In this document: one piece after another, positions 1 through 64,000 of the stretch
Layout: every line of letters starts with the position of its first letter
Numbering within the stretch: position 1 is the first letter of the stretch
Source of the DNA: an uncultured Gammaproteobacteria bacterium
GTDB taxonomy: Bacteria; Patescibacteriota; Microgenomatia; UBA8517
Length of the DNA: 64,000 nt
Reading direction: 5' to 3'
NCBI GenBank assembly: GCA_964427735.1
Contig: CAYRUS010000001.1
Coordinates: 226,173 to 290,172 of the forward strand
Program-made: the position numbers and the translations under genes
The notes under the pieces: generated by a model
Databases searched by the model: none
What the model saw: the letters and a program-made list of their open reading frames with translations, nothing else
Told to the model about the DNA's origin: nothing

Positions 1-1560
1 TTCATTTGAGTTAATATAAAATTTATAAGCATTAGGAAAGTAAGCAAGCCTAAATGTTAGCTTAGAATCGTCACCCAAAAGTAGTTTGTTAACACTAATA
101 GTAATTTTGCCATGAGTATTTCCTATATTAATTACATTGGCAGAAACTGCTTCTGGAAGTTGAGAATGAACTAGCGGTGTGTCAAAAGAACACGCCCGAG
201 AATCCGGATAAGTTATGTCATCACCAAGAGTAGTAGTTGAATGTCTATGATAATGTAATTTTTCAAAATCATCATAAAGATGTATGTCCTCTGAAGAAAT
301 TGGTTGAGGAAGCATGTGATTTCTGTTTCCATAAATTGCCAAAAATACACCAACTATCAAGACAAAATAAAAAATGTTTTTGTTTTTAATTTTAACTAAC
401 AAAAAACTAAACAAACTACATAGAGTAAAAACTGATATACCCAAAATCCTCCAGGGAAATTGTATTTCTTGTAACAAGGGTAATGCTTCCCACAAAAATA
501 TTGAATAGGGAAGCATAAGAAAAATCGACAAAACAGAAACTATAATAAGTAAAATAATCCAGTAATTTTTATATAAATCTTTTGTGGAAAAAGACTTTCT
601 CTTTTTAATTACAAAGGAAAATAAAAATAATATAGAAATCCCTAACACAAACCACTGTGCATATCCCAACATAAAACTCATTCCATCATTTTCAACTCCA
701 GGAGATGAATAAAAATAATCCCATCTAGAACGAATCAGTTGTTTAAGTGTAGGAAAATGGTCTTTGTAATTAAGAATATCGATCTTGCCGATACGAGTGA
801 ACTTTTTTTCAATCAATGCAGGACCTATGAAAAATGACCCAAGTCCAAATGAACCAACATAAGAAAATAATGTAAATAATATCTCTTTGGTCTTAACATT
901 TTTTTGCAAATAAAATTTTGAAAGAATATAAACTAATATTAATGGCATGATAAACATGGCCGCGAAGTTATGAGAGATAGTTAATAATCCTCCAAAAAAA
1001 CTTGCAAAAAATAGGTGAATTATTTTTTTCTTGAAATTTTTCTCTTTAAATGCCTTTGAATACCAGTACAAAACTAATGGTAATAAGGCATAGGCAATAA
1101 ATTCAGGACTTCCACGAACAAATATTAAGGAAAAGCGATAAGGAGCAAACAGATAAAGTAACGCCCCTCCAATAGCAGCAATTTTATTATTTGTTTCCTC
1201 TGACATCCATAAATAAAAAAACAAAGAAGCAAAAACTAAAGACAACAGGTAAATAATCTTAAGTGACAAAATAATATTGTTGAAAAAAAAGTCTACAATA
1301 ATAAGAAGATAATAAATTAATGGATAAAAAAAGTTGTACACAGGAACACCACATTGGTAATTGAGACTACCTGCCCAACGCAACGGGAAATGACCTTCTC
1401 TTATTGTAGCTACAGCATCAAAACTCCGTGCTATATGGTGATTCCCGTCATGAGTACTAAAAACACTATATTTGAACAATCCCTTCCCTGCCCAAACAGA
1501 AATTAAAACTAATAAAATTAAAATAATTAAATTTGTGTTACTTAAAAGCTTTTTAATCAT
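1..1560 (-). CDS. polytopic membrane protein, putative GT-C-type glycosyltransferase; C-terminus runs off window start (partial)
   Basis: Minus-strand frame opens at ATG 1558-1560 (MIKKLLSNTNLIILILLVLI...) and stays open to position 1. It is absent from the ORF track only because it is truncated. It has many hydrophobic helices and an HDGNHH / EGHFPLRW loop. It is the first of a run of paralogous membrane glycosyltransferase-like genes. Confidence 0.5.
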   Translation of the reverse strand, partial: MIKKLLSNTNLIILILLVLISVWAGKGLFKYSVFSTHDGNHHIARSFDAVATIREGHFPLRWAGSLNYQCGVPVYNFFYPLIYYLLIIVDFFFNNIILSLKIIYLLSLVFASLFFYLWMSEETNNKIAAIGGALLYLFAPYRFSLIFVRGSPEFIAYALLPLVLYWYSKAFKEKNFKKKIIHLFFASFFGGLLTISHNFAAMFIMPLILVYILSKFYLQKNVKTKEILFTLFSYVGSFGLGSFFIGPALIEKKFTRIGKIDILNYKDHFPTLKQLIRSRWDYFYSSPGVENDGMSFMLGYAQWFVLGISILFLFSFVIKKRKSFSTKDLYKNYWIILLIIVSVLSIFLMLPYSIFLWEALPLLQEIQFPWRILGISVFTLCSLFSFLLVKIKNKNIFYFVLIVGVFLAIYGNRNHMLPQPISSEDIHLYDDFEKLHYHRHSTTTLGDDITYPDSRACSFDTPLVHSQLPEAVSANVINIGNTHGKITISVNKLLLGDDSKLTFRLAYFPNAYKFYINSNE

Positions 1561-1599
1561 TGAATAAATAGGAAGTTTATTTTTATTATGTAGCACATA

Positions 1600-3180
1600 C
1601 TAATTTTCCGGGAAGTTATGAACTAATTTATACAAATGAACACCTTCAACTACCCAAGCATCCTCAATCTTACTCCAACCAAAATTAGCTACTTCTGTTT
1701 TTGGATTACTTGTTGGCTGACATTTTTGCGCATCCTCGTATTCACAAATGACATAAAGCTGTTCTGTAATTGTTTCATCAGCTTTTTGAGGATCTATCCC
1801 TACAATAGGCTCTCCCCACAACTCTAGAAAATACCAATAAGCACCTTCATAATTTCTTTCTGCTATTACAGCAATATTAAACTTGTTTGCATTTGCTTCT
1901 TCCTTTATCTTTTCTGCTACCGCTATTGATCTTTGCATCTGTCTAGCAGGTGGAAATCTAAATGGATTGTTTTTTAGGCTAAAATAGCCAAACACCCCAA
2001 CTAAAAAAATAGCAACTATTAATCCCAGTTTTTTCTTGCTATCAAACATATCCTGGATAATTCCACCCATTAATATAAATGGAGCAGGAAATAAATAACC
2101 AAAATAATGATCATAAACTTCTAATTTGTATAAACTTAAACCTAAAATCCCCACAAACAGCCACAAAAATATTAAAAAATAAGCAGACAATTTTCTAGAA
2201 TGATACTTTTCTCTTTTAAACACAAACAACCACACTAAAAGTAAGGAAAAAACCGTCATAACAATACCAGCATTTGCCTCTTCACCACCACCAAGTAACC
2301 TCATAAACACAAGTCTATTGTTTTGATAAACATTCTTTATTGAAGTCAATGGTACTGCAGAAACAGTGTCCCCCCTTTCTAAGAAAAACTCCTGCATTGC
2401 AGTGAAATTTCTCCATCCATGCCTTGCGTCAAACAGCACCAAAGGAGAAAGTAACAAGCTAAAAATTATAAAAGATAGTACCGTATATTTAGTAGCTTCT
2501 TTTTTAGAACCACGAATCCATGAATTTTTGTAAGACAATATCCAAAAAAATATAAATATTGGAAATAAAACAAGAGCCATATAATGTGATTGAAGCGAAA
2601 CTGCAAACGAAAACCCGGCAAGGATAAACCATTTCCAGTTGTTTTTAGTCCATACTTGCCACAACGAGTAAATCACAAGAAGTGCAAAAAAAGGCATAAT
2701 ATTAGGGTTCCAAGAAAATCTGGATAAATTAATTACAACAGGACTAACTGCATACAAAAATGCAGCAAGCAAACCACCAACAGCAAAAGTATTACTAGAT
2801 TTTTCAAACCATGTTTTTACTACATACCAGATAAATAAAGTTGTAGCCAAAGAAAAAACTGCAATCATAATAGCAGGACCAACAGGAGAAAAATTAGAAA
2901 GTAAAAGAGCAGGAGCCATTAAGTAATAATAAAAAGGCCCTAGGTACATATCTCCAACTGAAGTCCCTGGTCCAACAAGTATTGGGTCAAAATTTTTAAG
3001 GAGTCTCATGACTACGATTGCATCTCTTCCTTCGTCTCCAAGAAAAGTCATATACTCATCTATTCGATACAATCTTAAAATTGCACCAATTATTAAAATT
3101 ACAAAAAGTAATACTGATTCTAATTGGTTTTTACGAATGTAATCACTTATATTTGATACCTTTTTTTCAATACTTCTCAC
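1600..3180 (-). CDS. ArnT/PMT-family (GT39/GT83-like) polytopic membrane glycosyltransferase
   Basis: 526 aa, about 12 predicted TM helices. The first extracytoplasmic loop carries FLGDEGRDAIVV, resembling the ArnT/PMT motif (recalled as DExRYAE). Its start overlaps the upstream GT2 gene by 4 nt. Confidence 0.7.
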   Translation of the reverse strand: MRSIEKKVSNISDYIRKNQLESVLLFVILIIGAILRLYRIDEYMTFLGDEGRDAIVVMRLLKNFDPILVGPGTSVGDMYLGPFYYYLMAPALLLSNFSPVGPAIMIAVFSLATTLFIWYVVKTWFEKSSNTFAVGGLLAAFLYAVSPVVINLSRFSWNPNIMPFFALLVIYSLWQVWTKNNWKWFILAGFSFAVSLQSHYMALVLFPIFIFFWILSYKNSWIRGSKKEATKYTVLSFIIFSLLLSPLVLFDARHGWRNFTAMQEFFLERGDTVSAVPLTSIKNVYQNNRLVFMRLLGGGEEANAGIVMTVFSLLLVWLFVFKREKYHSRKLSAYFLIFLWLFVGILGLSLYKLEVYDHYFGYLFPAPFILMGGIIQDMFDSKKKLGLIVAIFLVGVFGYFSLKNNPFRFPPARQMQRSIAVAEKIKEEANANKFNIAVIAERNYEGAYWYFLELWGEPIVGIDPQKADETITEQLYVICEYEDAQKCQPTSNPKTEVANFGWSKIEDAWVVEGVHLYKLVHNFPEN

Positions 3181-3890
3181 TTTTTTAGTTTAAACCAAAG
3201 CTTAAATAAATCCTTAAAGCTTTCTATAATCACATCTAAGTTACGACCAGTCCCCTCTCCTTCTAACCTAGGATAATGCGTTACGGGAATCTCCACTATC
3301 TTAAATCCCTTTTTCTTTGCTTTTATTAAAAATTCACTGGATATAAATGCTCCACGCTCACTTTCTAATCTTGATATAGAGTCAACTACTTCTTTTTTAA
3401 ACAATTTAAAGCCGCAGTCTATATCTTTTACTTTTAAACCAAACATAGCAAAAACTAGATACTCCCACATTTTTGACGTGATAATTTTGCCGCGGGAGAC
3501 TTTTCGGTCTTTGTAATAACCAATTACCATATCGGCATCGGTCTTCCTTTGCTTATCTATAAAATTTGTTATCTCTGAAAAGTCAAATTGTCCATCTGAG
3601 TCTGTGAATGTTATCCATTCGTATTTTGCATTATAAATACCACTTTTGAAAGCTCCACCATAACCTCTATTTGGATTGTGGTGTATAACTTTTATTCTTT
3701 TATCATTCTTTGAAAGTTTATCGGCAATCTTACCTGTTCTGTCGCTGCTTCCGTCATTTACTATTATTACTTCCCATTTATCAGCAGTTTTTGTTAAAAC
3801 TTCGAGGGCTTTTGCAACTGTATTTTCTAAGTTTGCTTCTTCATTATAGGCGGGGAAAAAGACCGAAAGTTCCTTTAATTTGTGAGCCAT
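3177..3890 (-). CDS. GT2 family glycosyltransferase, ArnC/DPM1-like polyprenyl-phosphate sugar synthase
   Basis: 237 aa with FFPAYNEE...IIVNDGSSD...DSDGQ motifs of the GT-A fold. It overlaps the downstream ArnT-like gene by 4 nt, the classic ArnC-ArnT pairing. Confidence 0.75.
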   Translation of the reverse strand: MAHKLKELSVFFPAYNEEANLENTVAKALEVLTKTADKWEVIIVNDGSSDRTGKIADKLSKNDKRIKVIHHNPNRGYGGAFKSGIYNAKYEWITFTDSDGQFDFSEITNFIDKQRKTDADMVIGYYKDRKVSRGKIITSKMWEYLVFAMFGLKVKDIDCGFKLFKKEVVDSISRLESERGAFISSEFLIKAKKKGFKIVEIPVTHYPRLEGEGTGRNLDVIIESFKDLFKLWFKLKK

Positions 3891-4469
3891 ATAAAATAAA
3901 TTTTAGCACAGATAGTTTGTTATTGCTTTATTATAAATAATATCTTATAATATACACATGGCAGAAATTAATAGGCAACCAAATTGTGAAATTTATAGAG
4001 ATCTTGTCGCTGAGCGATAGAAGCATCATACAAGCAATGGCGTGAAAATCCTCATAATCAAACTCTTACTGCCGAATTAAACGACTGGCTACGTGAAAGA
4101 ATTTTTCACGGAATCGGAGTCTACTTAAAAGTTTATACTAGCGATCTTTCAGATAATGCAATGGAATTATTGACCAAATTAGGAGGCAAAGCAGTGTTAT
4201 CAGGAAAAGAACGTATGGACACATTTTTTATTATTCCATCAACAGGAGAACGTATTGCAAAAGACTCAACTAGCATAAACCCTGATATTTTAATTGAGGC
4301 AAACACGTCGGGTTCACTAAACATTATACTTAACCCTCACCGATTTAGATCTACTTTTCCCAATAACATTATTACTACAGTAGTTCCAGATAGTGTTAGA
4401 GAGTTTAGTGTCCTTCAAACTCATCACGATTAATTGCCTCACACTCCAAATAGTTATATCATTGCTTTA

Positions 4470-5627
4470 ATGGAACGAGTTAAAAAAATATTACCCCTGC
4501 TTGCCTTTTCACTAATTCCAACACTTTTAATTTGGCTTCCGTTTTATTTAAACCTTGAAAGTTTTTGGACTATTCCACTTCCACAAGAAGGAATGGCAAC
4601 TATAGTAGCTAATTACGATGGTCCTTTGTACATAGTAGTATCAAAGACCTTGTACAACGTACAAATGATTAAGGACTTGGTTGCGTTTCCACTACCAGCT
4701 GAGTATTATGCTGCACACTTTCCTTTGTATCCCCTTTTAATTCGCATTTTTGCACCTATCTTTGGATATCCCTATGCAATGGTTGTTGTCACCAGTCTAT
4801 CCAGTTTACTTGCCATTTATTACTTTAATAAATTAGCTTCCCTATACATTAAGGGGAGCGATCTGACTTGGTTAACATTTGTATTTTCTGTATTTCCGGC
4901 GAGATGGTTAATCGTAAGATCAGTAGGATCACCTGAACCACTTTTCTTGGCTGCTATAATTGCTGCAATTTATTACTTTAAAAAGAAAAATTATTGGCTT
5001 ACAGCCTTCTTTGGGATCCTAGCACAATTAACTAAATCCCCTGGAATACTGCTATTTATTGCTTTGGTTGCAGCCTATGTTGCTCCTACTCTTAAAGTTT
5101 TAGCAACTAAAACTTTAGGTGAATGGTTAAAATCACTTAAAATAGTGCAGTTTTTACCAGTCCTGCTTATTCCATTGTCTTTAATTGGTTTGTTTTATTT
5201 TTATGGAGTTAGGTATGGTGATTTTTTTGCCTACTTTAATTCAGGAGATAATATCCATTTGTTCTTTCCTCCATTCCAGATATTTAACTATAGTGCACCT
5301 TGGGTAGGAACATTTTGGTTAGAGGAAGTTATCTATATCTATTTATTTTTAGCGCTTGGAATAATTAGTTTAGTTAAACAAAAAGACTACATTTTAGCTT
5401 GGTTCGTGGCAATATTTACTCTTTCACTTATCTTTGTATCTCATAGAGATCTAATGAGATATTCTTTGCCTGTTGTTCCATTTTTGTTTTTAGCATGGAG
5501 AGATTTTCTAACCAAACGAGAATTTAAAATTATTTTTATATTTTTGCTTCTACCTATATATCTTTTTGCTCTTGTTTATATCTCTCAAAACACAATGCCA
5601 ATTTCTGACTGGGGACCTCTTCTTTAA
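4470..5627 (+). CDS. polytopic membrane protein, possible GT-C-like glycosyltransferase
   Basis: The ORF-track start at 4434 is a TTG. The first ATG (MERVKKILPLL...) is at 4470. About 10 TM helices; no signature I can name. Confidence 0.4.
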   Translation: MERVKKILPLLAFSLIPTLLIWLPFYLNLESFWTIPLPQEGMATIVANYDGPLYIVVSKTLYNVQMIKDLVAFPLPAEYYAAHFPLYPLLIRIFAPIFGYPYAMVVVTSLSSLLAIYYFNKLASLYIKGSDLTWLTFVFSVFPARWLIVRSVGSPEPLFLAAIIAAIYYFKKKNYWLTAFFGILAQLTKSPGILLFIALVAAYVAPTLKVLATKTLGEWLKSLKIVQFLPVLLIPLSLIGLFYFYGVRYGDFFAYFNSGDNIHLFFPPFQIFNYSAPWVGTFWLEEVIYIYLFLALGIISLVKQKDYILAWFVAIFTLSLIFVSHRDLMRYSLPVVPFLFLAWRDFLTKREFKIIFIFLLLPIYLFALVYISQNTMPISDWGPLL

Positions 5628-5628
5628 A

Positions 5629-6201
5629 ATGAATAGTCTTTTAAAATATTCGGCTCAGCAAAAACAAAAAGCAGATAAAATTCTAATTGAATCTGGAATT
5701 CTTGAAGAGCTGGAGGAATATGGAAAAATACATATCGCCGGTAGTTATGCAATAAATACAATGTACAGATCGGAGTTGGATATCTGGGTTATAGGAAAAT
5801 ATCACAACGAAGAGTTGGCTAGAAAGATATTTATTTCACTTTTTAACAAGAATTATTTTGACATGTTGTGTTTTGTGAAAGCTCGAAATACAACATTTGA
5901 GAAAAAAATATCGGGATTCTACATTCAACCTCATAAAAACTTAGGAAATAACAACTGGAAAATTGATATATGGTTAACAGTTAAATCACAATTTAAACCA
6001 CGATATAAAAGTGTTTTAAAGAAAATAAACAGCACAAAAGATCCAAATAGAACCAGAAATTTAATTCTCAATTTAAAAAAGCATTTTAGTCATAAGAGTA
6101 AATATAGAGGCAATCTATCGGGAGATGATTTCTACAAAGTGGTATTAGAGAACCCTAACTCAACCGTCGAAGAATTAATTGAGCTAATTAAAAGAAAGTA
6201 A
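5629..6201 (+). CDS. hypothetical protein, possible nucleotidyltransferase fold
   Basis: ATG at 5629 lies 2 nt after the upstream stop. AGSYAINTMYRSELDIWV fits the GSx9-13[DE]h[DE]h pattern of Pol-beta-type nucleotidyltransferases. Confidence 0.35.
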   Translation: MNSLLKYSAQQKQKADKILIESGILEELEEYGKIHIAGSYAINTMYRSELDIWVIGKYHNEELARKIFISLFNKNYFDMLCFVKARNTTFEKKISGFYIQPHKNLGNNNWKIDIWLTVKSQFKPRYKSVLKKINSTKDPNRTRNLILNLKKHFSHKSKYRGNLSGDDFYKVVLENPNSTVEELIELIKRK

Positions 6202-6282
6202 ACTAAAAATGACATCTAAGATTTTATCGTGCCAAATATTTTTCTAAGGCTCCAAGTTTTCCAGATATCTGCATTATACATG

Positions 6283-6308
6283 AAGTACCTTTAAAGGTAC
6301 TTTGGTTT
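6283..6308. terminator. bidirectional intrinsic terminator candidate between convergent genes
   Basis: Perfect hairpin AAGTACCTTTAAAGGTACTT followed by TGGTTT, located between the ends of 5629..6201 (+) and 6317..7486 (-). Confidence 0.45.
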
Positions 6309-6316
6309 ACTTAAGT

Positions 6317-7486
6317 CTACCTTCTCTTGAAGATTTTTCCTAAATTCCAGTTTCTCCAAATCACCACATTGTACATAAAGTAATTGTATGGAAGGACGAG
6401 GAATAGGATTATAAAAGGCAAGGCAAGTTGGCGGTAGCTTATACCAAAAACAGGGCTTGGTCCAATTCCGAATACGTTATCTACTACCAAACCCGCTATT
6501 GTTTGAATTACCAATGCTCCTGCAGAAGTTAAGTTAAATTGTAGGAATTTATAAATTAGATTGTTAACACCAGTAATTTTACTTTCTTTGAATGTCCAGA
6601 TATTGTTCAATATAAAGTTGCTTATTATTGAAAGCTCTACAGGTAAGGACCAAGCAATTATGCTTGGGGCATTCATGATAGTCATCAATCTAAGAAAAGT
6701 TGCATTTACTAAATATCCAATAAATCCCACTATTCCGAACTTAATAAATCTGGCTTTGTCTCTTATCCCTAGGATAATAACTGTTCTGTAGCTAGCAACC
6801 AATTCTTTCATATTAAATTTAGATTTATCAGTAGTTCTGGGTCGAAATTCTAAAGGAACTTCAACTGTTTTTTTTGAATTTTTAATACTTTGGTACAGTA
6901 AATCAATTTTATAAGCAAACCGTTCTTTTTCCATTAGATTATCAAGGTTTATCTTGTCCAAAACACCTTTTACTTTAGTCAAACGAAAACCTGTAGTCAT
7001 ATCGTGAATATTAAATTTTGTAAGAACCACACGTGAGAATAAATTTCCAAAATAACTAATAAATTTTCTAAAAAATGCCCATTCTTTGGGGATCGAACCT
7101 CCTGGGACATATCTGGAACCAATCACATATTCAGCACCGTTTAAATACGCTTCAACCATTGGTCTTACGAACTTTGGAGGATGCTGACCATCAGCATCCA
7201 TTTCCATAACAGCATTAGCATTAATCTCCTTCATTGCATATTTAAATCCAGTTATATAAGCATTTCCTAATCCTTTTCCTTTTTGTTGGATTATATGGAG
7301 GTTTTTCCTTTTCTTTGCTTCTTTTTCTACTAATTCTGTCATTCCATCTGTAGAATGATTGTCTACAACTAAAAGATGCATATCTGCCTTAATTTGGGGA
7401 AAAACCTCTTCAAAAAGTGTTGTGATCATTTTGTTTATATTTTCTGCTTCGTTCCAAGCCGCCATTACCACAACAATTCTTTGCAT
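6317..7486 (-). CDS. GT2 polyprenyl-phosphate glycosyltransferase (DPM1/GtrB-like) fused to a C-terminal GtrA-like 4-TM domain
   Basis: 389 aa. N-terminal WNEAENI...VVDNHSTDG...DADGQH GT-A motifs, then 4 TM helices typical of GtrA-like flippase-associated domains. Confidence 0.75.
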   Translation of the reverse strand: MQRIVVVMAAWNEAENINKMITTLFEEVFPQIKADMHLLVVDNHSTDGMTELVEKEAKKRKNLHIIQQKGKGLGNAYITGFKYAMKEINANAVMEMDADGQHPPKFVRPMVEAYLNGAEYVIGSRYVPGGSIPKEWAFFRKFISYFGNLFSRVVLTKFNIHDMTTGFRLTKVKGVLDKINLDNLMEKERFAYKIDLLYQSIKNSKKTVEVPLEFRPRTTDKSKFNMKELVASYRTVIILGIRDKARFIKFGIVGFIGYLVNATFLRLMTIMNAPSIIAWSLPVELSIISNFILNNIWTFKESKITGVNNLIYKFLQFNLTSAGALVIQTIAGLVVDNVFGIGPSPVFGISYRQLALPFIILFLVLPYNYFMYNVVIWRNWNLGKIFKRR

Positions 7487-7582
7487 ATTTATACTCTATC
7501 AGAAATCAAGTTAAATAAAAATATTGCTTAAATTGACCAAAATTGTAAACTAGCCTAAACTAACATGCTGTAGAATATAGAT

Positions 7583-8647
7583 ATGCAACAAAAAGGGAAG
7601 AAACTATTTACAAAAAAAAGAGCTTTTTTATTAGCAATAATTTTATTTTTAGCTTTAATTTATGTTTATAGACAGTCTCAATCAGGTTTAGAAGTAGAAA
7701 TTACCTACCTTCAAAATAAGGACTTGTCTGAATCAATTAGTGCTGCCGGATCAATAGAACCAAACCAAAAAGCCACATTATCTTTTCCTTTGGGAGGAAA
7801 AATTTCATATATTGGAGTAAAAGAAGGAAATTTTGTTAATAAATCACAGGTGCTTGCAAGTCTCGATAAGAATGATTTAAACGCGACTTACCAACAATCA
7901 TTGTCAGACTTAAGACTAGCTGAAGCAACTTTAGAAAGAGTTTATGATAATGTAAAAGGAAATGAAGTAGCTGAAAGCTTTACAGCAAAGGAAACTCGCA
8001 CTCAAGCAGAAGTAGCTAAAGACAAAGCCTTTGATGCAGTTAAAATAGCAAGAAATGCCTTAATAAATGCTGACATTGTTTCCCCAATAACCGGGTACGT
8101 TGTTTCTGTATCAGATAGTTTTTATACAGGTGCTTTTGTGGGACCGACAGATACTATTGAAGTGGTTGACCCCTCTAGTCTTTATTTTGTGGTTGAAGTA
8201 AATGAAGTAGACATTCCTAATATTCATAAAGCCCAAAAAGCAACAATTACTTTGGATGCGTATCCAAATAATGAGATTAACAGTTTGGTCGAAAGTATTG
8301 ATATCGTGTCAACAACAACCTCAACAGGGGGAACTGGATATAAAGTAAAATTATCGTTACCAAAAAGCGAAAATGATTATTTGGTTGGCATGAATGGAGA
8401 TGCTGAGTTTTTAATTCAGGAAAAAAAGGACATTAAATCTGTTCCTATTACAGCAGTCACAGACATAAATGATAAAACGTATGTCTGGATTGTAAATAAA
8501 GAAAATACAGCTGAAAAAATAGAGGTTGTCACAGGCATTTCATCAATCAGTGATATAGAAATTATCTCAGGAGATATAGAAGGGCAACCGATAATTCTTA
8601 ATCCACCTGCAAACATTAGTGATGGCATGAAGGTAAGGATCTCCTAG
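7583..8647 (+). CDS. HlyD/MacA-family periplasmic adaptor subunit of efflux pump
   Basis: 354 aa with an N-terminal TM anchor, coiled-coil and beta-barrel composition. Immediately followed by an ABC ATPase and an FtsX-type permease. Confidence 0.65.
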
Positions 8648-8648
8648 A

Positions 8649-9332
8649 ATGCAAAGTGTAATTAGTACAGCAGATGTAAAAAAGACTTATATGATGGGCG
8701 AGGTGGAAGTTCATGCCTTAAAAGGAGTTACATTAAGTATAAACAACGGTGAATTTGTAGCAATCATCGGCTCTTCGGGAAGCGGTAAATCAACTCTCAT
8801 GCATATAATGGGACTTTTGGATACTCCTACTTCAGGAAAAGTTTATTTAGATGGAAAAGATGTCAGTAAACTTAATGAAGAAGAAAGTGCAACTGCAAGA
8901 AATAAACATATAGGTTTTGTTTTTCAATCATTTAATTTATTAAAAAGAACTACTGCAATTGATAATGTTGCTTTACCACTAATCTATTCAGGTGTACCTT
9001 ACGAGGAAAGGATGAAGAAAGCAGAAACACTACTTAATACCGTAGGACTAGGAGACAGACTTGACCATTTCTCAACTCAATTATCCGGTGGACAGCAGCA
9101 AAGAGTTGCAATTGCAAGAGCACTTGTTAATAATCCTAGCATTATCCTTGCTGATGAACCCACAGGAAATTTAGATTCCAAATCAGGAAAAGAGGTTATG
9201 AAACTTTTAACAGATCTTAATAAAAACGGCATTACTATAATTCTTGTAACACACGAACTTGATATTGCTAAATCAGCAAAAAGAATTATTGAATTAAAAG
9301 ATGGCCAAATAATAAAAGATACTATAAATTAA
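8649..9332 (+). CDS. ABC transporter ATP-binding protein (MacB/LolD-type)
   Basis: Walker [10 protein letters not shown], signature [15 protein letters not shown], Walker [12 protein letters not shown]. Confidence 0.85.
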
Positions 9333-9333
9333 T

Positions 9334-10563
9334 ATGCAAAAAATTATTCCTACTGGCTCTAGAGAAATTGTAAAACTTGCCTTGAATGCAATCTGGGTTA
9401 ATAAAACTCGATCCTCCCTAACATCGCTTGGCATTATTATTGGAGTGGCTTCTGTAATCTTACTAGTTTCTGTAGGGCAAGGCTTGCAAAACTATATAAC
9501 GAATCAATTTGAAGAACTTGGAAGCAATATGGTTATTGCACTGCCAGGACAAGTAGGAGGAGAAGATGGCGGGGTGAGCTTTGGGCAAGGTCCTCCTAAC
9601 TTCGCAGGAAGTAAACTTACTCTTGAACATACAAGAGATTTAAAAAACTTAGGATCTCCAATTGAATCAGTGGTTGCAAGTACAGAAATGCCAGCTTCAA
9701 TCAACTACAGAGGTGAGTCAAAATATACTACAATTGCCGGTATAACCCCTGAATACACGAAAATTAGAAACCTAAGGATTGGTGAAGGACGAAGCCTCAC
9801 TGAGTCTGACATAAATTTATCAAGAAAAGTAGTTATCATCGGAAAAGCAATCTCTGACGATTTATTCGGAGCTTCTACTGCACTAGAAAAGGATGTAACA
9901 ATAGGTGGAGATAAATTTAAAGTAATAGGTGTTTTAGATAGCATTGGAAGCCAAAGCATTGGATTTGATATAAATAATTTTGCAGCCATTCCAATTACAA
10001 CTGCACAACAATTATTTGGGACAGAATCAATCCAGGCAATAACAATCAAGGCAGAATCAAGAGAAGATATACCTGTTGTAATAAACATGACTGAAAGATA
10101 TTTAGAAAAAGTATTAGATGAGGATGATTTTTCTGTAGTGGACCAAAGTAGTTTATTGGAAACAATCAATAGTATTCTTGGAGTGGTAACTGCTGCTCTT
10201 GGAGGAATTGCAGCAATTTCATTAGTAGTAGGGGGCGTTGGTATTATGAATATCATGCTCGTATCCGTAACCGAAAGAACAAGAGAAATAGGACTAAGAA
10301 AGGCAGTAGGAGCCAAACCATCAGATATCCTCTACCAATTTATTGTTGAAGCAGTTACACTTTCAGCATTCGGTGGACTTGTTGGTATTATTATTGGGAC
10401 TGCAGGAGCCTACATTATTAATCAATTCTTTCCTGCAAGCGTTACTCTTTGGTCTGTTCTCCTAGCCTTTGGTGTATCTACTGCTGTGGGAATTATCTTT
10501 GGTGTTACACCTGCTTTAAGAGCTTCTAAGCTAAACCCAATTGAGGCATTAAGATACGAATAA
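9334..10563 (+). CDS. ABC transporter permease, FtsX/MacB-like with large periplasmic domain
   Basis: 409 aa. N-terminal TM helix, about 250-aa periplasmic region, then 3 C-terminal TM helices. Starts 2 nt after the ATPase gene. Confidence 0.75.
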   Translation: MQKIIPTGSREIVKLALNAIWVNKTRSSLTSLGIIIGVASVILLVSVGQGLQNYITNQFEELGSNMVIALPGQVGGEDGGVSFGQGPPNFAGSKLTLEHTRDLKNLGSPIESVVASTEMPASINYRGESKYTTIAGITPEYTKIRNLRIGEGRSLTESDINLSRKVVIIGKAISDDLFGASTALEKDVTIGGDKFKVIGVLDSIGSQSIGFDINNFAAIPITTAQQLFGTESIQAITIKAESREDIPVVINMTERYLEKVLDEDDFSVVDQSSLLETINSILGVVTAALGGIAAISLVVGGVGIMNIMLVSVTERTREIGLRKAVGAKPSDILYQFIVEAVTLSAFGGLVGIIIGTAGAYIINQFFPASVTLWSVLLAFGVSTAVGIIFGVTPALRASKLNPIEALRYE

Positions 10564-10578
10564 GCTATAATATAAACT

Positions 10579-11244
10579 ATGATAATTGATATTGTTACGC
10601 TATTCCCTGAAATGTTTGAGGGCCCATTTAGTGAATCAATAATAAAAAGAGCACAAGAAAAAGACCTTGTAAAAATCAATATTCATAATTTGAGGGATTG
10701 GGCTAGTGATAAACACAATACAGTTGACGACAGACCATATGGTGGTGGTCCAGGAATGGTAATAAAAGTTGATGTTGTAGATAAAGCACTTAAAGAAATT
10801 AAGAAACAAAAAAGAGGAACTACCCAAAAAATAGTATTACTAGAAGCAGCAGGTGAGATATTTACTCAAGAAAAAGCAGCTTCTTTGAGTAAAGTTGACC
10901 ATTTAATTCTCCTTGCAGGACATTACGAAGGCTTTGACGAGAGAGTAAGGGAACACTTAGTTGATGAGGTTATCTCTATAGGTAAGTTTGTTCTAACAGG
11001 TGGAGAATTGCCTGCCATGATTATAACAGATGCTGTCGTGAGATTAATTCCTGGAGTTTTAGGTAGTGAAGCATCTCTTAGCGAAGAGTCCTACAGCAAA
11101 CCAAACTGGCTAGAATACCCACAATATACAAGACCTGAAGAATATAATGATTGGAAAGTCCCTGAAATACTTCTATCCGGAGACCATAAGAGTATTGCTG
11201 AATGGAAAAAAAAGATGGCAGCTAAAGTGTCAAAGAAAGATTAG
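10579..11244 (+). CDS. trmD: tRNA (guanine37-N1)-methyltransferase
   Basis: MIIDIVTLFPEMFEGPF...RPYGGGPGMV...ILLAGHYEGFDERV are hallmark TrmD SPOUT motifs. Confidence 0.9.
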   Translation: MIIDIVTLFPEMFEGPFSESIIKRAQEKDLVKINIHNLRDWASDKHNTVDDRPYGGGPGMVIKVDVVDKALKEIKKQKRGTTQKIVLLEAAGEIFTQEKAASLSKVDHLILLAGHYEGFDERVREHLVDEVISIGKFVLTGGELPAMIITDAVVRLIPGVLGSEASLSEESYSKPNWLEYPQYTRPEEYNDWKVPEILLSGDHKSIAEWKKKMAAKVSKKD

Positions 11245-12475
11245 TAAAAAATTTATATATTTTCTTTATAACTTTAAACCCAATATTTTCTCTTTCCTTT
11301 TCCAAAATAATCATATTAACATCTGATATCTCGTGATCGTAACTTTTGTAACCTGGTCTACTTACTTTCAAAGATTTATTAACAGGTAGATAAGCAATTA
11401 CAAACTTACCGTCTTTTTGTGTTTTGGCTGTTTTATTTTCTGTATATACTTTTGCTCCTTCAATAGGAACATTAAGTTCATTCACAACTTTTGTACTAAT
11501 AACACTTGGTGTGTAAAAACCCTTTATAACATCAGCTGCTAAAGTTTCATTACCATTTTCTTCCCACAATCTAGTACTTCCACCAAAACCAACCCAATAA
11601 TTAATTCCTTCTACCAATTCTGTATCAGACAAATAAGTTAATGTTTCTTCTATCCACTCAGCTTGTTTTACATTGTCAAAACTCTCATGTATTTCTGGAA
11701 TTGGTGCTCCAAACTCACCAATTACAACTTTCCCACCACTTATTTCTGCAATTTCTCTTATGTCATCAGCAAATTCTTTTGGATCCTGAACATAGTGATC
11801 TACAACAACAATACCACCAAGGTTTCGGGTTGTTTCTTTGTTCATTATTAATCTAGCAACATCCCCATTCATTGAATAAAAATTAGAACGGACATCTCTC
11901 CCTAATTTTCTAAATGATTCTTTTGCAACTTTATATTCTTCAATTAAAAATTCTCTATGTCCATTTACATCATCATTAAACCTTGGATCTCCCGGGCCTC
12001 CATTCTCGCATTCGGTGCAAGATGTAAAAATATCTCCATCCTCAAACAAATAATTGTTTTTCAGTATAAATTCTTGAGTAAGTTTTATATGTTGCTCACG
12101 ATTTATATCTTCATACCCAAACCAGTTTTCCCACCCTGCAAAATTACCTCTAAACCAAACATTCAAATTATGTCTCCTTGCAGATTGTACCCATTTTTGT
12201 ATAAAAGGAATAAATTCCTCGTCGTAAGGAGTTCCAATAGCTACATGCGTTGCTCCTGTTTGGACTATTTTTAAAATTTGCCTATCAATTTCTTGATTAA
12301 AGGTAGGGTCAGTGGCTTTCTCTCTTGCCAAATCTCTCGAAAACTTCATAGTGTCAATTGACTGAACATTCCACCAAGTAATATTTTGTTGAGCAGAGAC
12401 ATCAGAAGCCAAGGCAAAAAAAAGCAACCAAACAATAATTATTTTGAAAAAGTTAATCATTAATTTTATATGCAC
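11222..12475 (-). CDS. secreted glycoside hydrolase-like protein (clan GH-A/GH5-like TIM barrel) with a C-terminal beta-sandwich domain
   Basis: Signal peptide (LLFFALASDVSA). WENW near strand 4 and VVIGEFG near strand 7 resemble the acid/base and nucleophile motifs of GH5-like enzymes. Its 3' end overlaps trmD convergently by 23 nt. Confidence 0.45.
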   Translation of the reverse strand: MHIKLMINFFKIIIVWLLFFALASDVSAQQNITWWNVQSIDTMKFSRDLAREKATDPTFNQEIDRQILKIVQTGATHVAIGTPYDEEFIPFIQKWVQSARRHNLNVWFRGNFAGWENWFGYEDINREQHIKLTQEFILKNNYLFEDGDIFTSCTECENGGPGDPRFNDDVNGHREFLIEEYKVAKESFRKLGRDVRSNFYSMNGDVARLIMNKETTRNLGGIVVVDHYVQDPKEFADDIREIAEISGGKVVIGEFGAPIPEIHESFDNVKQAEWIEETLTYLSDTELVEGINYWVGFGGSTRLWEENGNETLAADVIKGFYTPSVISTKVVNELNVPIEGAKVYTENKTAKTQKDGKFVIAYLPVNKSLKVSRPGYKSYDHEISDVNMIILEKERENIGFKVIKKIYKFFTNLSLTL

Positions 12476-14132
12476 TCCTAGAAAATACAGGTTCAGTCGT
12501 TAAATCTGGAAGATATTCATCCTCCAGTTCATATATGTCTGCAAAGGGATAACTCTCCATTAATTTGTATTTGTTCAATCCCTCGATTCCTCCTACTTCT
12601 TTCCAGGTTAAATCATTATTGTCGTGAGTTCTCACAATCACCCATCTTGCCCACTTCTCCGGTGCCTTAACTGCACTATCCCAGTAATCACCAGTTCCTT
12701 CGTGAATAAATCTCTTCATTGGCATTCCAGAAGTGAATATTATGGCATCATGAGAAGCTGCAGAGATAAGAACAAATCCTTCTTCTTCTGATGCATTATC
12801 CTTTAACCACGAGGATACTTCTGTTACGTTTTTCCCGCTTGACCCATAAAGTGCATCTTCTAAAGTTACAACATCAAAATTAACAAATGCAAAAAATATC
12901 ACAAACAATACAATACCTAGTATTGCAAACCTAAAGCTTTTTAACTTATCCATCAAATATCCTGAAAAGACTGCAATTGCAGGTGCAAGCATCAAGCCAT
13001 AGCGAACATTAAACCAGTTATCACCGGATATACCATTGATAAAAAGGACAGAATGACCCAAAAATAAAGCAATAATATTAAAGATGAATGGAGCAATTAA
13101 TGTCAAAATTGATATTTTAATTTCTGTTTTTTTTGTTTTATCTAGTAAGAAAAGAATTAGCCCAAGTAAACCTGCAAATGCAATTACAGTATATGAGTTG
13201 TAAAAAACAGCATAGGTATACACTTTAATTGATAAAAGTATATTCCCTTTGGTTAAGAGTTCTCCTGCTGCTTCTAATTGTTCCTGCTGAGCATGTGCAG
13301 AAAATGGACCAAAGGCAAAATACAAAGGGTCGCTAAAAATAAGCAAATTCCATAAAAACCACAAAAATACACCTAGCCCTGCTAAAGTTGAAAAAAATAT
13401 GACTGTTCCTGTTAGTTTTTTGTATGATTTTTTCTTTATTAAAAGTAATACAATTAAACCCGCAGAAAACATAAATAAAAACCAACCATCATATCGCACC
13501 AAGGTGGAAAGCATAATGAAAAATGCTGATTTTATTAAATCAAATATTTCTTCTTTTTCAGACCATAACAAAAAATAATAAGCCCCGGCAGTCATTGTAG
13601 CCATAAGAAGAATTTCTGTCATTGCGGTTGATTGCAAATACAAGATATTAAGATTTGCTGCAAATATAAAACTTCCAAAAACCCTACTATACAAACCAAC
13701 ACCTAATTTATTTAAGAAGAAATAAACCAGCATACCAGTAACAACAAAGGAGATCATAGAAACTACTGCTCCCGAAAGACCTGAATGCCACATAAAACTA
13801 TTCCATATTGTGGGCATCATCAAAATATGAGGTAATGGCAACCAAACAGAACCAAGCTGTGCTAATCCTGGTTTCAATCCTTCAACTACTCTTCTACCAA
13901 TATCAAGATGCGATCGTGCATCGTTATACAAAAGACTCATACCATTTTGATAGAACCAAATAAAAGTAAATATAGAAATAATGCTTAAAGCGAAAATTAA
14001 AATAAAAACAATTTTACTTTCTACAAAACTCTTTACTCTATTAAACCATTGAAAAGGCACAGTAATATTCCATACTGTTTCTTTCTTTGTTGATGATTTT
14101 TTGAGACTTATAAATTTACTCTTTTTTTTCAT
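12453..14132 (-). CDS. polytopic membrane protein, GT-C-like glycosyltransferase paralog
   Basis: 559 aa, at least 12 TM helices, a YNDARSHLDIGRR loop after TM1 and a large C-terminal soluble domain. This architecture parallels the neighbouring GT-C-like genes. Confidence 0.45.
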   Translation of the reverse strand: MKKKSKFISLKKSSTKKETVWNITVPFQWFNRVKSFVESKIVFILIFALSIISIFTFIWFYQNGMSLLYNDARSHLDIGRRVVEGLKPGLAQLGSVWLPLPHILMMPTIWNSFMWHSGLSGAVVSMISFVVTGMLVYFFLNKLGVGLYSRVFGSFIFAANLNILYLQSTAMTEILLMATMTAGAYYFLLWSEKEEIFDLIKSAFFIMLSTLVRYDGWFLFMFSAGLIVLLLIKKKSYKKLTGTVIFFSTLAGLGVFLWFLWNLLIFSDPLYFAFGPFSAHAQQEQLEAAGELLTKGNILLSIKVYTYAVFYNSYTVIAFAGLLGLILFLLDKTKKTEIKISILTLIAPFIFNIIALFLGHSVLFINGISGDNWFNVRYGLMLAPAIAVFSGYLMDKLKSFRFAILGIVLFVIFFAFVNFDVVTLEDALYGSSGKNVTEVSSWLKDNASEEEGFVLISAASHDAIIFTSGMPMKRFIHEGTGDYWDSAVKAPEKWARWVIVRTHDNNDLTWKEVGGIEGLNKYKLMESYPFADIYELEDEYLPDLTTEPVFSRSAYKIND

Positions 14133-14143
14133 GATTTTTTAAC

Positions 14144-15751
14144 TTAAATTACTTTTCTCAAAAAAAACTTCTGCAAATTGTTTAGCCCCAACTTTCTTTT
14201 GCTTTCATAAATAGCCAACCCATAAAGATACCCAAAACAAGTTAAAATAATTATTGCTGAAATTACTAAATAAAACTCCAATGGTTTTATGTGGTCTTTC
14301 AAATATGTATTATAAACATAGGATTTTGATCCTGAACTCATTAAATAGTCATAGTTTCGCTCAAATGTATATTTTTCCATTTTCCCTGACAACGTGCTCA
14401 AATGTGCAGCTTCAACTTTTGGAGGATTAAGATTTGAAGTTAAAGCCCCTAGTGAGTTAACTATTACGCCATAGCTTAATACAATAAAGAAGAAGAATAA
14501 AATCAAAAGTGATCCCTTTCTTTTTATAACATCCAAGGTAAAAGGTAGTGAAATTGCAAATATTGCATAACTAGGAATTAAATACCTGGACCCAAATGCC
14601 CAACCTCCCCATGGGTCACCCCACATCGAATAAATGATTAAGTTTAAAGAAACTATAGAAACAAGAAGAGAACTAATCTGTGAGTTTTTGCGAGATAATT
14701 CCACTAACCCATAAACTCCAAATAGCACAATAGTAGAATAAAAAATTACTCCTCTATCTAAACTAAATAAATGAACATAAAGCCCATTAATCATGTTTTG
14801 AGTATCAAAAAAACCTATCGAAGTTTTGGTTTCTTGTTCAATTTCATTTGCATCAAGACCCTTGTCAAAAGACTCAGGCAATCCCTGGTCATTTATTAAA
14901 TCAACACTAGAAACTGTTCCAGATAACTGGAGAGGATTTCCATATGCTTCATGATTATAAATAAAAAACATCACCAAAGGTATCAATGAAGCTAATATCG
15001 CCATTAATGTTTTTGATAAATTAAATTTAACTTTCAGAGTTTTATTTTTGGACTCTACCTTAATAATTTTTGAAACTGCAAGCAAGGCAATCGGAAACAT
15101 AAAAATGATACTAGGACTGTCTATTACTATAGAAGAAGCTATCAATACCCATACTACAGAATGTGCTAGTAACGAAGTTTCATATTTAATCAAAAGATAT
15201 ATCGAAAATAAAATTGCAAAAGCAGTTATATGATGCTGATAAAGAGTAGTTGAATAGGCGTAGGCAGGTGTGGCAAATAGAAAAGATAAAGCTCCAACTG
15301 CAGAAGCATTTGAAGAAGTACCTAAGTGACTGGAAATTCCCCTTATAATTAGTGCATTTAAAACTGCAAAAACACCTACAACAGCAAAAGCCCCATATTG
15401 AGAGACATTAAACATTTTTCCAAATAAATATCCCGGTATAGCTAAAAATGATACAGCTGGAGGAAAAAGTGAAACATATTTTCCATCAACATATCCTAAA
15501 TCAGGGGTAGTAAACCGTGCTAAAGGAAGGCTCAACTCCACACTGTCATTTTCTATCACTGAATAAAGCAAAGTAAATCTACCTTTTTCCGGAGAAAGTT
15601 CAAATGGATTATCAACTCTTGATTTAACAGAAAATAATTCATCTTCTTTTATATTGCCGTGAATTCCCTTTGTTGAAAACAAGACTATTATCAGACAAAA
15701 GACAACAAAGAAAACTTTTTCAAAGTTTATTTTAATTTTATTTTTTAACAT
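14144..15751 (-). CDS. polytopic membrane protein, GT-C-like glycosyltransferase paralog
   Basis: 535 aa, multi-TM, with an N-terminal extracytoplasmic loop carrying acidic residues (PDLGYVDGKY). Confidence 0.4.
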   Translation of the reverse strand: MLKNKIKINFEKVFFVVFCLIIVLFSTKGIHGNIKEDELFSVKSRVDNPFELSPEKGRFTLLYSVIENDSVELSLPLARFTTPDLGYVDGKYVSLFPPAVSFLAIPGYLFGKMFNVSQYGAFAVVGVFAVLNALIIRGISSHLGTSSNASAVGALSFLFATPAYAYSTTLYQHHITAFAILFSIYLLIKYETSLLAHSVVWVLIASSIVIDSPSIIFMFPIALLAVSKIIKVESKNKTLKVKFNLSKTLMAILASLIPLVMFFIYNHEAYGNPLQLSGTVSSVDLINDQGLPESFDKGLDANEIEQETKTSIGFFDTQNMINGLYVHLFSLDRGVIFYSTIVLFGVYGLVELSRKNSQISSLLVSIVSLNLIIYSMWGDPWGGWAFGSRYLIPSYAIFAISLPFTLDVIKRKGSLLILFFFFIVLSYGVIVNSLGALTSNLNPPKVEAAHLSTLSGKMEKYTFERNYDYLMSSGSKSYVYNTYLKDHIKPLEFYLVISAIIILTCFGYLYGLAIYESKRKLGLNNLQKFFLRKVI

Positions 15752-16502
15752 AATACTTTTCCGCCACTTTGGGAACTAACCTATTTGGAAATACCACATC
15801 AAATTGTGTTTTGTATTTTTTCATCAAATTTACTTTTTTATTATGGTCGGTTTTATAAACAAAAATTTTGTAAGATTTTTTAGAATGCTTTCCATATTTT
15901 TTCTCAGTGTTATATGGAAAGTCAGACCAATATATAATTTCTTCAAATACCCTCTCACAGGCATTTCTAACAATCACATGATCTACATGAGATCCATATG
16001 CAAATGGGCAAAAAACTATTGAGTTTTTGGGTATAATTTTTTTAAGTTTTTCTGCAATTTCATCTATTAAATTAATCTCGTAGCTAGAGATTTTTCCATT
16101 TGCAATATTTAACCTGTAAATAGGATAAACATGCATAAACTCTGGAACTACTCTTCCTAAAGTTTTTGCAACAAAACCTGTTTTTGTCCTCCATAAGGCA
16201 TCTGTGTAATCAAGATTTACAACATTTACACCTATGCTTTTAAACAAATTCTTGTCTGCATTTACACGATCTTCAAAAAGCTTTATTGGGTCTTCGAAGT
16301 TACAATTTTTTAAAAATCTATTAGCTGAGATAGTTTGCTTTCCATTACCTGCTTTTGTAAATACGTTAATAACATTGACATTGTTATTCTTGATTAGATT
16401 AAGCAGTAAAGATCCGCAGGAAAATACAGCATCGTCCAAATGTGGCGAAATAAAGTAAATGTTTTTATCTTTCATAATTTTATTTAAAGTTGGCTCTTTC
16501 AT
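15738..16502 (-). CDS. PIG-L/LmbE family N-acetylglucosaminyl deacetylase
   Basis: FISPHLDDAVFSCGSLL (the HxDD zinc motif) and GSHVDHVIV are diagnostic of the PIG-L family. Confidence 0.8.
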   Translation of the reverse strand: MKEPTLNKIMKDKNIYFISPHLDDAVFSCGSLLLNLIKNNNVNVINVFTKAGNGKQTISANRFLKNCNFEDPIKLFEDRVNADKNLFKSIGVNVVNLDYTDALWRTKTGFVAKTLGRVVPEFMHVYPIYRLNIANGKISSYEINLIDEIAEKLKKIIPKNSIVFCPFAYGSHVDHVIVRNACERVFEEIIYWSDFPYNTEKKYGKHSKKSYKIFVYKTDHNKKVNLMKKYKTQFDVVFPNRLVPKVAEKYYVKK

Positions 16503-16514
16503 TTTTCGAATATC

Positions 16515-17708
16515 TTAATTAGAAATAATTTCATTTAAATTACCTCTCTTATTGATCATTAAATTTTTATTTGCAATGTAATAATTTTTGAGTTCCTCTG
16601 ATATAAACTCGTCATATTTTTCTGACACAGAATTCCAATCATAATTTCTTGCGAATTTGTATGCTCTTTTTCCTATAGAAGCTCTTTTAACATCGTCTTT
16701 TAATATTTTTATTAATGCATTAGAAAGTGATCTTGAAGAAACTCTCTTGACTTTAATAGCAATACTTTCTGGAATCCATTTAAGTCCATCGATATCAAAA
16801 CATACGAGAGTTTTAGCATAGGAAAAGGTTTCTAGTGCAACTAAAGAAAATGTTTCAAATCTTGAAGGACAAACAACTACTATTGCGTCTTGGAATAATT
16901 TCTCTTTGGATGTCCCCTCTACTCTTCCAACTAATTTCACATTGTCTTGAAGTTTTTTGCTTTTAATTAGCTCTATTAATTCCTTTTCCTCTTTTTTGTT
17001 TCCATCACCTGCAATTATCAATTTAAAATTCAAATGCTTTTTAACTTCAGCAATAGCATTGATTAATAAATCTAAACCTTTTTGATTTATCTCTATCCTC
17101 CCGATAAATAAAATATGCTTTTCTTTATTAAAGTTTTGCTTAGGTATTTTTACACCATTCGGAATCACATTAATTGCTGCTTGCTTGTTTATTCTGGTAA
17201 TCTTTTCTCGTTGGGTTTCTGTTAACACAATAAATCTTCTGTAACACTTTAAACCGATTTTTTCGACTAAAGTTAAAGGTACAAAATACTTTCTTTTCAT
17301 ATCACTTGCTGAAAGCATATGGACAAGACCTATAACAGGTTTTTTTGTATAGAATTGTAAAAATGAGGTAGAAAAGGGGGGAGTAAAGCTCTCTATCCAT
17401 AGATCATAACTTTCTTTAAGAACATAAAATGGTAAAGTCAGGTGAAACAAAAGTTGGCTAACTCTAGGACCCCATAAAAACACACCAATTCTCTTATAAC
17501 TAACTCCATCCTTAACCTTGTTAATACTACCGGGATAATTCCCTGTTAAGACAATTAGCTCATATTTTTTGGATAATCTTTTAGCAACTTCATGAATAGC
17601 AAAAGCACCACCACCATTATAAAAAGGATTATCAATAGAATCATAAGTTGATATAACTATTTTATTATTCTTTTTTATTCGGTTTTTTATAATTTTTTCT
17701 GTTTTCAT
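16515..17708 (-). CDS. GT4 (group 1) glycosyltransferase
   Basis: C-terminal LFIGRIEINQKGLDLL...SRFETFSLVALETFSYAKTLV is the EX7E-type GT4 core. The start is placed at ATG 17706-17708 (MKTEKII); the ORF-track start at 17765 would overlap the upstream gene by 38 nt. Confidence 0.75.
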   Translation of the reverse strand: MKTEKIIKNRIKKNNKIVISTYDSIDNPFYNGGGAFAIHEVAKRLSKKYELIVLTGNYPGSINKVKDGVSYKRIGVFLWGPRVSQLLFHLTLPFYVLKESYDLWIESFTPPFSTSFLQFYTKKPVIGLVHMLSASDMKRKYFVPLTLVEKIGLKCYRRFIVLTETQREKITRINKQAAINVIPNGVKIPKQNFNKEKHILFIGRIEINQKGLDLLINAIAEVKKHLNFKLIIAGDGNKKEEKELIELIKSKKLQDNVKLVGRVEGTSKEKLFQDAIVVVCPSRFETFSLVALETFSYAKTLVCFDIDGLKWIPESIAIKVKRVSSRSLSNALIKILKDDVKRASIGKRAYKFARNYDWNSVSEKYDEFISEELKNYYIANKNLMINKRGNLNEIISN

Positions 17709-17727
17709 AGCTTTTGTATATGAATAT

Positions 17728-20700
17728 TTAATTGAATAAATTCTCCCTAGCCAAAGAAAGACCATCTATAACAACATTGCTGTCTTTGCGAATCTCGCTT
17801 TGCATAATCTGCAAAAAATCTCTGGCATTTTTCTCCCAACTAAATCCTTCAGCCCATTTTTTTGCTTTCCTGGAAAGCTCCATTCTTTTTTTATTGTTTT
17901 TTATAAGATCCTCCATAACTTGAGCAAGAGAATCTACATTTTTTAATGGAAACAAAATTCCAGTCTCTCCATCTACAACAGAGTCTTTAAGTCCACTTAC
18001 ATTAGAAGCTACAACAGGAGTAGCACATGCATTTGCCTCTAAAACTGTTATCCCCCAACCTTCAAAAGTAGATGGCTGAATAGATACCCAACTTTTTGAG
18101 AGCTCATTTATTTTTCTTTTCTCACTTACTTTCCCTGTAAGTTTTACAAACTCATTTAATTTATTTTTCATAATTAACTCCTTAATAAACTCTCTACTCT
18201 CACCGTCTCCTGCTATTGTTAATCTAGCTTCCGGGTATTTGGCTACAATCTTTGAGAATGCATTTATGGCAATATCTATGTTCTTATATGGCTTTAATCT
18301 ACCTAAATAAATAAATGATGGATATTTTGTCTTTTTAATTCCATTAACTTTTATATCTACACAAGGAGGAATAATGTGAATATTTTCTCTGTGATTAAGT
18401 CCGATTCTCTTTAACTCTTTTTTTGTTGATTCAGATACAGTAATAATAGTGCTTTTTCTATATGCAATCGGTATTAATTTCCCTTCTAAAAACATCGCAA
18501 TTCTGTTTAACGGAAACGGTAATAGCTGTCTGTGCACATCTTGGTGGATATGATGCAAAACAAGAATTTTGGGTAAGCGAGAATAAAATGGAGTAAAAAA
18601 CGGAATACCGTTTTCGCAATCAATTACAATGTCAAACTTTCCTCTAAATTTGATTGTGTAGTATAAAAATGCCCAAAGATAAACAGTATAAAATCCACCT
18701 CTTCTTATTATTTTTACCCCATCTATTTTTTCTGTACGTTTTGATTTTTGATCGCTACCGCAAAAAATTGTCACTTCATGTCCTTCCTTTACCCAATTTT
18801 TAGCTAAATTATGAATATAAACTTCAGCACCGCCTGCCCAAACATGCTTAATATCTCTCCAATTAAAAACCAATATTTTTAAACTACTAGCTTCTTTAGT
18901 TGAAGTGTTATTAAAGTTTGTGAATAAACCAAACAGGTCCTCAATATTTCCAATAATAGAGCCTGATTTGCTATAAACAATGTGCAACAGAGACACGACC
19001 AAAAGCTGTGTAATTGCAAGTCCGGATGCTATATTTGCTATCTCAACAAATGAAGAATGATAATTTGAAATAGCAAAAACTTGTACAAGGGAAAATCCTA
19101 CTGACAAAATTGCAAATGAATAATCATTTTTAATTAGGTGATAAGTTACAATTCCCACTGACACAGTAAAAGCAACCATCCCAATACAGAACCTAATTAA
19201 ATAGGGCAAAATTGGATAAGCTTTTGAGCCAAAGAGAATTGGAACTGTATAAAAACCAAACCAACCAATAAATACAAATCCAATTAAAGATGATGCAGTT
19301 GAAGCTAGAAGTAGCTTATTAAATATAGAAATAGTTTCTAAACCTTCTCCTTCTCTTTTACTTATCAGAGGTATAAAAAACTGAGAAAACAAAGTACCTA
19401 GATAAAAAACAATTTTCCCTGATAAAGAAAGCAAAGCGTAAATTCCTGCTTCTTCTGAAGGTAAGTAATGCTTTGCCATCACAACATCAATGCTCAAAAA
19501 TGCAACGGCAGATATATTTGTAAGCAATGAGGCAGAAAAGAAAGTGGTAGGAAATCTTAATAATTTTTCTGAAAGCTTGTTTGTTTTAACAAATCGTGTT
19601 TTTGCAATTACTAATTCACTTAATATAAATGCCACAACAACTGAAGCAGGAATAGCAACATAAATAAGCTCTGTATTATCTAACTCAATCGCAATGACAG
19701 TAAAAATTAATTTAGTCACTGCCTCAATAAGTAAAACAAATCCCAAGGTATAAAATTTTATGTTTCCTGATAAATATCCCTTATTTGCAGCTAGTAAAAA
19801 TCCTACTGTAAAAACAGGAAAGAAACTCAAGAAAGGCAAAATATCTGCTGTTTTAAAGTAGGAAAATAAATATGGATTTATTAGAAGCCATGATAAAGTT
19901 ATCAAAAATGAATATAAAACTATTCTTTTTTTTGTATTATCAAGAAAGCATCTGATTGGAAGCTTAACTTTCCCAAAGATATAACCGCTTTTATAAGAAA
20001 TCGCAGTATATAAAGAAACAAAAACAATGCCAACAATTCCAAATATGTTGGACATCAAACTTACCGTACCAAATTCATCAAAATCCAGATTGCGACCAAG
20101 ATATGCATTATAGAAAAAGTTTGCAAAATTAAAAAAGACAGTTACCCCAAACAAGAAAAGAAAAGAACCTTTTTCAGAATATTTCATCACATATTGTTTC
20201 AATAAATTTAACCTTGGCTTTGGCTGAGGTTGAGTAATTTGGATAGAAATCTTTTTCTTTTGAGGTGATTTTGGACCACCTTTTTTAAGATGAAGTCCAT
20301 GAATTGTTTTTTCCCAATAATGTGGTTTTACAATTAATTGATAAAAAGCAATTACAGCAGAGACACTTGCCATCATCCAATAAAATGGAATAAAAAAGAC
20401 ATGGTAAACCAAATTCCATTCATTTCTTTTGGCAAGCCCAATCATGTAGCTGTAGAAATATAGAAAATTTCCAAATACCAAACAGACCACAGCAACGTAA
20501 AAAACTAGCGGAGGAAATAAAGATTCAATTTGTAGACCAACATAATCATAAAATACAAAGTAAGAAATGGTTGCAATCCAAAAAATAGGGTTAATTATTA
20601 TAAAAACCATCCTCATACCAATAATCAGCTGGAACAAAATAGTATGGATTCCACTTTCCTTAAAAAATTGAACTGGGTTTCTCATATGTACCAGATAGGT

Positions 20701-22419
20701 TTGAAAGTAGCCCTTAATCCACCTTGATCTTTGCCTTAACCAATTTTTTAGATTACTGTTTGCTTCTTCATAGGTTGTTGAATCAATAATTGCAGTTTTG
20801 TAACCTGCCTTAAACAATCTGACTCCTAAGTCACAGTCTTCTGTAACATTAAATGGATCCCATCCATGAAGCTTACTTAAGTTATCTTTTCTAAAATGGT
20901 TGCTTGTTCCTCCAAGGGGAATACTTGTTCCTATTGTCTGTAGTCCAGGTAAAATTAGATCAAACCACAAAGAGTACTCTGCGGTAAAAAGACGAGTTAG
21001 GAAATTGTATTTACTATTGTAATAATTTAGTTTTGATTGCAAACATACATAGTTTTTTGGGAGTTTTTTGAAGGCAAGATAAGCTTTTTTAAGCTGTAGA
21101 GGATCAGGCTTGTCCTCTGCATCATAAATTACTATGTACTCTCCTTTTGAATGGAATAAACCATAATTGCAGGCCTTTGGTTTTGTTTTTGGCTTTGAAT
21201 CAGGAACAATTAAAACTTTTATGTACTTAGGTAAATTTATTTTTTTTGCTGTATTGATTGTTTCTGTGTCATCTTCCTCTAAAAGTAAAAGTACATCGAG
21301 CTTGCCTTTAGGCCAATCCAAATTTTTAATTGCTTCTACAAAATGAGGAAGCACTGAAGCTTCTTTGTACAAAGGGCAAAGAATACTATAAACAGGAAGG
21401 TCTTTGTTTTTAACAGCTTTTAGTTCTTTGTCTGGTATCGAAATTTCTGGAGATTTCCCCAAGCTTGTGGTGAGAATTGCCGCTGAAAACGCTAAATCCA
21501 AAAAATAAATTAGTGTCATTACTGCAATAAAGACAATTATTAAAAGCTTCAAATTAAGCACTGCTCCAATAAGAGCAAGCACAAGTAATGTTAGGAAAAA
21601 TAGTTTTTGATTAATTGTAAAAGTTGTGATTGCTGATTTATCTACGGGTAAATCTGTATAAGTAACGAATTTTTTACCTTTGTAAAAAATAGTAGGAAAT
21701 TTTGCGTATTTATCGTATATTTTGTAAACTTTTGAAGGCTTAAATTTAAGAATTAATGAGTTTTTGGCAATTTCGTATGATGCACTTAAGATATTTATTT
21801 TTGAACTGCCCTTGTTTCTTTTAGTAAACTCAATATCAATTCCCACTATACTTTCACCCAAATCTAAGGCAGTTTTTAGTAAAGATAAATCTAATGTCCA
21901 AGGAGAAACATCTTCATCCTTAATTTGACTAATGATCTCTTTTTTGAAGACTTTCATTCCAGATTGAGTGTCTACTTTAAATCCGTGCAGCAGTCTTTCA
22001 AAAAAAAGTAGATGAAGCTTTGATAATATTTTCCTTTTTAAGTCAACATCTCTGTAGATTCTATTGCCTACTACAACACCATGCTTTTGTGATAGCTTTA
22101 GCATTTCAGGTAATTTTTCAGGCGGGTACTGAAGATCCCCATCTATCATTGCTATTTTGATATATTTAGCTTTTTTAACTCCTTCAATAATACTATAAGA
22201 TTTCCCCTGCTTTCCTTTTTTGGGTAATATTTTTATTGGTTTTCTACCTTTGTTTTTTTTAATTTCTTTTACTGTTTTGTCTGTTGAAGCATCATCTACA
22301 AAAATAATCTCATATTTGATTTTCGCTTTCCTCATGACCTCGGAAATACGTTTTATGAGATTTGCTATATTACCCTCTTCATTCCAAACAGGGACAATGA
22401 TGGACATTTCCTTCTTCAT
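17728..22419 (-). CDS. giant multidomain glycosyltransferase: GT2 + processive GT2 (QxxRW) + about 14-TM region + GT4
   Basis: 1563 aa. Residues about 1-230 are GT2 (IIVPVWNEEG...VDDASTD...DGDLQ). Residues about 330-620 are a second GT2 with DAED and QRSRWIKG (cellulose/chitin-synthase-like processive motif), followed by TM helices. A further polytopic block follows. Residues about 1180-1563 are GT4 (GGAEVY...GRLKPYKNID...FEGWGITVLEANACATPVV). Confidence 0.8.
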   Translation of the reverse strand: MKKEMSIIVPVWNEEGNIANLIKRISEVMRKAKIKYEIIFVDDASTDKTVKEIKKNKGRKPIKILPKKGKQGKSYSIIEGVKKAKYIKIAMIDGDLQYPPEKLPEMLKLSQKHGVVVGNRIYRDVDLKRKILSKLHLLFFERLLHGFKVDTQSGMKVFKKEIISQIKDEDVSPWTLDLSLLKTALDLGESIVGIDIEFTKRNKGSSKINILSASYEIAKNSLILKFKPSKVYKIYDKYAKFPTIFYKGKKFVTYTDLPVDKSAITTFTINQKLFFLTLLVLALIGAVLNLKLLIIVFIAVMTLIYFLDLAFSAAILTTSLGKSPEISIPDKELKAVKNKDLPVYSILCPLYKEASVLPHFVEAIKNLDWPKGKLDVLLLLEEDDTETINTAKKINLPKYIKVLIVPDSKPKTKPKACNYGLFHSKGEYIVIYDAEDKPDPLQLKKAYLAFKKLPKNYVCLQSKLNYYNSKYNFLTRLFTAEYSLWFDLILPGLQTIGTSIPLGGTSNHFRKDNLSKLHGWDPFNVTEDCDLGVRLFKAGYKTAIIDSTTYEEANSNLKNWLRQRSRWIKGYFQTYLVHMRNPVQFFKESGIHTILFQLIIGMRMVFIIINPIFWIATISYFVFYDYVGLQIESLFPPLVFYVAVVCLVFGNFLYFYSYMIGLAKRNEWNLVYHVFFIPFYWMMASVSAVIAFYQLIVKPHYWEKTIHGLHLKKGGPKSPQKKKISIQITQPQPKPRLNLLKQYVMKYSEKGSFLFLFGVTVFFNFANFFYNAYLGRNLDFDEFGTVSLMSNIFGIVGIVFVSLYTAISYKSGYIFGKVKLPIRCFLDNTKKRIVLYSFLITLSWLLINPYLFSYFKTADILPFLSFFPVFTVGFLLAANKGYLSGNIKFYTLGFVLLIEAVTKLIFTVIAIELDNTELIYVAIPASVVVAFILSELVIAKTRFVKTNKLSEKLLRFPTTFFSASLLTNISAVAFLSIDVVMAKHYLPSEEAGIYALLSLSGKIVFYLGTLFSQFFIPLISKREGEGLETISIFNKLLLASTASSLIGFVFIGWFGFYTVPILFGSKAYPILPYLIRFCIGMVAFTVSVGIVTYHLIKNDYSFAILSVGFSLVQVFAISNYHSSFVEIANIASGLAITQLLVVSLLHIVYSKSGSIIGNIEDLFGLFTNFNNTSTKEASSLKILVFNWRDIKHVWAGGAEVYIHNLAKNWVKEGHEVTIFCGSDQKSKRTEKIDGVKIIRRGGFYTVYLWAFLYYTIKFRGKFDIVIDCENGIPFFTPFYSRLPKILVLHHIHQDVHRQLLPFPLNRIAMFLEGKLIPIAYRKSTIITVSESTKKELKRIGLNHRENIHIIPPCVDIKVNGIKKTKYPSFIYLGRLKPYKNIDIAINAFSKIVAKYPEARLTIAGDGESREFIKELIMKNKLNEFVKLTGKVSEKRKINELSKSWVSIQPSTFEGWGITVLEANACATPVVASNVSGLKDSVVDGETGILFPLKNVDSLAQVMEDLIKNNKKRMELSRKAKKWAEGFSWEKNARDFLQIMQSEIRKDSNVVIDGLSLARENLFN

Positions 22420-22586
22420 ATTTGTAAAAATCCTGATTGAAGGCAGTAGAGGCAGTTTATTCGAGGATGTATAGTATTGTACTAGGAGATTTTTTGATTA
22501 TCAATTAGTAGTATTATATGAAACTACTATATCTAAATTCTGTATATGCTTCTGAATAAATTGATATACTATAATTACTAGGAGGT

Positions 22587-23312
22587 TTAAGCAGCTTTTT
22601 TTGCCCAAAATTTAGTAGCTTCAAATAATGACTCAAAAGTTCCTGCGTCAGACCAAAACCCTTTTAATTCTGACCAATAAAGTTTGTTTGCTTTCGCATA
22701 TTCAGTATTAAGATCAGAAACTTCTAATTCGCCACGCTTTGATGGCTTTAAATTTCTGATGTGATCAAAAACATTATTGTCATAAATATACAATCCTGTC
22801 TGAACATAATTACTCTTTGGCTTTTTGGGTTTTTCTTCTACCTTTAGAATTTTTTTGCCTGCTTTATCAAACACTGGAACTCCAAATCTTTGCAGCTTTT
22901 CTTTCTCCTTATATTTTTTTAGAAATACCAACGCACCTTCTTTAAAACGTTTTACAGCTTCCGATATATCGGCGTCTGTTGTGTTATCCCCAAGTATGAC
23001 TGTGATTGGATGACCATCTGCAAAATCTTCTGCTAAAGAAATCGCATTTGATATTCCTCCTTCTTTTTCTTGATAGGTATATTCCAAATGATTAATGCCT
23101 AACTGTTTACCTGTTTTAAGTACACGAATAAAATGCCCTGCATGGGGTCCACCTGTAACAATTAATATATCTTTAACACCTGCATCAACAAGAGTTTGAA
23201 TAGGATAAAAGATCATTGGCTTATCATAAATAGGAAGTAAATGTTTATTGGTAGCATGCGTTAGTGGATAAAGCCTTGACCCTAAACCGCCTGCAAGTAT
23301 TACACCTTTCAT
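22587..23312 (-). CDS. sugar-phosphate nucleotidyltransferase, glucose-1-phosphate thymidylyltransferase (RfbA)-like
   Basis: MKGVILAGGLGSRLYPLT...K..LPI is the RfbA/GalU N-terminal motif. The start is placed at ATG 23310-23312. Confidence 0.8.
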   Translation of the reverse strand: MKGVILAGGLGSRLYPLTHATNKHLLPIYDKPMIFYPIQTLVDAGVKDILIVTGGPHAGHFIRVLKTGKQLGINHLEYTYQEKEGGISNAISLAEDFADGHPITVILGDNTTDADISEAVKRFKEGALVFLKKYKEKEKLQRFGVPVFDKAGKKILKVEEKPKKPKSNYVQTGLYIYDNNVFDHIRNLKPSKRGELEVSDLNTEYAKANKLYWSELKGFWSDAGTFESLFEATKFWAKKAA

Positions 23313-23402
23313 TAGCAAATATATTATACAGGATTTTAATAAAGTGTTTATTGTACGACTACCTTTTAGGGAGTCTCCTTGCAAGGTCGTTGTAAAACAG
23401 TA

Positions 23403-23924
23403 TTAAGTGTGTTTATCAGCAACAGAAGATGCACCCCAGCTATCTGGCTTAATTTTAGCATTGTATCCACTACCATTTACCATCCCAACTACTTCTTTAA
23501 TCATTTTTGAAGTTAATCCATTCGGGCCTATATCAATGTGAATCTCAAAGGAATATTGCTCAGCAGAAATTACCTTTGTCATAAAAGGTACAATCATTTG
23601 TGCCAAGTCCAAAGACATTACAGTCTCTCTGTATATTTTATCTCTTAAAACTAAATTGTTTTCCACTTTGTCTTTTCGCAAAAAGTAAATTCCTCCGCCA
23701 CCCTTTCTATGAACAATAATCACAGATACAAAGTCAATTTCCGGTTTTCCACCTTTTCTTTTTGCTTGTGAATCCGTACCCAAGATAATGCTATATTCAG
23801 CATGTGGCTTGTCTTGAATAAATCCCCTTATTTTATCCACGACTTCACCTGCATGAAGCTTTCCGTAAGTTGGACTGTAAAACCACAGTTGAACTTTGTT
23901 TTTTGCTTTAATTACTTTTCCCAT
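23403..23924 (-). CDS. hypothetical protein, possibly RNase H-like fold (YkuK/DUF458-like)
   Basis: 173 aa. The SIILGTDSQ...VIIVHR pattern loosely recalls the DUF458 family. The assignment is from memory only. Confidence 0.3.
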   Translation of the reverse strand: MGKVIKAKNKVQLWFYSPTYGKLHAGEVVDKIRGFIQDKPHAEYSIILGTDSQAKRKGGKPEIDFVSVIIVHRKGGGGIYFLRKDKVENNLVLRDKIYRETVMSLDLAQMIVPFMTKVISAEQYSFEIHIDIGPNGLTSKMIKEVVGMVNGSGYNAKIKPDSWGASSVADKHT

Positions 23925-23966
23925 ATTCCAAATTATACGCGAATATTGAACCTAATTCAATGAATC

Positions 23967-24227
23967 CTAAGACCAGTAAAGTAGTGAGATAATAGAAACA
24001 ATACCAATAAGAGCAACCATAATATATTCAACAACTACAGATAAGTGTAAATCATCATGAATCAAGTGATGCCACACTCCCCAGGCAACATAAGCAATAC
24101 CTAGAAATACAATTATTATCTGCTGTACAGCTTCCTGCCAAGTAAAAAAGTAAAACAGTGCAAATCCAAAAACTAGAATTACAACTAATACTAAATAATG
24201 TGTAAAGTGTGATGTGTTGATTTTCAT
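23967..24227 (-). CDS. small membrane protein (2-3 TM), hypothetical
   Basis: 86 aa, hydrophobic, starting 1 nt after the stop of the upstream CAP-domain gene. Confidence 0.4.
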   Translation of the reverse strand: MKINTSHFTHYLVLVVILVFGFALFYFFTWQEAVQQIIIVFLGIAYVAWGVWHHLIHDDLHLSVVVEYIMVALIGIVSIISLLYWS

Positions 24228-25214
24228 TTACAAAATCTTGCCTGCTCTAAGTATCATTGCTACTATAAATAGTATACCTAAAAAGGAAATGTGAGCATAA
24301 GTACGCCCTCCAATTCTAGCCAATTTCCTTGCTCTCATAATATACATATCAAGCATAAGTACAACCAATAAAAGACCTAAAATAGATAATGAAACTCCTC
24401 TTGAGGTAGTAAATGGTGAAATTAATACTTCAGACTGACTCACTCCTGCAACTCCCGCATCATCTAAAGAAGATACAAAAACAGGCTGTACTGTAGGAGT
24501 GTTTAATGGTGTCGGTGTACTAGTAGCATGAACAATTGCTACAGGAACTTGTGTTGGCAATTGAGTTTCAACAGGAATTGGAGTTTCCGGTGTTAAAGTT
24601 GCAGTTGGTATTGATTCAGACTCTGGTACTTGGGCAACTGCTGCATTTAACTGAGTCCCGAAAAGTTGCACTATTATTGTAGTATCTACACCATTCATAT
24701 CTCCCTCAACTACAGCAACACCTATTTCTGTATATCTAGGGGAAAGCATATTTTCTTTATGAGTAATGGATGCCATCCAAGCATCAACTGCAGAGCCTGC
24801 ATTGGAAAAATCACGGGCTAGGTTTTCTCCGGCATACCTGTATTTGTATCCAACATCAGAAAAAAACTTCCATGGTTCAGTTCCATCAGGTGCAATATGT
24901 GCCCAATAATCATTGGCAAGCATATGTTCTCCTTTTGCTTTGGCTGCCTGTGCAAGATCGGGATTCATAGAAAGTGTAGATAAACCAGCTTCTGCTCTTT
25001 TTTTGTTTGTGAGTGTTACAACTTCTTCAACTGATATTTGGGAGGCATAACCTAATATATCTACTTCTGTTTTTGGCAGTATCAACAGAATCATTTGATA
25101 AACTATCAAGAGAGCCAATATCAAAACTAAAGCAATGTTATGGAGTAGTCTTGGTTTGTGATTGTTTGTATGATGAGGAATTACTAAGCTAAATAAATGT
25201 TGGGCAGCTTCCAT
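24228..25214 (-). CDS. CAP/SCP/PR-1 domain protein (YkwD-like), membrane anchored, with a Thr/Pro-rich linker
   Basis: The N-terminal TM helix is followed by a CAP domain (NKKRAEAGLSTL...HMLANDYWAHI...GENLAR...HKENMLSPRYTEIGVAV), then a PT-rich low-complexity linker and a C-terminal TM helix. Confidence 0.75.
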   Translation of the reverse strand: MEAAQHLFSLVIPHHTNNHKPRLLHNIALVLILALLIVYQMILLILPKTEVDILGYASQISVEEVVTLTNKKRAEAGLSTLSMNPDLAQAAKAKGEHMLANDYWAHIAPDGTEPWKFFSDVGYKYRYAGENLARDFSNAGSAVDAWMASITHKENMLSPRYTEIGVAVVEGDMNGVDTTIIVQLFGTQLNAAVAQVPESESIPTATLTPETPIPVETQLPTQVPVAIVHATSTPTPLNTPTVQPVFVSSLDDAGVAGVSQSEVLISPFTTSRGVSLSILGLLLVVLMLDMYIMRARKLARIGGRTYAHISFLGILFIVAMILRAGKIL

Positions 25215-25559
25215 GAGTATATAATACCCCTACTTTCTGACACAATCAATTCCTAATAGATTGTAAACCCAAAATATAAGTAAGAGTTAATACGAGAAAT
25301 AATTATGGAGATGAACAATATGAAGATAGTTACTCACCTGCTTTTTGCGTATGCAGGAGCAGGTGCTGGTTTCCTAAAAATACTAATAATAAGTCTAATG
25401 AGCATGGGCAATTTTGCAGCTCCATAATGACAGAGTGCTTCTCTAATGTCAAGCTCAATTTGCTTTTTTTGATTTCTGGAATTAAGTCTTTTTATCTTGT
25501 AAAATACTATAAGAGTTAATTACCCCAATTGCTGCTCGAATTGGTAATTTTAGAAAAAT

Positions 25560-26663
25560 ATGCAGTCTAGGCCTTTAAATAGAAACCTCCACAAAGCCAA
25601 CAAAGCAAAAAAGGATGAATTCTATACTCAACTCACAGATATAGAAAAAGAGCTCAGGCACTACAAAGACCAGTTTAAAGGTAAAGTGGTTTACTGCAAT
25701 TGTGATGATCCTTTTGAAAGCAATTTTTTCAAATATTTTGCATCTAGTTTCAATAGCTTGGGGCTAAAAAAATTAATAACAACAAGCTTCAGCGGCTCAC
25801 CAATAACTGGAAAACAGCTATCTCTTCTGGACATGGAAGGACTAAAGCCAGAGGGCAAGCAGCCTTTTAAGATTGTAATAACAGAAGTACCAGACAAAAA
25901 TGCAGATGGTGCAGTTGATATTGCAGATGTGGAATGGCTTTTAAAACACGACGGCAATACCTCAACTCCACTAAAAGAAAATGGAGACTTTAGGAGTGAA
26001 GAATGCATTGAGCTTTTAAAAGAATCAGATATTGTTGTCACCAACCCACCTTTTAGCTTATTTCGCGAATATGTAGCACAGCTGGTCGAGTATGATAAAA
26101 AGTTTTTGATAATTGGAAATTTGAATTCGATTACTTATAAAGAAATATTTAAGTTAATTAAAAACAATCAATTATGGCTTGGGTATAATAACGGACATAA
26201 AGTTTACATGGTTCCAGATGATTATGAACAAAAAAATATTTTTATTGGTGAGGATGGGAAAAAATATGCAAAGATGGGAAATACCGGTTGGTTTACAAAT
26301 CTTGATGTCAGTAAAAGACATGAAATTCTTACGCTGTATAAGAAATATAGTCCAGAAGAGTATCCCAAGTATGCAAATTATGATGCAATAGAAGTATCTA
26401 AAGTGTCAGATATCCCAATGGATTATGAGGGAGAAATGGGAGTACCTGTAACATTCTTGGAAAAATATAATCCAGACCAATTCGAGATTATCGGTTCAAG
26501 TAGTAATTTATCAAATCCAATAAAAACTCCAAAAGGATTAGTTTATCGATATACAGACCGTAATGGGTATGTCCGACAGGCAGCAAATGAGCGTTTTGCT
26601 TTACCAGATGGCGATACATGGAGACGAATTTATGACCGGATTGTGATTAAAAAAATAAAATAA
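25560..26663 (+). CDS. N6-adenine DNA methyltransferase, EcoRI-methylase-like family
   Basis: The catalytic motif IV VVTNPPF is present. The N-terminal KDEFYTQ...VVYCNCDDPFESNFFKYF resembles the EcoRI-methylase family N-terminus as I recall it. No cognate restriction endonuclease gene was recognised nearby. Confidence 0.65.
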   Translation: MQSRPLNRNLHKANKAKKDEFYTQLTDIEKELRHYKDQFKGKVVYCNCDDPFESNFFKYFASSFNSLGLKKLITTSFSGSPITGKQLSLLDMEGLKPEGKQPFKIVITEVPDKNADGAVDIADVEWLLKHDGNTSTPLKENGDFRSEECIELLKESDIVVTNPPFSLFREYVAQLVEYDKKFLIIGNLNSITYKEIFKLIKNNQLWLGYNNGHKVYMVPDDYEQKNIFIGEDGKKYAKMGNTGWFTNLDVSKRHEILTLYKKYSPEEYPKYANYDAIEVSKVSDIPMDYEGEMGVPVTFLEKYNPDQFEIIGSSSNLSNPIKTPKGLVYRYTDRNGYVRQAANERFALPDGDTWRRIYDRIVIKKIK

Positions 26664-26736
26664 GGTATAGGATTATTAATCAGACACAAAAAAGTCAACG
26701 GAGTTAAAGCATGAAGATAAGTACAAAAGTAAATTT

Positions 26737-29520
26737 ATGAACGAAAACACAGGAACAGTAAGTCCACTATTAAAGAACTTTTTTGAAAACTTCTTGTCTA
26801 CAGAACTAGAAAAAGAAGATATCTCTGACGAATATTTAACTCTTTTGAAAATATTATGGCTTAGTTTTGACGAGATTATTACAAAAACTAAAATTACAAG
26901 GCGTATTTATACACTACAACTTATTGAAAAATATCTTATTAATAGCGAGTACCGCAAATCCGTCGATGAAACAGAATTGCCGAAAACTGACGTTTTTCTT
27001 GAGTCTCAGGGTTCTGACACACCTAAAATTAAACTAAAGAAAATCAATATTGTAAATTTCCGAGGATTTAGAGCAAACTCCGATGGTACTGGAAGAAAAA
27101 TCTTTTTCAACGATAAAGCAAGCTTATTTTTTGCACCTAATGGCGGAGGTAAAAGTAGTCTTTGTGAAGCTTTAGAATGGACACTTACCGGTGATACTTC
27201 AGAGCATGTGCAACGTAGCACCGAATCGACAGACACTTATTTTCAAAATAGGGATATTGGTGAACCCAGCTATAAGAAAACTAAAATTGATATGCATGAA
27301 GGGTTCAATCCTGACATCCCTAACATTGCTTTTGATAGATGCTTTTTAGAGAAAAATAGAATCGAAAAGTTTGCCAAGATTGCTACGCAAAAAGGTGTTG
27401 AAGTTCAAAATATACTGGGTGAATTATTTGGGCTTACAGAGATCGTAGATTTTTTCAAAGAGTTTGGACAAGACTTATTTCCCACACCTAATGAAAAAGG
27501 TGAAAGAGAAAATTGGCAGACTTGGCTAGATTGGGAGGTAAAAAAGCGTGAATTGGAAAAGGGTTTAGAAGAGTCAAAAAGAGAAGAAATGACAGCTTTT
27601 GAGGAATTTAACAGACTTCTTGATAACAAAAAATACGATGATAAGAAAAAAGAGATAGAAGAAGAAATTAAGAAACTAAAAAATGAACTAGAGTCTTTAA
27701 GCGTGGATAATAGTACTGAGTTTTCAAGCGAAGATTTTTTGAAGATCGTTGATGAATTTCTTTATAAATTAAAACAGTGGAAAGAATGTAAGAATGAAAT
27801 TGAAAAAAATGCAGCCAATCTGAATTTCGAAAGCTTGTATCAGACTGCAAGTAAGATTTTTCAAAACAATCAAAACATAAGTGAATGTCCTCTCTGTGAT
27901 ACACCAATTACACAGAATGGCGGTCTACTTTCAAAGCATAAATGTGTAGTTACCGATCCTAGAGATAAAACCAAGTCAGAGCTAAAAAAATTGGAAGCCT
28001 TAACTGCATTGAAAAGCAAAAAATCAAACACCGAGTCCGATATTAGAAACCATTTCGCAAAATTTAAAGATGAGTGGACAAAAGTTCACTCAAACTTAAA
28101 AGATGAAAATTGGTCCGTTATATCAAATAATGTCTCTAATCCTGAAATACCAAATATCAATACACAAAGTATCGACTCACTTGTATATGATGACTTTGAG
28201 GCATTTGTTGATAGTTGCGAAAAAGCGTTAAATCAAGACTTCTCTCAAATAAAAGAGGTGGAAAAAATCATCTCTTCATATAAGCACAAAAGGCAAGAGT
28301 TAAAGTCAAGGAAGCAAGAACAAAACGAAAAAATTAACAAACTAAGTGAAACTCTCGATAATCTCGAAACAGCATATGAAACTTACTCGAATAAGAAAGC
28401 TATATGCGAGAAAGGCAATGTGAGATTGGAAAAGTTAAAAAAACAATCTAGAAACTCGGGTGTTTTTAAGAAACTGCTAGACGAGTACACTAAGCTATAT
28501 GCCTCACTTCATGACTTTCTTACATCCGCCATACTGACAGAAGCAAAAGATATTGACAGCTTAGTGACTGGTTTTTATCGTGCACTAAACCTTCACGACC
28601 ACGATGGTGAGATTGTTAAAGTTATAAAATTTCCAAAGAAAATTCAGGATGATTTTTGTCTCATTTATAAGAAGGACGAAGAAAGCATATGTAATGCGTT
28701 GCAGGTATTAAGTGAGGGACATTTAAAAACCCTCGGATTGGCAGCTTTACTTGCAAGAGCAGCTAGATTAAATACTTCGTTACTTGTTTTTGATGATGCT
28801 ATAAACGCAATAGATTCAGATCACAGGGACAACATAGCTCACCTTCTTACTGGAAGGTTTGGGGATGATCAGGGTGTGTTGGCCTTTGGAAACAAATGGA
28901 GGCAGATAAAAGATTACTTGGGCAATTGCCAATTTATTATTACCTCCCATGACCGTTTCTTTGACGAAAAGATCGCTAACCTTTTCGAAAAAGACAACCA
29001 AACAAGATATGTTCTTTATTGCAGTCAGAATGGAATCGATTTTTGCGAAAGAGGCACCCCGGCAAATTTTGAGAAGAAAATAGAGGACTACCTAAATCCA
29101 GCTACTCAAGATATTCGATCCGCAATATTTTACTGTCGTATTTGGCTAGAAGATATTCTCTTTAACATTGCAATTCATTTTAGAAAACCGGGTAATAATA
29201 AGCGGATTGAGTTCGAGAACATCATGGATAGGAGAACTAAATCTTTGAAAAACCCAGAATTAATTGTGCTTCTGGATAAGTTGGTATCTAATTTAAACAA
29301 CAAGGATGCATCAGACGAATATAAACAAATTGCCAGTATATTGGAACAAATTAAACAGGAAAATGATGGGAAATATGTTTGGTTCTTTGAAATATTAAAC
29401 CAAGAGAGCCATTATCGAAGGTTTGACCACGTAGATGTCTCAAATGCACCTACAAGCAAAGAGGTAGAGACTATTTTCGAGAATATTCAAAAGATACATA
29501 AGTTGTATTCAGGAATATAA
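26737..29520 (+). CDS. Rad50/SbcC/RloC-like ABC-type ATPase with long coiled-coil, CxxC hook-like motif and an unknown C-terminal domain
   Basis: 927 aa. Walker A FAPNGGGKSS (about residue 135), coiled-coil-rich middle with CPLC (about residue 385), signature-like LSEGHLKTLGLAALLA, Walker B LLVFDDA, H-loop ITSHD, then a 170-aa C-terminal extension. Confidence 0.7.
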   Translation: MNENTGTVSPLLKNFFENFLSTELEKEDISDEYLTLLKILWLSFDEIITKTKITRRIYTLQLIEKYLINSEYRKSVDETELPKTDVFLESQGSDTPKIKLKKINIVNFRGFRANSDGTGRKIFFNDKASLFFAPNGGGKSSLCEALEWTLTGDTSEHVQRSTESTDTYFQNRDIGEPSYKKTKIDMHEGFNPDIPNIAFDRCFLEKNRIEKFAKIATQKGVEVQNILGELFGLTEIVDFFKEFGQDLFPTPNEKGERENWQTWLDWEVKKRELEKGLEESKREEMTAFEEFNRLLDNKKYDDKKKEIEEEIKKLKNELESLSVDNSTEFSSEDFLKIVDEFLYKLKQWKECKNEIEKNAANLNFESLYQTASKIFQNNQNISECPLCDTPITQNGGLLSKHKCVVTDPRDKTKSELKKLEALTALKSKKSNTESDIRNHFAKFKDEWTKVHSNLKDENWSVISNNVSNPEIPNINTQSIDSLVYDDFEAFVDSCEKALNQDFSQIKEVEKIISSYKHKRQELKSRKQEQNEKINKLSETLDNLETAYETYSNKKAICEKGNVRLEKLKKQSRNSGVFKKLLDEYTKLYASLHDFLTSAILTEAKDIDSLVTGFYRALNLHDHDGEIVKVIKFPKKIQDDFCLIYKKDEESICNALQVLSEGHLKTLGLAALLARAARLNTSLLVFDDAINAIDSDHRDNIAHLLTGRFGDDQGVLAFGNKWRQIKDYLGNCQFIITSHDRFFDEKIANLFEKDNQTRYVLYCSQNGIDFCERGTPANFEKKIEDYLNPATQDIRSAIFYCRIWLEDILFNIAIHFRKPGNNKRIEFENIMDRRTKSLKNPELIVLLDKLVSNLNNKDASDEYKQIASILEQIKQENDGKYVWFFEILNQESHYRRFDHVDVSNAPTSKEVETIFENIQKIHKLYSGI

Positions 29521-29585
29521 TCCACTGTGAAGAATCAACTTCATACTGTTAGCAAAATTATAAAATCTCCTTTAAGGTAATTAAG

Positions 29586-29936
29586 TCAAAATATCAAAAT
29601 TAATAGAGATGACATTATTATAATCGGAAAAATTAAGTGTAGTAAAAGTATGAAAAATAAACCACTATTTCCTTTATTGTAATATGTTTTATATAACAAT
29701 TCTGGAAAGCCAGTAGTAACAAAACCAGCCAGAAAGAAAATTACAGACACAACAACACCCACAGTCCGATAAGACGAATCACTAGTCAAAAGGATTGTGG
29801 CTTGTGAGAAAAAGTAATACTCAAAAGAGGTTGTATTTTTCTCGAAAAATTCTCCCAGAAGCTCGAATATATATGCCAGACCAAGAAAGAATCTTGCCAA
29901 TGGCCTGGTGAATGCTGATTTTGCGTGTTTTTCCAT
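29586..29936 (-). CDS. small membrane protein, hypothetical
   Basis: 116 aa with 3 predicted TM helices, convergent with the ATPase gene. Confidence 0.35.
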   Translation of the reverse strand: MEKHAKSAFTRPLARFFLGLAYIFELLGEFFEKNTTSFEYYFFSQATILLTSDSSYRTVGVVVSVIFFLAGFVTTGFPELLYKTYYNKGNSGLFFILLLHLIFPIIIMSSLLILIF

Positions 29937-30082
29937 ACTTTAATTATAATAAAAAGCCACATTACTGCACATTTTGAAATATGATTTCTTCAATACACAC
30001 ACCCTCCAGATGATATAGCTTCACACCCCTCACTTTTTGTAATCACAATTGACTGCTGGGACTGCACATAGTTTAATGAATT

Positions 30083-30445
30083 ATGGCATTGGATGGTGAA
30101 GATATGGATCAAATTGAAGAACTTTCAAGGAGTATTTCAGGAGCTAGAGAAGAGAGTTCAAGACGTAATCATGAAATTGAGTTAAGAATTTTAGAAAATG
30201 AGTTGGCATTGTTAGGTAATACTATTCGTGAACGGAAAGCTACAATTCCAGGGTATTCACGAGAACTTAATAATTTTATTAAACTAATTGCAAGTTTTAA
30301 AAAAGCACTTGATACAGAAATAAGAAATAAATATCCTTCAATAGATAGACATAGTTTCAGCATGAGATTTAATGAATTATATGAACCTGGAATTAATAAA
30401 ATTGATAAGCATGTGTTTAAAATAGCAACTACCGGAGGAAACTAA
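30083..30445 (+). CDS. hypothetical protein
   Basis: 120-aa ORF, charged and helical, sitting between the ATPase and the DUF262-HNH gene. Confidence 0.4.
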   Translation: MALDGEDMDQIEELSRSISGAREESSRRNHEIELRILENELALLGNTIRERKATIPGYSRELNNFIKLIASFKKALDTEIRNKYPSIDRHSFSMRFNELYEPGINKIDKHVFKIATTGGN

Positions 30446-30534
30446 TAATTATTCAAACTTCGTATGGTGTCCAACATCCTGTACTCTATTTATAAAATAA
30501 TTGACACTAATTATTTCATGAGTTTTAATTAAAT

Positions 30535-30795
30535 ATGACTGACACCAAAATGCTTCAAGCCATTCTTGATGGACAAAGAGCTATAAAAGAAGAGTTGAAA
30601 GATGATATAAACTCTGTTCGTAAAGAAGTCAATAGATTACATAAAAAAGCCGATGAAGGTTTCAGAATTGTTAATAACAGATTGGATAATATTGGAAAAA
30701 GTGTAGCTTTTCTTGAGGATGATGCTCCAACTCGTGAAGAACACAATAGACTGGAAAAACGAGTAATAAAAATTGAAAACAAGCTTCAAACTTAA
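30535..30795 (+). CDS. hypothetical coiled-coil protein
   Basis: 86 aa with heptad-like charged repeats, on the same strand as its neighbours. Confidence 0.4.
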   Translation: MTDTKMLQAILDGQRAIKEELKDDINSVRKEVNRLHKKADEGFRIVNNRLDNIGKSVAFLEDDAPTREEHNRLEKRVIKIENKLQT

Positions 30796-31091
30796 TCGAT
30801 TCACAACTCTAAAAACTATATCAACACTGTAGAAACTCCCTATAATTGCCTAAATATAGAGATATTCGGTATAATACAAGCAATTAGGAAAATTGGACTA
30901 AGTAAATTGTTTTTAAAAATTACATTAGTCATTGCGAGTGAAACAAAGCAATCCAGAGTATCAGCATAGAAAGCTTGATCGCAACGGAAGTTTTTCAAAC
31001 TCCTCGCGATGACAGGAGTAATTGTCATCCATGTTTTCCATGACAAGAGGAGTAAGTGTCGGTGAAGGAATAAGGCTATAAATTAATAAAT

Positions 31092-32195
31092 ATGAAAATT
31101 CAATTGCACAAATTAACAGTACGCGAAGTTGTAGATGGTTACGTTGACAATGATGAAGAAGGTGTTGTGGGGTTTGGTGGGAAGCTTGATATACGACCTA
31201 AGTATCAACGTGAATTTGTATATAAAGACAAACAACGTGATGCAGTTATTGATACCGTCAAAAATGGTTTTCCCTTAAATGTGATGTATTGGGTAGTGCG
31301 TGATGATGGTGGGTATGAAGTACTGGATGGACAACAAAGAACAATTAGCCTTGCCCAATATATAAATGGTGACTTTTCTGTTGAATTTAACGGCAGGCTA
31401 GCTATGTTTCACAACTTAACCACCGAGGAGCAAAACCAGATATTAGATTATGAGCTAATGATTTATTTCTGTGAAGGTACGGACAAGGAGAGGTTGGATT
31501 GGTTTAGGATAATTAACATAGCAGGAGAAAAGCTAACAGACCAAGAGTTAAGGAATGCTGTTTATACAGGTCCATGGCTAACCGATGCAAAGCTCAAATT
31601 CAGTAAAACAAATTGCGTAGCATACCTTCTGGCTACCGATGGTGGTACTCTACTTTCTGGCTCACCATTAAGACAGGAATACCTGGAAACTGCAATCTCC
31701 TGGATAAATAATGGTGAAATTGAAGAATATATGGCCATACATCAGCATGATGAAAACGCTGAGGAGCTTTGGAACTACTTCCAGGAACTGATTTCCTGGG
31801 TAAGAAAAACTTTCCCAAACTACAGAAAAGAGATGACAAACGTGAACTGGGGAGAGCTTTATAATCAATTTAAAAACGAGCAGTTTAATCCAGAAAAACT
31901 TGAGTCGGAAATCAAAGTCTTGATGCAGGACGAGGATGTTACCAGAAAGTCTGGTATTTACCCTTATGTCCTAACAAGAAAAGAAAAGTTTTTAAACATC
32001 AGAGCATTTACAGACAAGATGAAACGGGAAGCTTTTGAGAGGCAAAACGGTATTTGCCCCTTTTGTAAAAATACGTTTGAGTTGGAAGAAATGGAAGCTG
32101 ATCATATCACCCCATGGCACGAAGGTGGAAAAACAGTTTCAGAAAACTGCCAAATGCTTTGCAAAGAAGACAATAGAACAAAGGCAGGAAAGTAA
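31092..32195 (+). CDS. DUF262 (ParB-like, DGQQR) - HNH endonuclease fusion, GmrSD-like candidate type IV restriction/defense nuclease
   Basis: N-terminal PKYQREFVY...LDGQQRTISL is the DUF262 hallmark. The C-terminal CPFCKN...ADHITPWHEGG...NCQMLCKEDNRTK is an HNH His-Me finger with two Cys pairs. Confidence 0.75.
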   Translation: MKIQLHKLTVREVVDGYVDNDEEGVVGFGGKLDIRPKYQREFVYKDKQRDAVIDTVKNGFPLNVMYWVVRDDGGYEVLDGQQRTISLAQYINGDFSVEFNGRLAMFHNLTTEEQNQILDYELMIYFCEGTDKERLDWFRIINIAGEKLTDQELRNAVYTGPWLTDAKLKFSKTNCVAYLLATDGGTLLSGSPLRQEYLETAISWINNGEIEEYMAIHQHDENAEELWNYFQELISWVRKTFPNYRKEMTNVNWGELYNQFKNEQFNPEKLESEIKVLMQDEDVTRKSGIYPYVLTRKEKFLNIRAFTDKMKREAFERQNGICPFCKNTFELEEMEADHITPWHEGGKTVSENCQMLCKEDNRTKAGK

Positions 32196-32255
32196 ATTTC
32201 CAGTTTAAAAAACTATTTTTATGGTAACTTTACTCCCCCCTGATACTAGATAATG

Positions 32256-32954
32256 TTAACGTCTTCTACTTTTTCTGATTTTCAACGTATCCTGCAGAGA
32301 AAAGACCAACATGGCAGCAAGTTCCGGGGTCAACATTGATAATTCGATCAAACTTTTCTTGAGAGAGTTTAATATTTCAGTGTTACCTCTTAATAGTTTC
32401 CCATTTAATAATGCAGAAGCTAGTTCAAAGTCGCTTGCAATTTCATCGGCATGTTTCTGAATATAGTCTAAATTTCCACTGTTCAAAGCTTCACAGTGTT
32501 CTTTAATTCTCTCCAAGGAGACATAATTCATATGCCCACCTTCACCTATTTCTTCCCAGACTTTATCTAGTTTGTTAGTCCAACTTGTAGAAAGTTCATG
32601 TACTACAGAATTATCATGATATGTAAAGAGACCAATATCATAATCCATATTTTTAGGATCCCCATAAATAAGTGAACCATAAACAATTACGTTTAGCCCA
32701 AAAGCATCAATCCAGTCTGACTCTTCTTTAATGAATTTATCTAAAATATTCCACCCTTTCTGAACCTGCTTACTGCTCTTTTCCTTTGGAACCTCAAAAT
32801 CTTTAAGCCGACGTAAATTTTGAGATAACATGTTTATTACTTTTTCAGCAGGATGTCCTATCAATTCTTCGATATCAGCGATTTCATTTTTTCCATAATA
32901 CAGATTCTCTCTTAGTTTGTTCAAATAAACCTTCTTTGGATTTCCTCTTTCCAT
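32256..32954 (-). CDS. nucleotidyltransferase-domain protein (Pol-beta superfamily)
   Basis: VIVYGSLIYGDPKNMDYDIGLF matches the hG[GS]x9-13DhDh signature. It is the last gene of the minus-strand sortase array. Confidence 0.5.
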   Translation of the reverse strand: MERGNPKKVYLNKLRENLYYGKNEIADIEELIGHPAEKVINMLSQNLRRLKDFEVPKEKSSKQVQKGWNILDKFIKEESDWIDAFGLNVIVYGSLIYGDPKNMDYDIGLFTYHDNSVVHELSTSWTNKLDKVWEEIGEGGHMNYVSLERIKEHCEALNSGNLDYIQKHADEIASDFELASALLNGKLLRGNTEILNSLKKSLIELSMLTPELAAMLVFSLQDTLKIRKSRRR

Positions 32955-32963
32955 ATTATTATT

Positions 32964-33482
32964 TCACCTACTTAAATCTATATTCCTCTGCACAAAGGGA
33001 GAAAAATAACCCTTGTATTTTTCCTGAAGTTCAGGTCTTTTCCAATCGTGATTAGTAACTTCTCTCCTACAATTTGCACTTTCACAAGTACATTCAAACA
33101 AAATTCTTTTTTCTGTCTTTTGTGAACAAGTCATCACATAATCAAATGTTATTTCTTCACCAGACTTAATATCTCTCATAGCCACTAGCATTATTTGTCC
33201 AAAAATACCAGCATTTGGTTCACAAGAATGATTAAACCAATCAGCATCATCTGTTTCAGAAACATCTTTTGGTCCTATGAACATATCTTCGTCAATTCCA
33301 AGAGCAAGATATCTAACACTTTCTGGCAACATGTCTCTTTCACTTCTTTCCATAATATGACCGCCAAATACAGCTATTAGTTCGTCCTTTTTGATATCTT
33401 CTTTTGCAAACACACCAGTACCATGAGATTCTGAGGTTCTTGGATCACACTTATTACTTAACCAGTTGTTTTTTAAGATCAT
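32964..33482 (-). CDS. SET-domain protein (putative lysine methyltransferase) with a Cys-rich post-SET region
   Basis: GTGVFAKEDIKKDELI...NHSCEPN...GEEITFDY are the SET motifs. CTCESANC follows as a post-SET cysteine cluster. Confidence 0.75.
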   Translation of the reverse strand: MILKNNWLSNKCDPRTSESHGTGVFAKEDIKKDELIAVFGGHIMERSERDMLPESVRYLALGIDEDMFIGPKDVSETDDADWFNHSCEPNAGIFGQIMLVAMRDIKSGEEITFDYVMTCSQKTEKRILFECTCESANCRREVTNHDWKRPELQEKYKGYFSPFVQRNIDLSR

Positions 33483-33486
33483 ACTT

Positions 33487-34044
33487 TTACTTTCTTTTTG
33501 CTACAACAATAAGCCGCATACTATCATTAAAACCAGTGCAGGTATATAAAGTTAAAGTCTCATCTTCTGTGGGAGCAATAACTTCTAATTCATTTGGGTA
33601 AACTTCTTTAATCTCTTGGACTTCATAGTCAAACCAATCATCATCAGTCATAATATAAATTTCTGTTCCAAGCTGTACTTCCCTTAAAGGTAAAAAAAGT
33701 CCCTCCCTAGCGTGGGCAAAGACCACTTGATTACCCACTTCTCCAGGATAACCTGAACCTTCTCCCCAACCCGCAGAATCAGAAAACACCTCCCAATATC
33801 CATTAACAATTCTAGATCTTTTAATATCTAAGTTGACACCTAAATTAGGAATAACAACTTTGATAGGAGATTTTTTCTCCTCATCAATTTCCATTTCAAA
33901 TCCAGACACCTCAACTGGTTCTTCTTTAAAAGTGTATTCAGCAGAGACATCTGTTGTACTTTCTGGAAAATGACCTAAAAATAATATTCCGCCTAAAACA
34001 AGAAGAGCAATCCCAAAACCGATCTTTCCCCATTTCATAGGCAT
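33487..34044 (-). CDS. sortase family transpeptidase
   Basis: N-terminal TM anchor, His in VVFAHAREG, catalytic Cys in TLYTCTG (the TLxTC motif), and a downstream Arg (RLIVVAKRK). Confidence 0.75.
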   Translation of the reverse strand: MPMKWGKIGFGIALLVLGGILFLGHFPESTTDVSAEYTFKEEPVEVSGFEMEIDEEKKSPIKVVIPNLGVNLDIKRSRIVNGYWEVFSDSAGWGEGSGYPGEVGNQVVFAHAREGLFLPLREVQLGTEIYIMTDDDWFDYEVQEIKEVYPNELEVIAPTEDETLTLYTCTGFNDSMRLIVVAKRK

Positions 34045-34082
34045 ATTTTAACATCAAAGGAGCATTTTTCTAGTCTAAAACT

Positions 34083-35255
34083 TTATGCAGGAAGTTCTTC
34101 CTCTGCAAAAGTTTTACCAATTACAGTAAGACCTAATGTAAGGAAAAGTAGCCCTGCCCAAAAAATCAAAGGGTTATCAGTAGGAACACCACTTGTAGGA
34201 GATAAACCTAAAACTTCACCAACTTTTTTAGAAACATCTGCTGCCGCAATAATCAATCCTCCTCCTGGTTTGTCTTCTTCTTCGCCATTTCCATTTTCCC
34301 CTCCGTTACCAGGGTTTTCTTCTCTTGGTTTTTCTGGCTCACCATCACCAGGAACAACTACCTTACAACAAGGAACCAGTACATTGCCAAAATTTATTTT
34401 TTCGTTTTTAATCAAGAAATTAAAATCAATATCACCTGTAGCAATACTTACATCACCAATATTATTTTTGGCTATATTTTTACCTGTATTTAGACTCCAA
34501 TTAGCATTATTATAAATATCTGCATTGAAATCAGTATTTATGTTGAATAAGTCTATATGTGTTAGAGTTACATGATTGACAGAATATGCCCCGTTCCCAT
34601 TAATAACTATATTATTTGACGAGCTATTTTTGGCTACTTCTATATCTGAAGTATTAATTCTTTTGTTGACTACTGCACCGTAAACTTTTATATTTCCTGT
34701 TTTAATGTTTACATCTCCATTGTTTCCAGATACTTTATTGTAACCTGTATTAGCATTACCATTTATGTTATTTGTAATGTTTGCATTTTGAGATACATTA
34801 ACATCAGTTACATTCTTTTTATCTGAATTAACAGCATTGTGAGAATTACTACCATTATTTGATACATTTATAGATGAACCCTTGTCTGTACAGCACTCTT
34901 CCTTTACGGTTGAGTGGTTGGCCTCGTTAACAACTTCAATATTTTGACTGGAATCACCTGTTACAATTGTAGATTCACCATTTGTTGTATTGTTGATTTC
35001 ATTTCCACCTGTGTTTGTTGTTGTAGAGATATTGTTTTCAATGTCTACTGAATTTGATTGCTCAACCGTAGTTGATGATCCAGAAGTAACATTGACTTCG
35101 TTACTGGATCCACTGCCATTATCTGAAATTACTATTTCTTCTGCCATTGCAATCACGCTTGGCTCTGGAGAGACGAAAATAAATGTTCCAGATACAATAA
35201 CACTTGCTATAAGTAAATGAGCTAATATTTGTTTTGCAAAATCTTTAATGAACAT
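34083..35255 (-). CDS. secreted Asn/Thr/Gly-rich repeat surface protein (paralog A) with C-terminal TM tail
   Basis: Signal peptide, repeated N-x-N-x-x-TG-x-N/TGD motifs, CC dipeptides, and a C-terminus of ...EVLGLSPTSGVPTDNPLIFWAGLLFLTLGLTVIGKTFAEEELPA (LSPTSG plus hydrophobic tail). Confidence 0.6.
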   Translation of the reverse strand: MFIKDFAKQILAHLLIASVIVSGTFIFVSPEPSVIAMAEEIVISDNGSGSSNEVNVTSGSSTTVEQSNSVDIENNISTTTNTGGNEINNTTNGESTIVTGDSSQNIEVVNEANHSTVKEECCTDKGSSINVSNNGSNSHNAVNSDKKNVTDVNVSQNANITNNINGNANTGYNKVSGNNGDVNIKTGNIKVYGAVVNKRINTSDIEVAKNSSSNNIVINGNGAYSVNHVTLTHIDLFNINTDFNADIYNNANWSLNTGKNIAKNNIGDVSIATGDIDFNFLIKNEKINFGNVLVPCCKVVVPGDGEPEKPREENPGNGGENGNGEEEDKPGGGLIIAAADVSKKVGEVLGLSPTSGVPTDNPLIFWAGLLFLTLGLTVIGKTFAEEELPA

Positions 35256-35264
35256 ATTAATTAT

Positions 35265-37397
35265 TTAAGACTTAACTCCAACTAGGACTTTTTTGAGTTT
35301 ATCCAGTCCATAATATGCTCCTGCGAGGACTATAAATGTAAAAGGTAAAGCAAGGTTAATAGTTACCTTCTTTTTATCGCTTTGTGTACCTAAGACAGAA
35401 GGTTTTGAATCACTCTCACCTGCTAGAGCTAATTTATCTCCAGGATCATTATCAACATTTAGATTGCTAACTGCTGATAAATAATTTTTCTCAGATTTTT
35501 TATTGTTGGTATCATCAGTAGATAGAGTATTTATAACTGCAAGGTAATCTCCTTCTGCATCCAAAGAAACACTTGTATCATTTACAAAACTGCTTTGTGA
35601 TTCTGTATGAGAATTTGATGTATTGCCTCCTATTGCTTTATCAGTTGAATTATTACCTTTATCTGAATTATTATTTGCTTCCCCTTGTACAAAATCACCA
35701 ATCCAACTTCCGAAGACGTTAATTACATTTACGAATAGTCTTCCCCCTCCAGTAATGTTTGTATTTACAAAATTAACAATGTTAGCAACAATGTTCGCAT
35801 CACCTGTTTTTATTGTACTGTTCCCGCCTGTATTATAGTTTGCATCATTTCCGCCTGTGTTTGCAGATAACTGAAGGTTATTTCCGACATTGGCATTATT
35901 TACTTGGGTAATGTAGTTGTTATTTTCAATGTTAGCCTCACCTGTATTTGTACTACCTGCACCGTTACCAGAGTTTACTAACTTGACGTCTCCGCTTTCT
36001 GATACATCAAACTCTAAGTCTTCTGAACTTGCAACAGAACCGTCAAAGCCCATTATTTTACCAATCCATTTTCCGGCTTCATTTACTAGTACTAAAAACC
36101 AATCTCCTGAGACAAAATTCATATTTCCAAAGTTAACTACGCTAGCTTCAACATTTGTGTCTCCTGTCACTACAGTACTGTTTCCGCCTGTATTAAAACT
36201 TGCATTATTGTTCCCTGTAGTTGCATCAATTACCAATGTATTGTCAATATCAGCATTATTAAACTGAGTTATATTGTTGTTATTTTCTATATTAGCCTCA
36301 GTTGTATTATCAGAATTTGTACCGTTTCCTGTATTTTTAACTGTGGTGTCTGCAGTACAGCACATTGATGATGGGAATATTATATTACCGATCAAATCAC
36401 CAAATACATTAACCACTGCATAAATAACCCCGCCTTCTACATTAGTGTTTGTAAAGTTAAGCACATTTGCTGCCACATTTGCGTCACCTGTAATAATTAC
36501 ATTATCTCCTCCTGTATTAAAGCTTGTGTCGTTGTATCCAGAGTTTGCCGTAAGAACCATTGTGTTATTTAGGTTTGCATTATTTACTTGAGTTGTATCA
36601 TTGTTATTTGTAACCTGGACACTTCCCGTGTTTTCGCTGTTTGCTCCGTTTCCTTCATTTGAAATATCAACTGTTCCCACACATCCGTACACACATGTGC
36701 CTTTTGAAAAATCTAACACATAATCACCTGATTGATTGTCCATAATATTAAATTCATAAACACTAACTCCTGCTAGATTTGAATTCAAAAAGTTAATTAT
36801 TGTTCCTGTGGAATTTGCATTACCAGTTACAATTACATTGTCTCCCCCTGTATTAAAGCTAGCAGAATTACCACCTGTAGAAGTGGAGATATCCATATTG
36901 TTGTTCACATCTGCATTATTTGTTTGAGTTGTATTTGAGTCATTAACAACATTGACAGAACCATTATTTTCGCTGTTTGCTCCGTTAGCTTCATTAGCAA
37001 CAGATACACTTGGACCGCTTGTTGTTGTAGCTACACCAGTACCTCCACTAGCATTCTGATTGGCAATATTAATGAGTGATCCGTTTGCATTTGCATCTGA
37101 TGTATTTATAGATGAATCTCCCTGCTGTCCGTTTTGAGATTCCCCACCAGATGAGACAGTTGGTTTACTTTCTGATGAAGGTAGTGGCGATTCTGGTGTT
37201 GAGTTGTCAGAATTGTTGTTATTGTGCACAGGAGGCGGAGTTGGTGTAGATGGTGGTGTTGGTTTTGGCGGTGCTGTTGGTGTTGGTGGTGGTGTTGAAT
37301 TTGTTTGAGCCATAACACTACCCATAGGTGAAGTAGCAACAAGCATCGCTACTGTTACTATAACTGCTATCTGTTTTTTGTAATTTACTTTTATCAT
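35265..37397 (-). CDS. secreted repeat surface protein (paralog B), 710 aa, with Pro/Thr linker and four ~80-aa repeats
   Basis: Signal peptide, then a PPTPTAPPKPTPPSTPTPPP linker, then four repeats of pattern NxGNGxxSxN...TQxNNAxxxN...TGxNxAxFNTGG...TGDANV...NFxNxN. C-terminal hydrophobic segment plus KKVLVGVKS. Confidence 0.65.
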   Translation of the reverse strand: MIKVNYKKQIAVIVTVAMLVATSPMGSVMAQTNSTPPPTPTAPPKPTPPSTPTPPPVHNNNNSDNSTPESPLPSSESKPTVSSGGESQNGQQGDSSINTSDANANGSLINIANQNASGGTGVATTTSGPSVSVANEANGANSENNGSVNVVNDSNTTQTNNADVNNNMDISTSTGGNSASFNTGGDNVIVTGNANSTGTIINFLNSNLAGVSVYEFNIMDNQSGDYVLDFSKGTCVYGCVGTVDISNEGNGANSENTGSVQVTNNNDTTQVNNANLNNTMVLTANSGYNDTSFNTGGDNVIITGDANVAANVLNFTNTNVEGGVIYAVVNVFGDLIGNIIFPSSMCCTADTTVKNTGNGTNSDNTTEANIENNNNITQFNNADIDNTLVIDATTGNNNASFNTGGNSTVVTGDTNVEASVVNFGNMNFVSGDWFLVLVNEAGKWIGKIMGFDGSVASSEDLEFDVSESGDVKLVNSGNGAGSTNTGEANIENNNYITQVNNANVGNNLQLSANTGGNDANYNTGGNSTIKTGDANIVANIVNFVNTNITGGGRLFVNVINVFGSWIGDFVQGEANNNSDKGNNSTDKAIGGNTSNSHTESQSSFVNDTSVSLDAEGDYLAVINTLSTDDTNNKKSEKNYLSAVSNLNVDNDPGDKLALAGESDSKPSVLGTQSDKKKVTINLALPFTFIVLAGAYYGLDKLKKVLVGVKS

Positions 37398-37458
37398 TTT
37401 ATTAATTTTTTATAATCTTATTTTTTTATTTTTTCTTTTAAATTTTTGTTTTGGTTAA

Positions 37459-37499
37459 GTAGGGGTATCCACCGAAGTGCGGGTAGACAATCACCCTAC
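37459..37499 (-). other. stable stem-loop with UUCG tetraloop (minus-strand RNA) between surface-protein paralogs C and B
   Basis: GTAGGG...CCCTAC outer stem enclosing CAC-TTCG-GTG on the minus strand. It sits 17 nt after the stop of 37516..38778 and is not followed by a U-tract. Confidence 0.35.
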
Positions 37500-37515
37500 T
37501 GTTCCAAAACTTCCA

Positions 37516-38778
37516 TTACTTTGACAAACCGATCATTCCCAAAAAACCACTGAAATCAAAGTCCCATTCAAATTCCATATCAGAATCAAATGGCCATTCA
37601 AAGTCTGGGAAATCAAAGCCGCCAATTACGTTACTGTTAGCAGTATTTTCTACTGTAGCACTAACGTTAGCATCACTAGTAATGATTGCTGGGTCTGATC
37701 CATCTACATCACCAGTATTTGAATTTGCATCATTTTTACCGGTACTTGCATCAAGATCTTCCAGATCATTGTCTAGATCTGCATCATTATCTTGGTCGTA
37801 AGCGATAAGACTATCAAGTCTTAGGTCAATTAAGTTTGAACCACCTAATCTTCCGTCATCAGCTCCGTTACCAGAAATTTTTGCAAGAATATCCCAACCG
37901 CATCCGCAGTCGATATTTGCACTGTTAAAGTTAACAGCGTTCAAAACGTTTGCTGTTACATCAGCTGCACCTGTTTGTATAACAACTTCTCCTCCAGTAT
38001 TGAAGTTTGCATCGTTATAACCTGTTGCAGCATCAACATCAACATCATTGTCGACATCTGCATCGTTATCTTGATCAATGCTGTTTTCTTTATCCAGTCT
38101 TGCGTCAATATCATTCCAAGAACCTGCTCCGTTTCCTAAGATTCGGAAGCTTGCTGTTGGATTATCATCGCCGTTTCCGCCAATTCTTGCAAAGTTGCTA
38201 TTAGCTAAAGTTGCTAAAGTAACTCCTACAGTAGAATCACCGGTAAGCACAACAACACTGTCATTTCCATCGAAACTTCCAGTGTTAAGGTTGGCATTAT
38301 TGCCTCCTGTTTTAGCTTTTACATCGACATCATTGTCGACATCGGCGTCGTTGTCTTGATCAATGCTGTGTAAAACATCAGATCTCAAATCAACATAGTT
38401 TTGAGAATCTGCACCGTTGCCCTCAATAAGGACATCAGCGTCTTGACCTTCACAGCATTCTACATCAGCAACATTTGTGTTAACTGAGTTAACAATTCCA
38501 ACATTGACATCTGCATTACCAGTAAGAACACCTACCTCACCGCCAGTATTGTATTTGGCGTTGTTATTTCCTGTGGAAGCATCAACGTCTACATCATTGT
38601 CGATATCGGCATCATTGTTTTGGTTTACAGTTGTCTCTGTGGAGTAGTTTACGCTTGCATCATTTACGCTACCTACACCATTTCCAGTTATTTGAACTGT
38701 TGTGGCACCTAGTACCGGAAGTACAGCATAAGCCATTAACCCTGTTGCTGCTGCTGCTGAAACTAATTTTTTATACAT
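37516..38778 (-). CDS. secreted repeat surface protein (paralog C), Asp/Asn-rich repeats, first gene of array
   Basis: Signal peptide. About five repeats of IDQDNDADVDNDVDV-x-A-x-TG-x-N-x-AN-x-NTG...TGxAxV with conserved Cys pairs (ECCEG, CGCG). Strong SD AGGGGGTGA sits 8 nt upstream of the ATG. Confidence 0.65.
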   Translation of the reverse strand: MYKKLVSAAAATGLMAYAVLPVLGATTVQITGNGVGSVNDASVNYSTETTVNQNNDADIDNDVDVDASTGNNNAKYNTGGEVGVLTGNADVNVGIVNSVNTNVADVECCEGQDADVLIEGNGADSQNYVDLRSDVLHSIDQDNDADVDNDVDVKAKTGGNNANLNTGSFDGNDSVVVLTGDSTVGVTLATLANSNFARIGGNGDDNPTASFRILGNGAGSWNDIDARLDKENSIDQDNDADVDNDVDVDAATGYNDANFNTGGEVVIQTGAADVTANVLNAVNFNSANIDCGCGWDILAKISGNGADDGRLGGSNLIDLRLDSLIAYDQDNDADLDNDLEDLDASTGKNDANSNTGDVDGSDPAIITSDANVSATVENTANSNVIGGFDFPDFEWPFDSDMEFEWDFDFSGFLGMIGLSK

Positions 38779-38789
38779 TATTTATATAT

Positions 38790-38925
38790 TCACCCCCTCT
38801 CGTCGTATATTTCTCCGAATTAATTCGGAGGCACTTCTAAACCGTTTCTAAAAAGAAACGGAGGCATCCCAATCCAAATTTAACTTTAGATTGGAAGGCC
38901 TCCGTTTGCGGTCAGCTTTCCGGTT
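38790..38925 (-). promoter_or_regulatory. structured 5' leader of the surface-protein array with several perfect palindromes
   Basis: CTCCGAATTAATTCGGAG (38813-38830), CCGTTTCTAAAAAGAAACGG (38842-38861), CCAATC...GATTGG (about 38869-38894), and recurring GCCTCCG/CGGAGGC elements. Confidence 0.4.
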
Positions 38926-39015
38926 TTTATTTAGAACATATTATATTTCTATAATTTTTATAATTCTGATTTACTCAGGTCTCGCCTATATATACTTATA
39001 ATTATTTTGTTATTT

Positions 39016-39021
39016 TGTCAA
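39016..39021 (-). promoter_or_regulatory. candidate -35 (TTGACA on minus strand) of a promoter driving the surface-protein leader
   Basis: TTGACA on the minus strand, with AT-rich TATA-like sequence 15-19 nt downstream. This would give a roughly 200-nt leader. Confidence 0.25.
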
Positions 39022-39091
39022 TAGATTATCTGTAATGATAGTGTAAGAAAAGTGTTAAATTAACAAGTTTTGGTTACACTAAATCTATTAA

Positions 39092-39250
39092 TTATTTGGT
39101 GCTGTTAGTCTTTTTAATCCTCCTTACGGTAATTTGAGTAACAGCACCATCTTGGATATACAACTCAACGCTTCCATAACGACCGACGTTTTTTATAGCG
39201 TCTTTTATCTCTGCTATAAGTTGTCTCGTTATTTTTTGACTTGAGTACAT
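39092..39250 (-). CDS. small protein (52 aa), YezD/DUF2292-like
   Basis: Not in the ORF track because it is short. MYSSQKITRQLIAEIKDAIKNVGRYGSVELYIQDGAVTQITVRRIKKTNSTK. The GSVEL.IQDG.V.QI pattern recalls the YezD family. It starts 9 nt after the stop of the upstream gene. Confidence 0.4.
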   Translation of the reverse strand: MYSSQKITRQLIAEIKDAIKNVGRYGSVELYIQDGAVTQITVRRIKKTNSTK

Positions 39251-39259
39251 AAATTTTCT

Positions 39260-40045
39260 TTACTTACTTAAATTTAATGGCACATCTTGTTTCTCACCGT
39301 TAATTTCGCCAACTTTAAGTACAAATTCAGTGTCATCTTTATTTACAGAAAAACCTACTCTTGTATGTTTTGTGGAGATTGCCAATATCTGGACTGGGTC
39401 ATTGTGCATTTCTGGAGCTAATTGCTCATCTTCTCTACCTTCTGCAACAAGCCTTACAAAATCTTTTGTATTCATTTCAATTGCCTGATCTAACTCGTTG
39501 GTAATTTTTAAATTAATAACTAAGAATATTTTTCCTTCAGTCGCATATGCTTGTTGACCTTGTACTAGTACTGTGTCTCTAAGTTGTGCTTTTTCAAGTT
39601 CAAATTTCACACTCGATATTTCATTACCCTCTTCATCTTTTAAAGGGAAGCTAAATTCGCGGTTAATTTCTTGTTCTGCAATAATTCCTTTTATTGAAGT
39701 ATTTTTACCTGCAACCTCTGTATTTTTAGTATCATCACCATTAAAGTAGGAAATAAAACCAAAAACTACAATAAGAACACAAATCCCCAACAAAACATAA
39801 AAGTATTTTCTTTTTGATTTTTTATTTACTGGCATGTCATTCTCTGTTCTATATGATCTGTTTCTTCTTATATTACCAATGTTAAATAATTTTCTTCTTG
39901 AATTCATAAACATATTTATAAGTGTATTTTTTATGGTCAACCCACTAAAGCCAGAGCTTATGATCCCCTCACCGACATATCCCAAATTTATTCTATTATG
40001 AAGTCCTGCGAACTTAGAGGCGGTTGATCTTGATACGTCTGCCAT
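39260..40045 (-). CDS. membrane-anchored hypothetical protein (DUF4352-like extracytoplasmic domain?)
   Basis: The basic N-terminus and single TM helix (YFYVLLGICVLIVVFGFISYF) are followed by a beta-rich domain. The true start may be an internal ATG at 39913 or 39835. Confidence 0.45.
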   Translation of the reverse strand: MADVSRSTASKFAGLHNRINLGYVGEGIISSGFSGLTIKNTLINMFMNSRRKLFNIGNIRRNRSYRTENDMPVNKKSKRKYFYVLLGICVLIVVFGFISYFNGDDTKNTEVAGKNTSIKGIIAEQEINREFSFPLKDEEGNEISSVKFELEKAQLRDTVLVQGQQAYATEGKIFLVINLKITNELDQAIEMNTKDFVRLVAEGREDEQLAPEMHNDPVQILAISTKHTRVGFSVNKDDTEFVLKVGEINGEKQDVPLNLSK

Positions 40046-40156
40046 GTTCTAAATGGACAGATACTATACGGTGGATAGTACATAAGGATAGGGGGATTGT
40101 CAAGATGCCAAATTAGTATAAGAGTAGAAAATAAAATTTTTTTTAGTCTAATATCT

Positions 40157-40462
40157 TTAGTTGTATTCTATTTTTAATTGCTCATCTTCTCGAATATTCT
40201 TGTTGTTAACTTTAATTCCTAAACTCCATGCTAGTGCTTGAGCCACACTAGCACCAACTCTAATTCCTGTATATGAACCAGGTCCAGTATTTACTTCTAT
40301 TTCCGAAATATCACTTAAATCTTTACCACTTTTTTTTAATGATTCCTCAATAAAAGCAAGTAACTTTTGAGACTTATTTTCTCTTGCTTTCGTTTGGTAC
40401 TCCTGATCTCCTACTTTGATAATTATTTCCTCTGCATCAGTTGTGTCTATGTATAATTTCAT
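40157..40462 (-). CDS. tsaB: short TsaB/YeaZ-like protein (N-terminal half only) of the t6A tRNA modification system
   Basis: 101 aa with the TGPGSYTGIRVG motif of the TsaB/Kae1 family. Overlaps tsaE by 4 nt. Ends at a stop with no continuation in any frame. Confidence 0.6.
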   Translation of the reverse strand: MKLYIDTTDAEEIIIKVGDQEYQTKARENKSQKLLAFIEESLKKSGKDLSDISEIEVNTGPGSYTGIRVGASVAQALAWSLGIKVNNKNIREDEQLKIEYN

Positions 40463-40929
40463 TTTTTATATCCTTCTACTTTTATAATTCTTTTGTGGTT
40501 ATTTATCTGGAAATTAACCTTAATTGTATTATCTGGAAGCAAATCATTAATTTTATCCGCCCACTCAATTAAGAATATATTTTTGGGATCTTCCCAGGCG
40601 TCCTTTATACCAAGTTCTGCAAATTCCTGATCTATATTGCTCTCTAATCTATATAAATCTATATGATAAAAATTCTCAAAAGGAACACTGCTTTCAGTTA
40701 CTTTGTAGGACCTTGTAATAATAAATGTTGGAGAAACAAGTCTACTTTTAATTCCAAAACGATCTGCAAATCCCTGTACAAAAGTTGTCTTCCCTGCTCC
40801 CAATCCTCCGATCAAAGCAACAACAGTTCCTTTTTCTAAATTCTTAGTTTCCTTTATTTTTATAATGTCAGTTGCAATTTTTTTGCCAGCCTCTTTAGTT
40901 TCTTCGGGGCTTTTGGTAACAATTTCCAT
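40459..40929 (-). CDS. tsaE: tRNA threonylcarbamoyladenosine biosynthesis ATPase TsaE (YjeE)
   Basis: 156 aa. P-loop LIGGLGAGKTTF and SPTF motif typical of TsaE. Confidence 0.75.
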   Translation of the reverse strand: MEIVTKSPEETKEAGKKIATDIIKIKETKNLEKGTVVALIGGLGAGKTTFVQGFADRFGIKSRLVSPTFIITRSYKVTESSVPFENFYHIDLYRLESNIDQEFAELGIKDAWEDPKNIFLIEWADKINDLLPDNTIKVNFQINNHKRIIKVEGYKK

Positions 40930-41294
40930 ATTAGATAAATAGATAAACTAGCTCCTATTGTATCAAATATCACATCATAAGCTCTTGGAGACCTTCCAGG
41001 TGTAAATGACTGATGTATCTCATCTGTTAATCCATAAATAAATGAAATTATAATTGCCAATTTAGCTGCTTCCTTTTTTGAGTAATTTGAGTTTAAAAAT
41101 GCCCGGTAGACAAGCAATGACAAAACACCATACACAAATATATGGGCTAACTTTTTGGCTATAAAATCCTTCCAAAAAAATTTTGAGGTTGAAACTGTTG
41201 GGTAAGATGAGAAAGTAAATATAATAGTTGCCCATATGACAACAGGTAACCACAAAAAAATAGTCTTTAAGATTTCATTTTTGTTTTTTGGCAC
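40860..41294 (-). CDS. VanZ-family membrane protein
   Basis: 144 aa, 4 TM helices, AHIFVYGVL...DEIHQSFTPGRSPRAYDVIFDTIG VanZ signature. Its 3' end overlaps the tsaE start by 70 nt. Confidence 0.6.
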   Translation of the reverse strand: MPKNKNEILKTIFLWLPVVIWATIIFTFSSYPTVSTSKFFWKDFIAKKLAHIFVYGVLSLLVYRAFLNSNYSKKEAAKLAIIISFIYGLTDEIHQSFTPGRSPRAYDVIFDTIGASLSIYLIWKLLPKAPKKLKRLAKKLQLTL

Positions 41295-41310
41295 ATTGCT
41301 ATTATAACTC

Positions 41311-42144
41311 CTAATCCTTATCTATTTCTTCTCTTTTTGATTTATAAAATATATACCCTGCTCCACTAGCAAAACTAATTCCTGCCCCGGAAAAAAGTAC
41401 TGCTGTAATTGGAAATTTTTCTTTATTATCTTCTGTCACTGTGATACTTCCTGACGGAGTTGACTCTGGAGGTTGTGTATTTTGAATACCTAAAACTATT
41501 TTTTTGTCAGTTTTAGTTTTTTTGTTTTCTTTGATATATGGAGAAGGATTAATGATAGAATTTTTATTACCCTCAAAATTTACTTCAGAAGATAATTCCG
41601 TTGGTTGCGGATTATCCAAATTAGGAAAGGGAGTTTTTGTTGGCTTTGGAATTTTTGAAGGAGGTGCAGAATTTGCATTTCCTTTTGTTGGGATAAGCAT
41701 TTGGGAAGCAAAGCTTTTTCCATCTGGTACTCTACCCCAACTCATATTATCTTTTGATTTCTCATAAGTATAACTATCTTCTGCCTCTGTGATTGTTTTA
41801 TCTTTTAGGGTTAGATAAATTGTTTCATCTGAATTATTAATAGAAAATTTTCCTGCAGCAGTAATTACCCTCCATTCGCCTTTGCCAATTTTTATATCAC
41901 CGTTAACTATGTTTTGTTCGATATTTATTTCATTTCCTGCTTTGTCTACCAATTTATACAAACTCAAATCGCTATTTTCACCATCATTGTATATTTCAAT
42001 CCATTCATTGTTTTTATCTTCACCGGAAGGATTAGGAAGAATTTCATTAATGTATAGTTTTGCTTGTATGGAAGAAACTGAAATTTTGAAAAAAATTACT
42101 TCAAGCAGTGTTAGTGCTAGAAAATAAGTAATTTTAGTCATCAA
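41311..42144 (-). CDS. secreted lamin-tail-domain (LTD) protein with C-terminal TM anchor
   Basis: Signal peptide, then LYINEILPNPSGEDKNNEWIEIYNDGENSDLSLYKLVDKAGN LTD motif. Pro/Thr linker, then a C-terminal TM helix and basic tail. Confidence 0.65.
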   Translation of the reverse strand: MMTKITYFLALTLLEVIFFKISVSSIQAKLYINEILPNPSGEDKNNEWIEIYNDGENSDLSLYKLVDKAGNEINIEQNIVNGDIKIGKGEWRVITAAGKFSINNSDETIYLTLKDKTITEAEDSYTYEKSKDNMSWGRVPDGKSFASQMLIPTKGNANSAPPSKIPKPTKTPFPNLDNPQPTELSSEVNFEGNKNSIINPSPYIKENKKTKTDKKIVLGIQNTQPPESTPSGSITVTEDNKEKFPITAVLFSGAGISFASGAGYIFYKSKREEIDKD

Positions 42145-43302
42145 TTAATAATTTACATGGAGATACAACGTATCAATATCCGAATCCTCATGATCTACAC
42201 GTACATACCTTAAAGCACATCCTCCATTGCCAGTATAACTTCCTCGATATAAATTACCGCTTCTAACAGCCCTTACTTCAGGAGAAGATAAACTATTAAT
42301 ATCTAATCCATCATGAAAGTGATACCATACAGTCCTACTGCTTATAGCAGATGTATTGGAACCATATCCTTGATTGAATTTTATTGGAGGGCTTATTGGC
42401 CAATCCCAGCTACCAGATGGATTAAATGAATCTCCTCCTGAATTGTTCTCATGGCTTACACCTGGCTTTAAATAATTTAATGGATTATCTGTAACTCCTC
42501 CGGGCTTTCTTACAGTAAAGTGCAAATGTGTGCCGTTTGAATTACAAGATCGACCTTGAATAATTGATGCAATTCTCTGACCAGCACTTACGGGACCCAC
42601 CTTTGTTTCCTCACCTTTTCCTGCAATAATTGCTTGAATAGCTTCATACTCTGCCTTTGTTTGAGCTAGTAAATTCTGATACATTTTTTCATCATTTTTC
42701 GTTACTCTAAGTAGCTCATCTTTTGCTGAACGTTGCGATCCTAAAACTTTGTTTTGTTCTTCTAGCTCTTTTTGCAGAACTTCCTGATCTGCCTTTTCCT
42801 CTATATAACTACCCTGAACTTCTTGGAGCCTTTGCATTAAATCTCTATCTGCTTCTTGCAGCCTTTGCAAATAATAATATCGGGAAATTGCATCAGAAAT
42901 ATTGTCTGCCGATAACATTATAAATAATGGTTCAGTAGAACGAGACATTTTATATGACTCAATAACACGTTCGTCAAAAGCTTTTTCTAGTGCACTCATA
43001 GAAACTTGAAGCCTATCTATTCGCCCACCGAGTGCTTGAATTTTTTCGTTAGTTTGTTCTATCTTTAGAAGAGTTAACCTGATCTGTGCATCAAATTGAT
43101 TTATTTGATTAGAGAGGGTGTTCGCTTCTGATTTAAGCTTTTGTATCTCGGCCTCATATTCTTTGATCTTATCATTTAATTCATTAAGCTTTTGTTCTTC
43201 AGATTGGGCATTAACCGGTTCATAAGCTCGAATGCTTCCAAAGACAAGAAGCAATACCAACATCAATCCTAGAGAGATAATTTTACCGTGGTTTTTTATC
43301 AT
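42145..43302 (-). CDS. EnvC-like murein hydrolase activator: coiled-coil plus M23 peptidase domain
   Basis: Signal-anchor, about 200 aa of coiled coil, and a C-terminal M23 domain (CNSNGTHLHFTVRKPGG). Confidence 0.75.
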   Translation of the reverse strand: MIKNHGKIISLGLMLVLLLVFGSIRAYEPVNAQSEEQKLNELNDKIKEYEAEIQKLKSEANTLSNQINQFDAQIRLTLLKIEQTNEKIQALGGRIDRLQVSMSALEKAFDERVIESYKMSRSTEPLFIMLSADNISDAISRYYYLQRLQEADRDLMQRLQEVQGSYIEEKADQEVLQKELEEQNKVLGSQRSAKDELLRVTKNDEKMYQNLLAQTKAEYEAIQAIIAGKGEETKVGPVSAGQRIASIIQGRSCNSNGTHLHFTVRKPGGVTDNPLNYLKPGVSHENNSGGDSFNPSGSWDWPISPPIKFNQGYGSNTSAISSRTVWYHFHDGLDINSLSSPEVRAVRSGNLYRGSYTGNGGCALRYVRVDHEDSDIDTLYLHVNY

Positions 43303-44219
43303 CGCAAAGCTCTTCTAGATCTAGAAACTGCAAAGCTGCTTCCGATAATTGCCAAAAAAGAACTTAGGATCAATTCTACTCCAAGAATTGCCAAGAAGAA
43401 TATAAAGAATTCATTTGTGTTTTGAGGCAAGACAGGCAATGAACTAAATAAATTAAGCACCGTAGGTGTAGCATACAACACAATAATAAAAGCAAACAAC
43501 CAACCAACAAACGCTCCGGCTATTGCATAAAAAAGTGCTTCTAGCAAAATAGGTTTATAAATAAAACCACTATTTGCACCAATCAAATCAAGAATTTCAA
43601 TCTCACTTTTTCTTATATGCATCCTCATGCTAATGATGATAAGCAACACAAAAAGTGAAGCTGTTATTTGAAAAGCAATGTAACTTCCACCCACTACTCT
43701 TGTGTAATAACTTATCTTTCTTAGCCTTTCGATTACAAGGGATAGCTGTTCTTCACTGCCTAAGTTGGCAGTAAACCCAACTTGATCAACTGTTTGATTA
43801 TTTCTTAATCCTTCCATTACTTCCTCTGCAAAATTCAAATCAACCAACGAAAACTCTATACTTGCAGGAAGTGTTTCCGGACTTACTAATTCAGACAAAA
43901 GTGGGTTGTAAGAAGTACCCTCTTTATATATTTCAAACGCTTCTTCTTTTGAGACATACCTGACTTCTTTTATCTTTGAATCTCTTTCCAGTTGACTTTG
44001 AAGCGTAGCAATGTCCTCTTGAGTAGCATCGTTTTTCAGAAAGGCAATAACCTGAGGACGGGTTTCATAATATTTAAGTGTAATATTGGATGAATACACA
44101 AGCACAGCATGAATAGTTGTTACAAAAAATGTGATTCCTAATACAAAAATAGCTGCAATAGCTTGGTAAGGAAACCTTCTTATATATCCGGCTGCTGTTT
44201 TAAAATGTATGTTTGACAT
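43299..44219 (-). CDS. ftsX: cell division permease FtsX
   Basis: 306 aa. TM1, periplasmic domain, 3 C-terminal TM helices. Immediately downstream of ftsE, with which it shares 1 nt; overlaps the EnvC-like gene by 4 nt. Confidence 0.8.
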   Translation of the reverse strand: MSNIHFKTAAGYIRRFPYQAIAAIFVLGITFFVTTIHAVLVYSSNITLKYYETRPQVIAFLKNDATQEDIATLQSQLERDSKIKEVRYVSKEEAFEIYKEGTSYNPLLSELVSPETLPASIEFSLVDLNFAEEVMEGLRNNQTVDQVGFTANLGSEEQLSLVIERLRKISYYTRVVGGSYIAFQITASLFVLLIIISMRMHIRKSEIEILDLIGANSGFIYKPILLEALFYAIAGAFVGWLFAFIIVLYATPTVLNLFSSLPVLPQNTNEFFIFFLAILGVELILSSFLAIIGSSFAVSRSRRALR

Positions 44220-44911
44220 TATTCTTTACTTTTCTTGGACTTTTTTGATTTTGGCTTTTCTGGACTTTTTATATTTCCTTTATCTAAATAGATAACTCTT
44301 TTATTATATTTTTCCATTAATATTTTGTGGTGAGTTGCAACAATTATTGTTTTGCCTTCGTTATTTATACGATTAAATAGTTCCATAATCGCCTCTGAAG
44401 TATCCCAATCTAAATTTCCTGTTGGTTCATCAGCTAAAATAATTTTGGGATTCACTACCAAAGCTCTAGCTAATGAAACTCTTTGAAGCTCTCCTCCAGA
44501 AAGCTGAGAAGGAAACAAGTGTGATCTATCAATTAAACCTACTAACTCAAGAACTTTATCTACACGTTCATACCATTCTCGATGGTTAATGCCAATAACA
44601 GCCAAAGCTACCTCAATATTTTCCCGTACTGTCCTTTCAGGTAAAACTTTAAAATCTTGAAACACTACCCCAATTTCCCGTCTATGGCTTGGAATTTCTT
44701 TTTTCTTTAAGGATTCAATATTCCTGCCATCAAAAATAATTTCTCCTGTATCTGGAATCAAGTCGTGAAGAATTAATCTGAGAAGTGTGGTTTTACCAGA
44801 ACCAGAAGGGCCTGTCAAAAACACAAACTCTCCCTCATCTACATTAAATGAAATTTCTCGCAAAGCTTCTATCGTCCCAAAAGTCTTTTTAACGTTTTTT
44901 ACTTGTAACAT
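44219..44911 (-). CDS. ftsE: cell division ABC ATPase FtsE
   Basis: Walker A GPSGSGKTT, signature LSGGELQRVSLARAL, Walker [12 protein letters not shown]. Confidence 0.85.
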   Translation of the reverse strand: MLQVKNVKKTFGTIEALREISFNVDEGEFVFLTGPSGSGKTTLLRLILHDLIPDTGEIIFDGRNIESLKKKEIPSHRREIGVVFQDFKVLPERTVRENIEVALAVIGINHREWYERVDKVLELVGLIDRSHLFPSQLSGGELQRVSLARALVVNPKIILADEPTGNLDWDTSEAIMELFNRINNEGKTIIVATHHKILMEKYNKRVIYLDKGNIKSPEKPKSKKSKKSKE

Positions 44912-44995
44912 GGCAGATTTTTCAATCTAAAGAATAGCAAATGAAATCAAATAAGACCAGAAGATATTTAAATTGTTGTCATGCACACATCAATT

Positions 44996-45445
44996 TTATT
45001 TAATCTCCTTAATTCTACCTACATCCATTAACCAAGGTGCTTTTTGGGCTGCCAGCGTTGCACCCCATACTTGAACTTCTTTGCCCACATAGGCATCTAA
45101 GTTTATTACTGTGGAATTTAAATAAACGTATTGACTTTCATCGTCACCTCTAACCAAATGATGAGTACCTTCTCCTCCCATTCCACCTACTTCAAGCGTT
45201 CCTTCTGCGGTATCTTTAAACACACTATCATCCTCAATTCCAGCCTCTCCATTCACAATTCCACCTGGAGCAACCTCCGAAGGTCCAGTAGATCCTGTAC
45301 TGCCCGCAATTCTTCCAGAAAGCCACCAACCTGTACTGATTCCTGCCAATACAGTTAAAAGTGCAAAAAGAATAATTGGTTTTGTTCCTTTAGAACTTTT
45401 TTTATTACCGGAAAACGATCTTACTAAAGGTTTTGAATAAGCCAT
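44996..45445 (-). CDS. membrane-anchored hypothetical protein
   Basis: 149 aa. N-terminal TM helix and a Gly-rich soluble domain. Confidence 0.4.
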   Translation of the reverse strand: MAYSKPLVRSFSGNKKSSKGTKPIILFALLTVLAGISTGWWLSGRIAGSTGSTGPSEVAPGGIVNGEAGIEDDSVFKDTAEGTLEVGGMGGEGTHHLVRGDDESQYVYLNSTVINLDAYVGKEVQVWGATLAAQKAPWLMDVGRIKEIK

Positions 45446-45493
45446 GAGATAAGTTTACACCAGTGTTAATACCATGACAAGAATATTTGAATC

Positions 45494-46585
45494 TTAATTC
45501 AAAGTCAACTCAGCTTCAATAAATTCATTTATATTACCATCTAAAACCGCATCAGTATTAGAGGTTTCCACATCTGTTCTCAAATCTTTGACCATTTTGT
45601 AAGGATGCAAAACATATGACCTTATTTGTGTCCCCCATGAGGCAGGCTTGTAATCTCCCTTAAGTTTGTCTATTCGCTTTTCTGCCATTTCTTTTTCTAT
45701 TGCCCACAACTTAGCCCTGAGAAGGTTAAGGGCTGCCTTCCTGTTTTGTTCTTGCTGCCTTTGAGTTTGAGCCGTTACTACTATCCCTGTTGGATTGTGA
45801 ATAAGCCTTACTGCAGTTGATACCTTGTTTACGTTTTGACCACCATGTCCACCAGCTCTAAAAAACTGCCATTCTATTTCATCATCATTAATTACGATGT
45901 CTGACTCGTCTGAGTCTTCCAGTTCAGGATAAACCTCAACCATGGCAAATGAGGTTTGCCGTAGTTTATCTGCATTAAAGGGTGACTGTCTAACAAGTCT
46001 ATGTGTCCCTGCTTCTCCTTTTAAATATCCATACGCATATTTCCCTTCGACTCGCAAAGTAACACTTTTTATTCCAGCCTCATCCCCTTCGGACATATCA
46101 ACAACCTCTGTCTTCCAGCCTCTTTTTTCTGCAAATCTGATGTACATTCTATAAAGCATGCTTGCCCAATCCATAGCTTCTGTTCCACCTTGCCCTGCAT
46201 GAATAGAAACAATTGCATTATTTGCGTCATACTGACCGGACAAAAAGGACTCAAGCTCAAATTCCTTTAATTTTTTTTCAGCACTTGCTATATCACTTTC
46301 AAGATCTTCTGTAACATCACCTGAATCAGCAAGCTCTTTTAGGGTGGTAATTGTCTCTTTTAATTCTTCTACTTCGTTTAGCTCACTTCTAATATCTCCT
46401 ATTTCCTGCATTACTCCACGAGCCTTGTCTTGATCCTCCCAAAAATCAGGATCTGTAGATTCTGCCTCTAATCTATGAAGTTTATCTTTTTTGCTCTCAA
46501 TATCCAATGAATCATTAATACCCGTAAACCTATTATATAGATCATCAATCCTTTGTTTTAATTCGTACATGAGGAAAGTATACAA
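45494..46585 (-). CDS. prfB: peptide chain release factor 2
   Basis: SPF tripeptide (VRQSPF) is specific to RF2. GGQ in [11 protein letters not shown]. 363 aa in one frame with no programmed +1 frameshift site. Confidence 0.9.
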
Positions 46586-46624
46586 TAAATACCATAATTT
46601 TAGCTTATATCCTGGCTATTAATT

Positions 46625-47122
46625 TCAGGGTGCACAAAAATTATTAAATACTTCTTCTTTTTGGTCTGCAGGAAGCTCGTGAATAAGCTGCAAAACTTGT
46701 GTGGATGATTTTGCTTCACTTGCTTCAGAGGAGGGAACGGTAGAAACTGAAGCTCCTAAAACATCAACCAATCTAACCCTTCCTGCATCCAAAACAGTTG
46801 AAATTGGTTTTGGAGCATTTTCCCAACCAATTAATTCTGTAAATAATGTTCTCCCTCCCAATAAAAGCAGCGCCTCCAACACAATAGCTAATACAAACCC
46901 TAACATTACAAGACCGCTAGCTCCTCTTAAAGACTCACTAACATGTTTTTTCCTAAGACGTGCTACAACAAGTACAACCATAAAAATCATAAGAATGACT
47001 AAAATTACCTGGATATAATTTGGTGTAATTTCTATTCCATTTGGCAACTTAAAAGTCCACACTGGAGATAATGCTTTTTGAGCAGGATCAGAGGTCAACA
47101 CTTTTTCAGCAGTATCATTCAT
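46625..47122 (-). CDS. hypothetical membrane protein
   Basis: 165 aa. Two TM helices flanked by soluble tails. Confidence 0.4.
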   Translation of the reverse strand: MNDTAEKVLTSDPAQKALSPVWTFKLPNGIEITPNYIQVILVILMIFMVVLVVARLRKKHVSESLRGASGLVMLGFVLAIVLEALLLLGGRTLFTELIGWENAPKPISTVLDAGRVRLVDVLGASVSTVPSSEASEAKSSTQVLQLIHELPADQKEEVFNNFCAP

Positions 47123-47175
47123 TTATACATTGATTGTAGCATTATTACTAGCAATGTTGATAAATATTGGAGTAT

Positions 47176-47775
47176 TTATTCTTCAGGAGTCGCTGTAGGG
47201 GTAGGACTAGTAGTTCTGCTTGTTGGTGCAGGAGTATTTGTTGATGATGGTTGAGCAGTTTGACCAGTTCGTAACCCTGTTATAATTCTCACATCAAAGT
47301 CATCGGGGGCATCTTCAGTTACTTCTACTTCATTATATAAGCTTTCCAGTTTAGCTACTAATTCTTCTCTAGCATCGCTTTGAGCGAATTCACTGGACAT
47401 AAAAAGTTGAGTTGTTTCTTGATCTTGTTCATCAGCATTCCCTACTTCTATGTCTGTGTATCCTAATTCTTCGAGTTCCTTTTGTAAAAATCCAGCTTCA
47501 CCCGCAATTCCACTTCCATTTAGAACCTCAATAGTGACATCTTCTTTATTTATAGAAATAACTTCTGGAGTAGAAGTAGGAGCGGGCGTTTCCATAGAAA
47601 TTGACGGAGTTGGGCTAGATTCGGCAGATCCTTCAGGAGACTGAAGCAAATAATATGCACCACCTGCTAAAGCAAGTAGCAATACTAGAACAACAACAAT
47701 AATTAGAACTTTTTTGCCCTTATTACTATTATTTGGTTGAGTTCCTACTGGGGGTTGATTTGCTTGATTTTCCAT
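47176..47775 (-). CDS. membrane-anchored LytR_C-domain protein
   Basis: N-terminal TM helix and Pro/Thr/Ser linker, then VTIEVLNGSGIAGEAGFLQKELEELGY matching the LytR C-terminal domain pattern. Confidence 0.55.
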   Translation of the reverse strand: MENQANQPPVGTQPNNSNKGKKVLIIVVVLVLLLALAGGAYYLLQSPEGSAESSPTPSISMETPAPTSTPEVISINKEDVTIEVLNGSGIAGEAGFLQKELEELGYTDIEVGNADEQDQETTQLFMSSEFAQSDAREELVAKLESLYNEVEVTEDAPDDFDVRIITGLRTGQTAQPSSTNTPAPTSRTTSPTPTATPEE

Positions 47776-47851
47776 ACCTGTTATTTTGCCGCAGTATAAA
47801 ACTATTAAATTTACTTGTCAAACTCAACTGTTATTAAAAATATCTATGTAA

Positions 47852-48346
47852 TTACTGAATCTCTAGTAATTCTATCTCAAAATTTAGTGTGGCATTTGGT
47901 GGTATCACTCCACCAACCCCTGAAGGTCCGTAAGCTAACTCAGGAGGTATAGTGAGTACTCTTTTCCCTCCAACTTTCATTCCTAATAAACCTTGCTCCC
48001 AACCTTGAATTACTCTACCTTCTCCAACTGTAAACACAAAAGGCTCTCCTCTCTCGTAGGAACTATCAAAAACAGTATCATCTTCAAGAGTACCTTTGTA
48101 GTGAACAACAACCGTGTCTCCTGTTTCAACTTTATCTCCTTCTCCTATTTCCAGGTCTTCTATTTTTAATTCGTTATCTTGTTCTTGATTGTTTTGATTT
48201 TGCATTTGTTCATCCTCAACAGTTATCTCAATTGGTGTATCTGTTGCAGGTGGTGATTGTACATTATTATCTCTTGTTATGAGAAATGCAATAAGAACTA
48301 TAAAGGCTACCGCTAAAATCGTTAGTGTTTTAAAGTCTTTTATCAT
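47852..48346 (-). CDS. FKBP-type peptidyl-prolyl cis-trans isomerase, membrane anchored
   Basis: N-terminal TM helix. C-terminal VVVHYKGTLEDDTVFDSSYERGEPFVFTVGEGRVIQGWEQGLLGMKVGGKRVLTIPPELAYG is a canonical FKBP domain. Confidence 0.85.
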   Translation of the reverse strand: MIKDFKTLTILAVAFIVLIAFLITRDNNVQSPPATDTPIEITVEDEQMQNQNNQEQDNELKIEDLEIGEGDKVETGDTVVVHYKGTLEDDTVFDSSYERGEPFVFTVGEGRVIQGWEQGLLGMKVGGKRVLTIPPELAYGPSGVGGVIPPNATLNFEIELLEIQ

Positions 48347-48484
48347 TATTAACTAATAGATTATCATAAATTTTTGACAGATTGAATTAGCATTAAATAG
48401 TGCTATTATTGATTAAAGGCTAACACCTTCAAACTGCTCACACATTGGCGATTGTTAATGGTCTGACTAGTAAAGTAAGGTACT

Positions 48485-49654
48485 ATGAAGCAGCTTGAAA
48501 AAATATATAATTCCACTCTTAAATTCCTTGTCCCTAAATCTCCGGATGAAACCTACATGATTGTAACTAAAGAGGCTGTAAAACTAGTAGGTGCAAAAGA
48601 TGGATCAATTTTTTTACCCAAATTAGGAAACTCTAATGAAGTCGAGAGAATTTACACAACAAATAAAGATTTATACAAAATTAAGGTTAGAAAAGATGGT
48701 GTTACAAACACAGCCTACAAATCAGGTGTTCCCAAAATGCTACAAGTTCAAGAATTAACTAATAACCATCCACAACTAAAAAAATTAGGTTACAGCTCAG
48801 ATATAACAATACCTCTTACCTACTCGCATATTACAATTGGAGTACTATCAGTCTTAAGTGGAAAAAATAAGAATTTTACAGAAGAAGAGTTAGACATACT
48901 TAGATACTTTACTCCTCTTGCCACTTTAGCCATAAGAAATTCTCATTTAACAAATGAACTTCAAAACGCAATCAATCTAAGAGATTTATTTATATCAATG
49001 GCGGCACATGAGTTTAAGAATCCTTTAAGTGTGATTTCTCTTGCAACACAAGTTATAGACAAAAGAATGGAAAAAGGAGAAGCCCCTAGAGAAAACGATA
49101 TTGTAATGCTTAGAGATAACGTTGAAAAACTTACTGCAATGATCGACGAACTAATGAATGTTTCTCATATAAAACAAGGCAAATTAAGATATGATATGGA
49201 AAAAATTAACTTAGTAGATCTCCTAAAAGATACTGTAAATGAATTCAGAAAAACCAACACTCAACATAAGATTTCTCTGAAAAAACAGATTTCTAACAAA
49301 TCATATGTAATGGCAGATAAAAACAAGTTATTTCAAGCAATTATAAATATCTTAAATAATGCAGCTAAATTTTCACCAGAAGGTTCAGCTGTAAAATGCG
49401 AGGTTGTAGAGAAAGATGGTAATTTCTATGTCAGAATAAAAGATCAAGGAGAAGGTATTCCAGAAAAAGAATTGCCTCGTATTTTTGAGCATTTTTACAG
49501 AGGAGAATCTGTGAGAAAAACTAAGTCTGGTATGGGGATTGGACTTTTCTTGGTAAAAAGCATTATCGATCATCATCAAGGAGAAATCTCCATTAAATCA
49601 AAAGTGAATAAAGGAACTACAGTAACGATTGTTTTGCCACAGTACACTTCATAA
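48485..49654 (+). CDS. cytoplasmic sensor histidine kinase with an N-terminal GAF-like domain
   Basis: H-box MAAHEFKNPLSVI, N-box NILNNAAKFS, G-boxes DQGEGIPEKE and GMGIGLFLVKSII. No TM segment. No receiver-domain gene is adjacent. Confidence 0.8.
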   Translation: MKQLEKIYNSTLKFLVPKSPDETYMIVTKEAVKLVGAKDGSIFLPKLGNSNEVERIYTTNKDLYKIKVRKDGVTNTAYKSGVPKMLQVQELTNNHPQLKKLGYSSDITIPLTYSHITIGVLSVLSGKNKNFTEEELDILRYFTPLATLAIRNSHLTNELQNAINLRDLFISMAAHEFKNPLSVISLATQVIDKRMEKGEAPRENDIVMLRDNVEKLTAMIDELMNVSHIKQGKLRYDMEKINLVDLLKDTVNEFRKTNTQHKISLKKQISNKSYVMADKNKLFQAIINILNNAAKFSPEGSAVKCEVVEKDGNFYVRIKDQGEGIPEKELPRIFEHFYRGESVRKTKSGMGIGLFLVKSIIDHHQGEISIKSKVNKGTTVTIVLPQYTS

Positions 49655-49712
49655 TTTGCAATCTTGGCTTTATTTAATTAAAAAATAAGCTAACATATTT
49701 ATTAATACATTA

Positions 49713-51068
49713 ATGAAGGAAGCTAGTAATCAGCAGACAATTCTTGAGTATCTTCTGTTTCATTCCTTAGAGGAAGCTAAACCCGCCTCATCTATATGCA
49801 GCTTTAACTCTCTAGGAACAATGGTCCAAGAATTTATTGAAAGTGCGAAAAATAATGATAATAAAGCTCCTCATATTTTTGCCTCTACAGGCAATGTACT
49901 TTCCGGAAAAACAGAACTAGGAATCAAACGAATTGCTAGATTACTTGAGTTGAATATCGAACGGTCACCAAACTTAAAATCCAATCTCGAAATTATTGTA
50001 TTAAATTGGGATAAAACCGAAGACTCAGCAGCAGAAATTCTAGTAAATGCTAAGAAAGAAAGAAGCGAAGCTAAAAAGGAAATAAGACTTCCCAACTATA
50101 ATCCTGATTTTATTCAATTAGCAGAAAATGTATCAAGAAACTATCCTGCAAAAGTAGAAGAAGAAAATAGGAATATATATGATTTGCTTATTGATAATAT
50201 ACCACAAAGGTATTTTTTTGAGGATAATGTGAGAGTTCCTGACAATGTATGGTTCTTGCGCTCTACTCGTGCTCTTCTTGATGAAATTATTTCTTTTAAC
50301 ATAAGGCTAAAGGATACAAGACAATCCAATATGGTAATGGTAATAGATGTTGTAACAGGTCATGGGGGCAAGTCAAAACGAGATTATGCTGACGGAACTT
50401 TCCTTGATTTATCTAAATCTATAAAATCCTTTGATGGAATTTCAAGGAATGATTATTCGCTATGGATGGTATCTTCAGTTGCTTCTCCTTCAATATATTT
50501 AGGTGCTTTGTATAGACATGCAATGCATCAAAGTATCACTGATAAAAAAAGAGAGCAACTATCCGAGGTTTTTGAAAGACAATTACCTGTAACAGATCAA
50601 GAAAAAGAATACGCAGGCAGTGGAGGAAGTATTCAAATGTCTGAAGAAGCTGACAATGAACTGATATCAAATCTTCTTGCTATGTCACCACGTATTAGAG
50701 AATCATCAAGATTTAGATTAGCTAATGAAATATTAACATTTAATCAACAGGAACTTATCAATTTAGCAAGTCACTTTAACTCTAGGCTTGATTCACTCAA
50801 AAAAGTTGGTACTGATCAAACATTATTAGATTTTATTGATGATGCACTAAAAGTCGGAGATATTTTGTCCATTATAGATCCTGAAGCAACAGAAAAAATG
50901 CTGAAATATGCAGCATCCAGGGTTCTGAGTTTAGCCTACTATGAATATTTGTTAAAAACGATTAATCCACACCAAGTATTTCTTGGAGTAATACGTCCAA
51001 ACATTCCTAATATCCAAAGACTAAAATCCTTTCTTAAAGAAAATAAATATCTTTTTGAAGATTCTTAA
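49713..51068 (+). CDS. hypothetical protein (451 aa), no recognisable domain
   Basis: Long ORF on the same strand, 58 nt after the histidine kinase gene. Not a response regulator (no receiver motifs). Confidence 0.45.
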   Translation: MKEASNQQTILEYLLFHSLEEAKPASSICSFNSLGTMVQEFIESAKNNDNKAPHIFASTGNVLSGKTELGIKRIARLLELNIERSPNLKSNLEIIVLNWDKTEDSAAEILVNAKKERSEAKKEIRLPNYNPDFIQLAENVSRNYPAKVEEENRNIYDLLIDNIPQRYFFEDNVRVPDNVWFLRSTRALLDEIISFNIRLKDTRQSNMVMVIDVVTGHGGKSKRDYADGTFLDLSKSIKSFDGISRNDYSLWMVSSVASPSIYLGALYRHAMHQSITDKKREQLSEVFERQLPVTDQEKEYAGSGGSIQMSEEADNELISNLLAMSPRIRESSRFRLANEILTFNQQELINLASHFNSRLDSLKKVGTDQTLLDFIDDALKVGDILSIIDPEATEKMLKYAASRVLSLAYYEYLLKTINPHQVFLGVIRPNIPNIQRLKSFLKENKYLFEDS

Positions 51069-51098
51069 ATTATACTTCTTGCCATATACAAAACTAAA

Positions 51099-51674
51099 CT
51101 AAGTAATTACTACTGTTAATATCTTAACCAATTGTCCATAAAAATTTCTGATCAGCCATACTAAGTAAATACCCAAAACAGGTAAAATTATATAGCTTTC
51201 TACCCAATTCCCGGTTTTTATGCGTAATTTTTTAAAAGGAGGAAATCCAACATCCAAATTAATAGGAAAAAGCAAAGGAACTCCTTCTTTTGTAAGACAA
51301 TCTGCAATAAGATGAGAAAAATATCCGATCATTATACTTGCAAGAAGTATGTCGGGATTTACAAATTCAGGATTAAAAAAAATAGGTAAAATCCATTGCA
51401 AAAATTTATAAATTAAATACATCCCTAAAAGTGAATGAGTTATTGTTCTGTGTTTATAAAATAATCTTCTCAAGACCTTGCCTACAAAATCTCCGCCAGG
51501 TAAGAATTCCCATAATCTATTTCCAGCTTGATCCAGGTCAGGTATCATGCCACCAACAATATTCCCTATAAGCGAAGCAAAAAGTGTATAAAGGCTTAAA
51601 CTCTCCGGAGGGAATAATACCGCAGAAGTAACTAAAAATGTAAAAGCAAAAGCATCATGAGTTCGGGCAGTCAT
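51099..51674 (-). CDS. membrane-bound metal-dependent hydrolase, YdjM/DUF457-like
   Basis: 191 aa. MTARTHDAF...IPDLD...SHLIAD pattern of His/Asp residues on TM helices, typical of DUF457. Confidence 0.55.
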   Translation of the reverse strand: MTARTHDAFAFTFLVTSAVLFPPESLSLYTLFASLIGNIVGGMIPDLDQAGNRLWEFLPGGDFVGKVLRRLFYKHRTITHSLLGMYLIYKFLQWILPIFFNPEFVNPDILLASIMIGYFSHLIADCLTKEGVPLLFPINLDVGFPPFKKLRIKTGNWVESYIILPVLGIYLVWLIRNFYGQLVKILTVVIT

Positions 51675-51716
51675 AATTTATTTTAACACTTAAATATTAT
51701 ATGCGATTATGCTTAA

Positions 51717-52787
51717 ATGGAGAGACTTTTAGGGTTTCTGCTTTTTAAAAATAAAATGAAAAAAATTTTTAGCCAATATTTAATAACTTTTTTTTCATTT
51801 TTCACTCTTTTATCTTTGCTTATTGACTCCTACAGAAACCCAAATTCTTTTGAAAAATATTTTTATATTGATTCTAAGTTTGTTTTATGGGTTTTTGTTG
51901 TTGTGGCTTTAGTCTATAAAATCAGAAAAATGGAATTTCCAAAATATTTAATTAAATTTAATAACTACTTTTTATTGTTATTTTCTGTGTTTTTTTCTTT
52001 ATTATCTGTAATAAGAATATTATATAGCGAAGCTTATCTATATACACAGACGGGAATATTTCAGCCGAATCTGTTTTATGTTCTTATTGGAAGCACCATC
52101 TTGTTTATCTTGTCAATTAAGAAAGACTGGTTAGTAAATAACTACAAGAGTTTAATCTTTTTTTTACCGTTTTTGATAATGTCATTGCTTATATCAGTAT
52201 GGATATCTCACTTTGAATATTTTAACCAAATTACCAAGGATGACCATATTATCGAATGGGGACAACTCGTAGCCCTGGTTTTGTCTGGAGTCTTATCACT
52301 ATTAATTGCAAATAATATAAGAAAAACCTCAAAATTAGTTTCCGTTTTTTATATCTTTCTCGGAATATTTATGTTATTTGTCGCAGGAGAAGAAATCTCC
52401 TGGGGGCAAAGGATTTTAGGGATTGATACACCAGAAAAAATCACATCTATAAATCTACAAGAAGAATTAACTTTACATAATCTGTATTTCATTGAACCAC
52501 TTGTATGGATTGGATATCTATCATTAAGTCTTTATGGTTTATTTGCTAAATATTTGTTAACTTCTTTCAAATTATTATCTGACACTATCAAAGAGTATCT
52601 TGTTCCGCCATGGTTTACAAAATCATTTTTTCTTTTTTCGACCATTTATTATCTTAACGTAAGTCCATTTGTTCCTGCTCGTATACCTCCGGAATGGTCC
52701 GAGGTCGCCGAATTAATGTTGTTTATGGGCTTATTTTTCTTTGTTAATGAAAATTACATAAGATCAAAAAAGCATAAAAATTATTGA
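51717..52787 (+). CDS. polytopic membrane protein, hypothetical
   Basis: 356 aa with about 10 TM helices. An alternative start lies at ATG 51756. Confidence 0.45.
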   Translation: MERLLGFLLFKNKMKKIFSQYLITFFSFFTLLSLLIDSYRNPNSFEKYFYIDSKFVLWVFVVVALVYKIRKMEFPKYLIKFNNYFLLLFSVFFSLLSVIRILYSEAYLYTQTGIFQPNLFYVLIGSTILFILSIKKDWLVNNYKSLIFFLPFLIMSLLISVWISHFEYFNQITKDDHIIEWGQLVALVLSGVLSLLIANNIRKTSKLVSVFYIFLGIFMLFVAGEEISWGQRILGIDTPEKITSINLQEELTLHNLYFIEPLVWIGYLSLSLYGLFAKYLLTSFKLLSDTIKEYLVPPWFTKSFFLFSTIYYLNVSPFVPARIPPEWSEVAELMLFMGLFFFVNENYIRSKKHKNY

Positions 52788-52790
52788 TAC

Positions 52791-53051
52791 TTGCCACTTC
52801 CCAAAACCAAAAACACTCTGATAAAATCTACCTTTATGATAATTAATGCACAGCAAAAGAGAGATAAAATTAAAGAATTAAAGAGAAAACTCGAAGAGTA
52901 TGAACAAAAATTAGCCCGTGAGATGATTGGTTATAGGGGAGTCGTGCATGAAAGTGCATCTAGTGAAATAAAACACGCAAAAGTTATGGTCTTCAAGGCA
53001 ATGGTTACAGGGCTTCAGGAAGAAATAAAAAAATTAGAACAAGAAAAATAG
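52791..53051 (+). CDS. small hypothetical coiled-coil protein
   Basis: 86-aa ORF, 4 nt after the upstream gene. Charged and helical. Confidence 0.3.
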   Translation: MPLPKTKNTLIKSTFMIINAQQKRDKIKELKRKLEEYEQKLAREMIGYRGVVHESASSEIKHAKVMVFKAMVTGLQEEIKKLEQEK

Positions 53052-53055
53052 TTTA

Positions 53056-55287
53056 TTAGATGTTAACAGCTTTTATTCTTAAAGAGTTTGCAACTACTGA
53101 AATTGAACTAGCTGCCATTGCAAATGCAGCTAGAGCTGGGTTTAACAACAAACCAAAGAATGGATAAAGTACTCCCATTGCAACCGGAATTAAAACAACG
53201 TTATAACCAAATGCCCAGAAAAGATTTTGTTTAATTACTGAAAAAGTCTTCCTACTAAGTTGTAAAGAAGAATTAACACTTCTCAAATCTTTATTTAACA
53301 AAGTAATTGCTGCAGATTCCATTGCCACATCAGTTCCCGTTCCCATAGCAATTCCCACATCAGCTGCAGCAAGTGCTGGAGCATCATTAATTCCGTCACC
53401 AACAAAAGCAACAACCTTATTCTGACCATCTTTAAGTTCTTTAACTTTTTGCGCTTTTTCTCCTGGTAAAACTTCTGCAAATATATTATCAATACCAACT
53501 TTTTTTGCCACAGCTTTAGCGGTTCTGTTGTTGTCACCCGTCATCATCCAGACTTCAATTCCCTTAATTTTTAATGACGACACCATATCTTTGGCAGTTG
53601 GTTTTAGAGTATCTGCAATACCAATAACACCAATCAGTTCTTTATTAGAAGAAAGGAAAACAACTGTTTTCCCTTCTTCCTCAAGTTTTTGCACCATTTT
53701 TTCGTGCTCTTTAATTTCAACTCTTTTCTCTGTCATTAAATTTCTATTGCCTAATGTATATTTTATTTTTCCAATCTTTCCTTCAATTCCTTTACCTGCA
53801 ATTGCTTTAAAATCGATAGCTTTTTTTAGCTTAATCTTTTCATCTTTTGCTTTTGTTAAAATTGCTTCTCCCAATGCATGCTCTGATCCCTGCTCTAAGG
53901 AAGCTGCAATTTGTAAAGCACTCGATTTGTTGGAAAATTCGATTACATCAGTAACAGAAGGTTTACCTCTTGTTAATGTTCCGGTTTTATCAAAAATTGC
54001 CACGCTTACTTTATTTGCAATTTCCAAAGCTTGTGCATCCCTTATTAATATCCCGTGTTCTGCTCCTTTTCCTGTCCCCACCATAATAGCTGTAGGAGTT
54101 GCCAAACCGAGAGCACAAGGACATGCGATCACAAGAACTGCAATCATATTACTAAAAGCTAATCCAAATGCCTCACCAACAGGTCCGAATACATACCAGA
54201 GTACGAAAGTAGCTACTGCTATCATTAAAACCGCTGGTACAAAATATCCTGATACTACATCTGCAAGTCTTTGGATCGGAGCTCTAGAATTCTGTGCTTC
54301 AGATACCATCTTAACAATATTGGCGAGCATAGTGTCTGAACCAATCTTAGTTGCCTCGAATATAAAAGAACCAGTTTTATTAAAAGTGGCACCTATTACC
54401 TGATCCCCTACAACTTTATCTACGGGAATTGATTCACCAGTAACCATAGACTCATCTATTGAACTGGTGCCTTCTTTTATAACTCCGTCAACAGGTACTT
54501 TTTCACCTGGACGTACACGAAGTAAATCTCCTTCTTTAACTTCCTCTATTGGTACATCAATTTCTTCTCCATTTCTAATCACTCTAGCGGTTTTTGCCTG
54601 CAGTTGGAGGAGTTTTTTAATAGCGTCACTAGTGTGCAGTTTTGCTCGAGCTTCAAGATATCTGCCAAGTAAAATTAATGTAATAATAACTGCTCCTGTA
54701 TCTAAGTACATTGCCATTGGTATACCTAAGACATCAAATATTCTAGGGAAAATTATTGCTATGGCAGAAAAAAAGTATGCAGCTGAAGTACCCATTGCAA
54801 TTAAAGTATCCATATTTGCAGTTCTGTTTTTTAGTCCAGACCAGGTTGCTAGATAAAACTCTTTACCTGCCCAAAACTGAACAATAGTAGCCAAATACAG
54901 AAGAAAATATTCATTTGTAAATGAAACCGGAACAAAAGGAAACCATTCTGGAAAGCTTCCTAGCATCAGAACTGTACTTAAAATAATAGAAACTACAACT
55001 TTATTTTTTAGTCTTTTAAGTTCAGTAAGTTTTGTTTCTTCTTTAATCTGATCTGCCGTTTTTACTTCATCTTTTTCAAGGATTATTGCCTCGTATCCTG
55101 CATCCTTTACAGCATTACGAAGTGCATCATTATTTATATTCTCACTAGTAACTACTGTAGCCTGTTCACCTGCATAATTAACTTGAGCTGAAATTACTCC
55201 GTGTGTTCTAGTTAGTTTTCTCTCAATTATATTTGCACAGCTTGCGCAATGCATCCCTACTATTGGAAAAGATTTTTTTTGGTTCAT
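53056..55287 (-). CDS. copA: copper-translocating P1B-type ATPase
   Basis: N-terminal [15 protein letters not shown], transmembrane CPC ([11 protein letters not shown]), phosphorylation site DKTGTLT, and hinge [10 protein letters not shown]. Confidence 0.9.
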
Positions 55288-55288
55288 A

Positions 55289-55657
55289 TTAATTAACTAA
55301 CAATTTTCCGTGATACATATTCATTCCACACTGGAATCTATACTCCCCTGATTCTTTTGGTTTAATTTCGATAGTAACAGGTTTATTCATTGGCAAATAT
55401 TTCTTAATTTTAAAATCTGGGATTACTATTTCTTCTAAACAACTCGAGGGATCTTTTCTTATAAACGTAAGCTCTACTTTTTCTCCTTTATTAAGTTTAA
55501 TATTTTCAGGTTTATAACCCCCTTCTACAATAATCTCTAAATTTCCATTTCTTTCCGTAGCTTCAGCGAAGGAGGTTTTTTTCCCAAAGAAAAACCAATA
55601 GATAAAAACAATTAGTCCTGATCCAAGAGATATAACAATAATTTTATCAATACCCAT
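55289..55657 (-). CDS. membrane-anchored cupredoxin-like domain protein
   Basis: 122 aa. TM helix, then a beta-rich domain ending with C-x7-C-G-M-x2-H ([10 protein letters not shown]), a putative Cu site. Starts 2 nt after csoR and ends 2 nt before copA. Confidence 0.55.
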
Positions 55658-55659
55658 AT

Positions 55660-55932
55660 TTAAAGTTTCTTCATCACTTTCATTACTTCATCAATTACTT
55701 CTATATCATTACCGGCTTTTATGGAGTTAGCCACGCAAGACTCCATATGATTTTTAAGAATTAGATGATCAGCCTTTTTCAAAGCAGATTGTACAGCCAA
55801 AGATTGGTGTACAACGTCAATGCAATATTCACCAGTTTCTAGCATCTTGATTACTTTCTCTAAATGACCTTTTGCGATCTTTAATCTATGCATTGCCTTC
55901 TTTTGATTTAGTTCAAATTTTCTATTGTCCAT
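55660..55932 (-). CDS. csoR: CsoR/RcnR-family metal-sensing transcriptional repressor
   Basis: 90 aa. YCIDVVHQSLAVQSAL with the conserved Cys, plus the H...C pair of the CsoR family. Confidence 0.75.
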   Translation of the reverse strand: MDNRKFELNQKKAMHRLKIAKGHLEKVIKMLETGEYCIDVVHQSLAVQSALKKADHLILKNHMESCVANSIKAGNDIEVIDEVMKVMKKL

Positions 55933-56014
55933 TATTCCTATTGACTTATCCCCTAGGGGGGGATATATAATTCTATTATCGACTATTGCTATTTGTCAAG
56001 TTAAAATACAAAAA

Positions 56015-57010
56015 ATGAATACAGTACTCTTAGCACTCGTGACTGGTCTCTTTACAGGCGGCATTTCCTGTTTTGCAATACAGGGCGGACTGTTAGCTAC
56101 ATCGGTGGCAAATCAACAAAAAGACACACAAAAACTCTCAATTATATTTTTCCTTATAAGCAAACTGATAGCATATACCATTTTAGGCTTTATTCTTGGT
56201 ACTATTGGTTCTTCACTTGTAATCACTCCAAAAACTCAAGGTGTATTACAAATATTTGCAGGGATAGTAATGCTAATTGCTGCAGCAAGAATTATTGATT
56301 TGCATCCTGTCTTTAGAAAATTTGTTATCACTCCGCCTAAATCTCTATACCGTCTAGTTAGGAAAAGTTCAAAGATGGATAGCTTTTTTGCTCCATCTAT
56401 TCTTGGATTTTCAACGGTTCTTATTCCATGCGGCATAACGCAAAGCATGATGCTTTTAGCAATTGCCGCAGGAAACGGATTTTGGGGAGCTTTAATAATG
56501 GCATCATTTACTATTGGTACTTCACCACTATTCTTTACATTGGGAATGGCATCAAAAAAGATGCTTGACAATAAAAAGCTCTCAATACTTGCTGCACTAA
56601 TTATTTTTTATCTTGGAATTTCTTCACTAAATACAGGTCAAATTTTGCGCGGTTCCAATCATACTTTACAAAATTACTGGCTTGCTGCCACTGGAAATCT
56701 TGAACCAGAACAAGATGTAGGAAAAGTTGCCGGTGTTAAAGATGGAAAACAAGAGGCAACAATTGATGTTATAACCGGCGGCTATAAATCAGAAAGTACA
56801 ACTTTAAAAGCAGGTATTCCGGTTAAATTAACATTGAGTACTAATAACACTAGGGGATGTTCCAGAGCATTTACCATTCCTGAATACAATATTATGGAAG
56901 TACTGCCGGAAACAGGTGAAAAAATTGTTGAATTTACACCAACCAAACAAGGTAGGCTTGTTTATACATGTAGTATGGGAATGTATACTGGCTATTTTGA
57001 CGTAATATAA
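56015..57010 (+). CDS. polytopic membrane protein with C-terminal cupredoxin-like domain
   Basis: The start is placed at ATG 56015 (MNTVLLALVTG) to avoid overlapping divergent csoR. 6-7 TM helices with PCG within a TM segment. The C-terminal about 110 aa is paralogous to 55289..55657 (GCSRAF...YTCSMGMYTG). Confidence 0.5.
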   Translation: MNTVLLALVTGLFTGGISCFAIQGGLLATSVANQQKDTQKLSIIFFLISKLIAYTILGFILGTIGSSLVITPKTQGVLQIFAGIVMLIAAARIIDLHPVFRKFVITPPKSLYRLVRKSSKMDSFFAPSILGFSTVLIPCGITQSMMLLAIAAGNGFWGALIMASFTIGTSPLFFTLGMASKKMLDNKKLSILAALIIFYLGISSLNTGQILRGSNHTLQNYWLAATGNLEPEQDVGKVAGVKDGKQEATIDVITGGYKSESTTLKAGIPVKLTLSTNNTRGCSRAFTIPEYNIMEVLPETGEKIVEFTPTKQGRLVYTCSMGMYTGYFDVI

Positions 57011-57204
57011 TGGTTAAAATATATAAAATTGAAGGAATGGATTGCGATTCCTGTGCACAGATGCTTGAGTTGGATTTTGAAGATGAAGGCATTGAGGCAA
57101 AATGCGAATATACAACAGAAGAGCTTACTGTCATTTCAGAAAATGTAAATGACAATAAAGTTAAAGAAATAGTTGAGAATGCAGGCTATAAAGTAGAAGA
57201 ATAA
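57010..57204 (+). CDS. copZ: copper chaperone CopZ (HMA domain)
   Basis: 64 aa. GMDCDSCAQ is the MxCxxC HMA motif. The start ATG overlaps the upstream stop (TAATG). Confidence 0.8.
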   Translation: MVKIYKIEGMDCDSCAQMLELDFEDEGIEAKCEYTTEELTVISENVNDNKVKEIVENAGYKVEE

Positions 57205-57205
57205 A

Positions 57206-57430
57206 TTACTCAGCAAAATTTACTTTGTGTTTTCTTTTTAGTAAATCTTTTGCAATTTTCTCTGCTTCATTTTTTATATCTCCGTTACTTTTAGTTTTCT
57301 CAACGACTTTGAATTTATTATTAAAGTAATCGATACTTAAGATGATCTCTTCACCATTACCATCGCCAACAAAATATTCTGCTTTATTAAAAATAAATTT
57401 TTTTATGTATTTGGTTTTTATATTCACCAC
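57206..57430 (-). CDS. small hypothetical protein
   Basis: 74-aa ORF with no recognisable motif. Confidence 0.3.
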   Translation of the reverse strand: MVNIKTKYIKKFIFNKAEYFVGDGNGEEIILSIDYFNNKFKVVEKTKSNGDIKNEAEKIAKDLLKRKHKVNFAE

Positions 57431-57651
57431 CTCCTTTGCAGAACTTTGGTTTCTTAGAGTTTGGAATTTGAGGGTTTATAAGAAGAAAGCACAATCCTGC
57501 AAACCAAGCTTAGCTTGACTTACAGCAACAGGAAAAAGTAAAGGTATTGTATTTTATTTCAAACATTAAGTTATATTAAGCCAATTAATATCAGTTTTTC
57601 AATTACGTATTTTAATTTTTTATTATCCATTTAAAGTTAAATAAATATTAC

Positions 57652-57680
57652 CCAAACTGGGGGTAGTGGCATTTTTTATA
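57652..57680. repeat. 29-bp perfect direct repeat, copy 1: a relic copy of the secA 3' end including its own stop codon
   Basis: CCAAACTGGGGGTAGTGGCATTTTTTATA is identical to 58392-58420. On the minus strand it encodes YKKCHYPQFG followed by TAA. Confidence 0.8.
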
Positions 57681-57711
57681 TCCTCAATTAGCTATCTACT
57701 TGATCATCTTT

Positions 57712-58380
57712 TTATCCGTAAAACCCATGACATACTTCTAAACCTCTCATATATTTTTCTCGATCATTCTTTTTGTTAATTTCCTGCTCAACATACTTTC
57801 TATTCTCATAAAGTGCATCTCCAACTCCTAAGAAAAATCTGGACACTAACTCAAAAGTTGGACCATTAATTCCATCTGGTTTTATATCATCCGCATTTTG
57901 AAATCCATCAATATATCTAAAGAATTTTTCTAAGGCCTTATCTGTACCAGCTTGACTTATATCGACCAGCAAAATAGATCCATGTAAACCTGTTCTTCTG
58001 TCATGATCCACAGGGAGACCTCTTTGAATCATCAACTGAGAAACTCTATTTATTATATTTTGCTTTATTTTTTCTAGTTTCTCCTTGTCTCTATTGTAAG
58101 CTTCCATTTTTTCTCTATAATCGGATACAGGTTTATTATCTGGGGTGAAAAACTCTACTTTACCACTGGCAGTCAATTCAGTGCTATCATAAAAAATTAC
58201 TGTATCTAAATCTGAGGTTTGTTTTTCCACACCTTTCTTCCTGGAACCAAAGAATGCTATTCCCTTTACTTGAGGAATCCCAGTTTGAATTTCTCGAATG
58301 TTATCACGCAAAAACTTCATGTGTCCCAAAGAATCCTTGGAAGGAACACTTTTTATTATTTCACCTTTGTCTTCACCCAT
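57712..58380 (-). CDS. nucleotidyltransferase-domain protein, bracketed by 29-bp direct repeats
   Basis: 222 aa. IAFFGSRKKGVEKQTSDLDTVIF matches the GSx9-13DhDh motif. It starts 8 nt after the secA stop. Confidence 0.5.
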   Translation of the reverse strand: MGEDKGEIIKSVPSKDSLGHMKFLRDNIREIQTGIPQVKGIAFFGSRKKGVEKQTSDLDTVIFYDSTELTASGKVEFFTPDNKPVSDYREKMEAYNRDKEKLEKIKQNIINRVSQLMIQRGLPVDHDRRTGLHGSILLVDISQAGTDKALEKFFRYIDGFQNADDIKPDGINGPTFELVSRFFLGVGDALYENRKYVEQEINKKNDREKYMRGLEVCHGFYG

Positions 58381-58387
58381 GTTTTAT

Positions 58388-61156
58388 TCATCCAAACTGG
58401 GGGTAGTGGCATTTTTTATATTTTTTACCTGAACCGCATGGACATGGGTCATTTCTACCAACTTTTTCTTTTCTTATATTGCCATCTACATCCTTTTTTA
58501 CATTAGGTTGAATAACTTGCTTATTACTTCCTGTTTCTTGGGTAAATGCCTGAGCTCCTGCCATAGCTGCAAAATCAGAACCTCCTGCTAATCCCGTAGC
58601 ATCAGCTAAATCTTCGTTTGTTCTTGCCTGAGCAAGATCAATTTCTGGAGATTGAGAAGCAACTTGAATTCTGAAAATTCTTCTTGATAATTCTGAATCA
58701 ATTTTATCAATCAACCCCTCGAAAAGTTGGTATGCTTCATTTTTGAATTCGTTTATTGGATCTCTTTGGGCATATCCTCTAAGCCTAACCCCTTCTCGCA
58801 ATGAATCTATTTGGTCAATGTGTTCTACCCAATGATGATCAATTGAACCTAAATATGCATATTTTTCTACCTCCCTCATTACTTCACTACCTAATTGTTT
58901 TTCTCGACTTTCATATACCTTGTCAATAATTTCAGTCATTTTTTCGTGTAACTCTTTAGAATCTGATTTTTTCAATTCTTTTTTAATTTTATCAATCGAA
59001 GACTCATCAAAAGGAATAATCTCCATTAGTCCCGGTATTAATCTGTCCATATCCACGGAATCCTCTCCATTGACATTTGTAGACGTCAAAAGAATTCCAT
59101 CAACTTGGCGTTCCAACTTTTCTTTAATTTCATTCTTGAGATTATCTGATTCCAAAACTCTTCTTCTAAGTTTGTATATAATTTCTCGTTGTTGATTAGC
59201 CACATCATCGTACTCCACAACAGATTTTCTAGCGTCAAAATGAAAACCTTCAACTTTTATTTGTGCCTGCTCAATAGCACGGCTAATCATTTTGTTTTCG
59301 ATTGGCTGATCTTCTGGCAGCCTCAATCTGTCCATAAGTGAGCTTATTTGCTCTCCTCCAAAAATTCTCATTAAATCATCCTCCAGTGACAAATAAAAAC
59401 GAGTAGAACCGGGGTCACCTTGTCTTCCAGCACGTCCTCTAAGCTGATTATCAATACGCCTTGACTCATGTCTTTCAGTTCCAACTACATGAAGTCCACC
59501 AGCTTTTATTACTTTTTGGTGGTCCTCTCTCCATTTCTTGTATTCCTTGGTATTTTTATGATCTTCAATATCAACACCAGGTGGCATATCCGGAGGTGTT
59601 CCTCCTAAAACAATATCAACACCACGACCAGCCATATTTGTTGCAACTGTTACAGCACCTGGCTTACCTGCTTCTGCAATTATTAAAGCCTCTTTTTCGT
59701 GATTTTTTGCATTTAGAGTGTTATGAGGAATCTTTTTTCTTTTAAGATATTCATGAATAATTTCATTTTTTTCAATTGATGTTGTACCAACCAAAACAGG
59801 CTGACCTTTTTTGTGTTTTTCTTCGATTTCTGCAACTATTGCACCGTATTTAGCCCTTATTGTTTTGTAAACTATATCTGGTTTGTCATCACGTTTGCTT
59901 TCTCGATGAGTTGGAATTACAACTACATCAAGATCATATATTTTTTTGAATTCTTCAGCTTCGGTAGCTGCAGTTCCTGTCATACCTGCCAAAACGTCAT
60001 ACATCCTAAAGTAATTTTGGAAAGATATAGTTGCTAGTGTCTTACTTTCTTGCTGAATCTTAACTCCTTCTTTTGCTTCTACTGCCTGATGAAGACCATC
60101 ACTCCATCTTCTACCATGCATAAGACGACCTGTAAATTCATCAACAATTATTACCTGATCTTCTTTAACTACATAATTGCGATCTTTTAAATAAATTGTT
60201 TTTGCTTTTAATGAGTTTTCAATATGATGTATTGCTTCATAATCATCTTCATAAAGATTTTTGTAATTAAGTATTTTTTCTACTCGTGCAATTCCCCGCT
60301 CTGTTAAAGAAGCACTCCTTGATTTTTCGTCAACTGTATAATCTGTATCTGGGTTTAACTTTTCAACAACATCTGCAAATTTGTAATACTTTTCCGTAGG
60401 CTCCATGTCTGGAGCTGAGATAATAAGCGGTGTTCTAGCTTCGTCAATTAAGACAGAATCGACTTCGTCTACAATCGCAAAATAATGCCCTCTTTGGACC
60501 ATTCGATCAAGAGAATTAACCATATTATCTCGAAGATAATCAAAACCAAATTCGTTATTTGTTCCATAAGTTATATCCGCTGCATATGCTTCTTTTCTTT
60601 CAACAGGCTTAAGATGAGCAAGCCTCTCGTCTCCATAGCTTGTGTCATTGTGTTTACTGTCATAGATATACGAGGTCATTTCCTGAGCAATAGCTCCTAC
60701 ACTCATTCCCAACAATTCAAATATTGGCGCATTCCAACCAGCATCACGACGAGCCAAATAATCATTTACAGTAACTAAGTGGACACCTTTTCCTGTTAAC
60801 CCATGCAGATACAAAGGAAGAACTGCAGAAAGAGTTTTACCCTCACCTGTTTTTTGCTCTGCGACTTTCCCTTCCGAAAGTGCAATTCCGGACATTATCT
60901 GCACATCATAATGACGCATTCCAAGCTGTCTCCAAGATGCTTCCCTTGCCACTGCAAAAGCTTCTGGAAGCAAATCATCTAAAGATTCACCTTTTTCAAG
61001 ACGCTTTTTAAATTCAGCTGTTTTTTTAGCAAAATCTCCAGCTTTTAACTTTTTTACTTTTTTTTCTAATGCGTTAACCTCCTCAACTCTTTTGGCTAGT
61101 CGGTCTATTTCTCTTTGGTTAACATCTAAAACTTTCGTAAATAAATTCTTAAACAT
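58388..61156 (-). CDS. secA: preprotein translocase ATPase SecA
   Basis: 922 aa. Walker A region, DEAD-like motor, long helical scaffold, and a C-terminal zinc-binding tail CPCGSGKKYKKCH. Confidence 0.95.
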   Translation of the reverse strand: MFKNLFTKVLDVNQREIDRLAKRVEEVNALEKKVKKLKAGDFAKKTAEFKKRLEKGESLDDLLPEAFAVAREASWRQLGMRHYDVQIMSGIALSEGKVAEQKTGEGKTLSAVLPLYLHGLTGKGVHLVTVNDYLARRDAGWNAPIFELLGMSVGAIAQEMTSYIYDSKHNDTSYGDERLAHLKPVERKEAYAADITYGTNNEFGFDYLRDNMVNSLDRMVQRGHYFAIVDEVDSVLIDEARTPLIISAPDMEPTEKYYKFADVVEKLNPDTDYTVDEKSRSASLTERGIARVEKILNYKNLYEDDYEAIHHIENSLKAKTIYLKDRNYVVKEDQVIIVDEFTGRLMHGRRWSDGLHQAVEAKEGVKIQQESKTLATISFQNYFRMYDVLAGMTGTAATEAEEFKKIYDLDVVVIPTHRESKRDDKPDIVYKTIRAKYGAIVAEIEEKHKKGQPVLVGTTSIEKNEIIHEYLKRKKIPHNTLNAKNHEKEALIIAEAGKPGAVTVATNMAGRGVDIVLGGTPPDMPPGVDIEDHKNTKEYKKWREDHQKVIKAGGLHVVGTERHESRRIDNQLRGRAGRQGDPGSTRFYLSLEDDLMRIFGGEQISSLMDRLRLPEDQPIENKMISRAIEQAQIKVEGFHFDARKSVVEYDDVANQQREIIYKLRRRVLESDNLKNEIKEKLERQVDGILLTSTNVNGEDSVDMDRLIPGLMEIIPFDESSIDKIKKELKKSDSKELHEKMTEIIDKVYESREKQLGSEVMREVEKYAYLGSIDHHWVEHIDQIDSLREGVRLRGYAQRDPINEFKNEAYQLFEGLIDKIDSELSRRIFRIQVASQSPEIDLAQARTNEDLADATGLAGGSDFAAMAGAQAFTQETGSNKQVIQPNVKKDVDGNIRKEKVGRNDPCPCGSGKKYKKCHYPQFG
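58392..58420. repeat. 29-bp perfect direct repeat, copy 2: the actual 3' end of secA
   Basis: Identical 29-mer. It encodes the last 10 codons of SecA (YKKCHYPQFG) before the TGA stop. Confidence 0.8.
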
Positions 61157-61342
61157 ACAGGTTTAATTTTAGCAAATTGACCTCGTCATTGCTAACATAT
61201 ATTTTGCCGATAAACTATATCACGATATTCAAAAAGAATATATAGAAAAATAAACTTTTCTATTCACTTAAAAAATCCTCTACCAACTTATTTATTACTT
61301 TATTCTCACTTTTTTCATATACTTATAGATATCAATAGAACT

Positions 61343-62497
61343 ATGAGGAAGTTTTTTGGAGCATTGCTAATATTTACTTTAATACTTTTAATTCCTCCAA
61401 TTGTAACTGCACAAAGTCCTCAATTAATTTCAAATGAAGATGTTGTTGTGATTCCAGCAGATGAAACAGTAAATAGAGACTTATTTGCTGCCTCAAAACG
61501 GGTAGAAATTTTTGGAAATATTAATGGAGATATTTTTGTTGCAGGCGGAACAATTAATATAGCAGGAAACATAGAAGGGAATGCCTACATTGCAGGTGGA
61601 GAGGTAAATATATCAGGAAACATCAATGGCAATACTTATCTTTCAGCAGGACAATCAACAATTTCAGGAACCCTTGAAAACACATTAACTGTAATGACAG
61701 GTAACTTGCAAATTTCTGAGCAGGCAACTATTGCAGGACCTGTTTCAGTAGCTGCAGGAAATGCTAATATCTCCGGGACTATTAATGACAATTTAAACAT
61801 CGCTTCCGGAAACACTACAATCACCGGAGAAATCAATGGTGATACTGTTGCAGCGACTGGAGATCTTCGCATAACTCCCCAAACACATATTGCAGGTTAT
61901 TTAATGCTTTGGAGTAGTCCTGAAATTTCGATAGACCAGAATGCAAATATCGAAGGCGATATTATTCACAAAACTATGCAATCTGATCTTGACCAAAAAG
62001 AATGGCTAGCTGCTATTACTACTTTTAATCTTTACTGGAAAATAGCAAGTTTAATTTCACTTTTTATAGTGGGATTAATATTAATAAAATTATTCCCTAT
62101 ACATCTAACCAAAAATGTAGAAGAATTAATGACAAATCCCGTAAAATCCTTTGTCATTGGTTTTTTAATTATTTTATTAGCACCTTTTATAATCCTTGCT
62201 TTATTAGTGAGTTTGATAGGAATTCCTCTTGCATTAATTTTAATTCCTCATTACTTTGTTTTACTTTACCTAGGTAAACTTCCTATTATATTTTGGCTTG
62301 GAGGAACACTTAGAAAAGATAAAGATTATAACAATTATTTATCATTAATCTTTGGAACGCTTGTTTATTTTGTATTAATTTTCATTCCTTTTTTTGGAAT
62401 GATTATAAACTGGATAGCAGTTACTTTTGGAATTGGAGCATTGGCATTATCCGTTCAAGGAGTGTATAAGAATGCACGGAACAAAAAGATTGTTTAG
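61343..62497 (+). CDS. secreted beta-helix-like repeat protein (bactofilin/polymer-forming-like GN/I-x-G repeats) with a 4-TM C-terminal domain
   Basis: Signal peptide, then about 9 repeats of GNINGD.F.AGG.INI.GNIEGNAYIAGG type, then four TM helices. Confidence 0.45.
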   Translation: MRKFFGALLIFTLILLIPPIVTAQSPQLISNEDVVVIPADETVNRDLFAASKRVEIFGNINGDIFVAGGTINIAGNIEGNAYIAGGEVNISGNINGNTYLSAGQSTISGTLENTLTVMTGNLQISEQATIAGPVSVAAGNANISGTINDNLNIASGNTTITGEINGDTVAATGDLRITPQTHIAGYLMLWSSPEISIDQNANIEGDIIHKTMQSDLDQKEWLAAITTFNLYWKIASLISLFIVGLILIKLFPIHLTKNVEELMTNPVKSFVIGFLIILLAPFIILALLVSLIGIPLALILIPHYFVLLYLGKLPIIFWLGGTLRKDKDYNNYLSLIFGTLVYFVLIFIPFFGMIINWIAVTFGIGALALSVQGVYKNARNKKIV

Positions 62498-63147
62498 TTA
62501 GTACATATAAACATTACGTTTGCCTCTGGATAAACTACATCTACATGACTAAAGATCTTTTCTAATCTTTGACCAAACTTTACAGCTAAAGGTCTTTTTT
62601 CTCCGTAATACAACCTATTAAAAACAACTATTCCATCTTTTTCTAGTATCATTTTTAGTTTTTCCAAAAACTCATCAGTGGTAAATTGCTCAGGAACATT
62701 GTCTTGAACGTACATATCCACACAAATTAAATCATAAATTTTTTTGTTTTTGATTGCTTTATTCAGAAAATTTTCTGCATCATCAATAAATGTTTCTACT
62801 CCATAGGACTCAAGGTTCATATGTTTCTCCCCCAAGCCAACAATCACAGGATCAATATCTACGCCGGTAATTTTGGCATTACTCCATTTTTTTCTAATTA
62901 GTTTTGCAATGCTACCTCCACCAAGACCAAGTATTAAAGCAGAGTCAATTTCATTTTTGTTGCCTTTTACTCTTTTTATAGAAGTTCTCCAAACACTTTC
63001 TGCCACTCCACCAGATTGTGTTAAACCTCCACCTTTTATATAAGTCCCCCAGGCAAAATCCCTCACAACTGTCAGCTCACCGTTAATAGAAGAATTAACT
63101 TTCTCTAAAATCCTCTGACCACCTAGTATCTTATCCAATTTACCCAT
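62494..63147 (-). CDS. class I SAM-dependent methyltransferase, spermidine-synthase-like fold
   Basis: ILGLGGGSIAKLI...ITGVDIDP...LICVDMY follows the motif I / post-I / motif IV spacing of spermine/spermidine-synthase-like MTases. Overlaps the upstream gene by 4 nt. Confidence 0.55.
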   Translation of the reverse strand: MGKLDKILGGQRILEKVNSSINGELTVVRDFAWGTYIKGGGLTQSGGVAESVWRTSIKRVKGNKNEIDSALILGLGGGSIAKLIRKKWSNAKITGVDIDPVIVGLGEKHMNLESYGVETFIDDAENFLNKAIKNKKIYDLICVDMYVQDNVPEQFTTDEFLEKLKMILEKDGIVVFNRLYYGEKRPLAVKFGQRLEKIFSHVDVVYPEANVMFICTN

Positions 63148-63217
63148 ATTAACTATTTGTATATATATTTTAACAGATCAGTTTTGTCTTCGGTGTTTGT
63201 TTGGGTATAATAAAGAT

Positions 63218-64000
63218 ATGGAAAAACAACCCTTAGCAGAAAGACTAAGACCAAATAAATTGGATGAATATGTGGGACAGGAAGAAATTGTTGGTAAAAA
63301 CGCAGTTATAACCAAACTAATTTCAAATGCAAAAAAAACTTCCTTTTTCCCCTCTCTAGTTTTTTGGGGACCTCCTGGATCAGGGAAGACAACATTGGCT
63401 CGAATAATTGCTAATGAATTAGATCGTGAGTTCTATGAGTTTTCCGCAGTTAACACATCCACCAAAGACATACAGGCTGTAATAAATGAGGCAGAAAAGT
63501 TTGATAAAAACCAAATGGAGTTAATTAACAAGGGAAAAACAAAAACTAAAGCTCCAATTGTTTTCATTGACGAAATACACAGATTCAATAAAGCCCAACA
63601 AGATAAACTCCTACCTCATGTTGAAAAAGGAACAATTATTTTAATTGGAGCGACAACTGAAAATCCTTCATTTGAAGTCATTGGGCCCCTTTTGTCTAGA
63701 TCAAGAGTATTAGTCTTAAAACAGCTCGCAGAAAAAGATTTAGATGAAATTATCGAAAGAGGCTTAGATGAACTTAATAAGAAAATTGAACCGGATGCAA
63801 GGTCATTTTTAATAGAAGCTTCAAATGGTGATGCAAGAGTTTCTCTGACTGTTTTGGAGATTGGAGCAAATCTAGCAACTGGAAAAGTTATTATGCTAAA
63901 AGACATAGAGCAAGCTTTGCAAAGAAGGCAATTAAACTTTGATAAGCATGGAGACGAATTTTATAACTTAATATCTGCATTTATAAAAAGTATGAGGGCA
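63218..64000 (+). CDS. rarA: replication-associated recombination protein A (AAA+ ATPase RarA/MgsA), 3'-partial at window end
   Basis: LRPNKLDEYVGQEEIVGKN...LVFWGPPGSGKTTLARIIA...VFIDEIHRFNKAQQD..LLPHVEKGTIILIGATTENPSFEV is a diagnostic RarA N-terminus. Absent from the ORF track because no stop occurs within the window. Confidence 0.85.
   Translation, partial: MEKQPLAERLRPNKLDEYVGQEEIVGKNAVITKLISNAKKTSFFPSLVFWGPPGSGKTTLARIIANELDREFYEFSAVNTSTKDIQAVINEAEKFDKNQMELINKGKTKTKAPIVFIDEIHRFNKAQQDKLLPHVEKGTIILIGATTENPSFEVIGPLLSRSRVLVLKQLAEKDLDEIIERGLDELNKKIEPDARSFLIEASNGDARVSLTVLEIGANLATGKVIMLKDIEQALQRRQLNFDKHGDEFYNLISAFIKSMRA

Follow-up and report, generated by a model that had tools for sequence, protein, structure and literature searches.

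Processive GT2 synthases such as BcsA, PgaC/IcaA, NfrB and the hyaluronan and chitin synthases combine a GT-A core, with D, DxD, TED and QxxRW motifs, with flanking transmembrane (TM) helices, and synthase-dependent systems typically include a hydrolase gene in their operon. MOP flippases (Wzx/WzxE, MurJ) adopt the MOP fold with 12 TM helices, and in PelG/PelF a MOP protein is paired with a GT4 enzyme. A synthase and a MOP flippase are hallmark proteins of two pathways that are usually treated as alternatives. Pairs of a GT4 and a PIG-L enzyme are known from MshA/MshB, BshA/BshB and, in GPI synthesis, PIG-A/PIG-L; the parts list of GPI and LM/LAM assembly comprises a GT4, PIG-L, a DPMS-like enzyme and GT-C enzymes. 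In the three-component paradigm of extracytoplasmic glycosylation, exemplified by GtrB/GtrA/GtrC, CsbB/GtcA/YfhO, GtlA/GtcA/GtlB and ArnC/ArnEF/ArnT, a lipid phosphate-linked sugar is synthesized, flipped, and transferred on the outside (PMC7389260).

In the locus analysed here, in keeping with this logic, a DPMS/GtrB-type GT2, a candidate flippase and two GT-C enzymes are encoded together, and four modules (A, B, C and D) form a single polypeptide. The fusion gene lies at 17728..22419 on the minus strand of the window (the whole stretch of DNA analysed, 64,000 nucleotides), and its modules, the operon genes and the upstream gene described below are on the same strand. It starts with ATG and encodes 1563 aa; an alternative start is possible at Met5 and would yield the 1559-aa form P0001. 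We found no published description of such a four-module fusion in the literature. The fusion heads an operon that also encodes two GT-C transferases predicted to face outward, and it appears to be central to a cell-surface glycan pathway not characterised before. Our favoured reading, to which we assign a probability of roughly 0.45, is that the fusion is an inner-membrane 'megasynthase' gathering the cytoplasmic-face steps of this pathway, with partner proteins performing the outside steps.

The original prediction had described a single 1563-aa ORF with three glycosyltransferase domains, and both points were borne out: the ORF listing gave this length, the translation contained no internal stops, and the three domains were recovered by Pfam with their catalytic residues (modules A, B, and D) retained in 28 orthologues. 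At a GC content of ~31%, stops make up ~7-8% of random codons, and by arithmetic estimate 1563 stop-free codons would occur by chance at ~e^-125. A Logan contig from run SRR7082966, an independent 84-kb assembly, was 100% identical to window positions 2453-24132, and the gene caller likewise gave 1563 aa for the fusion gene on that contig. Run SRR7082976 and a 760-kb contig from NCBI both carry identical copies of the gene neighbouring the fusion. In Microgenomates, full-length orthologues number more than 120 and come from NCBI, JGI, ENA, and Logan (46-53% identity, 1514-1604 aa, query coverage 98-100%). The modules do occur as separate genes in some genomes, and a few loci (L012, L024) display frameshift-like splits, as would be seen if the long ORF were an assembly, frameshift or gene-calling artefact joining three or four separate genes. 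Given the identical DNA in an independent assembly, the full-length orthologues from all these sources, and a reading frame that is always held despite variable linker lengths, we regard such an artefact as vanishingly improbable. Comparison with split orthologues, a test set beforehand, revealed splits in other lineages, yet the single-ORF form is common and the modules are thus not always separate. Because the same DNA recurs in an independent assembly alongside the orthologues, the ORF is no assembly chimera. These data confirm that it is a real gene and a genuine fusion, widely conserved in Microgenomates (candidate phyla radiation, CPR).

Hydropathy analysis of the protein and of a 120-member family placed two TM helices at residues 272-320, four at 591-692, and twelve at 751-1148, 18 in total rather than the approximately 14 first proposed. 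Together with Lys-rich cytoplasmic linkers, this 2+4+12 pattern predicts a self-consistent topology in which all glycosyltransferase domains are cytoplasmic.

Module B (residues 246-720; 20260..21684) is, by Pfam, NCBIfam and PDB matches, motifs, and hydropathy, a BcsA/PgaC-like processive GT2. Pfam Glyco_tranf_2_3/Glyco_trans_2_3 matched residues 344-619 (3.9e-27 / 2.5e-23), and the module has two TM helices towards its N terminus and four towards its C terminus. The motifs are KPKACN (413-418), DAED (433-436), TED (526-528), and QRSRW (563-567), and the last three are invariant in 28 orthologues; DAED and QRSRW had both been quoted in the original prediction. Its assignment of the central domain to the membrane-embedded processive synthases also agrees with a PDB sequence match to BcsA (4hg6) and with the best NCBIfam models, although both scored far under their cut-offs (PgaC_IcaA, 76.8 to 113.8 bits vs. 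422; CelA, 56 to 58 vs. 699). The module B family HMM gave E. coli BcsA a score of 72 bits, against 29.5 for PgaC and 19 for NfrB, and identity to PgaC and NfrB is only ~20%. A Pfam scan detected no PilZ domain in the fusion protein, and a general scan of neighbouring genes, not dedicated to these components, yielded no BcsB, PgaD or outer-membrane partner. The EPS synthase NfrB has MshEN c-di-GMP receptor domains (PMC8669469), and so do module B orthologues of Actinobacteria and Chloroflexota, a likeness that supports B as a regulated secreted-polysaccharide synthase. Module B is followed by a Lys/Pro/Gln-rich linker to module C, defined from the translation and the family alignment (residues 721-744; 20188..20259); the wider junction (residues 709-752) spans 12 to 72 residues across orthologues.

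Module B alone is universal among the four, and it is also the best conserved. What sets it apart from described processive GT2 synthases is its fusion to three other enzymes and its constant partner, a GT-C enzyme. In our window this partner is w559 (12453..14132), a predicted GT-C-fold glycosyltransferase with an invariant Y69-N-D71-A-R-S-H75 motif in the first outer loop. PMT_2 was matched by 8/31 of its orthologues (2.6e-8), and the top Foldseek matches of its AF2 model (pLDDT 76.4) were all GT-C enzymes (STT3, PglB, ALG12, ArnT); none of its more than 2110 homologues bears a protein name. B adjoins a w559-type GT-C in 43 of the 56 loci with enough flank, and the two form one polypeptide in Ktedonobacteria and Thermogemmatispora (Chloroflexota). 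B plus GT-C is the near-universal core of these loci, with w559 as the near-universal partner of B. By co-occurrence counts, w417 (11222..12460) was seen only where w559 is present. In this signal-anchored exoprotein a CarboxypepD_reg domain, matched in 13/28 orthologues, comes after a putative TIM-barrel hydrolase domain of clan GH-A. The tentative hydrolase assignment (GH-like below) draws on a GEFG motif whose E254 is invariant, a weak match to the GH2 structure 6ncy, and Glyco_hydro_cc matches in 4/28 orthologues (best E-value 8e-4).

Module A (residues 5-245; 21685..22407) had been suggested as a primer synthase. Instead, its sequence places it in the polyprenyl-phosphate sugar synthase family (DPMS/GtrB/ArnC). 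Pfam GT2 matched residues 6-140 (2.5e-37), a PDB sequence search returned DPMS 5mlz (2.5e-16), GtrB 5ekp, and ArnC, and the NCBIfam models PgfS and ArnC matched under their cut-offs. The invariant residues comprise D43, D93-G-D95-L-Q97 (DGDLQ), and R201..G204.S206-K207 (RxxGxSK). In contrast to the GT2 of three-component systems, module A is joined to a polymer synthase and contributes no TM helix itself; both the TM helices and the interface helices of GtrB/DPMS are missing, which makes binding of polyprenyl phosphate a tentative prediction. Three observations tie it to GT-C use: its family supplies GT-C donors (PMC7389260), it shares 32% identity with another GT2 of the window (3177-3890) that adjoins a PMT_2 GT-C gene, and minimal loci exist with AB plus w559 only (L036, L038, L039, L048, L058).

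Module C (residues 745-1165; 18925..20187) is, by sequence and structural model, a 12-TM MOP-superfamily flippase-type transporter with the Wzx/PST-MurJ-MATE fold. The query copy had no Pfam match; among 36 orthologues, 12 matched Polysacc_synt (PF01943, best 3.8e-11) and 2 matched MatE, while Pfam PelG had no match among them at E<0.01. An AF2 model (pLDDT 85.9) matched MurJ, MATE, and WzxE in Foldseek at TM 0.6-0.75. Unlike Wzx, MurJ, and PelG, module C is covalently fused to glycosyltransferases and shares a chain with a synthase, and the conserved cluster contains no Wzy polymerase or initiating phosphoglycosyltransferase; an LCP ligase was likewise not found there. The flippases of the three-component systems are small GtrA/GtcA or SMR-type proteins, whereas the candidate flippase here is a 12-TM MOP protein. 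Fusion of C to a cytoplasmic glycosyltransferase is habitual: the 150 best C-family cluster representatives included ~36 CD, 9 ABCD, ~10 BCD, and some C+GT2 proteins. The cargo of C is ambiguous, since AB+w559 systems have no adjacent flippase and C is missing from the ABD and AB|D proteins of certain lineages.

The original prediction had been of a self-contained synthase-exporter, in which the N-terminal GT2 might prime, the central GT2 would polymerise and translocate, and the GT4 might decorate in the cytoplasm; in such a scheme the long membrane region would extend the synthase as part of the export conduit. A single chain does carry all domains, and the motifs of a processive synthase, with TM helices on either side, were confirmed. 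We nevertheless consider this scheme very unlikely, as the membrane region is an autonomous MOP transporter that also occurs alone or fused to a GT4 only, module A falls in a family outside the known primer classes, and a conserved gene set downstream of the fusion (a second GT4, a PIG-L deacetylase, two GT-C, and the GH-like exoprotein) implies that the pathway continues outside the protein. The observation made originally was thus confirmed, and its interpretation partly supported.

Module D (residues 1180-1545; 17785..18882) is assigned to GT4, with a GT-B fold, from Pfam GT4 matches at residues 1196-1357 and 1362-1522 (7.4e-20 / 1.3e-42) and the invariant residues R1374/K1379 and E1453-x7-E1461 (EX7E). 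Its closest relatives of solved structure include PimB', PimA, and MshA; NCBIfam equivalogs scored far under their cut-offs (MshA 98 vs. 462, BshA 84 vs. 274). A paralogue of D, the 397-aa GT4' (16515..17708), begins 19 nt after the fusion stop codon and is followed by a predicted PIG-L/LmbE-family de-N-acetylase (15738..16502), identified by domain match and conserved neighbourhood. PIG-L directly follows GT4' in 14 loci, and in locus L035 a GT4 and PIG-L form a single ORF, a pairing like that of MshA/MshB, BshA/BshB and PIG-A/PIG-L; unlike in described GT4 + PIG-L systems, PIG-L is restricted to a minority of loci. Next comes w535 (14144..15751), a polytopic, putative GT-C-like (PMT_2-like) glycosyltransferase assigned from PMT_2 matches in 5/34 orthologues (best 5.4e-6), the query copy having no Pfam match. 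D and w535 were both present in 31 loci and both absent from 20, while 3 loci had D without w535 and 2 had w535 without D. Like the other co-occurrence statistics, these counts are confounded by phylogeny (Microgenomates vs. the rest).

A candidate is thus present for every GPI/LM-type role: GT4, PIG-L, flippase, DPMS-like enzyme, and two PMT_2-like GT-C. A GPI- or mycobacterial PIM/LM/LAM-like lipoglycan could be made if D, GT4', and PIG-L produced an inner-leaflet GlcN-glycolipid, C flipped it, and the two GT-C polymerised outside from the polyprenyl-P-sugar of A, with B accessory (a second chain or lipid-linked oligomer). The PimB'/PimA/MshA relatives, the predominant fusion of C to D and the tracking of w535 by D all fit this scheme. 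However, B is the universal module and pairs with w559 even without D, C, GT4', and PIG-L; PIG-L occurs in 14 loci only; and the QxxRW/TED synthase signature argues for B as a polymer maker. A processive GT2 synthase has no counterpart in GPI/PIM/LM/LAM systems. We rate the lipoglycan as possible but rather unlikely.

Across 85 loci the modules were arranged as ABCD, BCD, AB|CD, B|CD, B|C, ABD, and AB|D, and these fusion and fission patterns show that the modules are functionally coupled. It could be argued that two independent pathways were joined for co-expression, AB and w559 (with or without w417) making a synthase-type exopolysaccharide with GT-C decoration and CD, GT4', PIG-L, and w535 making a separate lipid-linked glycan, so that the products never meet. 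The AB|CD split is found repeatedly, with the two genes next to each other (L017, L041, L045, L049, L051), AB+w559 exists alone, CD and stand-alone C are common, and the co-occurrence data divide along the same line. Against this, the AB-CD fusion was retained repeatedly at the identities given above, ABD forms lose C and keep D, operon order is fixed, and fusing unrelated pathways would presumably be rare. The retained fusion, ABD forms, and fixed order argue for one coupled process, and separate pathways are in our judgement unlikely.

In the favoured megasynthase reading, B would use a nucleotide sugar to polymerise a backbone, extruding it via its own TM channel, and A would load a sugar onto polyprenyl phosphate. 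Once flipped, this lipid-linked sugar may serve as donor for w559, which would glycosylate or extend the polymer on the outer face as it emerges; the acceptor would then be the product of the fused synthase, in contrast to the teichoic acid or O-antigen of three-component systems. The presence of two GT-C enzymes is a further difference from those systems. At the inner face, a lipid-linked primer or anchor containing GlcN might be assembled by D, GT4', and PIG-L; C would flip the product of this branch, w535 would act on it, and w417 would trim or release the product. These CPR bacteria would thereby carry an envelope polysaccharide that is decorated and possibly anchored to lipid. Sugars, acceptors, and the order of steps are as we infer them, and which enzyme feeds which is assigned from co-occurrence and family paradigms. 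Upstream of the fusion lies a predicted RmlA-like sugar-1-phosphate nucleotidylyltransferase (22587..23312), which scored 223.7 bits against NCBIfam rmlA (cut-off 360) and matched Pfam NTP_transferase at 4.1e-54.

The gene at 17728-22419 on the minus strand is a single uninterrupted open reading frame with an ATG start and a length of 1563 aa, as given by ORF listing and translation. Its GC content is ~30-33% without a compositional break, and since approximately 7-8% of random codons are stops at that GC content, an open frame of 1563 codons did not arise by chance. We refer to the fusion as ABCD, where the letters denote its four modules, a DPMS-type GT2 (A), a processive-type GT2 (B), a MOP transporter (C), and a GT4 (D). 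An 84-kb Logan contig of run SRR7082966 matches window positions 2453-24132 with 100% identity, and gene calling on that contig, done independently, likewise gave 1563 aa. A neighbouring gene recurs identically in a second run and on an NCBI contig of 760 kb. Among 5.8 billion proteins searched, more than 120 orthologues of 1514-1604 aa were retrieved (query coverage 98-100%, 46-53% identity); the named ones belong to Woese-, Roizman-, Gottesman-, and Curtissbacteria and other Microgenomates. The original prediction had raised the possibility of an assembly artefact; the identical DNA in an independent assembly and the full-length orthologues exclude a chimera or a frameshift, the fusion is genuine, and we see practically no chance that it is an artefact. 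Across the orthologues the junctions between modules vary in length (12-72 residues between B and C) with the frame kept, and the catalytic residues of all three glycosyltransferase domains are invariant in 28 full-length sequences. Public records name the protein just "glycosyltransferase". Full-fusion loci with CPR-type neighbours (e.g. L008, L009, L010, and L022; L numbers denote loci of our genome scan) are often publicly labelled "uncultured Gammaproteobacteria", "Bdellovibrionales", or "Bacteroides", and these are probably mislabelled MAGs. Promoter-like sites were rarer in the scan than in shuffled sequences, with one 10/12 match at 22504-22476, upstream of the fusion start, and a terminator scan of the fusion locus gave no convincing internal terminator; we take these results as neutral.

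Pfam placed the three glycosyltransferase domains at residues 6-140 (GT2), 344-619 (a second GT2, matching Glyco_tranf_2_3 / Glyco_trans_2_3), and 1196-1522 (GT4). The DAED and QRSRW motifs first read in the central domain are indeed there, at residues 433-436 and 563-567, together with a TED at 526-528. The earlier estimate of about 14 TM helices was too low: hydropathy of the single sequence and of the family average gives 18, with 2 at 272-320, 4 at 591-692, and 12 at 751-1148. The Lys/Arg-rich loops mark the predicted cytoplasmic side. With 2, 4, and 12 helices between them, the four soluble domains would all be cytoplasmic, and we infer a topologically coherent architecture.

Module A (residues 5-245) has Pyrococcus dolichol-phosphate mannose synthase (5mlz, 2.5e-16), Synechocystis GtrB (5ekp, 1.3e-15), and ArnC (7e-11) as its closest solved relatives. 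Both the GT-A domain homology and conserved motifs of the DPMS/GtrB/ArnC family were found: D93-G-D95-L-Q97, of the DxDxQ metal/donor type, and R201..G204.S206-K207 (RxxGxSK), which we take to be signatures of DPM1/GtrB/ArnC proteins. PgfS and ArnC were the top NCBIfam models, at 66.9 and 62.4 bits against cut-offs of 500 and 529; A is neither equivalog, and the scores support membership at the superfamily level only. Unlike GtrB, A lacks C-terminal TM and interface helices of its own for polyprenyl phosphate. The two TM helices that follow it are part of the B profile, stand-alone B proteins begin just upstream of them, and one stand-alone A protein has only 273 aa; the only membrane tether of A is B. 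Two further DPMS-type systems are present in the window. A 237-aa GT2 (3177-3890; 32% identity to A, 8e-21) lies beside a 526-aa PMT_2 GT-C gene (1600-3890 together, minus strand), and a 389-aa protein at 6317-7486 (minus strand) joins a GT2 with 27% identity to A to a flippase-like GtrA_DPMS_TM domain. These additional systems indicate that a small genome is heavily invested in lipid-phosphate-sugar glycosylation outside the membrane.

Module B (residues 246-720) is the most conserved part of the protein, and its DAED, TED, and QRSRW motifs are invariant in 28 orthologues. A search of PDB sequences matched BcsA (4hg6) at 4.8e-7. The GT-A domain carries the D, DxD, TED, and Q(R/Q)xRW elements of processive GT2 enzymes, and the predicted flanking helices (2 + 4 by hydropathy) would form a putative translocation channel. 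B is accordingly placed by its motifs in the processive membrane GT2 synthase superfamily, with processivity and translocation as predictions. The top NCBIfam models (PgaC_IcaA, CelA, and an XrtG-associated GT2) all scored far below their cut-offs. PgaC/IcaA (TIGR03937) was rejected at 113.8 bits for the whole protein and 76.8 for B alone against a cut-off of 422.3, with 20% identity to E. coli PgaC; BcsA (TIGR03030 / PRK11498) was rejected at 55.6 to 57.9 bits against 699, and Pfam found no PilZ domain, the C-terminal mark of BcsA, in the fusion protein. An NfrB-type synthase was likewise rejected, with 21% identity to E. coli NfrB and no MshEN domain by Pfam. In the reverse direction, an HMM of the B family scored BcsA at 72 bits, PgaC at 29.5, and NfrB at 19. 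These low scores and identities of ~20% argue that B is a distinct family among the processive membrane GT2 synthases. NfrB is a c-di-GMP-activated EPS synthase (PMC8669469) and offers a precedent for B orthologues of Actinobacteria and Chloroflexota (L068, L071, L077, L079, and L081) that carry 2-6 tandem MshEN (c-di-GMP receptor) domains, with six matched stretches in L071; these stand at the N-terminus, whereas the MshEN of E. coli NfrB stands at the C-terminus.

Module C (residues 745-1165) gave no Pfam match as a single sequence, and a profile search of PDB sequences gave nothing useful. Among 36 orthologous C modules, Pfam matched Polysacc_synt in 12 (best 3.8e-11), Polysacc_synt_3 in 2, and MatE in 2. 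An AF2 model (pLDDT 85.9, pTM 0.86) had 49 Foldseek matches in the PDB at E<=1e-3, those listed being MurJ, MATE, or WzxE (TMq 0.54-0.75), and aligned over its full length with MurJ, MATE transporters, and the lipid III flippase WzxE at TM 0.6-0.75. The model has the 12 TM helices in two six-helix bundles of the MOP fold, and on this basis we assign C to the MOP-superfamily transporters. A Pel-like reading of C-D was not supported: no C orthologue matched Pfam PelG at E<0.01, and PelF was not among the best 25 of 66 NCBIfam matches to the fusion protein. Searched against 1.84 billion representatives, the C-type MOP profile retrieved 492 clusters (E<=1e-30); the best 150 of these comprised 51 stand-alone forms, ~36 C-D, 9 ABCD, ~10 BCD, and 21 with another C-terminal domain. 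One database protein (P0268, 737 aa) and about 20 other representatives of 700-1000 aa have such a different domain in place of the GT4; in P0268 it is a GT2 with weak similarity to GtrB, and another member (P0257) had no PDB match. In two loci (L031, 809-6513; L040, 9941-15582) the MOP module between B and D is represented by its C-terminal half alone and a complete MOP gene follows separately, an arrangement resembling an intermediate of fission or duplication; three paralogous AB genes are also present in L040, each adjoining a w559-type gene (see below).

Module D (residues 1180-1545) matches Glyco_transf_4 (7.4e-20) and Glycos_transf_1 (1.3e-42). The EX7E motif of retaining GT-B enzymes of family GT4 is present, with E1453 and E1461 invariant, and its nearest solved relatives include PimB', PimA, MshA, and TarM. 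At the superfamily level all four modules can be placed, C by its fold. At the equivalog level the fusion falls outside PgaC, BcsA, NfrB, MshA, BshA, ArnC, and PgfS, since the scores are far under the cut-offs. We liken its workings to those of a BcsA/PgaC-type synthase combined with a three-component glycosylation system of the Gtr/Arn type and with a GT4 and PIG-L pair for priming.

Five genes follow the fusion downstream on the same strand: a second GT4 gene termed GT4' (16515-17708), starting 19 nt after the fusion stop codon, a PIG-L deacetylase (15738-16502), two polytopic proteins, w535 (14144-15751) and w559 (12453-14132), and w417 (11222-12460), signal-anchored with a CarboxypepD_reg domain. 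GT4' adjoins PIG-L, and L035 has GT4 and PIG-L in one ORF. Upstream lies an RmlA-like nucleotidylyltransferase gene, with homologues in 7 loci; rml genes flank the orthologue in two inspected loci (L001 and L004), and here only the RmlA-like gene adjoins. The window copies of w559 and w535 had no Pfam match as single sequences, and profile searches of PDB sequences with them yielded nothing useful. The C, w535, and w559 families were detectable only by scanning every orthologue, combined with AF2/Foldseek for C and w559. PMT_2 was matched in 8 of 31 w559 orthologues, and the top 36 Foldseek matches of a w559 AF2 model (pLDDT 76.4) were almost all GT-C enzymes, including STT3, PglB, ALG12/9, ArnT, DPY19, AftD, and Emb. 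The fold is of the polytopic GT-C type, and the first outer loop has its acidic residue in D71, invariant after TM1. More than 2110 w559 homologues were found, nearly all "hypothetical" where named and none with a Pfam domain. For w535, PMT_2 was matched in 5 of 34 orthologues (best 5.4e-6), not including the window copy. The invariant acidic residues of w417 include a GEFG motif; it weakly resembles a GH2 TIM barrel, and 4 of 28 family members match Glyco_hydro_cc, weak evidence on which we consider w417 a probable clan GH-A hydrolase.

Across 185,579 scanned species genomes, at least 594 loci encode relatives of the central domain; the best 80 were kept, and module HMMs were run on all ORFs of 85 loci. 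ABCD occurs as one ORF in about 20 loci, and BCD in Amesbacteria and others. Split forms consist of adjacent AB and CD genes (L017, L041, L045, L049, and L051), separate B and CD (L052 and L053), B and C (Levybacteria), AB and C (L044), AB and D (L030), and A and B (Clostridium drakei). ABD without the MOP module was found in L022, L026, L033, and L046, AB alone in L029, L036-L039, and L058, and B alone in Chloroflexota, Actinobacteria, Firmicutes, and Brocadiia (45-57% identity). By neighbour HMMs, a w559-type GT-C accompanies B in 43 of 56 loci whose downstream flank spans 9 kb or more, a count confounded by phylogeny, and w417 occurs only where w559 is present (29 loci). Ktedonobacteria and Thermogemmatispora, both outside CPR, have B fused to a PMT_2 GT-C domain; in L060, L061, L062, L064, L065, and L080 (Ktedonobacteria, Chloroflexia, and Thermogemmatispora) B and a w559-type GT-C form single proteins of 958-1290 aa. 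The original prediction was a self-contained synthase-exporter, and beside this recurrent pairing of B with a GT-C we regard it as very unlikely. A similarly phylogeny-confounded comparison found w535 and D together in 31 loci and both missing from 20, with D alone in 3 and w535 alone in 2. These two associations, of w559 with B and of w535 with D, could be read as two independent pathways fused for co-expression; fusion, fission, and synteny together imply functional coupling of the modules, and we hold such independence to be unlikely.

The reading we prefer, with a probability of roughly 0.45, is a composite model in which B polymerises and extrudes, A feeds a GT-C, C flips the product of a branch formed by D, GT4', and PIG-L, and w417 trims or releases. 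B would polymerise a nucleotide sugar and extrude the chain via its own TM channel. A would make a polyprenyl-phosphate sugar that, once flipped, could be the donor for GT-C enzymes outside the membrane; such a three-component logic of lipid-phosphate sugar, flipping, and outside transfer is established for CsbB/GtcA/YfhO and GtlA/GtcA/GtlB (PMC7389260). The most likely acceptor for w559 would be the nascent product of B, because w559 is the constant partner of B and is fused to it in Chloroflexota. A further branch in the cytoplasm would comprise D, GT4', and PIG-L, on the pattern of MshA/MshB and PIG-A/PIG-L, where a GT4 acts ahead of a de-N-acetylase. C, habitually joined to a glycosyltransferase, would most likely carry the lipid-linked product of this branch, which is also the most likely substrate of w535, and w417 might act in trimming or release of the polymer. 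Against the composite model stand the ABD forms without MOP, in which C is dispensable, and AB plus w559 systems without an adjacent flippase. The PIG-L gene and the PimA and PimB' relatives of D would also suit a pathway to a GPI/LM-LAM-like lipoglycan with the GT-C enzymes as polymerases, a role that the composite model gives to B with its conserved processive motifs; we consider the lipoglycan pathway less likely than the composite model and the likeliest of its rivals.

Full-text searches of the literature gave no description of the ABCD fusion or of the B and GT-C pair, turning up NfrB as a precedent, and we found none of a single-protein fusion of B with a w559-type GT-C. All parts are known folds. 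The novelty lies in their arrangement, one chain with A as lipid-sugar synthase, B as synthase, C as MOP flippase, and D as GT4, and with ties to GT-C enzymes. Bacterial surface polysaccharides are usually sorted into synthase-dependent, Wzx/Wzy-dependent, and ABC-dependent routes. In the fusion, a BcsA-like synthase and a MOP flippase, each a hallmark of a different route, are covalently linked, and a DPMS-like donor synthase is joined to them. This would surprise specialists who keep synthase-dependent and flippase-dependent routes apart; the function of the fusion rests wholly on inference. The four-module form is retained across hundreds of Microgenomates genomes, and B is tied to a GT-C across several phyla, so that natural fusions and fissions provide a map of coupled steps. 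Tentatively, B and a w559-type GT-C could represent an unrecognised two-part polysaccharide machine across Terrabacteria (CPR, Chloroflexota, Actinobacteria, Firmicutes, and Dormibacterota), in which a cellulose-synthase-like channel could pass the nascent chain straight to a GT-C on the outer face; in Microgenomates this core could have captured its own lipid-sugar donor synthase, Wzx-like flippase, and priming GT4 on a single chain. If true, it would merge the synthase-dependent route with the Wzx/lipid-carrier-dependent one and build the main envelope glycan or lipoglycan of these ultra-small bacteria. The locus offers a concrete candidate, open to testing, for the machinery that makes the main envelope glycan of CPR bacteria, a group with almost unknown cell surfaces, and two large families of "hypothetical" membrane proteins (w559 and w535) are named as candidate GT-C enzymes.

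Elsewhere in the window, an HlyD-like adaptor, an ABC ATPase, and a MacB/FtsX permease (7583-10563, plus strand) make up a tripartite set of the MacAB type; the genome is expected to be without an outer membrane. A lamin-tail-domain protein, a PcsB-like coiled-coil/M23 peptidase, an FtsX with an extracellular domain, and an FtsE-like ATPase (41311-44911, minus strand) constitute a cell-division hydrolase module. Between a CAP-domain gene and a homologue of a Woesebacteria sortase gene lies a defence-type block (25560-32195) with an EcoRI-like adenine methylase (25560-26663; Pfam 1e-143), a 927-aa AAA_23/SMC_N protein (26737-29520), and a GmrSD_N+HNH endonuclease (31092-32195). As the CAP-domain and sortase genes are adjacent in the syntenic Woesebacteria locus L001, this block is probably an inserted restriction/defence island.

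Follow-up and report, generated by a model that had tools for sequence, protein, structure and literature searches.

The C-terminal domains of the anticodon nucleases PrrC and RloC are HEPN domains, and their genes are often found in restriction-modification (R-M) operons (PMC3710099). ABC ATPases are the most frequent genes embedded in multi-gene defence systems (bioRxiv 10.1101/2024.01.29.577857), and the PrrC or "guilt-by-embedding" pattern has been described (PMC3710099; bioRxiv 10.1101/2024.01.29.577857). In the type Ic system EcoprrI (hsdM-hsdS-prrC-hsdR) the ABC-ATPase-HEPN gene lies between modification and restriction genes, and PrrC serves in the literature as the model for a second-line abortive defence that is released upon restriction inhibition. 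RloC (for "restriction-linked ORF") is a single polypeptide of 658-897 aa whose signature comprises an ABC ATPase, a coiled-coil/CXXC insert and an Arg-X3-Glu-X36-52-His motif, often with a Ser before the His (Davidov & Kaufmann 2008, PMC2610378); Rad50 and SbcC are without the extra C-terminal domain (PMC2610378). Among the characterised nucleases with a DUF262 domain, GmrSD and BrxU have modified DNA as their substrate, and the DUF262-DUF1524 homologue SspE belongs to a phosphorothioate-based system (PMC4619093, PMC12707154).

The locus compared with these systems lies in a 64-kb stretch of DNA, the window. An EcoRI-family m6A methyltransferase gene (M; 25560-26663, plus strand, 367 aa) is followed by a gene for a Rad50/SMC-type ABC ATPase (26737-29520, plus strand, 927 aa), an ORFan of 120 aa (30083-30445, plus strand), a small coiled-coil protein of 86 aa (30535-30795, plus strand) and, after a 296-bp spacer (30796-31091, unstranded), a DUF262-HNH nuclease gene (R; 31092-32195, plus strand, 367 aa), so that the ATPase gene stands between M and R. 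A hydrophobic ORF of doubtful reality (29586-29936, minus strand, 116 aa), which the sequence-only reading did not list, occupies part of the gap after the ATPase. The sequence-only reading had proposed five plus-strand genes forming a defence-type cluster in cell-envelope surroundings, and much of this was borne out: the ORF check recovered all five genes, an independent gene caller called the same five in two sibling assemblies, Pfam confirmed the domain guesses (EcoRI_methylase, AAA_23/SMC_N, and GmrSD_N, i.e., DUF262 with DGQQR, plus HNH), and type II models of PADLOC matched both M and R. Glycosyltransferases, an NTP-transferase, an RNaseH-like protein and a CAP-domain protein are encoded on one side, and an unknown 232-aa protein, a SET-domain protein, a sortase and surface proteins on the other, so the description of the surroundings was roughly right as judged by flanking gene content. 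The expected contrast in GC and k-mer composition did not materialize: the block has a GC of 0.32-0.39 where the background has 0.28-0.40, and its tetranucleotide distance runs from -0.9 to +1.0 SD around the window mean, both within the background range, leaving a foreign island without compositional support. No tRNAs were found, no repeats were found flanking the block, and no recombinase gene lies within 10 kb. We consider it rather probable that the block is a mosaic, in which an R-M pair has been split by an inserted RloC/PrrC-like ATPase gene and accompanied by unrelated small genes; no sister genome without the block was retrieved, which counts against this reading.

M is a gamma-class m6A DNA methyltransferase with an NPPF motif (VVTNPPFSLF) in its translation; it matched Pfam EcoRI_methylase (PF13651) at 1e-143 (residues 9-365, profile positions 1-344 of 345) and, over its full length, the PADLOC model MTase_II PDLC03297 at 3.4e-128. 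R matched Pfam GmrSD_N (DUF262, a ParB-like NTPase domain with DGQQR; 1.2e-18) and HNH (2.7e-11), as well as the PADLOC model REase_II PDLC03418 at 1.2e-143 (residues 1-366, profile positions 1-371 of 372). Homologues of R number more than 8000 at E<=1e-20, the top 120 being 76-87% identical and spread across phyla, and the family almost always occurs without an ATPase of the window type. M and R genes are adjacent or overlapping, in this order, on Sulfitobacter and Mammaliicoccus plasmids, where the RefSeq labels read "adenine-specific methyltransferase EcoRI family protein" and "DUF262 domain-containing protein". They are also adjacent in the two closest candidate-phyla-radiation (CPR) lineages, with R 86% identical to that of the window, and the methyltransferases directly upstream of the closest DUF262-HNH homologues are 75% and 66% identical to M. 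Of 32 viral-contig loci that encode a full-length R, 30 had a methyltransferase gene, directly upstream in 27 of the 30, in inverted order in one and with other inserts between the two genes in two. The distance from the stop of M to the start of R is 1-4 bp in relatives. The identities of M and R to their relatives rise and fall in parallel (M, 75/66/49%; R, 86/86/59%), and across members of adjacent pairs they span 45-86%. Because of the PADLOC models, the M-R adjacency and the co-varying identities, we concluded that M and R are, on sequence grounds, a conserved and widespread two-gene R-M module. The methyltransferase had earlier been described as having no recognisable cognate endonuclease; the REase_II match, the adjacency and the 27 viral loci identify the DUF262-HNH protein as its conserved partner.

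If R were instead a modification-dependent type IV nuclease (GmrSD/BrxU/SspE-like) and not the cognate enzyme of M, it would be expected to resemble those enzymes, whose action on modified DNA or phosphorothioate link (see above) is the main attraction of this explanation, together with the observation that R is more conserved than M, not the usual situation in classical type II enzymes. However, the C-terminal domain of R is a PF01844 HNH and not DUF1524, the models of GmrSD, BrxU and SspE were not matched whereas REase_II was matched over its full length, and the overlap of M with R is near-universal across phyla. Such a nuclease would also be self-toxic beside an active m6A methyltransferase unless it ignored m6A. 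We rejected GmrSD-type type IV as a class assignment and regard the type IV explanation as quite unlikely.

The window pair thus resembles other type II MTase_II/REase_II pairs in matching both models, but differs from them in the spacing of its genes. M and R are separated by 4,428 bp, whereas they are adjacent or overlapping elsewhere apart from the viral-contig loci with inserts; neither overlap nor abutment of the M stop and R start is present, and the 296-bp spacer stands where the gene overlap is usual. The spacer contains a promoter-like site (30846-30875), with consensus matches not above shuffled-sequence expectation, and a hairpin (31008-31029). The 4.4-kb gap breaks the usual M-R translational coupling, and therefore the window pair may be unbalanced or may have lost expression.

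The ATPase matched Pfam AAA_23 (1.8e-13) and SMC_N, and its full-length model (pLDDT 81.8) is Rad50/SMC-like, in agreement with the earlier Rad50-like description. Two head lobes and two helical arms of ~110 and ~210 residues are predicted, with the apex of the coiled-coil insert at a CPLC zinc-hook motif (C384-P-L-C387; 27886-27897, plus strand); a loop of low confidence (377-401) is predicted between helices 266-376 and 408-617. In an alignment of 41 family members, the Walker A/P-loop APNGGGKSS (residues 132-140; 27130-27156, plus strand) has N135, G136, G138, K139 and S141 invariant, and further invariant ABC motifs are LSEG (658-661), DD (686-687) and the switch histidine H738. C384, P385 and C387 are likewise invariant, and two family members match Pfam Rad50_zn_hook. 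The C-terminal helical domain (residues ~778-926; 29068-29517, plus strand) is putatively HEPN-like and carries a candidate catalytic triad, R801-x3-E805...S891-H892, conserved in 39 of 41 members; counting the ABC motifs, CPxC and R801/E805/H892 together, conservation is 39-41 of 41. That R-x3-E...H is retained even in relatives of 25% identity points to a catalytic site.

These features are most like those of RloC. Both are single polypeptides of comparable size (927 aa in the window), in both a long coiled-coil insert bearing CxxC at its apex interrupts the ATPase head, and both end in a helical domain with conserved Arg-x3-Glu...(Ser)His, in the window ATPase as a candidate triad. They differ in the Glu-to-His spacing (86 residues in the window ATPase and 59-91 across its family, against a published 36-52 in RloC) and in a conserved N-terminal helical domain of ~95 aa that the window family adds. 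The arginine of the canonical HEPN motif Rx4-6H is missing, with N-Q-E-S-H as the motif, and in both structural models H892 lies in a loop of low confidence; both points count against an RloC-like reading. None of the PrrC/RloC sequence models (Pfam AAA_13, PADLOC) matches the window ATPase. AAA_13, the family to which PrrC and RloC are assigned, matches two of the 41 family members at 30.4 and 33.5 bits, below the cut-off of 36 bits; in P0161, the sole member checkable, it is confined to the N-terminal P-loop region. RloC is an anticodon nuclease, whereas RNase activity of the window ATPase is predicted by analogy. PrrC, whose gene position between modification and restriction genes is matched by that of the window ATPase, has neither coiled-coil nor zinc hook, and its host system is type I, not a two-gene type II-like pair; PrrC-style silencing by neighbouring R-M proteins is hypothetical for the window ATPase.

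The best PADLOC match of the ATPase was the Lamassu protein LmuB (PDLC03859, 2.9e-16, nearly the whole 611-position model), and the top Foldseek matches were Rad50 (ranked first), cohesin, SMC, LmuB and JetC, solved LmuB structures being among them. The E-values indicate superfamily-level similarity only, the effector-like domain is fused to the window ATPase and not separately encoded as in Lamassu, and no LmuA or LmuC was found among the neighbouring proteins by PADLOC, so the locus is not a Lamassu system. The remaining PADLOC matches were all weak (mad3, PbeC, PtuA), that to PbeC (9e-7) spanning only ~90 N-terminal residues. HEC-01 to HEC-04 and PDC candidates (Payne et al. 2024 preprint) share with the window an ABC ATPase gene nested in a defence system, but the window ATPase matches no HEC or PDC model; PDC-S06 is matched instead by an 878-aa ATPase at a neighbouring locus.

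The ATPase family is small, with 45 matches in a large protein collection, mostly from CPR bacteria. Only four loci at >=49% identity were found among 185,579 species representatives, one of these being a 1.3-kb fragment that carries the label Nanoarchaeota. Of eight CPR contexts, six have the ATPase relative immediately downstream (3') of R-M genes of type I, IIG or II; the R-M neighbours of ATPases 49-85% identical to that of the window include HsdS-HsdM, HsdM-S-x-R and type IIG enzymes, and several of the R-M-linked loci also carry serine recombinase genes. A 23%-identical homologue on a Lactobacillales plasmid lies beside an MvaI/BcnI R-M system, and distant relatives in Pseudomonas and other genera are apparently stand-alone genes. 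RloC differs here as well, being rarely R-M-linked and acting alone, whereas the CPR clade is usually R-M-linked and usually has a Cas4-like partner. The consistent position 3' of R-M genes and the accompanying recombinase genes are difficult to reconcile with a divergent Rad50/SbcC housekeeping repair protein that lies beside R-M genes by chance, even though Rad50 is the top structural match and a zinc hook and SMC_N/AAA_23 are present. No Mre11/SbcD gene was found beside the ATPase in any of the eight contexts, the distribution is sporadic, and the C-terminal domain is one that Rad50 and SbcC lack. The Rad50/SbcC-Mre11/SbcD complex was accordingly rejected as a counterpart, and we consider a housekeeping role very improbable.

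The Cas4-like partner is a 251-aa PDDEXK_1 nuclease whose gene directly follows the ATPase gene in five of the eight CPR contexts, with gaps of 1-3 bp (81 bp in one case) and 60-80% identity between loci; translational coupling of the two genes is usual in other CPR bacteria. The same nuclease follows an OLD-like 538-aa ATPase and the PDC-S06-like 878-aa ATPase, suggesting a modular grammar in which one of at least three unrelated ABC ATPases comes after an R-M system of any kind and before a conserved Cas4-like nuclease. No PDDEXK_1 partner or remnant was traced anywhere in the 64-kb window; the Cas4-like nuclease was lost or never acquired at this locus. The true effector might then be the Cas4-like DNase and the window ATPase an orphan: ATPase and PD-(D/E)XK nuclease would constitute a two-gene DNA-targeting system (Lamassu-, Gabija- or OLD-like) in which the C-terminal domain is regulatory or partner-binding and not an RNase, and the window copy would be inactive or decaying. 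The recurrence of the Cas4-like gene after three ATPase types, its absence without remnant from the window and the LmuB matches fit this explanation. Decay is argued against by the full-length ATPase ORF, in which all residues invariant in the family are preserved, those of the C-terminal triad among them, and a regulatory C-terminal domain by the conserved R-x3-E...H. Another CPR copy (L011) is also without a Cas4-like nuclease, the Pseudomonas and other distant relatives apparently stand alone, and at L105 a Cas4-like gene directly follows R where there is no ATPase, so that it may be an independent module. We find an orphaned and decaying sensor doubtful.

The sequence-only reading had also seen an echo of DndB+DndD and SspE in the joint presence of the ATPase and DUF262 genes. 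It correctly held that no canonical phosphorothioation system is present: the DndD model was unmatched, SspE was unmatched at E<=0.01, and no dnd or ssp genes lie within 10 kb, so that Dnd/Ssp/Pbe was rejected. The echo itself did not survive the comparison, as the ATPase family adjoins type I, IIG and II R-M genes and six of the eight CPR contexts have no DUF262 gene nearby. The same contexts weigh on the wider idea of an integrated system with Dnd/Ssp-, Septu- or Menshen-like logic, in which the ATPase would be a DNA-scanning sensor, the HNH protein the effector, M the self-marking enzyme and the small proteins adaptors. All five listed genes are co-oriented and intact, as such a system would have them, there are weak PtuA/PtuB and NsnA matches (PADLOC), and with the usual Cas4-like partner missing another nuclease might substitute. 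At one locus (L018) an ATPase 54% identical to that of the window is followed, 36 bp on, by a DUF262-only protein and then by a HEPN_Swt1-like protein; however, this DUF262 protein shares only the DGQQR-region motif with R. About 90% of the nuclease loci pair R with a methyltransferase alone, without ATPase, and the 1.57-kb gap between the ATPase and R contains the ORFan, the small gene that is not linked elsewhere and what may be an ORF on the opposite strand. Septu was rejected on this gap and on the match values (PtuA only 6.7e-6, PtuB 3e-3). We judged the integrated system to be unlikely.

The combination had been called apparently novel; its best description is a known R-M module in which a second defence gene is embedded, an arrangement of the PrrC/guilt-by-embedding kind. 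In the preferred mosaic reading, M would mark host DNA and R would attack unmarked incoming DNA, as the database classification and gene linkage indicate. The second module would be the single large ATPase gene inserted between them, with the architecture of the anticodon nucleases RloC/PrrC, namely a head, a zinc-hook arm and a putative HEPN-like C-terminus. By analogy with these nucleases, head and hook would hold the C-terminal RNase inactive. Sensing of DNA damage, of free DNA ends or of a breakdown of the adjacent restriction enzyme would activate it, and its cleavage of tRNA or other RNAs would render the infection abortive, making the ATPase a second line behind restriction. A bolder and doubtful extension takes the CPR clade as an undescribed class of R-M-embedded sentinels and M, ATPase and R as one coupled machine. 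The sentinel would be a zinc-hooked Rad50-like ATPase with a divergent HEPN RNase behind type I, IIG or II systems, and in CPR bacteria it would normally fire with the Cas4-like DNase; in the window it would have captured the DUF262-HNH nuclease of its host pair in place of that DNase, giving a machine for restriction plus abortive infection. Should the ATPase prove to be an RNase of the RloC kind, the "restriction-guard" strategy of PrrC and RloC would reach CPR bacteria, whose defence repertoire is poorly charted, and would cover two-gene R-M pairs and not type I systems alone. Current concepts are not overturned; one family and one context are added to a known theme. The M/DUF262-HNH pair itself is very widespread and unusually conserved, and we found no biochemical characterisation or other experimental description of it in the literature searched. 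Its recognition logic is of interest because the ParB-like NTPase domain sits in a nuclease that is apparently modification-blocked and not modification-dependent.

The small proteins had been proposed as adaptors or regulators, which their distribution does not favour. The 120-aa ORF matched only itself among 5.8 billion clusters, had no family match in profile searches (including Pfam and PADLOC) and is absent from all related loci. The 86-aa protein belongs to a widespread family with 187 cluster representatives at E<=1e-3 (48 at <=1e-10) and the motif R-[IL]-D-K-[IL]-G-x-Q-L-A-Y-L-E-D-D-A-P-T-R-E-E; no copies lie beside ATPase or nuclease homologues in the related loci examined, none were found in phage records, and the single match in viral contigs is probably due to chance. 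The 116-aa minus-strand ORF has no homologues and no Pfam, PADLOC, NCBIfam or PHROG match. To judge from such searches, all three are passengers or filler. The minus-strand ORF was called in one of the two sibling assemblies, and it occupies the position where relatives carry the Cas4-like nuclease gene.

The block consists of five plus-strand ORFs, as the sequence-only reading had described, and the same genes were called independently in two sibling assemblies. ORF 1 (25560-26663) encodes a full-length EcoRI-family N6-adenine methyltransferase (M; PF13651, 1e-143; PADLOC MTase_II, 3.4e-128) with an NPPF motif, ORF 2 (26737-29520) a 927-aa protein with AAA_23/SMC_N ATPase domain matches, and ORF 5 (31092-32195) a protein matching DUF262 (GmrSD_N, DGQQR) and HNH domains (R). 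Two small ORFs of 120 aa (30083-30445) and 86 aa (30535-30795) lie between the ATPase and R genes, and a 116-aa hydrophobic ORF without homologues (29586-29936, minus strand) is found in the gap 3' of the ATPase gene. The closest homologues of the block genes come from candidate-phyla-radiation (CPR) bacteria. On balance, we favor reading the block as a mosaic: a type II-like restriction-modification (R-M) pair, an RloC-like ABC-ATPase/HEPN gene between M and R, and filler ORFs. The GC content of the block is ordinary for the window and the k-mer check proposed for an island gave no deviation (tetranucleotide distance ≤1 SD from the window mean); composition therefore neither supports nor opposes recent transfer. 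No convincing direct or inverted repeats flank the block, no tRNA, Rfam family or recombinase was detected near it, and promoter and terminator scans gave matches not above shuffle expectation. Exact-match searches with the ATPase and with an RNaseH-like protein from the flank retrieved sibling samples of the same strain and nothing else, and the block was present in all of them.

The methyltransferase had been thought to lack a cognate endonuclease. That premise is wrong, because R aligns over the full length of PDLC03418, the PADLOC 'type II restriction enzyme' model (1.2e-143), M stands next to R across phyla, and the identities of the two proteins to their relatives co-vary (M 75/66/49/49%, R 86/86/59/59%). 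R has >8000 homologues at E≤1e-20, the best 120 being 76-87% identical and coming from different phyla. On annotated Sulfitobacter and Mammaliicoccus plasmids an 'adenine-specific methyltransferase EcoRI family protein' is encoded directly 5' of the R homologue with a 4-bp overlap; on Aeromonas, Gordonia, Variovorax, Lactiplantibacillus and other plasmids the match covers the DUF262 protein plus an EcoRI-family methyltransferase gene; and in the two closest CPR lineages (R 86% identical) 1 bp separates the methyltransferase stop from the nuclease start. Among viral contigs, full-length R was found in 32 loci and M accompanied it in 30 of them: directly upstream in 27, in inverted order in 1 and, in 2, parted from R by unrelated ORFs spanning 1.0 and 2.9 kb. 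The remaining two loci end at a contig edge. The window carries this conserved M-to-R module with its halves separated by 4,428 bp. By database classification and gene linkage the pair is a putative R-M system; literature searches found no paper characterizing it, and a PDB sequence search returned generic HNH matches only for the nuclease and nothing for the methyltransferase. Given the full-length PDLC03418 match and the linkage to M, we give little credence to the nuclease being a type IV enzyme.

R is steadily more conserved than M (86% vs 75% or 66%; 72% vs 52% in L106) across the window and the homologous loci L004-L009 and L105-L136. In type II R-M pairs the reverse is usual. The methyltransferase alignments often end ∼50 residues short of the C-terminus, pointing to a target-recognition tail that varies. 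In the two split viral pairs (L131, 4959-6001; L135, 3081-6001) one insert encodes a protein with a SEC-C motif plus an unknown of 135 aa, and the other an isochorismatase-family protein plus two unknowns, so insertions may recur at the M/R junction.

We compared eight CPR contexts of the ATPase family, including the window, and an R-M or methyltransferase gene lies upstream of the ATPase gene in seven of them (six of seven without the window). The window has the EcoRI-family methyltransferase upstream and, downstream, an ORFan, a small protein and then the DUF262-HNH gene. HsdS-HsdM precedes the ATPase in L014 (ATPase 85% identical), with a Cas4-like PDDEXK_1 nuclease and a 195-aa protein following; a type IIG enzyme precedes and a PDDEXK-like protein follows it in L015 (78%). 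A PLD-helicase with a type IIG enzyme stands upstream in L016 (58%; PDDEXK, then a trypsin-like protein downstream), and a PLD-helicase with a type IIG-like methyltransferase in L011 (57%; no same-strand partner downstream). HsdM-HsdS-x-HsdR lies upstream and PDDEXK downstream in L012, L013 and L017 (55%). The last two contexts have DEDDh-DinG (L018, 54%) and a type IIG-like methyltransferase (L019, 49%) upstream. In place of the Cas4-like nuclease, L018 carries, at 10800-12811, a DUF262-only protein (HEC-05/PDC-M55C-like) followed by a HEPN_Swt1-like protein, and L019 an AbiV-type HEPN protein (10730-11443). Serine recombinase genes are present at several of these loci.

Outside this clade, a homologue of 23% identity, carried by a Liquorilactobacillus plasmid, adjoins an MvaI/BcnI R-M system, most proteobacterial relatives look stand-alone, and R-M genes were detectable with the probes used in 5 of 80 genome loci of distant (∼25% identical) relatives. 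The last count indicates that tight linkage characterizes the CPR clade and does not extend to the superfamily as a whole. The difference between the linked CPR clade and its mostly stand-alone proteobacterial relatives echoes the published contrast between PrrC, always R-M-linked, and RloC, rarely so. The PrrC locus (hsdM-hsdS-prrC-hsdR) is also a precedent for an embedded ATPase gene, and ABC-ATPase defense genes are the commonest genes embedded in other defense systems (bioRxiv 10.1101/2024.01.29.577857). The sequence-only reading had imagined an integrated M-ATPase-nuclease system. The three genes do share one strand in the window; set beside the M-R pairs without an intervening ATPase and the ATPases behind other classes of R-M system, such integration appears improbable. 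The accompanying Dnd/Ssp analogy fails on both gene content and linkage. Many Pseudomonas relatives of the ATPase (L026, L028, L030, L031, L034, L041) have a conserved divergent neighbor of ∼1321 aa upstream on the opposite strand, with DUF4365, TPR and a PIN-TPR-GreABC-like region, which may be another defense gene.

The common 3' neighbor of the ATPase in CPR relatives is a 251-aa Cas4-like PD-(D/E)XK nuclease that is 60-80% identical across loci (L004, 12772-13527; L007, 13816-14571; L012, 10766-11521; L014, 5141-5896; L016, 10061-10816; L105, about 7149-7784). It trails three unrelated ABC ATPases, namely an OLD-like 538-aa protein, a PDC-S06-like 878-aa protein and the 920-aa family, and at every one of these loci an R-M system precedes it; in one viral contig no ATPase is present and the Cas4-like gene comes straight after R. 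The nuclease behaves as a promiscuous R-M-linked module. In the closest relatives, the OLD-like and PDC-S06-like ATPases stand 3' of the M-R genes, and kinship between them and the window ATPase was rejected, the similarity being at the P-loop/coiled-coil level only. A tblastn search of the whole window gave no trace of the Cas4-like partner, and a pseudogene remnant was rejected on the same result. The window ATPase might be a sensor that has been orphaned and depends on the absent Cas4-like DNase. The frequency of that partner in the CPR contexts speaks for this, and the partnerless L011 speaks against it; we regard it as unlikely, if worth keeping in mind.

The ATPase family is small, with 45 matches in a collection of 5.8 billion clusters; most are CPR proteins, 905-933 aa long and 47-85% identical (one match is a 562-aa fragment). 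Relatives of ∼25% identity come from Pseudomonas, Vibrio, Paenibacillus and further genera. Invariant or nearly invariant are the ABC motifs GGGKS, LSEG (658-661), DD (686-687) and H738, the C384-P-x-C387 motif, and, in the C-terminal 150 residues, D792, R801, E805, N888, Q889, E890 and H892. The full-length AlphaFold model (pLDDT 81.8) runs from an N-terminal helical domain through the ABC-head N-lobe, an ascending arm (266-376), a low-confidence CPLC apex, a descending arm (408-617) and the head C-lobe to a separate C-terminal helical domain; the motif histidine sits in a poorly modelled loop. Its best matches among solved structures were Rad50, cohesin/condensin SMCs, Lamassu LmuB and JetC. 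A separate match list included HepT toxins and, lower down, AbiA and LsoA. Foldseek of the C-terminal domain against PDB gave nothing significant, and PDB sequence searches returned Rad50/SMC heads only. Despite this Rad50 likeness, a housekeeping Rad50/SbcC is hardly credible for a protein so regularly found behind R-M genes. PADLOC gave weak LmuB, mad3, PbeC and PtuA matches only; Menshen/NsnA, Septu, MADS and Dnd, which such matches raised, are ruled against by gene content and linkage.

RloC was defined in 2008 by an ABC ATPase, a CXXC-bearing coiled-coil insert and a C-terminal Arg-X3-Glu-X36-52-His motif, often with Ser before His; it has 658-897 aa and was first noticed as a restriction-linked ORF (PMC2610378). 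The window ATPase has every architectural element, but its Glu-to-His spacing is 86 residues (59-91 in its family), it is without the canonical HEPN Rx4-6H arginine, it bears an extra N-terminal domain, and it fails the available sequence models (no Pfam AAA_13 match; PADLOC). Given these four departures, we call it RloC-like in architecture and, by analogy, in probable mechanism, and not a demonstrated RloC family member. By the same reasoning, the Rad50-like head and hook would act as a sensor of DNA ends, DNA damage or restriction failure and, once triggered, would free a C-terminal RNase, and translation would be halted. The R-M pair is already in databases, and the embedding principle and ABC-HEPN architecture are in print; new are the divergent, mostly CPR ATPase family that current models miss, the fact that it consistently docks behind R-M systems of any class, the Cas4-like nuclease that usually accompanies it, and its insertion within a pair of two genes.

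Neither small ORF behaves as a conserved adaptor, the role earlier suggested for them. Both lack a Pfam, PADLOC or NCBIfam family, and in the 5.8-billion-cluster collection the 120-aa ORF has no match but itself. The 86-aa product is a member of a genuine and widespread coiled-coil family of 75-115 aa, with 187 representatives at E≤1e-3 and the core LAYLEDDAPTREE (nearly invariant G...D-x-P-T); no member is encoded beside any fetched ATPase or nuclease homologue. Viral and phage collections are almost devoid of the family: the phage collection had no match, and a degenerate DNA pattern gave one match in viral contigs, probably by chance. The family alignment proved too variable to scan with a pattern. 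The spacer 5' of the nuclease gene (30920-31050) contains cattgcgagtgaaacaaagcaatcc and the hairpin GATGACAGGAGTAATTGTCATC, which we take to resemble short palindromic repeat elements of CPR and Chloroflexi genomes.

Adjoining the nuclease gene, a 232-aa protein (32256-32954, minus strand; no Pfam, PADLOC or PDB match) has a stretch, YGSLIYGDPKNMDYDIGLF, that is similar to the G-S...D-x-D motif found in Pol-beta-type (MNT-like) nucleotidyltransferases. Because such enzymes are frequent partners of HEPN domains, the protein might be part of the island. Next to it lies a bacterial SET-domain protein (32964-33482, minus strand; PF00856, 3.9e-18), whose 67-73% identical metagenome homologues sit in unrelated gene neighborhoods with no synteny to the window. 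The strongest tetranucleotide outlier in the window (34001-38000, z 2.3-3.3) falls on two large surface proteins (390 and 710 aa), repetitive and N/T/S/G-rich, encoded 3' of a sortase gene. A single 1563-aa ORF (17728-22419, minus strand) fuses GT2, GT2 and GT4/GT1 glycosyltransferase domains to a long multi-pass membrane region.

Follow-up and report, generated by a model that had tools for sequence, protein, structure and literature searches.

A zinc-hook ABC ATPase with a HEPN-like tail from an unnamed family, most likely a second-line anti-phage defence, embedded in a split restriction–modification pair of a CPR bacterium

A split restriction–modification pair and its insert

The window analysed here, a 64-kb (64,000-nt) stretch of a CPR/Patescibacteria contig, carries on its plus strand a large ATPase gene that lies between genes for a DNA methyltransferase and an endonuclease. 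The upstream gene (25560..26663) encodes an EcoRI-family N6-adenine DNA methyltransferase (Pfam EcoRI_methylase, 1e-143; PADLOC MTase_II, 3e-128), and the downstream gene (31092..32195, plus strand) encodes an endonuclease with Pfam GmrSD_N (DUF262) and HNH domains that matches PADLOC REase_II (PDLC03418, 1e-143) over its full length. A first-pass annotation had regarded the methyltransferase as an orphan and had suggested that the ATPase might form, with it and the DUF262–HNH gene, a multi-gene anti-phage module uncharacterised in this lineage. Orthologs of the DUF262–HNH protein with 54–61% identity, however, adjoin EcoRI-family methylase genes on several of the plasmids that match best, with the DUF262 gene directly behind the M gene; the stop codon of M even overlaps the start of R in Aeromonas caviae. 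Judged by these ortholog pairs, the two genes are the M and R halves of an ordinary, conserved and normally contiguous type II restriction–modification (R-M) pair, split here by the embedded ATPase–HEPN gene.

The 4.4-kb insert between M and R is not flanked by repeats. In addition to the ATPase gene it contains a 116-aa hydrophobic ORF on the minus strand (29586..29936), which is of doubtful coding status, is annotated as a gene in one of two public assemblies and matches no family. Two small plus-strand ORFs of 120 aa and 86 aa (30083..30795) look coiled-coil-like by eye only; they belong to no Pfam, NCBIfam or PADLOC family, gave only weak PHROG matches and have no counterparts at the loci of relatives. 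Promoter and terminator scans performed no better than on shuffled sequences, and Rfam gave no match in the 64-kb window.

Domain architecture of the 927-aa protein

We derived all motif positions by translating the exact coordinates of the ATPase gene (26737..29520, plus strand). The translated ORF, family profiles, alignments, AlphaFold2 and Foldseek together describe a 927-aa Rad50/SMC-like ABC ATPase with a zinc-hook motif and a C-terminal HEPN-like domain. The protein begins with a family-specific helical domain (aa 1–97, 26737..27027), modelled with helices at aa 10–90 (pLDDT 83–95), that has no Pfam match and is conserved within the family, the distant clade keeping only a few of its positions. 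The Walker A motif, earlier described as lying near the N terminus, is thus preceded by a whole conserved domain of about 97 aa. The head itself is split. Its first half holds the Walker A/P-loop PNGGGKSS (aa 134–141, 27136..27159; conserved in 56/56), followed by an ascending coiled-coil arm (about aa 251–376, 27487..27864), a loop (aa 377–407) with the CPLC motif at the apex (aa 384–387, 27886..27897) and a descending arm (about aa 408–602, 27958..28542) that is interrupted at aa 454–505. The second half of the head (28708..28953) contains the signature LSEGH (aa 658–662, 28708–28722), Walker B LLVFDD (aa 682–687, 28780–28797), the D-loop NAIDSDHR and the H-loop TSHD (aa 736–739, 28942–28953), all on the plus strand.

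The ORF and motifs of the first-pass annotation were all found in their places. Head and hook residues are invariant in a family alignment of 35 members, and PNGGGK, C384, P385, C387, SEGH, FDD and H738-D739 are kept in all 56 sequences of an alignment that includes a clade only 25–28% identical. The motifs are therefore not due to chance. The AlphaFold2 model (pLDDT 80.5) bears out the split ABC head and the two long helical arms with the CPLC loop at their apex, and the hook, CP[LAT]C, is retained in 56/56 relatives at identities down to 25%, so that from alignment and model the loop is a predicted zinc hook. Foldseek returned Rad50, cohesin SMCs, Lamassu LmuB and JetC as the best structural matches. 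PHROG gave an SbcC-like match (3e-16) and otherwise coiled-coil noise, and PDB sequence searches, run with profiles of the whole protein and of the tail, yielded nothing beyond noise and generic SMC/Rad50/PtuA P-loop matches.

The C-terminal extension, previously of unknown fold, is an all-alpha domain (aa 772–927, 29050..29517, plus strand) with the four-helix up-down arrangement of the HEPN superfamily, and it is probably an RNA-cutting domain. Its invariant residues are D792, R794, A796, R801-x3-E805 (29137–29151), N888-Q-E-S-H892 (29398–29412) and E909. R794, R801-x3-E805, N888-x3-H892 and E909 are invariant across clades that are only 25% identical, and the residue before H892 is Ser in the clade of the window protein, the motif overall being N-Q-E-[SH]-H. 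The published pattern of PrrC and RloC is Arg-X3-Glu...His, with 'Ser often preceding His' (PMC2610378), and PrrC has an essential N352-x3-H356 (PMC3025547); R801-x3-E805 and N888-x3-H892 follow both in their residues, though not in the Glu-to-His spacing or in the Arg upstream of the His. The invariance of these polar residues over >70% sequence divergence would suit an active site better than a docking surface.

The tail also departs from known HEPN nucleases. The spacer between the motif Glu and His is 86 aa in the window protein and 65–91 aa across the family, against 36–52 aa in RloC. The HEPN Rx4-6H motif is absent, as neither clade has an Arg 4–7 residues before the His; position -7 is Glu or Gly, where PrrC has R349, and we identified no equivalents of PrrC R349 or H295 in the tail. 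Because the Rx4-6H Arg is missing and the putative catalytic loop (aa 891–904) is modelled at pLDDT <50, catalytic competence is not assured. An exhaustive HMMER search with the tail profile matched only about 55 clusters, all of the same architecture; a Foldseek search of the tail against the PDB gave nothing significant, and an hhalign comparison of the tail profile with a neighbouring AbiV-type HEPN protein was negative.

Relatives and their gene neighbourhoods

In CPR bacteria the family amounts to about 45 clusters, in Proteobacteria to at least 268; its members have 900–970 aa, and its distribution is patchy and mobile rather than core. Among the 18 distinct contexts of close CPR relatives, 16 have an R-M system immediately upstream in the same orientation, with gaps of -35 to 143 nt. 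These systems are of types I, II, IIS, IIG, ISP and III, and relatives that are 78–85% identical sit behind differing types. No Mre11/SbcD-type partner gene was found in the window, including next to the 927-aa ORF as already noted in the first-pass annotation, or in the 18 related contexts.

Downstream, 9–10 of the 13 assessable close-clade loci carry a co-oriented nuclease-type gene within about 130 nt. The families represented are PD-(D/E)xK, PIN, HEPN/AbiV, DUF262, DUF2779 and DUF2130, and a 251-aa Cas4-like PD-(D/E)xK gene recurs in three R-M contexts at a gap of 1–2 nt, its copies being 63–77% identical. Such a neighbour is absent from the window copy and from locus L008.

Most relatives are single genes. 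In the distant proteobacterial clade the gene stands alone in integrase, transposon and prophage contexts without an R-M system, and in E. coli the homolog is all that the P2 gpA-to-ogr/portal hotspot carries, a site known for old/tin and other defence genes (PMC9122126). This single-gene occurrence implies that the ATPase–HEPN polypeptide is functionally autonomous. The complete E. coli genomes of RefSeq, searched at the DNA level with the Erwinia and E. coli-metagenome homologs, gave no match, and a regex scan of 2 Mb of loci detected no PrrC-like ORFs.

Comparison with known systems and proposed function

ABC–HEPN fusions linked to R-M systems are a recognised theme (PMC3710099), and the first-pass annotation had likened the protein to RloC-type anticodon nucleases. 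RloC of Geobacillus kaustophilus and Acinetobacter baylyi is a wobble-nucleotide-excising anticodon nuclease whose activity is switched by its zinc hook and DNA-break-responsive ATPase (PMC3458546, PMC3874168). Like RloC, the window family joins a predicted sensor and effector in one polypeptide, with an ABC head whose halves are separated by a coiled coil bearing a CxxC hook (here CPLC between helical arms 251–376 and 408–602) and a C-terminal HEPN-class domain with R-x3-E ... (S)H, and it occurs both linked to R-M systems and alone in mobile DNA. The ABC elements that characterise PrrC and RloC (Walker A, signature, Walker B/D-loop and switch His) are all present and invariant. The family differs from RloC in its additional N-terminal domain of about 97 aa, its longer HEPN domain, its missing Rx4-6H arginine, its size (RloC has 658–897 aa) and its R-M linkage, which is almost constant in the CPR clade and rare for rloC; the nuclease domains have no detectable sequence homology. 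PrrC, an anticodon nuclease for tRNA-Lys whose gene sits inside the type Ic EcoprrI R-M locus, likewise combines an ABC ATPase with a C-terminal HEPN-class RNase domain (predicted in the window family), shares the motif elements R-x3-E and N-x3-H, and is comparable in its physical place within an R-M operon or at its end. In contrast to the window family, PrrC has about 400 aa, lacks a coiled coil and zinc hook, and is bound to one R-M type by specific protein contact; the attachment of the window family to six R-M types argues for a generic trigger.

The earlier comparison with RloC therefore holds for architecture, HEPN-like tail, residue pattern and R-M linkage, and fails for the spacer, the Rx4-6H Arg and membership of the family Pfam PF13166 (AAA_13). 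That the 927-aa protein is a divergent true ortholog of RloC, and so already known, seems very unlikely to us. The shared domain order, hook and R-x3-E...(S)H pattern would fit such an origin, as would weak AAA_13 matches in a few relatives (P0041, P0136 and P0182), which are partial, fall on the P-loop region and stay below threshold. Yet the match of P0041 is confined to the P-loop region and reaches 30.4 bits against a cut-off of 36 bits, and AAA_13 matched neither the whole window protein (E<=0.01), nor its isolated tail (E<=1), nor 10 other proteins with the same C-terminal domain. The differences in spacer, size and N-terminal domain and the lack of R349/H295 equivalents also speak against orthology; PADLOC matches included no model named PrrC or RloC, and in the public sources no family member is named RloC or anticodon nuclease. 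By description only, the groups APECO1_4465 and ERFG_01251 of Anantharaman et al. 2013 are similar, each being an ABC ATPase with a C-terminal HEPN domain; prophages are the described carriers of the APECO1_4465 group, which recalls the proteobacterial clade of the window family.

The ATPase core leads to two further explanations. Its closest defence-system model is Lamassu LmuB, the best PADLOC match (E=2.9e-16, aa 97–751), and with LmuB/JetC, DndD and PbeC it has in common an SMC-type ATPase core and a long coiled coil; the likeness to Lamassu/DndD proposed earlier is borne out to this extent and no further. We rejected membership of Lamassu because LmuA and LmuC equivalents are lacking, their models matching none of the neighbouring genes. 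A Lamassu-like two-component arrangement, in which the ATPase is a DNA-sensing SMC scaffold, the tail a non-catalytic regulatory or partner-binding domain and the downstream variable nuclease the killer, strikes us as rather unlikely. LmuB is reported to pair with interchangeable effectors. In favour of the arrangement are the downstream nuclease genes with the recurrent Cas4-like gene, the LmuB structures among the top Foldseek matches and the non-canonical HEPN motif. Against this, the downstream proteins come from unrelated families, and a number of these (GmrSD/BrxU-like, AbiV) are defence genes that stand alone; no nuclease gene follows the window copy or L008, the entire proteobacterial clade consists of single genes including the P2 hotspot cargo, and the polar residues of the tail are invariant. 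The effector-like domain is also fused in cis, and LmuB is not known to carry a CxxC hook motif.

It is still less probable that the protein is an accessory of R-M or DNA metabolism, a Rad50/SbcC-like end-binding ATPase that does not kill the cell but acts on restriction fragments, by processing or tethering them, or on restriction itself as a modulator (alleviation, self-protection). Rad50/SbcC is the best overall structural match and likewise has a CPxC zinc hook at the coiled-coil apex; the SbcC-like PHROG match and the operonic place of the gene, 3′-terminal in R-M operons whatever their type, are compatible with such a role, as is the small size of CPR genomes, which often do without the canonical machinery for processing ends. 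The coiled coil is much shorter than that of Rad50/SbcC, however, at about 120–190 aa per arm, and the family lacks an Mre11/SbcD partner at every locus, lies in R-M operons and mobile defence islands rather than in a core-genome context, and has a tail that resembles RNase-type HEPN toxins and not DNA-repair modules. Distant relatives in prophage and integrase islands without R-M, the patchy mobile distribution and the occurrence of 78–85% identical proteins behind different R-M types also weigh against it. Neither sbcD linkage nor a housekeeping C-terminal domain, named in the first-pass annotation as marks of an ordinary SbcC-like repair protein, was seen.

We lean towards a self-contained RloC-like abortive-infection enzyme, with an ATPase sensor and a HEPN-like effector, that is carried with R-M operons. 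Given that the family shares its build with RloC and PrrC, suicide enzymes that cut tRNA, the gene is most likely a second-line anti-phage defence, and we infer its RNase activity, RNA target, DNA-end trigger and abortive outcome. The Rad50-type ABC ATPase, with its two coiled-coil arms ending in a zinc hook, would be sensor and switch; the C-terminal domain would be the effector and most likely cleave tRNA or another translation RNA as a metal-independent RNase; and the gene would be a passenger or guard of R-M operons, here between the M and R genes. In an uninfected cell the ATPase head and hook may separate the HEPN domains or hold them inactive. Once restriction makes or fails to clear DNA ends, or a phage disables the R-M system, DNA binding and ATP-driven head engagement could bring two HEPN domains together, and RNA cleavage would then arrest translation before the phage cycle is completed.

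More tentatively, the protein may be a 'break reader' that is agnostic to restriction type, its hook ATPase sensing DNA ends or their persistence from any R-M system, so that ATP-driven dimerisation activates HEPN RNA cleavage by an active-site variant not described before (R-x3-E plus N-Q-E-x-H without the Rx4-6H Arg). The family would then be a widespread, unnamed single-gene defence whose CPR copies recruit interchangeable second nucleases. Some points weigh against the RloC-like reading. One protein family could hardly contact six structurally unrelated R-M types, and its linkage to them may stem from joint transfer in defence islands and not from a functional tie. The separate downstream nuclease gene of many close relatives could also be the real effector.

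If the abortive-infection reading is correct, these proteins would form, next to PrrC and RloC, a third lineage of ABC-ATPase/HEPN suicide RNases, independent in sequence, that joins the Rad50-like hook switch of RloC to the obligatory R-M linkage of PrrC. They would also enlarge by one defence module what is known of immunity in the ultra-small CPR/Patescibacteria, where it has been little studied. Similar proteins behind six mechanistically different R-M types make an old question raised for RloC testable, namely whether the trigger is a generic DNA-break signal or a specific contact with the restriction enzyme, and the E. coli P2-prophage homolog indicates a tractable representative. A smaller but real gain lies in annotation: the 'orphan' methylase of the window becomes half of a split R-M pair, and hundreds of entries labelled 'AAA family ATPase / DndD / RecF' are open to re-labelling.

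The ATPase and its HEPN-like tail

Translation of the exact coordinates of the ATPase gene (26737–29520, + strand) confirmed a real open reading frame of 927 amino acids, which contains every motif reported by the first-pass annotation: Walker A PNGGGKSS (aa 134–141), CPLC (aa 384–387), LSEGH (aa 658–662), Walker B LLVFDD (aa 682–687) and TSHD (aa 736–739). Pfam matched only the generic AAA_23, SMC_N and AAA_21 models, no NCBIfam model scored above its cut-off, and all named members are annotated as 'AAA family ATPase', 'hypothetical', 'ATP-binding protein', 'RecF' or 'DndD'. A database search yielded 45 homologs: 36 full-length relatives (31–100% identity), the few organism-named ones coming from Patescibacteria/Parcubacteria (CPR) metagenome bins, and a distant group (24–28% identity). 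In a 35-member alignment every ATPase motif and C384-P-L-C387-x-T-P were invariant. We added 50 distant-clade members from Pseudomonas, Vibrio, enterobacteria, Bacillus and others; PNGGGK, CPxC, SEGH, FDD and the H-loop HD were kept in 56 of 56 proteins, distant-clade members included. Judged from these alignments, conservation of the ATPase and hook motifs is far above chance.

An AlphaFold2 model built on the family alignment (pLDDT 80.5) predicts an N-terminal helical domain (aa 10–90), a split ABC head, helical arms (approximately aa 251–376 and 408–602) with the CPLC loop at the apex of both, and an all-helical C-terminal domain (aa 778–926). The nearest Foldseek matches of the whole model were Rad50, cohesin SMCs, Lamassu LmuB and JetC.

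Tail residues D792, R794, A796, R801-x3-E805, N888-Q-E-x-H892 and E909 are invariant in the close and distant clades, and this invariance of polar residues argues that the tail is putatively catalytic. Published work gives the catalytic residues of the anticodon nucleases PrrC and RloC as Arg-X3-Glu-X36-52-His, 'where Ser often precedes His' (PMC2610378), and PrrC also requires R349 and N352, the latter four residues ahead of H356 (PMC3025547). The window protein has R-x3-E, N-x3-H and a Ser preceding His, whereas its E-to-H spacer is 86 aa (65–91 in the family, versus 36–52 in PrrC/RloC) and, unlike PrrC with R349, it has no arginine upstream of His, so that the canonical HEPN Rx4-6H motif is missing. 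AAA_13, which we take to be the Pfam model of the PrrC/RloC family, matched neither the window protein (E ≤ 0.01) nor its isolated tail (E ≤ 1), nor any of 10 further proteins bearing the same C-terminal domain. Because an exhaustive HMMER search with the tail profile over 1.84 billion representatives returned only 55 clusters, the tail is, by this search, private to the family; full-length tail-bearing clusters span about 800–990 aa with the tail C-terminal, and the others resemble fragments. Some proteobacterial members carry an additional coiled coil beyond the HEPN-like domain, for example residues 859–918 of P0037, a Vibrio cyclitrophicus protein (locus L010); in some members it weakly matches the tRNA-binding arm of valyl-tRNA synthetase (PF10458, E = 4.5e-4), which may be coiled-coil noise or a hint of tRNA binding.

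Restriction–modification genes in the close clade

In the window, the gene upstream of the ATPase gene encodes an EcoRI-family methyltransferase (25560–26663, +), and 1.6 kb downstream lies a DUF262-HNH gene (31092–32195, +) with a full-length match to a REBASE-derived 'type II REase' model (1e-143). Orthologs of the latter (54–61% identity) directly adjoin EcoRI-family methylase genes on plasmids of unrelated bacteria, the two being contiguous or overlapping in Aeromonas, Variovorax, Gordonia, Sulfitobacter and others; in Aeromonas caviae the nuclease start is overlapped by the methylase stop. This adjacency indicates that the methyltransferase, previously called an orphan, is not one, and that the two genes are a conserved, cognate type II restriction–modification (R–M) pair, normally contiguous. 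Here they are parted by a 4.4-kb insert, with no repeats found at its ends, that comprises the ATPase gene and three small, possibly coding ORFs, one hydrophobic (29586–29936, −) and two coiled-coil-like by eye (30083–30445 and 30535–30795, both +), which have no family match and are missing from relatives' loci. A nearby 1,563-aa ORF (17728–22419, −) had no PADLOC match, no Rfam family (tRNA, rRNA and riboswitch included) reached its gathering score in the whole 64-kb window, and GC content is 30–37% throughout.

Among 18 distinct close-clade contexts, 16 have R–M genes immediately upstream and co-oriented (gaps of −35 to 143 nt). By locus, these are Type I (L001, L003, L078, L146), Type IIG/MmeI-like (L005, L147), PLD-SNF2 helicase plus MmeI-like methylase (L008, L148), Type ISP (L075), Type III (L009, L074, L081, L084), EcoRII plus Dcm (L077), AlwI plus two Dam methylases (L080) and the EcoRI-family methylase of the window; the two exceptions (L007, L072) have helicase/nuclease genes instead. 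Types differ even for proteins 78–85% identical to the window's. Around the CPR R–M/ATPase islands, small HTH_17/MerR-type genes (L001 1091–1261, L007 7819–7992, L148 428–625 and 14804–15013) and large serine recombinases (L001 12493–13815, L003 1–1360, L148 15040–16608) recur, which suggests that the islands move as cassettes and have a regulator of their own.

Closely downstream, 9–10 of 13 assessable close-clade loci carry a co-oriented nuclease-type gene: Cas4-like PD-(D/E)xK (three), PIN_12, AbiV-type HEPN, GmrSD_N, DUF2779 or DUF2130 (two). A 251-aa Cas4-like PD-(D/E)xK protein with C-terminal cysteines (L001 10766–11521, L146 5141–5896, L148 10061–10816) is encoded 1–2 nt 3′ of the ATPase gene in three loci with differing upstream R–M types; its copies are 63–77% identical, versus 55–58% among their ATPases, and it may be a partner inherited together with the ATPase. 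DUF2779 proteins with weak Cas4-like PD-(D/E)xK matches lie in or beside three CPR loci (L007 12884–14344 (−), L008 1–493, L009 10826–12301).

The distant clade in mobile elements

The distant clade comprises at least 268 clusters. Its members are typically lone genes. Integrases and transposases lie on their flanks, as do P2-type genes for replication and the portal, with methylase neighbours in just 2 of 60 loci; five IMG/VR viral contigs carry the gene. In an E. coli P2-like prophage a member is the sole gene of the gpA-to-ogr/portal interval, the old/tin defence hotspot of Rousset et al. (PMC9122126). Occurrence of the single gene in this validated hotspot argues that the ATPase–HEPN polypeptide is self-sufficient. 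This E. coli member, the 941-aa homolog P0097 (L149–L152 8001–10826), present on 24 assembled contigs and not found among RefSeq complete E. coli genomes, is a representative open to experiment. In many Pseudomonas loci (L019, L021, L023, L024, L027, L031, L034, L059, L087, L089, L091, L101, L132, L134) a gene of about 1,306–1,321 aa lies divergently about 250–390 bp upstream on the opposite strand; CHAT-domain proteins occur near the homolog in four loci.

Function and rival readings

On balance, the ATPase protein is probably an RloC-like abortive RNase. The earlier RloC-type proposal stands as to architecture, which is RloC-like on paper; membership of the RloC family is not demonstrable, given the unmatched AAA_13 model and the differing spacer and motif, and a true RloC ortholog is very improbable. 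The best PADLOC match of the protein is LmuB (E = 2.9e-16, aa 97–751), and no downstream nuclease-type protein matched the LmuA or LmuC models; a Lamassu-like sensor with the downstream nuclease as effector seems unlikely. An accessory role in R–M or at DNA ends is decidedly doubtful.

For an RloC-like RNase, DNA ends would be the trigger, as suggested by the Rad50-like hook together with the example of RloC, in which a hook and a DNA-break-responsive ATPase form the switch. Linkage to six unrelated R–M types speaks against a specific contact of the PrrC kind and fits better with sensing of something that all restriction shares, whether a product or a failure; alternatively, the linkage may reflect no more than co-transfer, 'guilt by embedding' (bioRxiv 2024.01.29.577857). 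ABC–HEPN fusions tied to R–M are an already known theme (PMC3710099), so the family is not categorically new; it is an unnamed, uncharacterised lineage, possibly identical with the 'APECO1_4465' ABC–HEPN group or the recently named single-gene 'Toga' system (PMC13586616). What sets the family apart is an N-terminal domain of its own, a HEPN motif that departs from the canonical one, an R–M linkage in CPR bacteria that is near-obligate but independent of R–M type, and interchangeable downstream nucleases.

Follow-up and report, generated by a model that had tools for sequence, protein, structure and literature searches.

The 64,000-nucleotide stretch of DNA analysed here (the window) encodes a protein in which a DUF262 domain is joined to an HNH nuclease domain. 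The question raised by this locus is whether the protein (R) acts alone against modified DNA, as a preliminary description had proposed, or is the restriction endonuclease of a restriction-modification (R-M) system. We consider it likely, with a probability of about 75%, that R is the restriction endonuclease of a mobile, two-gene, type II-like R-M cassette whose methyltransferase partner (M) lies at 25560-26663, and that the pair has been split in the window by a 4.4-kb insertion.

Domain architecture of the nuclease

The ORF listing of the window contains a single reading frame at 31092-32195 on the plus strand, with an ATG start and 367 aa. Pfam placed GmrSD_N/DUF262 (PF03235) at aa 34-158 (E=1.2e-18, 68.4 bits vs a cut-off of 33.2) and HNH (PF01844) at aa 322-364 (E=2.7e-11, 43.9 bits vs a cut-off of 21.4). 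HNH_5 likewise scored above its curated cut-off, and no match to DUF1524 (PF07510) was found in R at E<=0.01. The protein divides as follows.

31092-31571, plus strand: DUF262 domain of R, ParB/Srx-like, aa 1-160 (Pfam, conservation, AlphaFold2, Foldseek)
31572-32003, plus strand: all-helical middle domain of R, aa 161-304 (AlphaFold2 helices at 161-295, conserved residues)
32004-32195, plus strand: zinc-ribbon-like HNH of R, aa 305-367 and the stop codon (Pfam, alignment with 4H9D, conservation)

The preliminary description had given the same reading frame, a DUF262 domain with PKYQREF and DGQQR motifs in the N-terminal half and a classical HNH at the C-terminus; on all of these points it was borne out. 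Both domains were significant and DUF1524 was absent; PKYQREF lies at aa 36-42, DGQQR at aa 79-83, CPFC at aa 322-325, DHITPW at aa 337-342 and ENCQMLCKEDN at aa 351-361. Within the DUF262 domain, the motifs are YQR (aa 38-40), DGQQR, N142 and QELRN (aa 151-155), and the key residues of the HNH are C322, C325, D337-H338, N352, C353, C357, D360 and N361.

Predicted structure and conserved residues

Conservation was scored in 37 diverse family members that are 35-58% identical to the window R. An AlphaFold2 model of R from 37 diverse members had a mean pLDDT of 92.6 and a pTM of 0.71, and consisted of an alpha/beta part (~aa 1-160), an all-helical part (~aa 161-300) and a beta-beta-alpha HNH (aa 305-367). 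Foldseek found no close structural relative of R in the PDB. The best whole-chain match of the model was BrxU (7P9K; E=2.3e-3, TM-score 0.21), and further matches were to Gme HNH, to CDP- or CTPγS-bound ParB (ParB-CDP, 6SDK), to Noc and to sulfiredoxin, those of the N-terminal domain (ParB, Noc and sulfiredoxin) being weak, with E of about 1e-2. A profile search of PDB sequences could align BrxU to R only over aa 36-71 (E=0.004) and grouped the HNH of R with Gme HNH, type II-D Cas9, a group II intron maturase and McrA. No solved homologue of the middle domain was found by Foldseek or by the PDB profile search; R194, Q195, W204, W236, F241 and W253 are its conserved residues among the 37 members, and this domain is a candidate region for DNA binding or dimerisation.

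The nuclease motifs are intact. In an alignment with the Gme HNH nuclease 4H9D, D337, H338, N352 and N361 of R fall on D53, H54, N68 and N77; by mutagenesis, H54, N68 and N77 are reported to be critical and D53 to be less important (PMC4619093). D337, H338 and N361 are conserved in at least 90% of the 37 members, and the columns that are invariant throughout the set are P36, Q39, R40, D79, G80, Q82, R83, N142, Q151, E152 and N155 in the N-terminal domain and W236, F241, C322, G346 and N352 in the rest of the protein. Because they are invariant in members that are 35-58% identical to the window R, the motifs of the ParB-like nucleotide pocket are under selection as strong as that on the nuclease active site. 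The invariant nucleotide-binding motifs suggest NTP gating of R, which is a plausible property of the enzyme.

Of the putative zinc ligands, C322, C325 and C357 are present and the fourth position is D360 in the window R; among 120 close relatives, 93 likewise have Asp at this position, and Cys or His occurs in other proteins. In four family members (P0142, P0225, P0228 and P0230), the second cysteine of CxxC has disappeared together with the two C-terminal zinc cysteines, and the D-H pair and both Asn residues have been kept. As far as sequence can tell, the zinc ribbon seems to be dispensable in some lineages of the family.

The nuclease gene travels with an EcoRI-family methyltransferase gene

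The partner of R lies outside the coordinates covered by the preliminary description and is absent from it.

25560-26663, plus strand: M, EcoRI-family (PF13651) N6-adenine DNA methyltransferase, 367 aa (Pfam, PADLOC, NPPF motif)

M matches Pfam EcoRI_methylase over aa 9-365 (E=1e-143) and PADLOC MTase_II (E=3.4e-128), and the catalytic NPPF motif is visible in its translation.

Association of the two genes was assessed in 80 related loci, each from a different GTDB species and chosen by similarity of the nuclease. A PF13651 methylase gene was found on the same strand in 77 of them, upstream of R in 76 and downstream in one. Among the three loci without it, one begins at a contig end and another has only 1.2 kb of upstream sequence; in the latter and in the third, a RhuM-like gene lies directly upstream of R. 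The distance from the stop codon of M to the start codon of R, measured between called ORFs in the 77 pairs, clusters between -4 bp (an ATGA overlap) and +22 bp. In loci retrieved by exact-protein look-up, a PF13651 gene was upstream of R on the same strand in all cases and usually 2-3 bp away. A small HTH (C-protein-like) gene precedes M in some related loci.

The pairing persists at 37-39% identity, in the Flavobacterium phage laban6-1 and in E. faecium plasmids, and the L. agilis plasmid pLa3_1 has four annotated genes only, encoding MerR, M, R and Rep. M-R fusion proteins occur among the cluster representatives, namely P0143 (688 aa, with EcoRI_methylase, GmrSD_N and HNH) and P0258 (319 aa), and each could be either a genuine fusion or an artefact of a frameshift in the ATGA overlap. 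No recurrent third gene was seen in the 80 related loci, where 92 of 102 flanking same-strand ORFs were singletons. Strict synteny of M and R, the fusions, the tiny plasmids and the absence of a third gene therefore argue for a self-contained mobile two-gene R-M cassette and not for a solitary type IV enzyme.

Two of the loci show the pair in particular surroundings. In the cultured Flavobacterium phage vB_FspS_laban6-1 (L096, 2278-4640), M and R overlap by 4 bp and are located between tail genes and a block of hypothetical genes. In L009 (2684-7790), a cassette of M, a Bro-N gene and R is flanked by genes for an FtsX permease and an ABC_tran ATPase; its apparent insertion into a transporter operon illustrates mobility.

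R was more conserved than M in 98% of pairwise comparisons among the 80 loci (median identity 66% vs 54%, correlation 0.59), a figure biased by the picking of loci through nuclease similarity, and in distant plasmid copies R and M were about equally conserved. It is safe to state that R is at least as conserved as M, which is atypical for type II systems, in which the nuclease is usually the faster-evolving partner.

An insertion separates the pair in the window

M and R are separated in the window by 4428 bp containing a gene for an SMC-like ATPase and three small ORFs. The features between the two genes are as follows.

26737-29520, plus strand: SMC/AAA_23-type ATPase, 927 aa (Pfam AAA_23, 1.8e-13; PADLOC LmuB-like, 2.9e-16; PHROG SbcC-like, 3e-16)
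29586-29936, minus strand: small ORF, 116 aa, no Pfam or PADLOC match
30083-30445, plus strand: small ORF, 120 aa, no Pfam or PADLOC match
30535-30795, plus strand: small ORF, 86 aa, no Pfam or PADLOC match, marginal PHROG hits of unknown function
30846-30875, plus strand: promoter-like site TTGCCT-18-TATAAT from a consensus scan whose counts equal the shuffled expectation
31008-31029, plus strand: hairpin followed by T-rich sequence, upstream of R, from a scan whose counts equal the shuffled expectation

A homologue of the 927-aa ATPase was absent from all 80 related M-R loci, and the predicted protein is best regarded as inserted cargo and not as a conserved part of the cassette. No LmuA-type partner for it is visible in the window, and its C-terminal ~180 aa gave no family match; on an argument of 'guilt by embedding', it may be a defence gene in its own right. 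No similarity to the other loci was seen in the 300 bp that precede the window R, and M and R may be transcribed separately here.

Inserts of 0.6-3.6 kb are present at the M-R junction in seven other loci among the 77 GTDB pairs, and several of them encode RhuM/Bro-N-like proteins. Because these seven loci carry inserts there, the insertion in the window is the biggest example, relative to the 77 measured pairs, of a variation that recurs.

The loci with junction inserts are L009, L010, L017, L019, L028, L060, L063, L077 and L088, and L009 and L010, both from the exact-protein look-up, have one inserted gene each. RhuM/Bro-N-like genes lie directly upstream of R in L009 (5118-5999), L028 (4949-5992), L030 (189-836), L039 (3561-4523) and L088 (4848-5525). 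A decayed second methylase gene in the gap of the window was ruled out, as tblastn of more than 80 methylases against 26600-31120 returned nothing.

The plus-strand block at ~25.5-32.2 kb has minus-strand genes on both sides and a GC skew opposite to that of the adjoining sequence. A search for mobile-element ends or flanking repeats around 25.0-32.5 kb gave only short repeats at chance level. In the 345 bp upstream of M there is an 18-nt imperfect inverted repeat (25302-25428; 83% complementary, arms 91 nt apart), which flanks an ORF of 35-40 aa called in Logan assemblies. Unlike some related loci, the window has no C-protein-like HTH gene upstream of M. Downstream of the cassette, the minus strand at 32964-38778 has genes for a bacterial SET-domain protein (Pfam 3.9e-18), for a sortase and for three large repetitive proteins that are rich in Asn/Thr and carry signal-like segments at the N-terminus; this gene content would suit a Patescibacteria-like host with a small genome.

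Size, spread and classification of the family

The PADLOC model PDLC03418 matches R end to end (1-366 of 372, E=1.2e-143), and its label, "REase_II", is a database classification, here of a predicted protein. Matches of R to the GmrSD-related defence models NsnA (aa 30-235), PD-T4-2_A and HEC-05 were partial and far weaker.

A word-indexed search of 5.8 billion proteins scored at least 8000 homologues of R. The best 120 of these are 363-381 aa long and 76-100% identical to R over the full length; they come from Patescibacteria, Chloroflexota and Deltaproteobacteria and carry the names "HNH endonuclease" or "DUF262 domain-containing protein". HMMER searches of cluster representatives gave 533 clusters at 50% identity with E<1e-30, most of those listed being full-length. 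At least 600 GTDB species, at one genome per species, have an R homologue; among the matches listed, identity is 63-79% and the taxa are Patescibacteria, Proteobacteria, Chloroflexota, Bacteroidota, Firmicutes, Actinomycetota, Atribacterota and a Methanobacterium. Full-length copies are also found on 44 plasmids and in a few phage records.

NCBI routinely labels such neighbours 'DUF262 domain-containing protein' and 'adenine-specific methyltransferase EcoRI family protein', and REBASE lists a 'DUF262 domain-containing protein' of B. animalis as a putative type II REase (PMC13091528). Searches of the literature and the PDB returned no biochemical study or solved structure of any member of the R family, and the literature search found no characterised DUF262-HNH enzyme with an EcoRI-type methylase. 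The combination of a DUF262-HNH protein with an EcoRI-type methylase is thus a widespread and already catalogued cassette, of which the window R is an ordinary new member.

Relation to M.EcoRI and the recognition site

The genuine M.EcoRI, whose gene adjoins that of 'type-2 restriction enzyme EcoRI' on an E. coli plasmid, shares ~49% identity with the window M. Its identity to the 77 linked methylases ranges from 44 to 59%, against 41-99% among those methylases, and all members lie at roughly the same distance (~50%). Methylases of the EcoRI family have GAATTC, CAATTG, RAATTY and AATT as their targets. Because the identity to M.EcoRI falls within the spread of the family, a GAATTC-like or AATT-core site is a reasonable guess for the window M. 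RAATTY methylation has been noted in Campylobacter (PMC7785942), and the supplements of Blow et al. 2016 contain GAATTC predictions for some methylases and no assignment usable for the window M.

Depletion of k-mers was examined in the 64-kb window and in carrier loci pooled to 774 kb, and no palindrome was specifically depleted. The observed/expected ratio was 0.71-0.79 for GAATTC and 0.97-0.98 for AATT, neither of which is distinctive, and the scans showed generic palindrome and CpG avoidance only.

Proposed mechanism and alternatives

In sequence and gene context, R and M show features expected of a type II R-M system, in that a methylase is present in conserved synteny, the nuclease matches a curated REase model and the nuclease motifs are intact. 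In such a cassette, M would mark an adenine within a short site of the host DNA, possibly one with an AATT core like GAATTC, and R would bind unmethylated copies of the site on incoming DNA by means of its ParB-like N-terminal domain and helical middle domain. By analogy with ParB, BrxU and SspE, the N-terminal domain probably binds a nucleotide triphosphate and acts as a switch, through dimerisation or a conformational change; this switch would license cutting by the C-terminal HNH, in which H338 would serve as the general base and N361 would hold the metal. Because the characterised DUF262 nucleases (GmrSD, BrxU and SspE) all respond to modified DNA, cleavage blocked by methylation would be without precedent for DUF262.

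We tentatively raise a wider possibility, to which we would give less than even odds, that the R family represents a type of restriction enzyme with a new mechanism. The m6A of the partner methylase would be judged by a ParB-like NTP switch or clamp in place of a conventional recognition domain, and this switch would license the HNH, making the enzyme either an NTP-gated 'type II' nuclease or an Ssp-like one. If true, this would explain why R is at least as conserved as M across phyla.

A simpler cassette, and a rather doubtful one, would have R as a classical NTP-independent type IIP HNH enzyme, the DUF262 domain serving as a scaffold for DNA binding or dimerisation and its nucleotide pocket being vestigial. 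Mg2+ is by definition all that a type II enzyme requires, R carries a type II label in PADLOC, and the HNH module resembles small autonomous nucleases such as Gme HNH. The invariance of YQR, DGQQR, N142 and QE..N in members that are 35-58% identical is, however, hard to explain for a vestigial site.

The same invariance of the NTPase motifs is compatible with a third possibility, which we consider improbable, in which R depends on M for activity: the DUF262 domain would read the m6A placed by M on self DNA, its NTPase would be stimulated, and the HNH would nick or cut unmarked DNA. The precedent is SspE, a DUF262-nuclease effector that depends on the modification of its own host and couples NTP hydrolysis to nicking. 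Strict co-occurrence of M and R fits this logic as well as it fits classical R-M, and conservation of R at least equal to that of M is unusual for classical type II nucleases. However, the HNH of R belongs to a different subfamily from the DUF1524 of SspE, ordinary type II systems have this same gene order and such C-protein-like regulators, and PADLOC and REBASE both classify such proteins as type II.

Least probable is the reading of the preliminary description, a stand-alone GmrSD-like type IV enzyme whose DUF262 domain senses modified (hydroxymethylated, glucosylated or methylated) phage DNA and whose cleavage is stimulated by NTP: the DGQQR-bearing DUF262 domain, the structural match to BrxU, the weak PADLOC matches to HEC-05, PD-T4-2_A and NsnA and the sensing of modification by all characterised DUF262-nuclease fusions speak for it, but R lacks DUF1524, has 367 aa against the ~580 aa of BrxU with a low TM-score and similarity confined to a short segment, is classed by PADLOC as REase_II and not REase_IV, and has a tight link to a methylase in 77 of 80 loci, with frequent translational coupling or fusion, and one would not expect a modification-dependent nuclease to be bound so closely to a methylase.

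The type II-like cassette is therefore the reading that we retain. The gene is real and its DUF262-HNH architecture and motifs had been read correctly; its function had been partly misread, as the methylase linkage, the fusions and the REase_II classification weigh against modification dependence, and its novelty had been overstated, since the supposedly distinct architecture has a dedicated PADLOC model, thousands of homologues in hundreds of clusters and routine NCBI labels.

Significance

For the genome at hand, the window gene matters little, being another copy of a mobile R-M cassette that is very common. The family, present in at least 600 GTDB species, offers the sole instance we found of a DUF262/ParB-like domain that is accompanied by a methylase and presumed to work in conventional restriction. 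Its biochemistry would tell whether ParB-type nucleotide switches serve classical restriction and whether EcoRI-type methylases have a second, unrelated nuclease partner. If M shares the site of M.EcoRI, R would be a structurally unrelated counterpart of EcoRI. Interest at the level of the family would be higher if NTP gating or an EcoRI-equivalent specificity proved true.

Comparison with known systems

With GmrSD, BrxU and SspE, R shares an N-terminal ParB/Srx-like DUF262 domain containing DGQQR and a C-terminal His-Me finger nuclease. The nuclease of R is a PF01844 HNH of zinc-ribbon-like type, however, whereas theirs is DUF1524, and R has 367 aa whereas they have roughly 580-700 aa. GmrSD and BrxU are both solitary, unlike R, which has a methylase as its partner in 77 of the 80 related loci. 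Judged from its predicted sequence and its gene neighbourhood, R fails two features that define the GmrSD family, the DUF1524 domain and the solitary state.

R has the CxxC...DH...N...CxxC/N pattern of the zinc-ribbon HNH nucleases (Gme HNH 4H9D, Cas9 HNH and McrA), but its fourth zinc-ligand position is Asp and not Cys, and its HNH is fused behind ParB-like and helical domains. The N-terminal domain resembles ParB and Noc in predicted fold and in motif logic, with an arginine-rich GxxR-type box and a QE..N box, and its Foldseek matches to them are weak (~1e-2). The likeness to these CTP clamps is one of predicted fold and motif, and ParB proteins are without a nuclease domain of the kind found in R.

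R agrees end to end with the PADLOC model PDLC03418, and REBASE treats methylase-adjacent DUF262 proteins as putative type II enzymes (PMC13091528). The REBASE entry Ban8145ORF124P of B. animalis, a database prediction that carries the DUF262 label, is assigned a different site, RTCAGG.

The EcoRI system resembles the present one in being a two-gene plasmid-borne cassette, and its methylase is the ~49% identical relative of the window M. The neighbour of M.EcoRI on the E. coli plasmid examined is 'type-2 restriction enzyme EcoRI' and not a DUF262-HNH protein. R.EcoRI is a PD-(D/E)XK enzyme, so it and the DUF262-HNH nuclease should be unrelated. Gene order differs as well, being R then M in the EcoRI system and M then R here.
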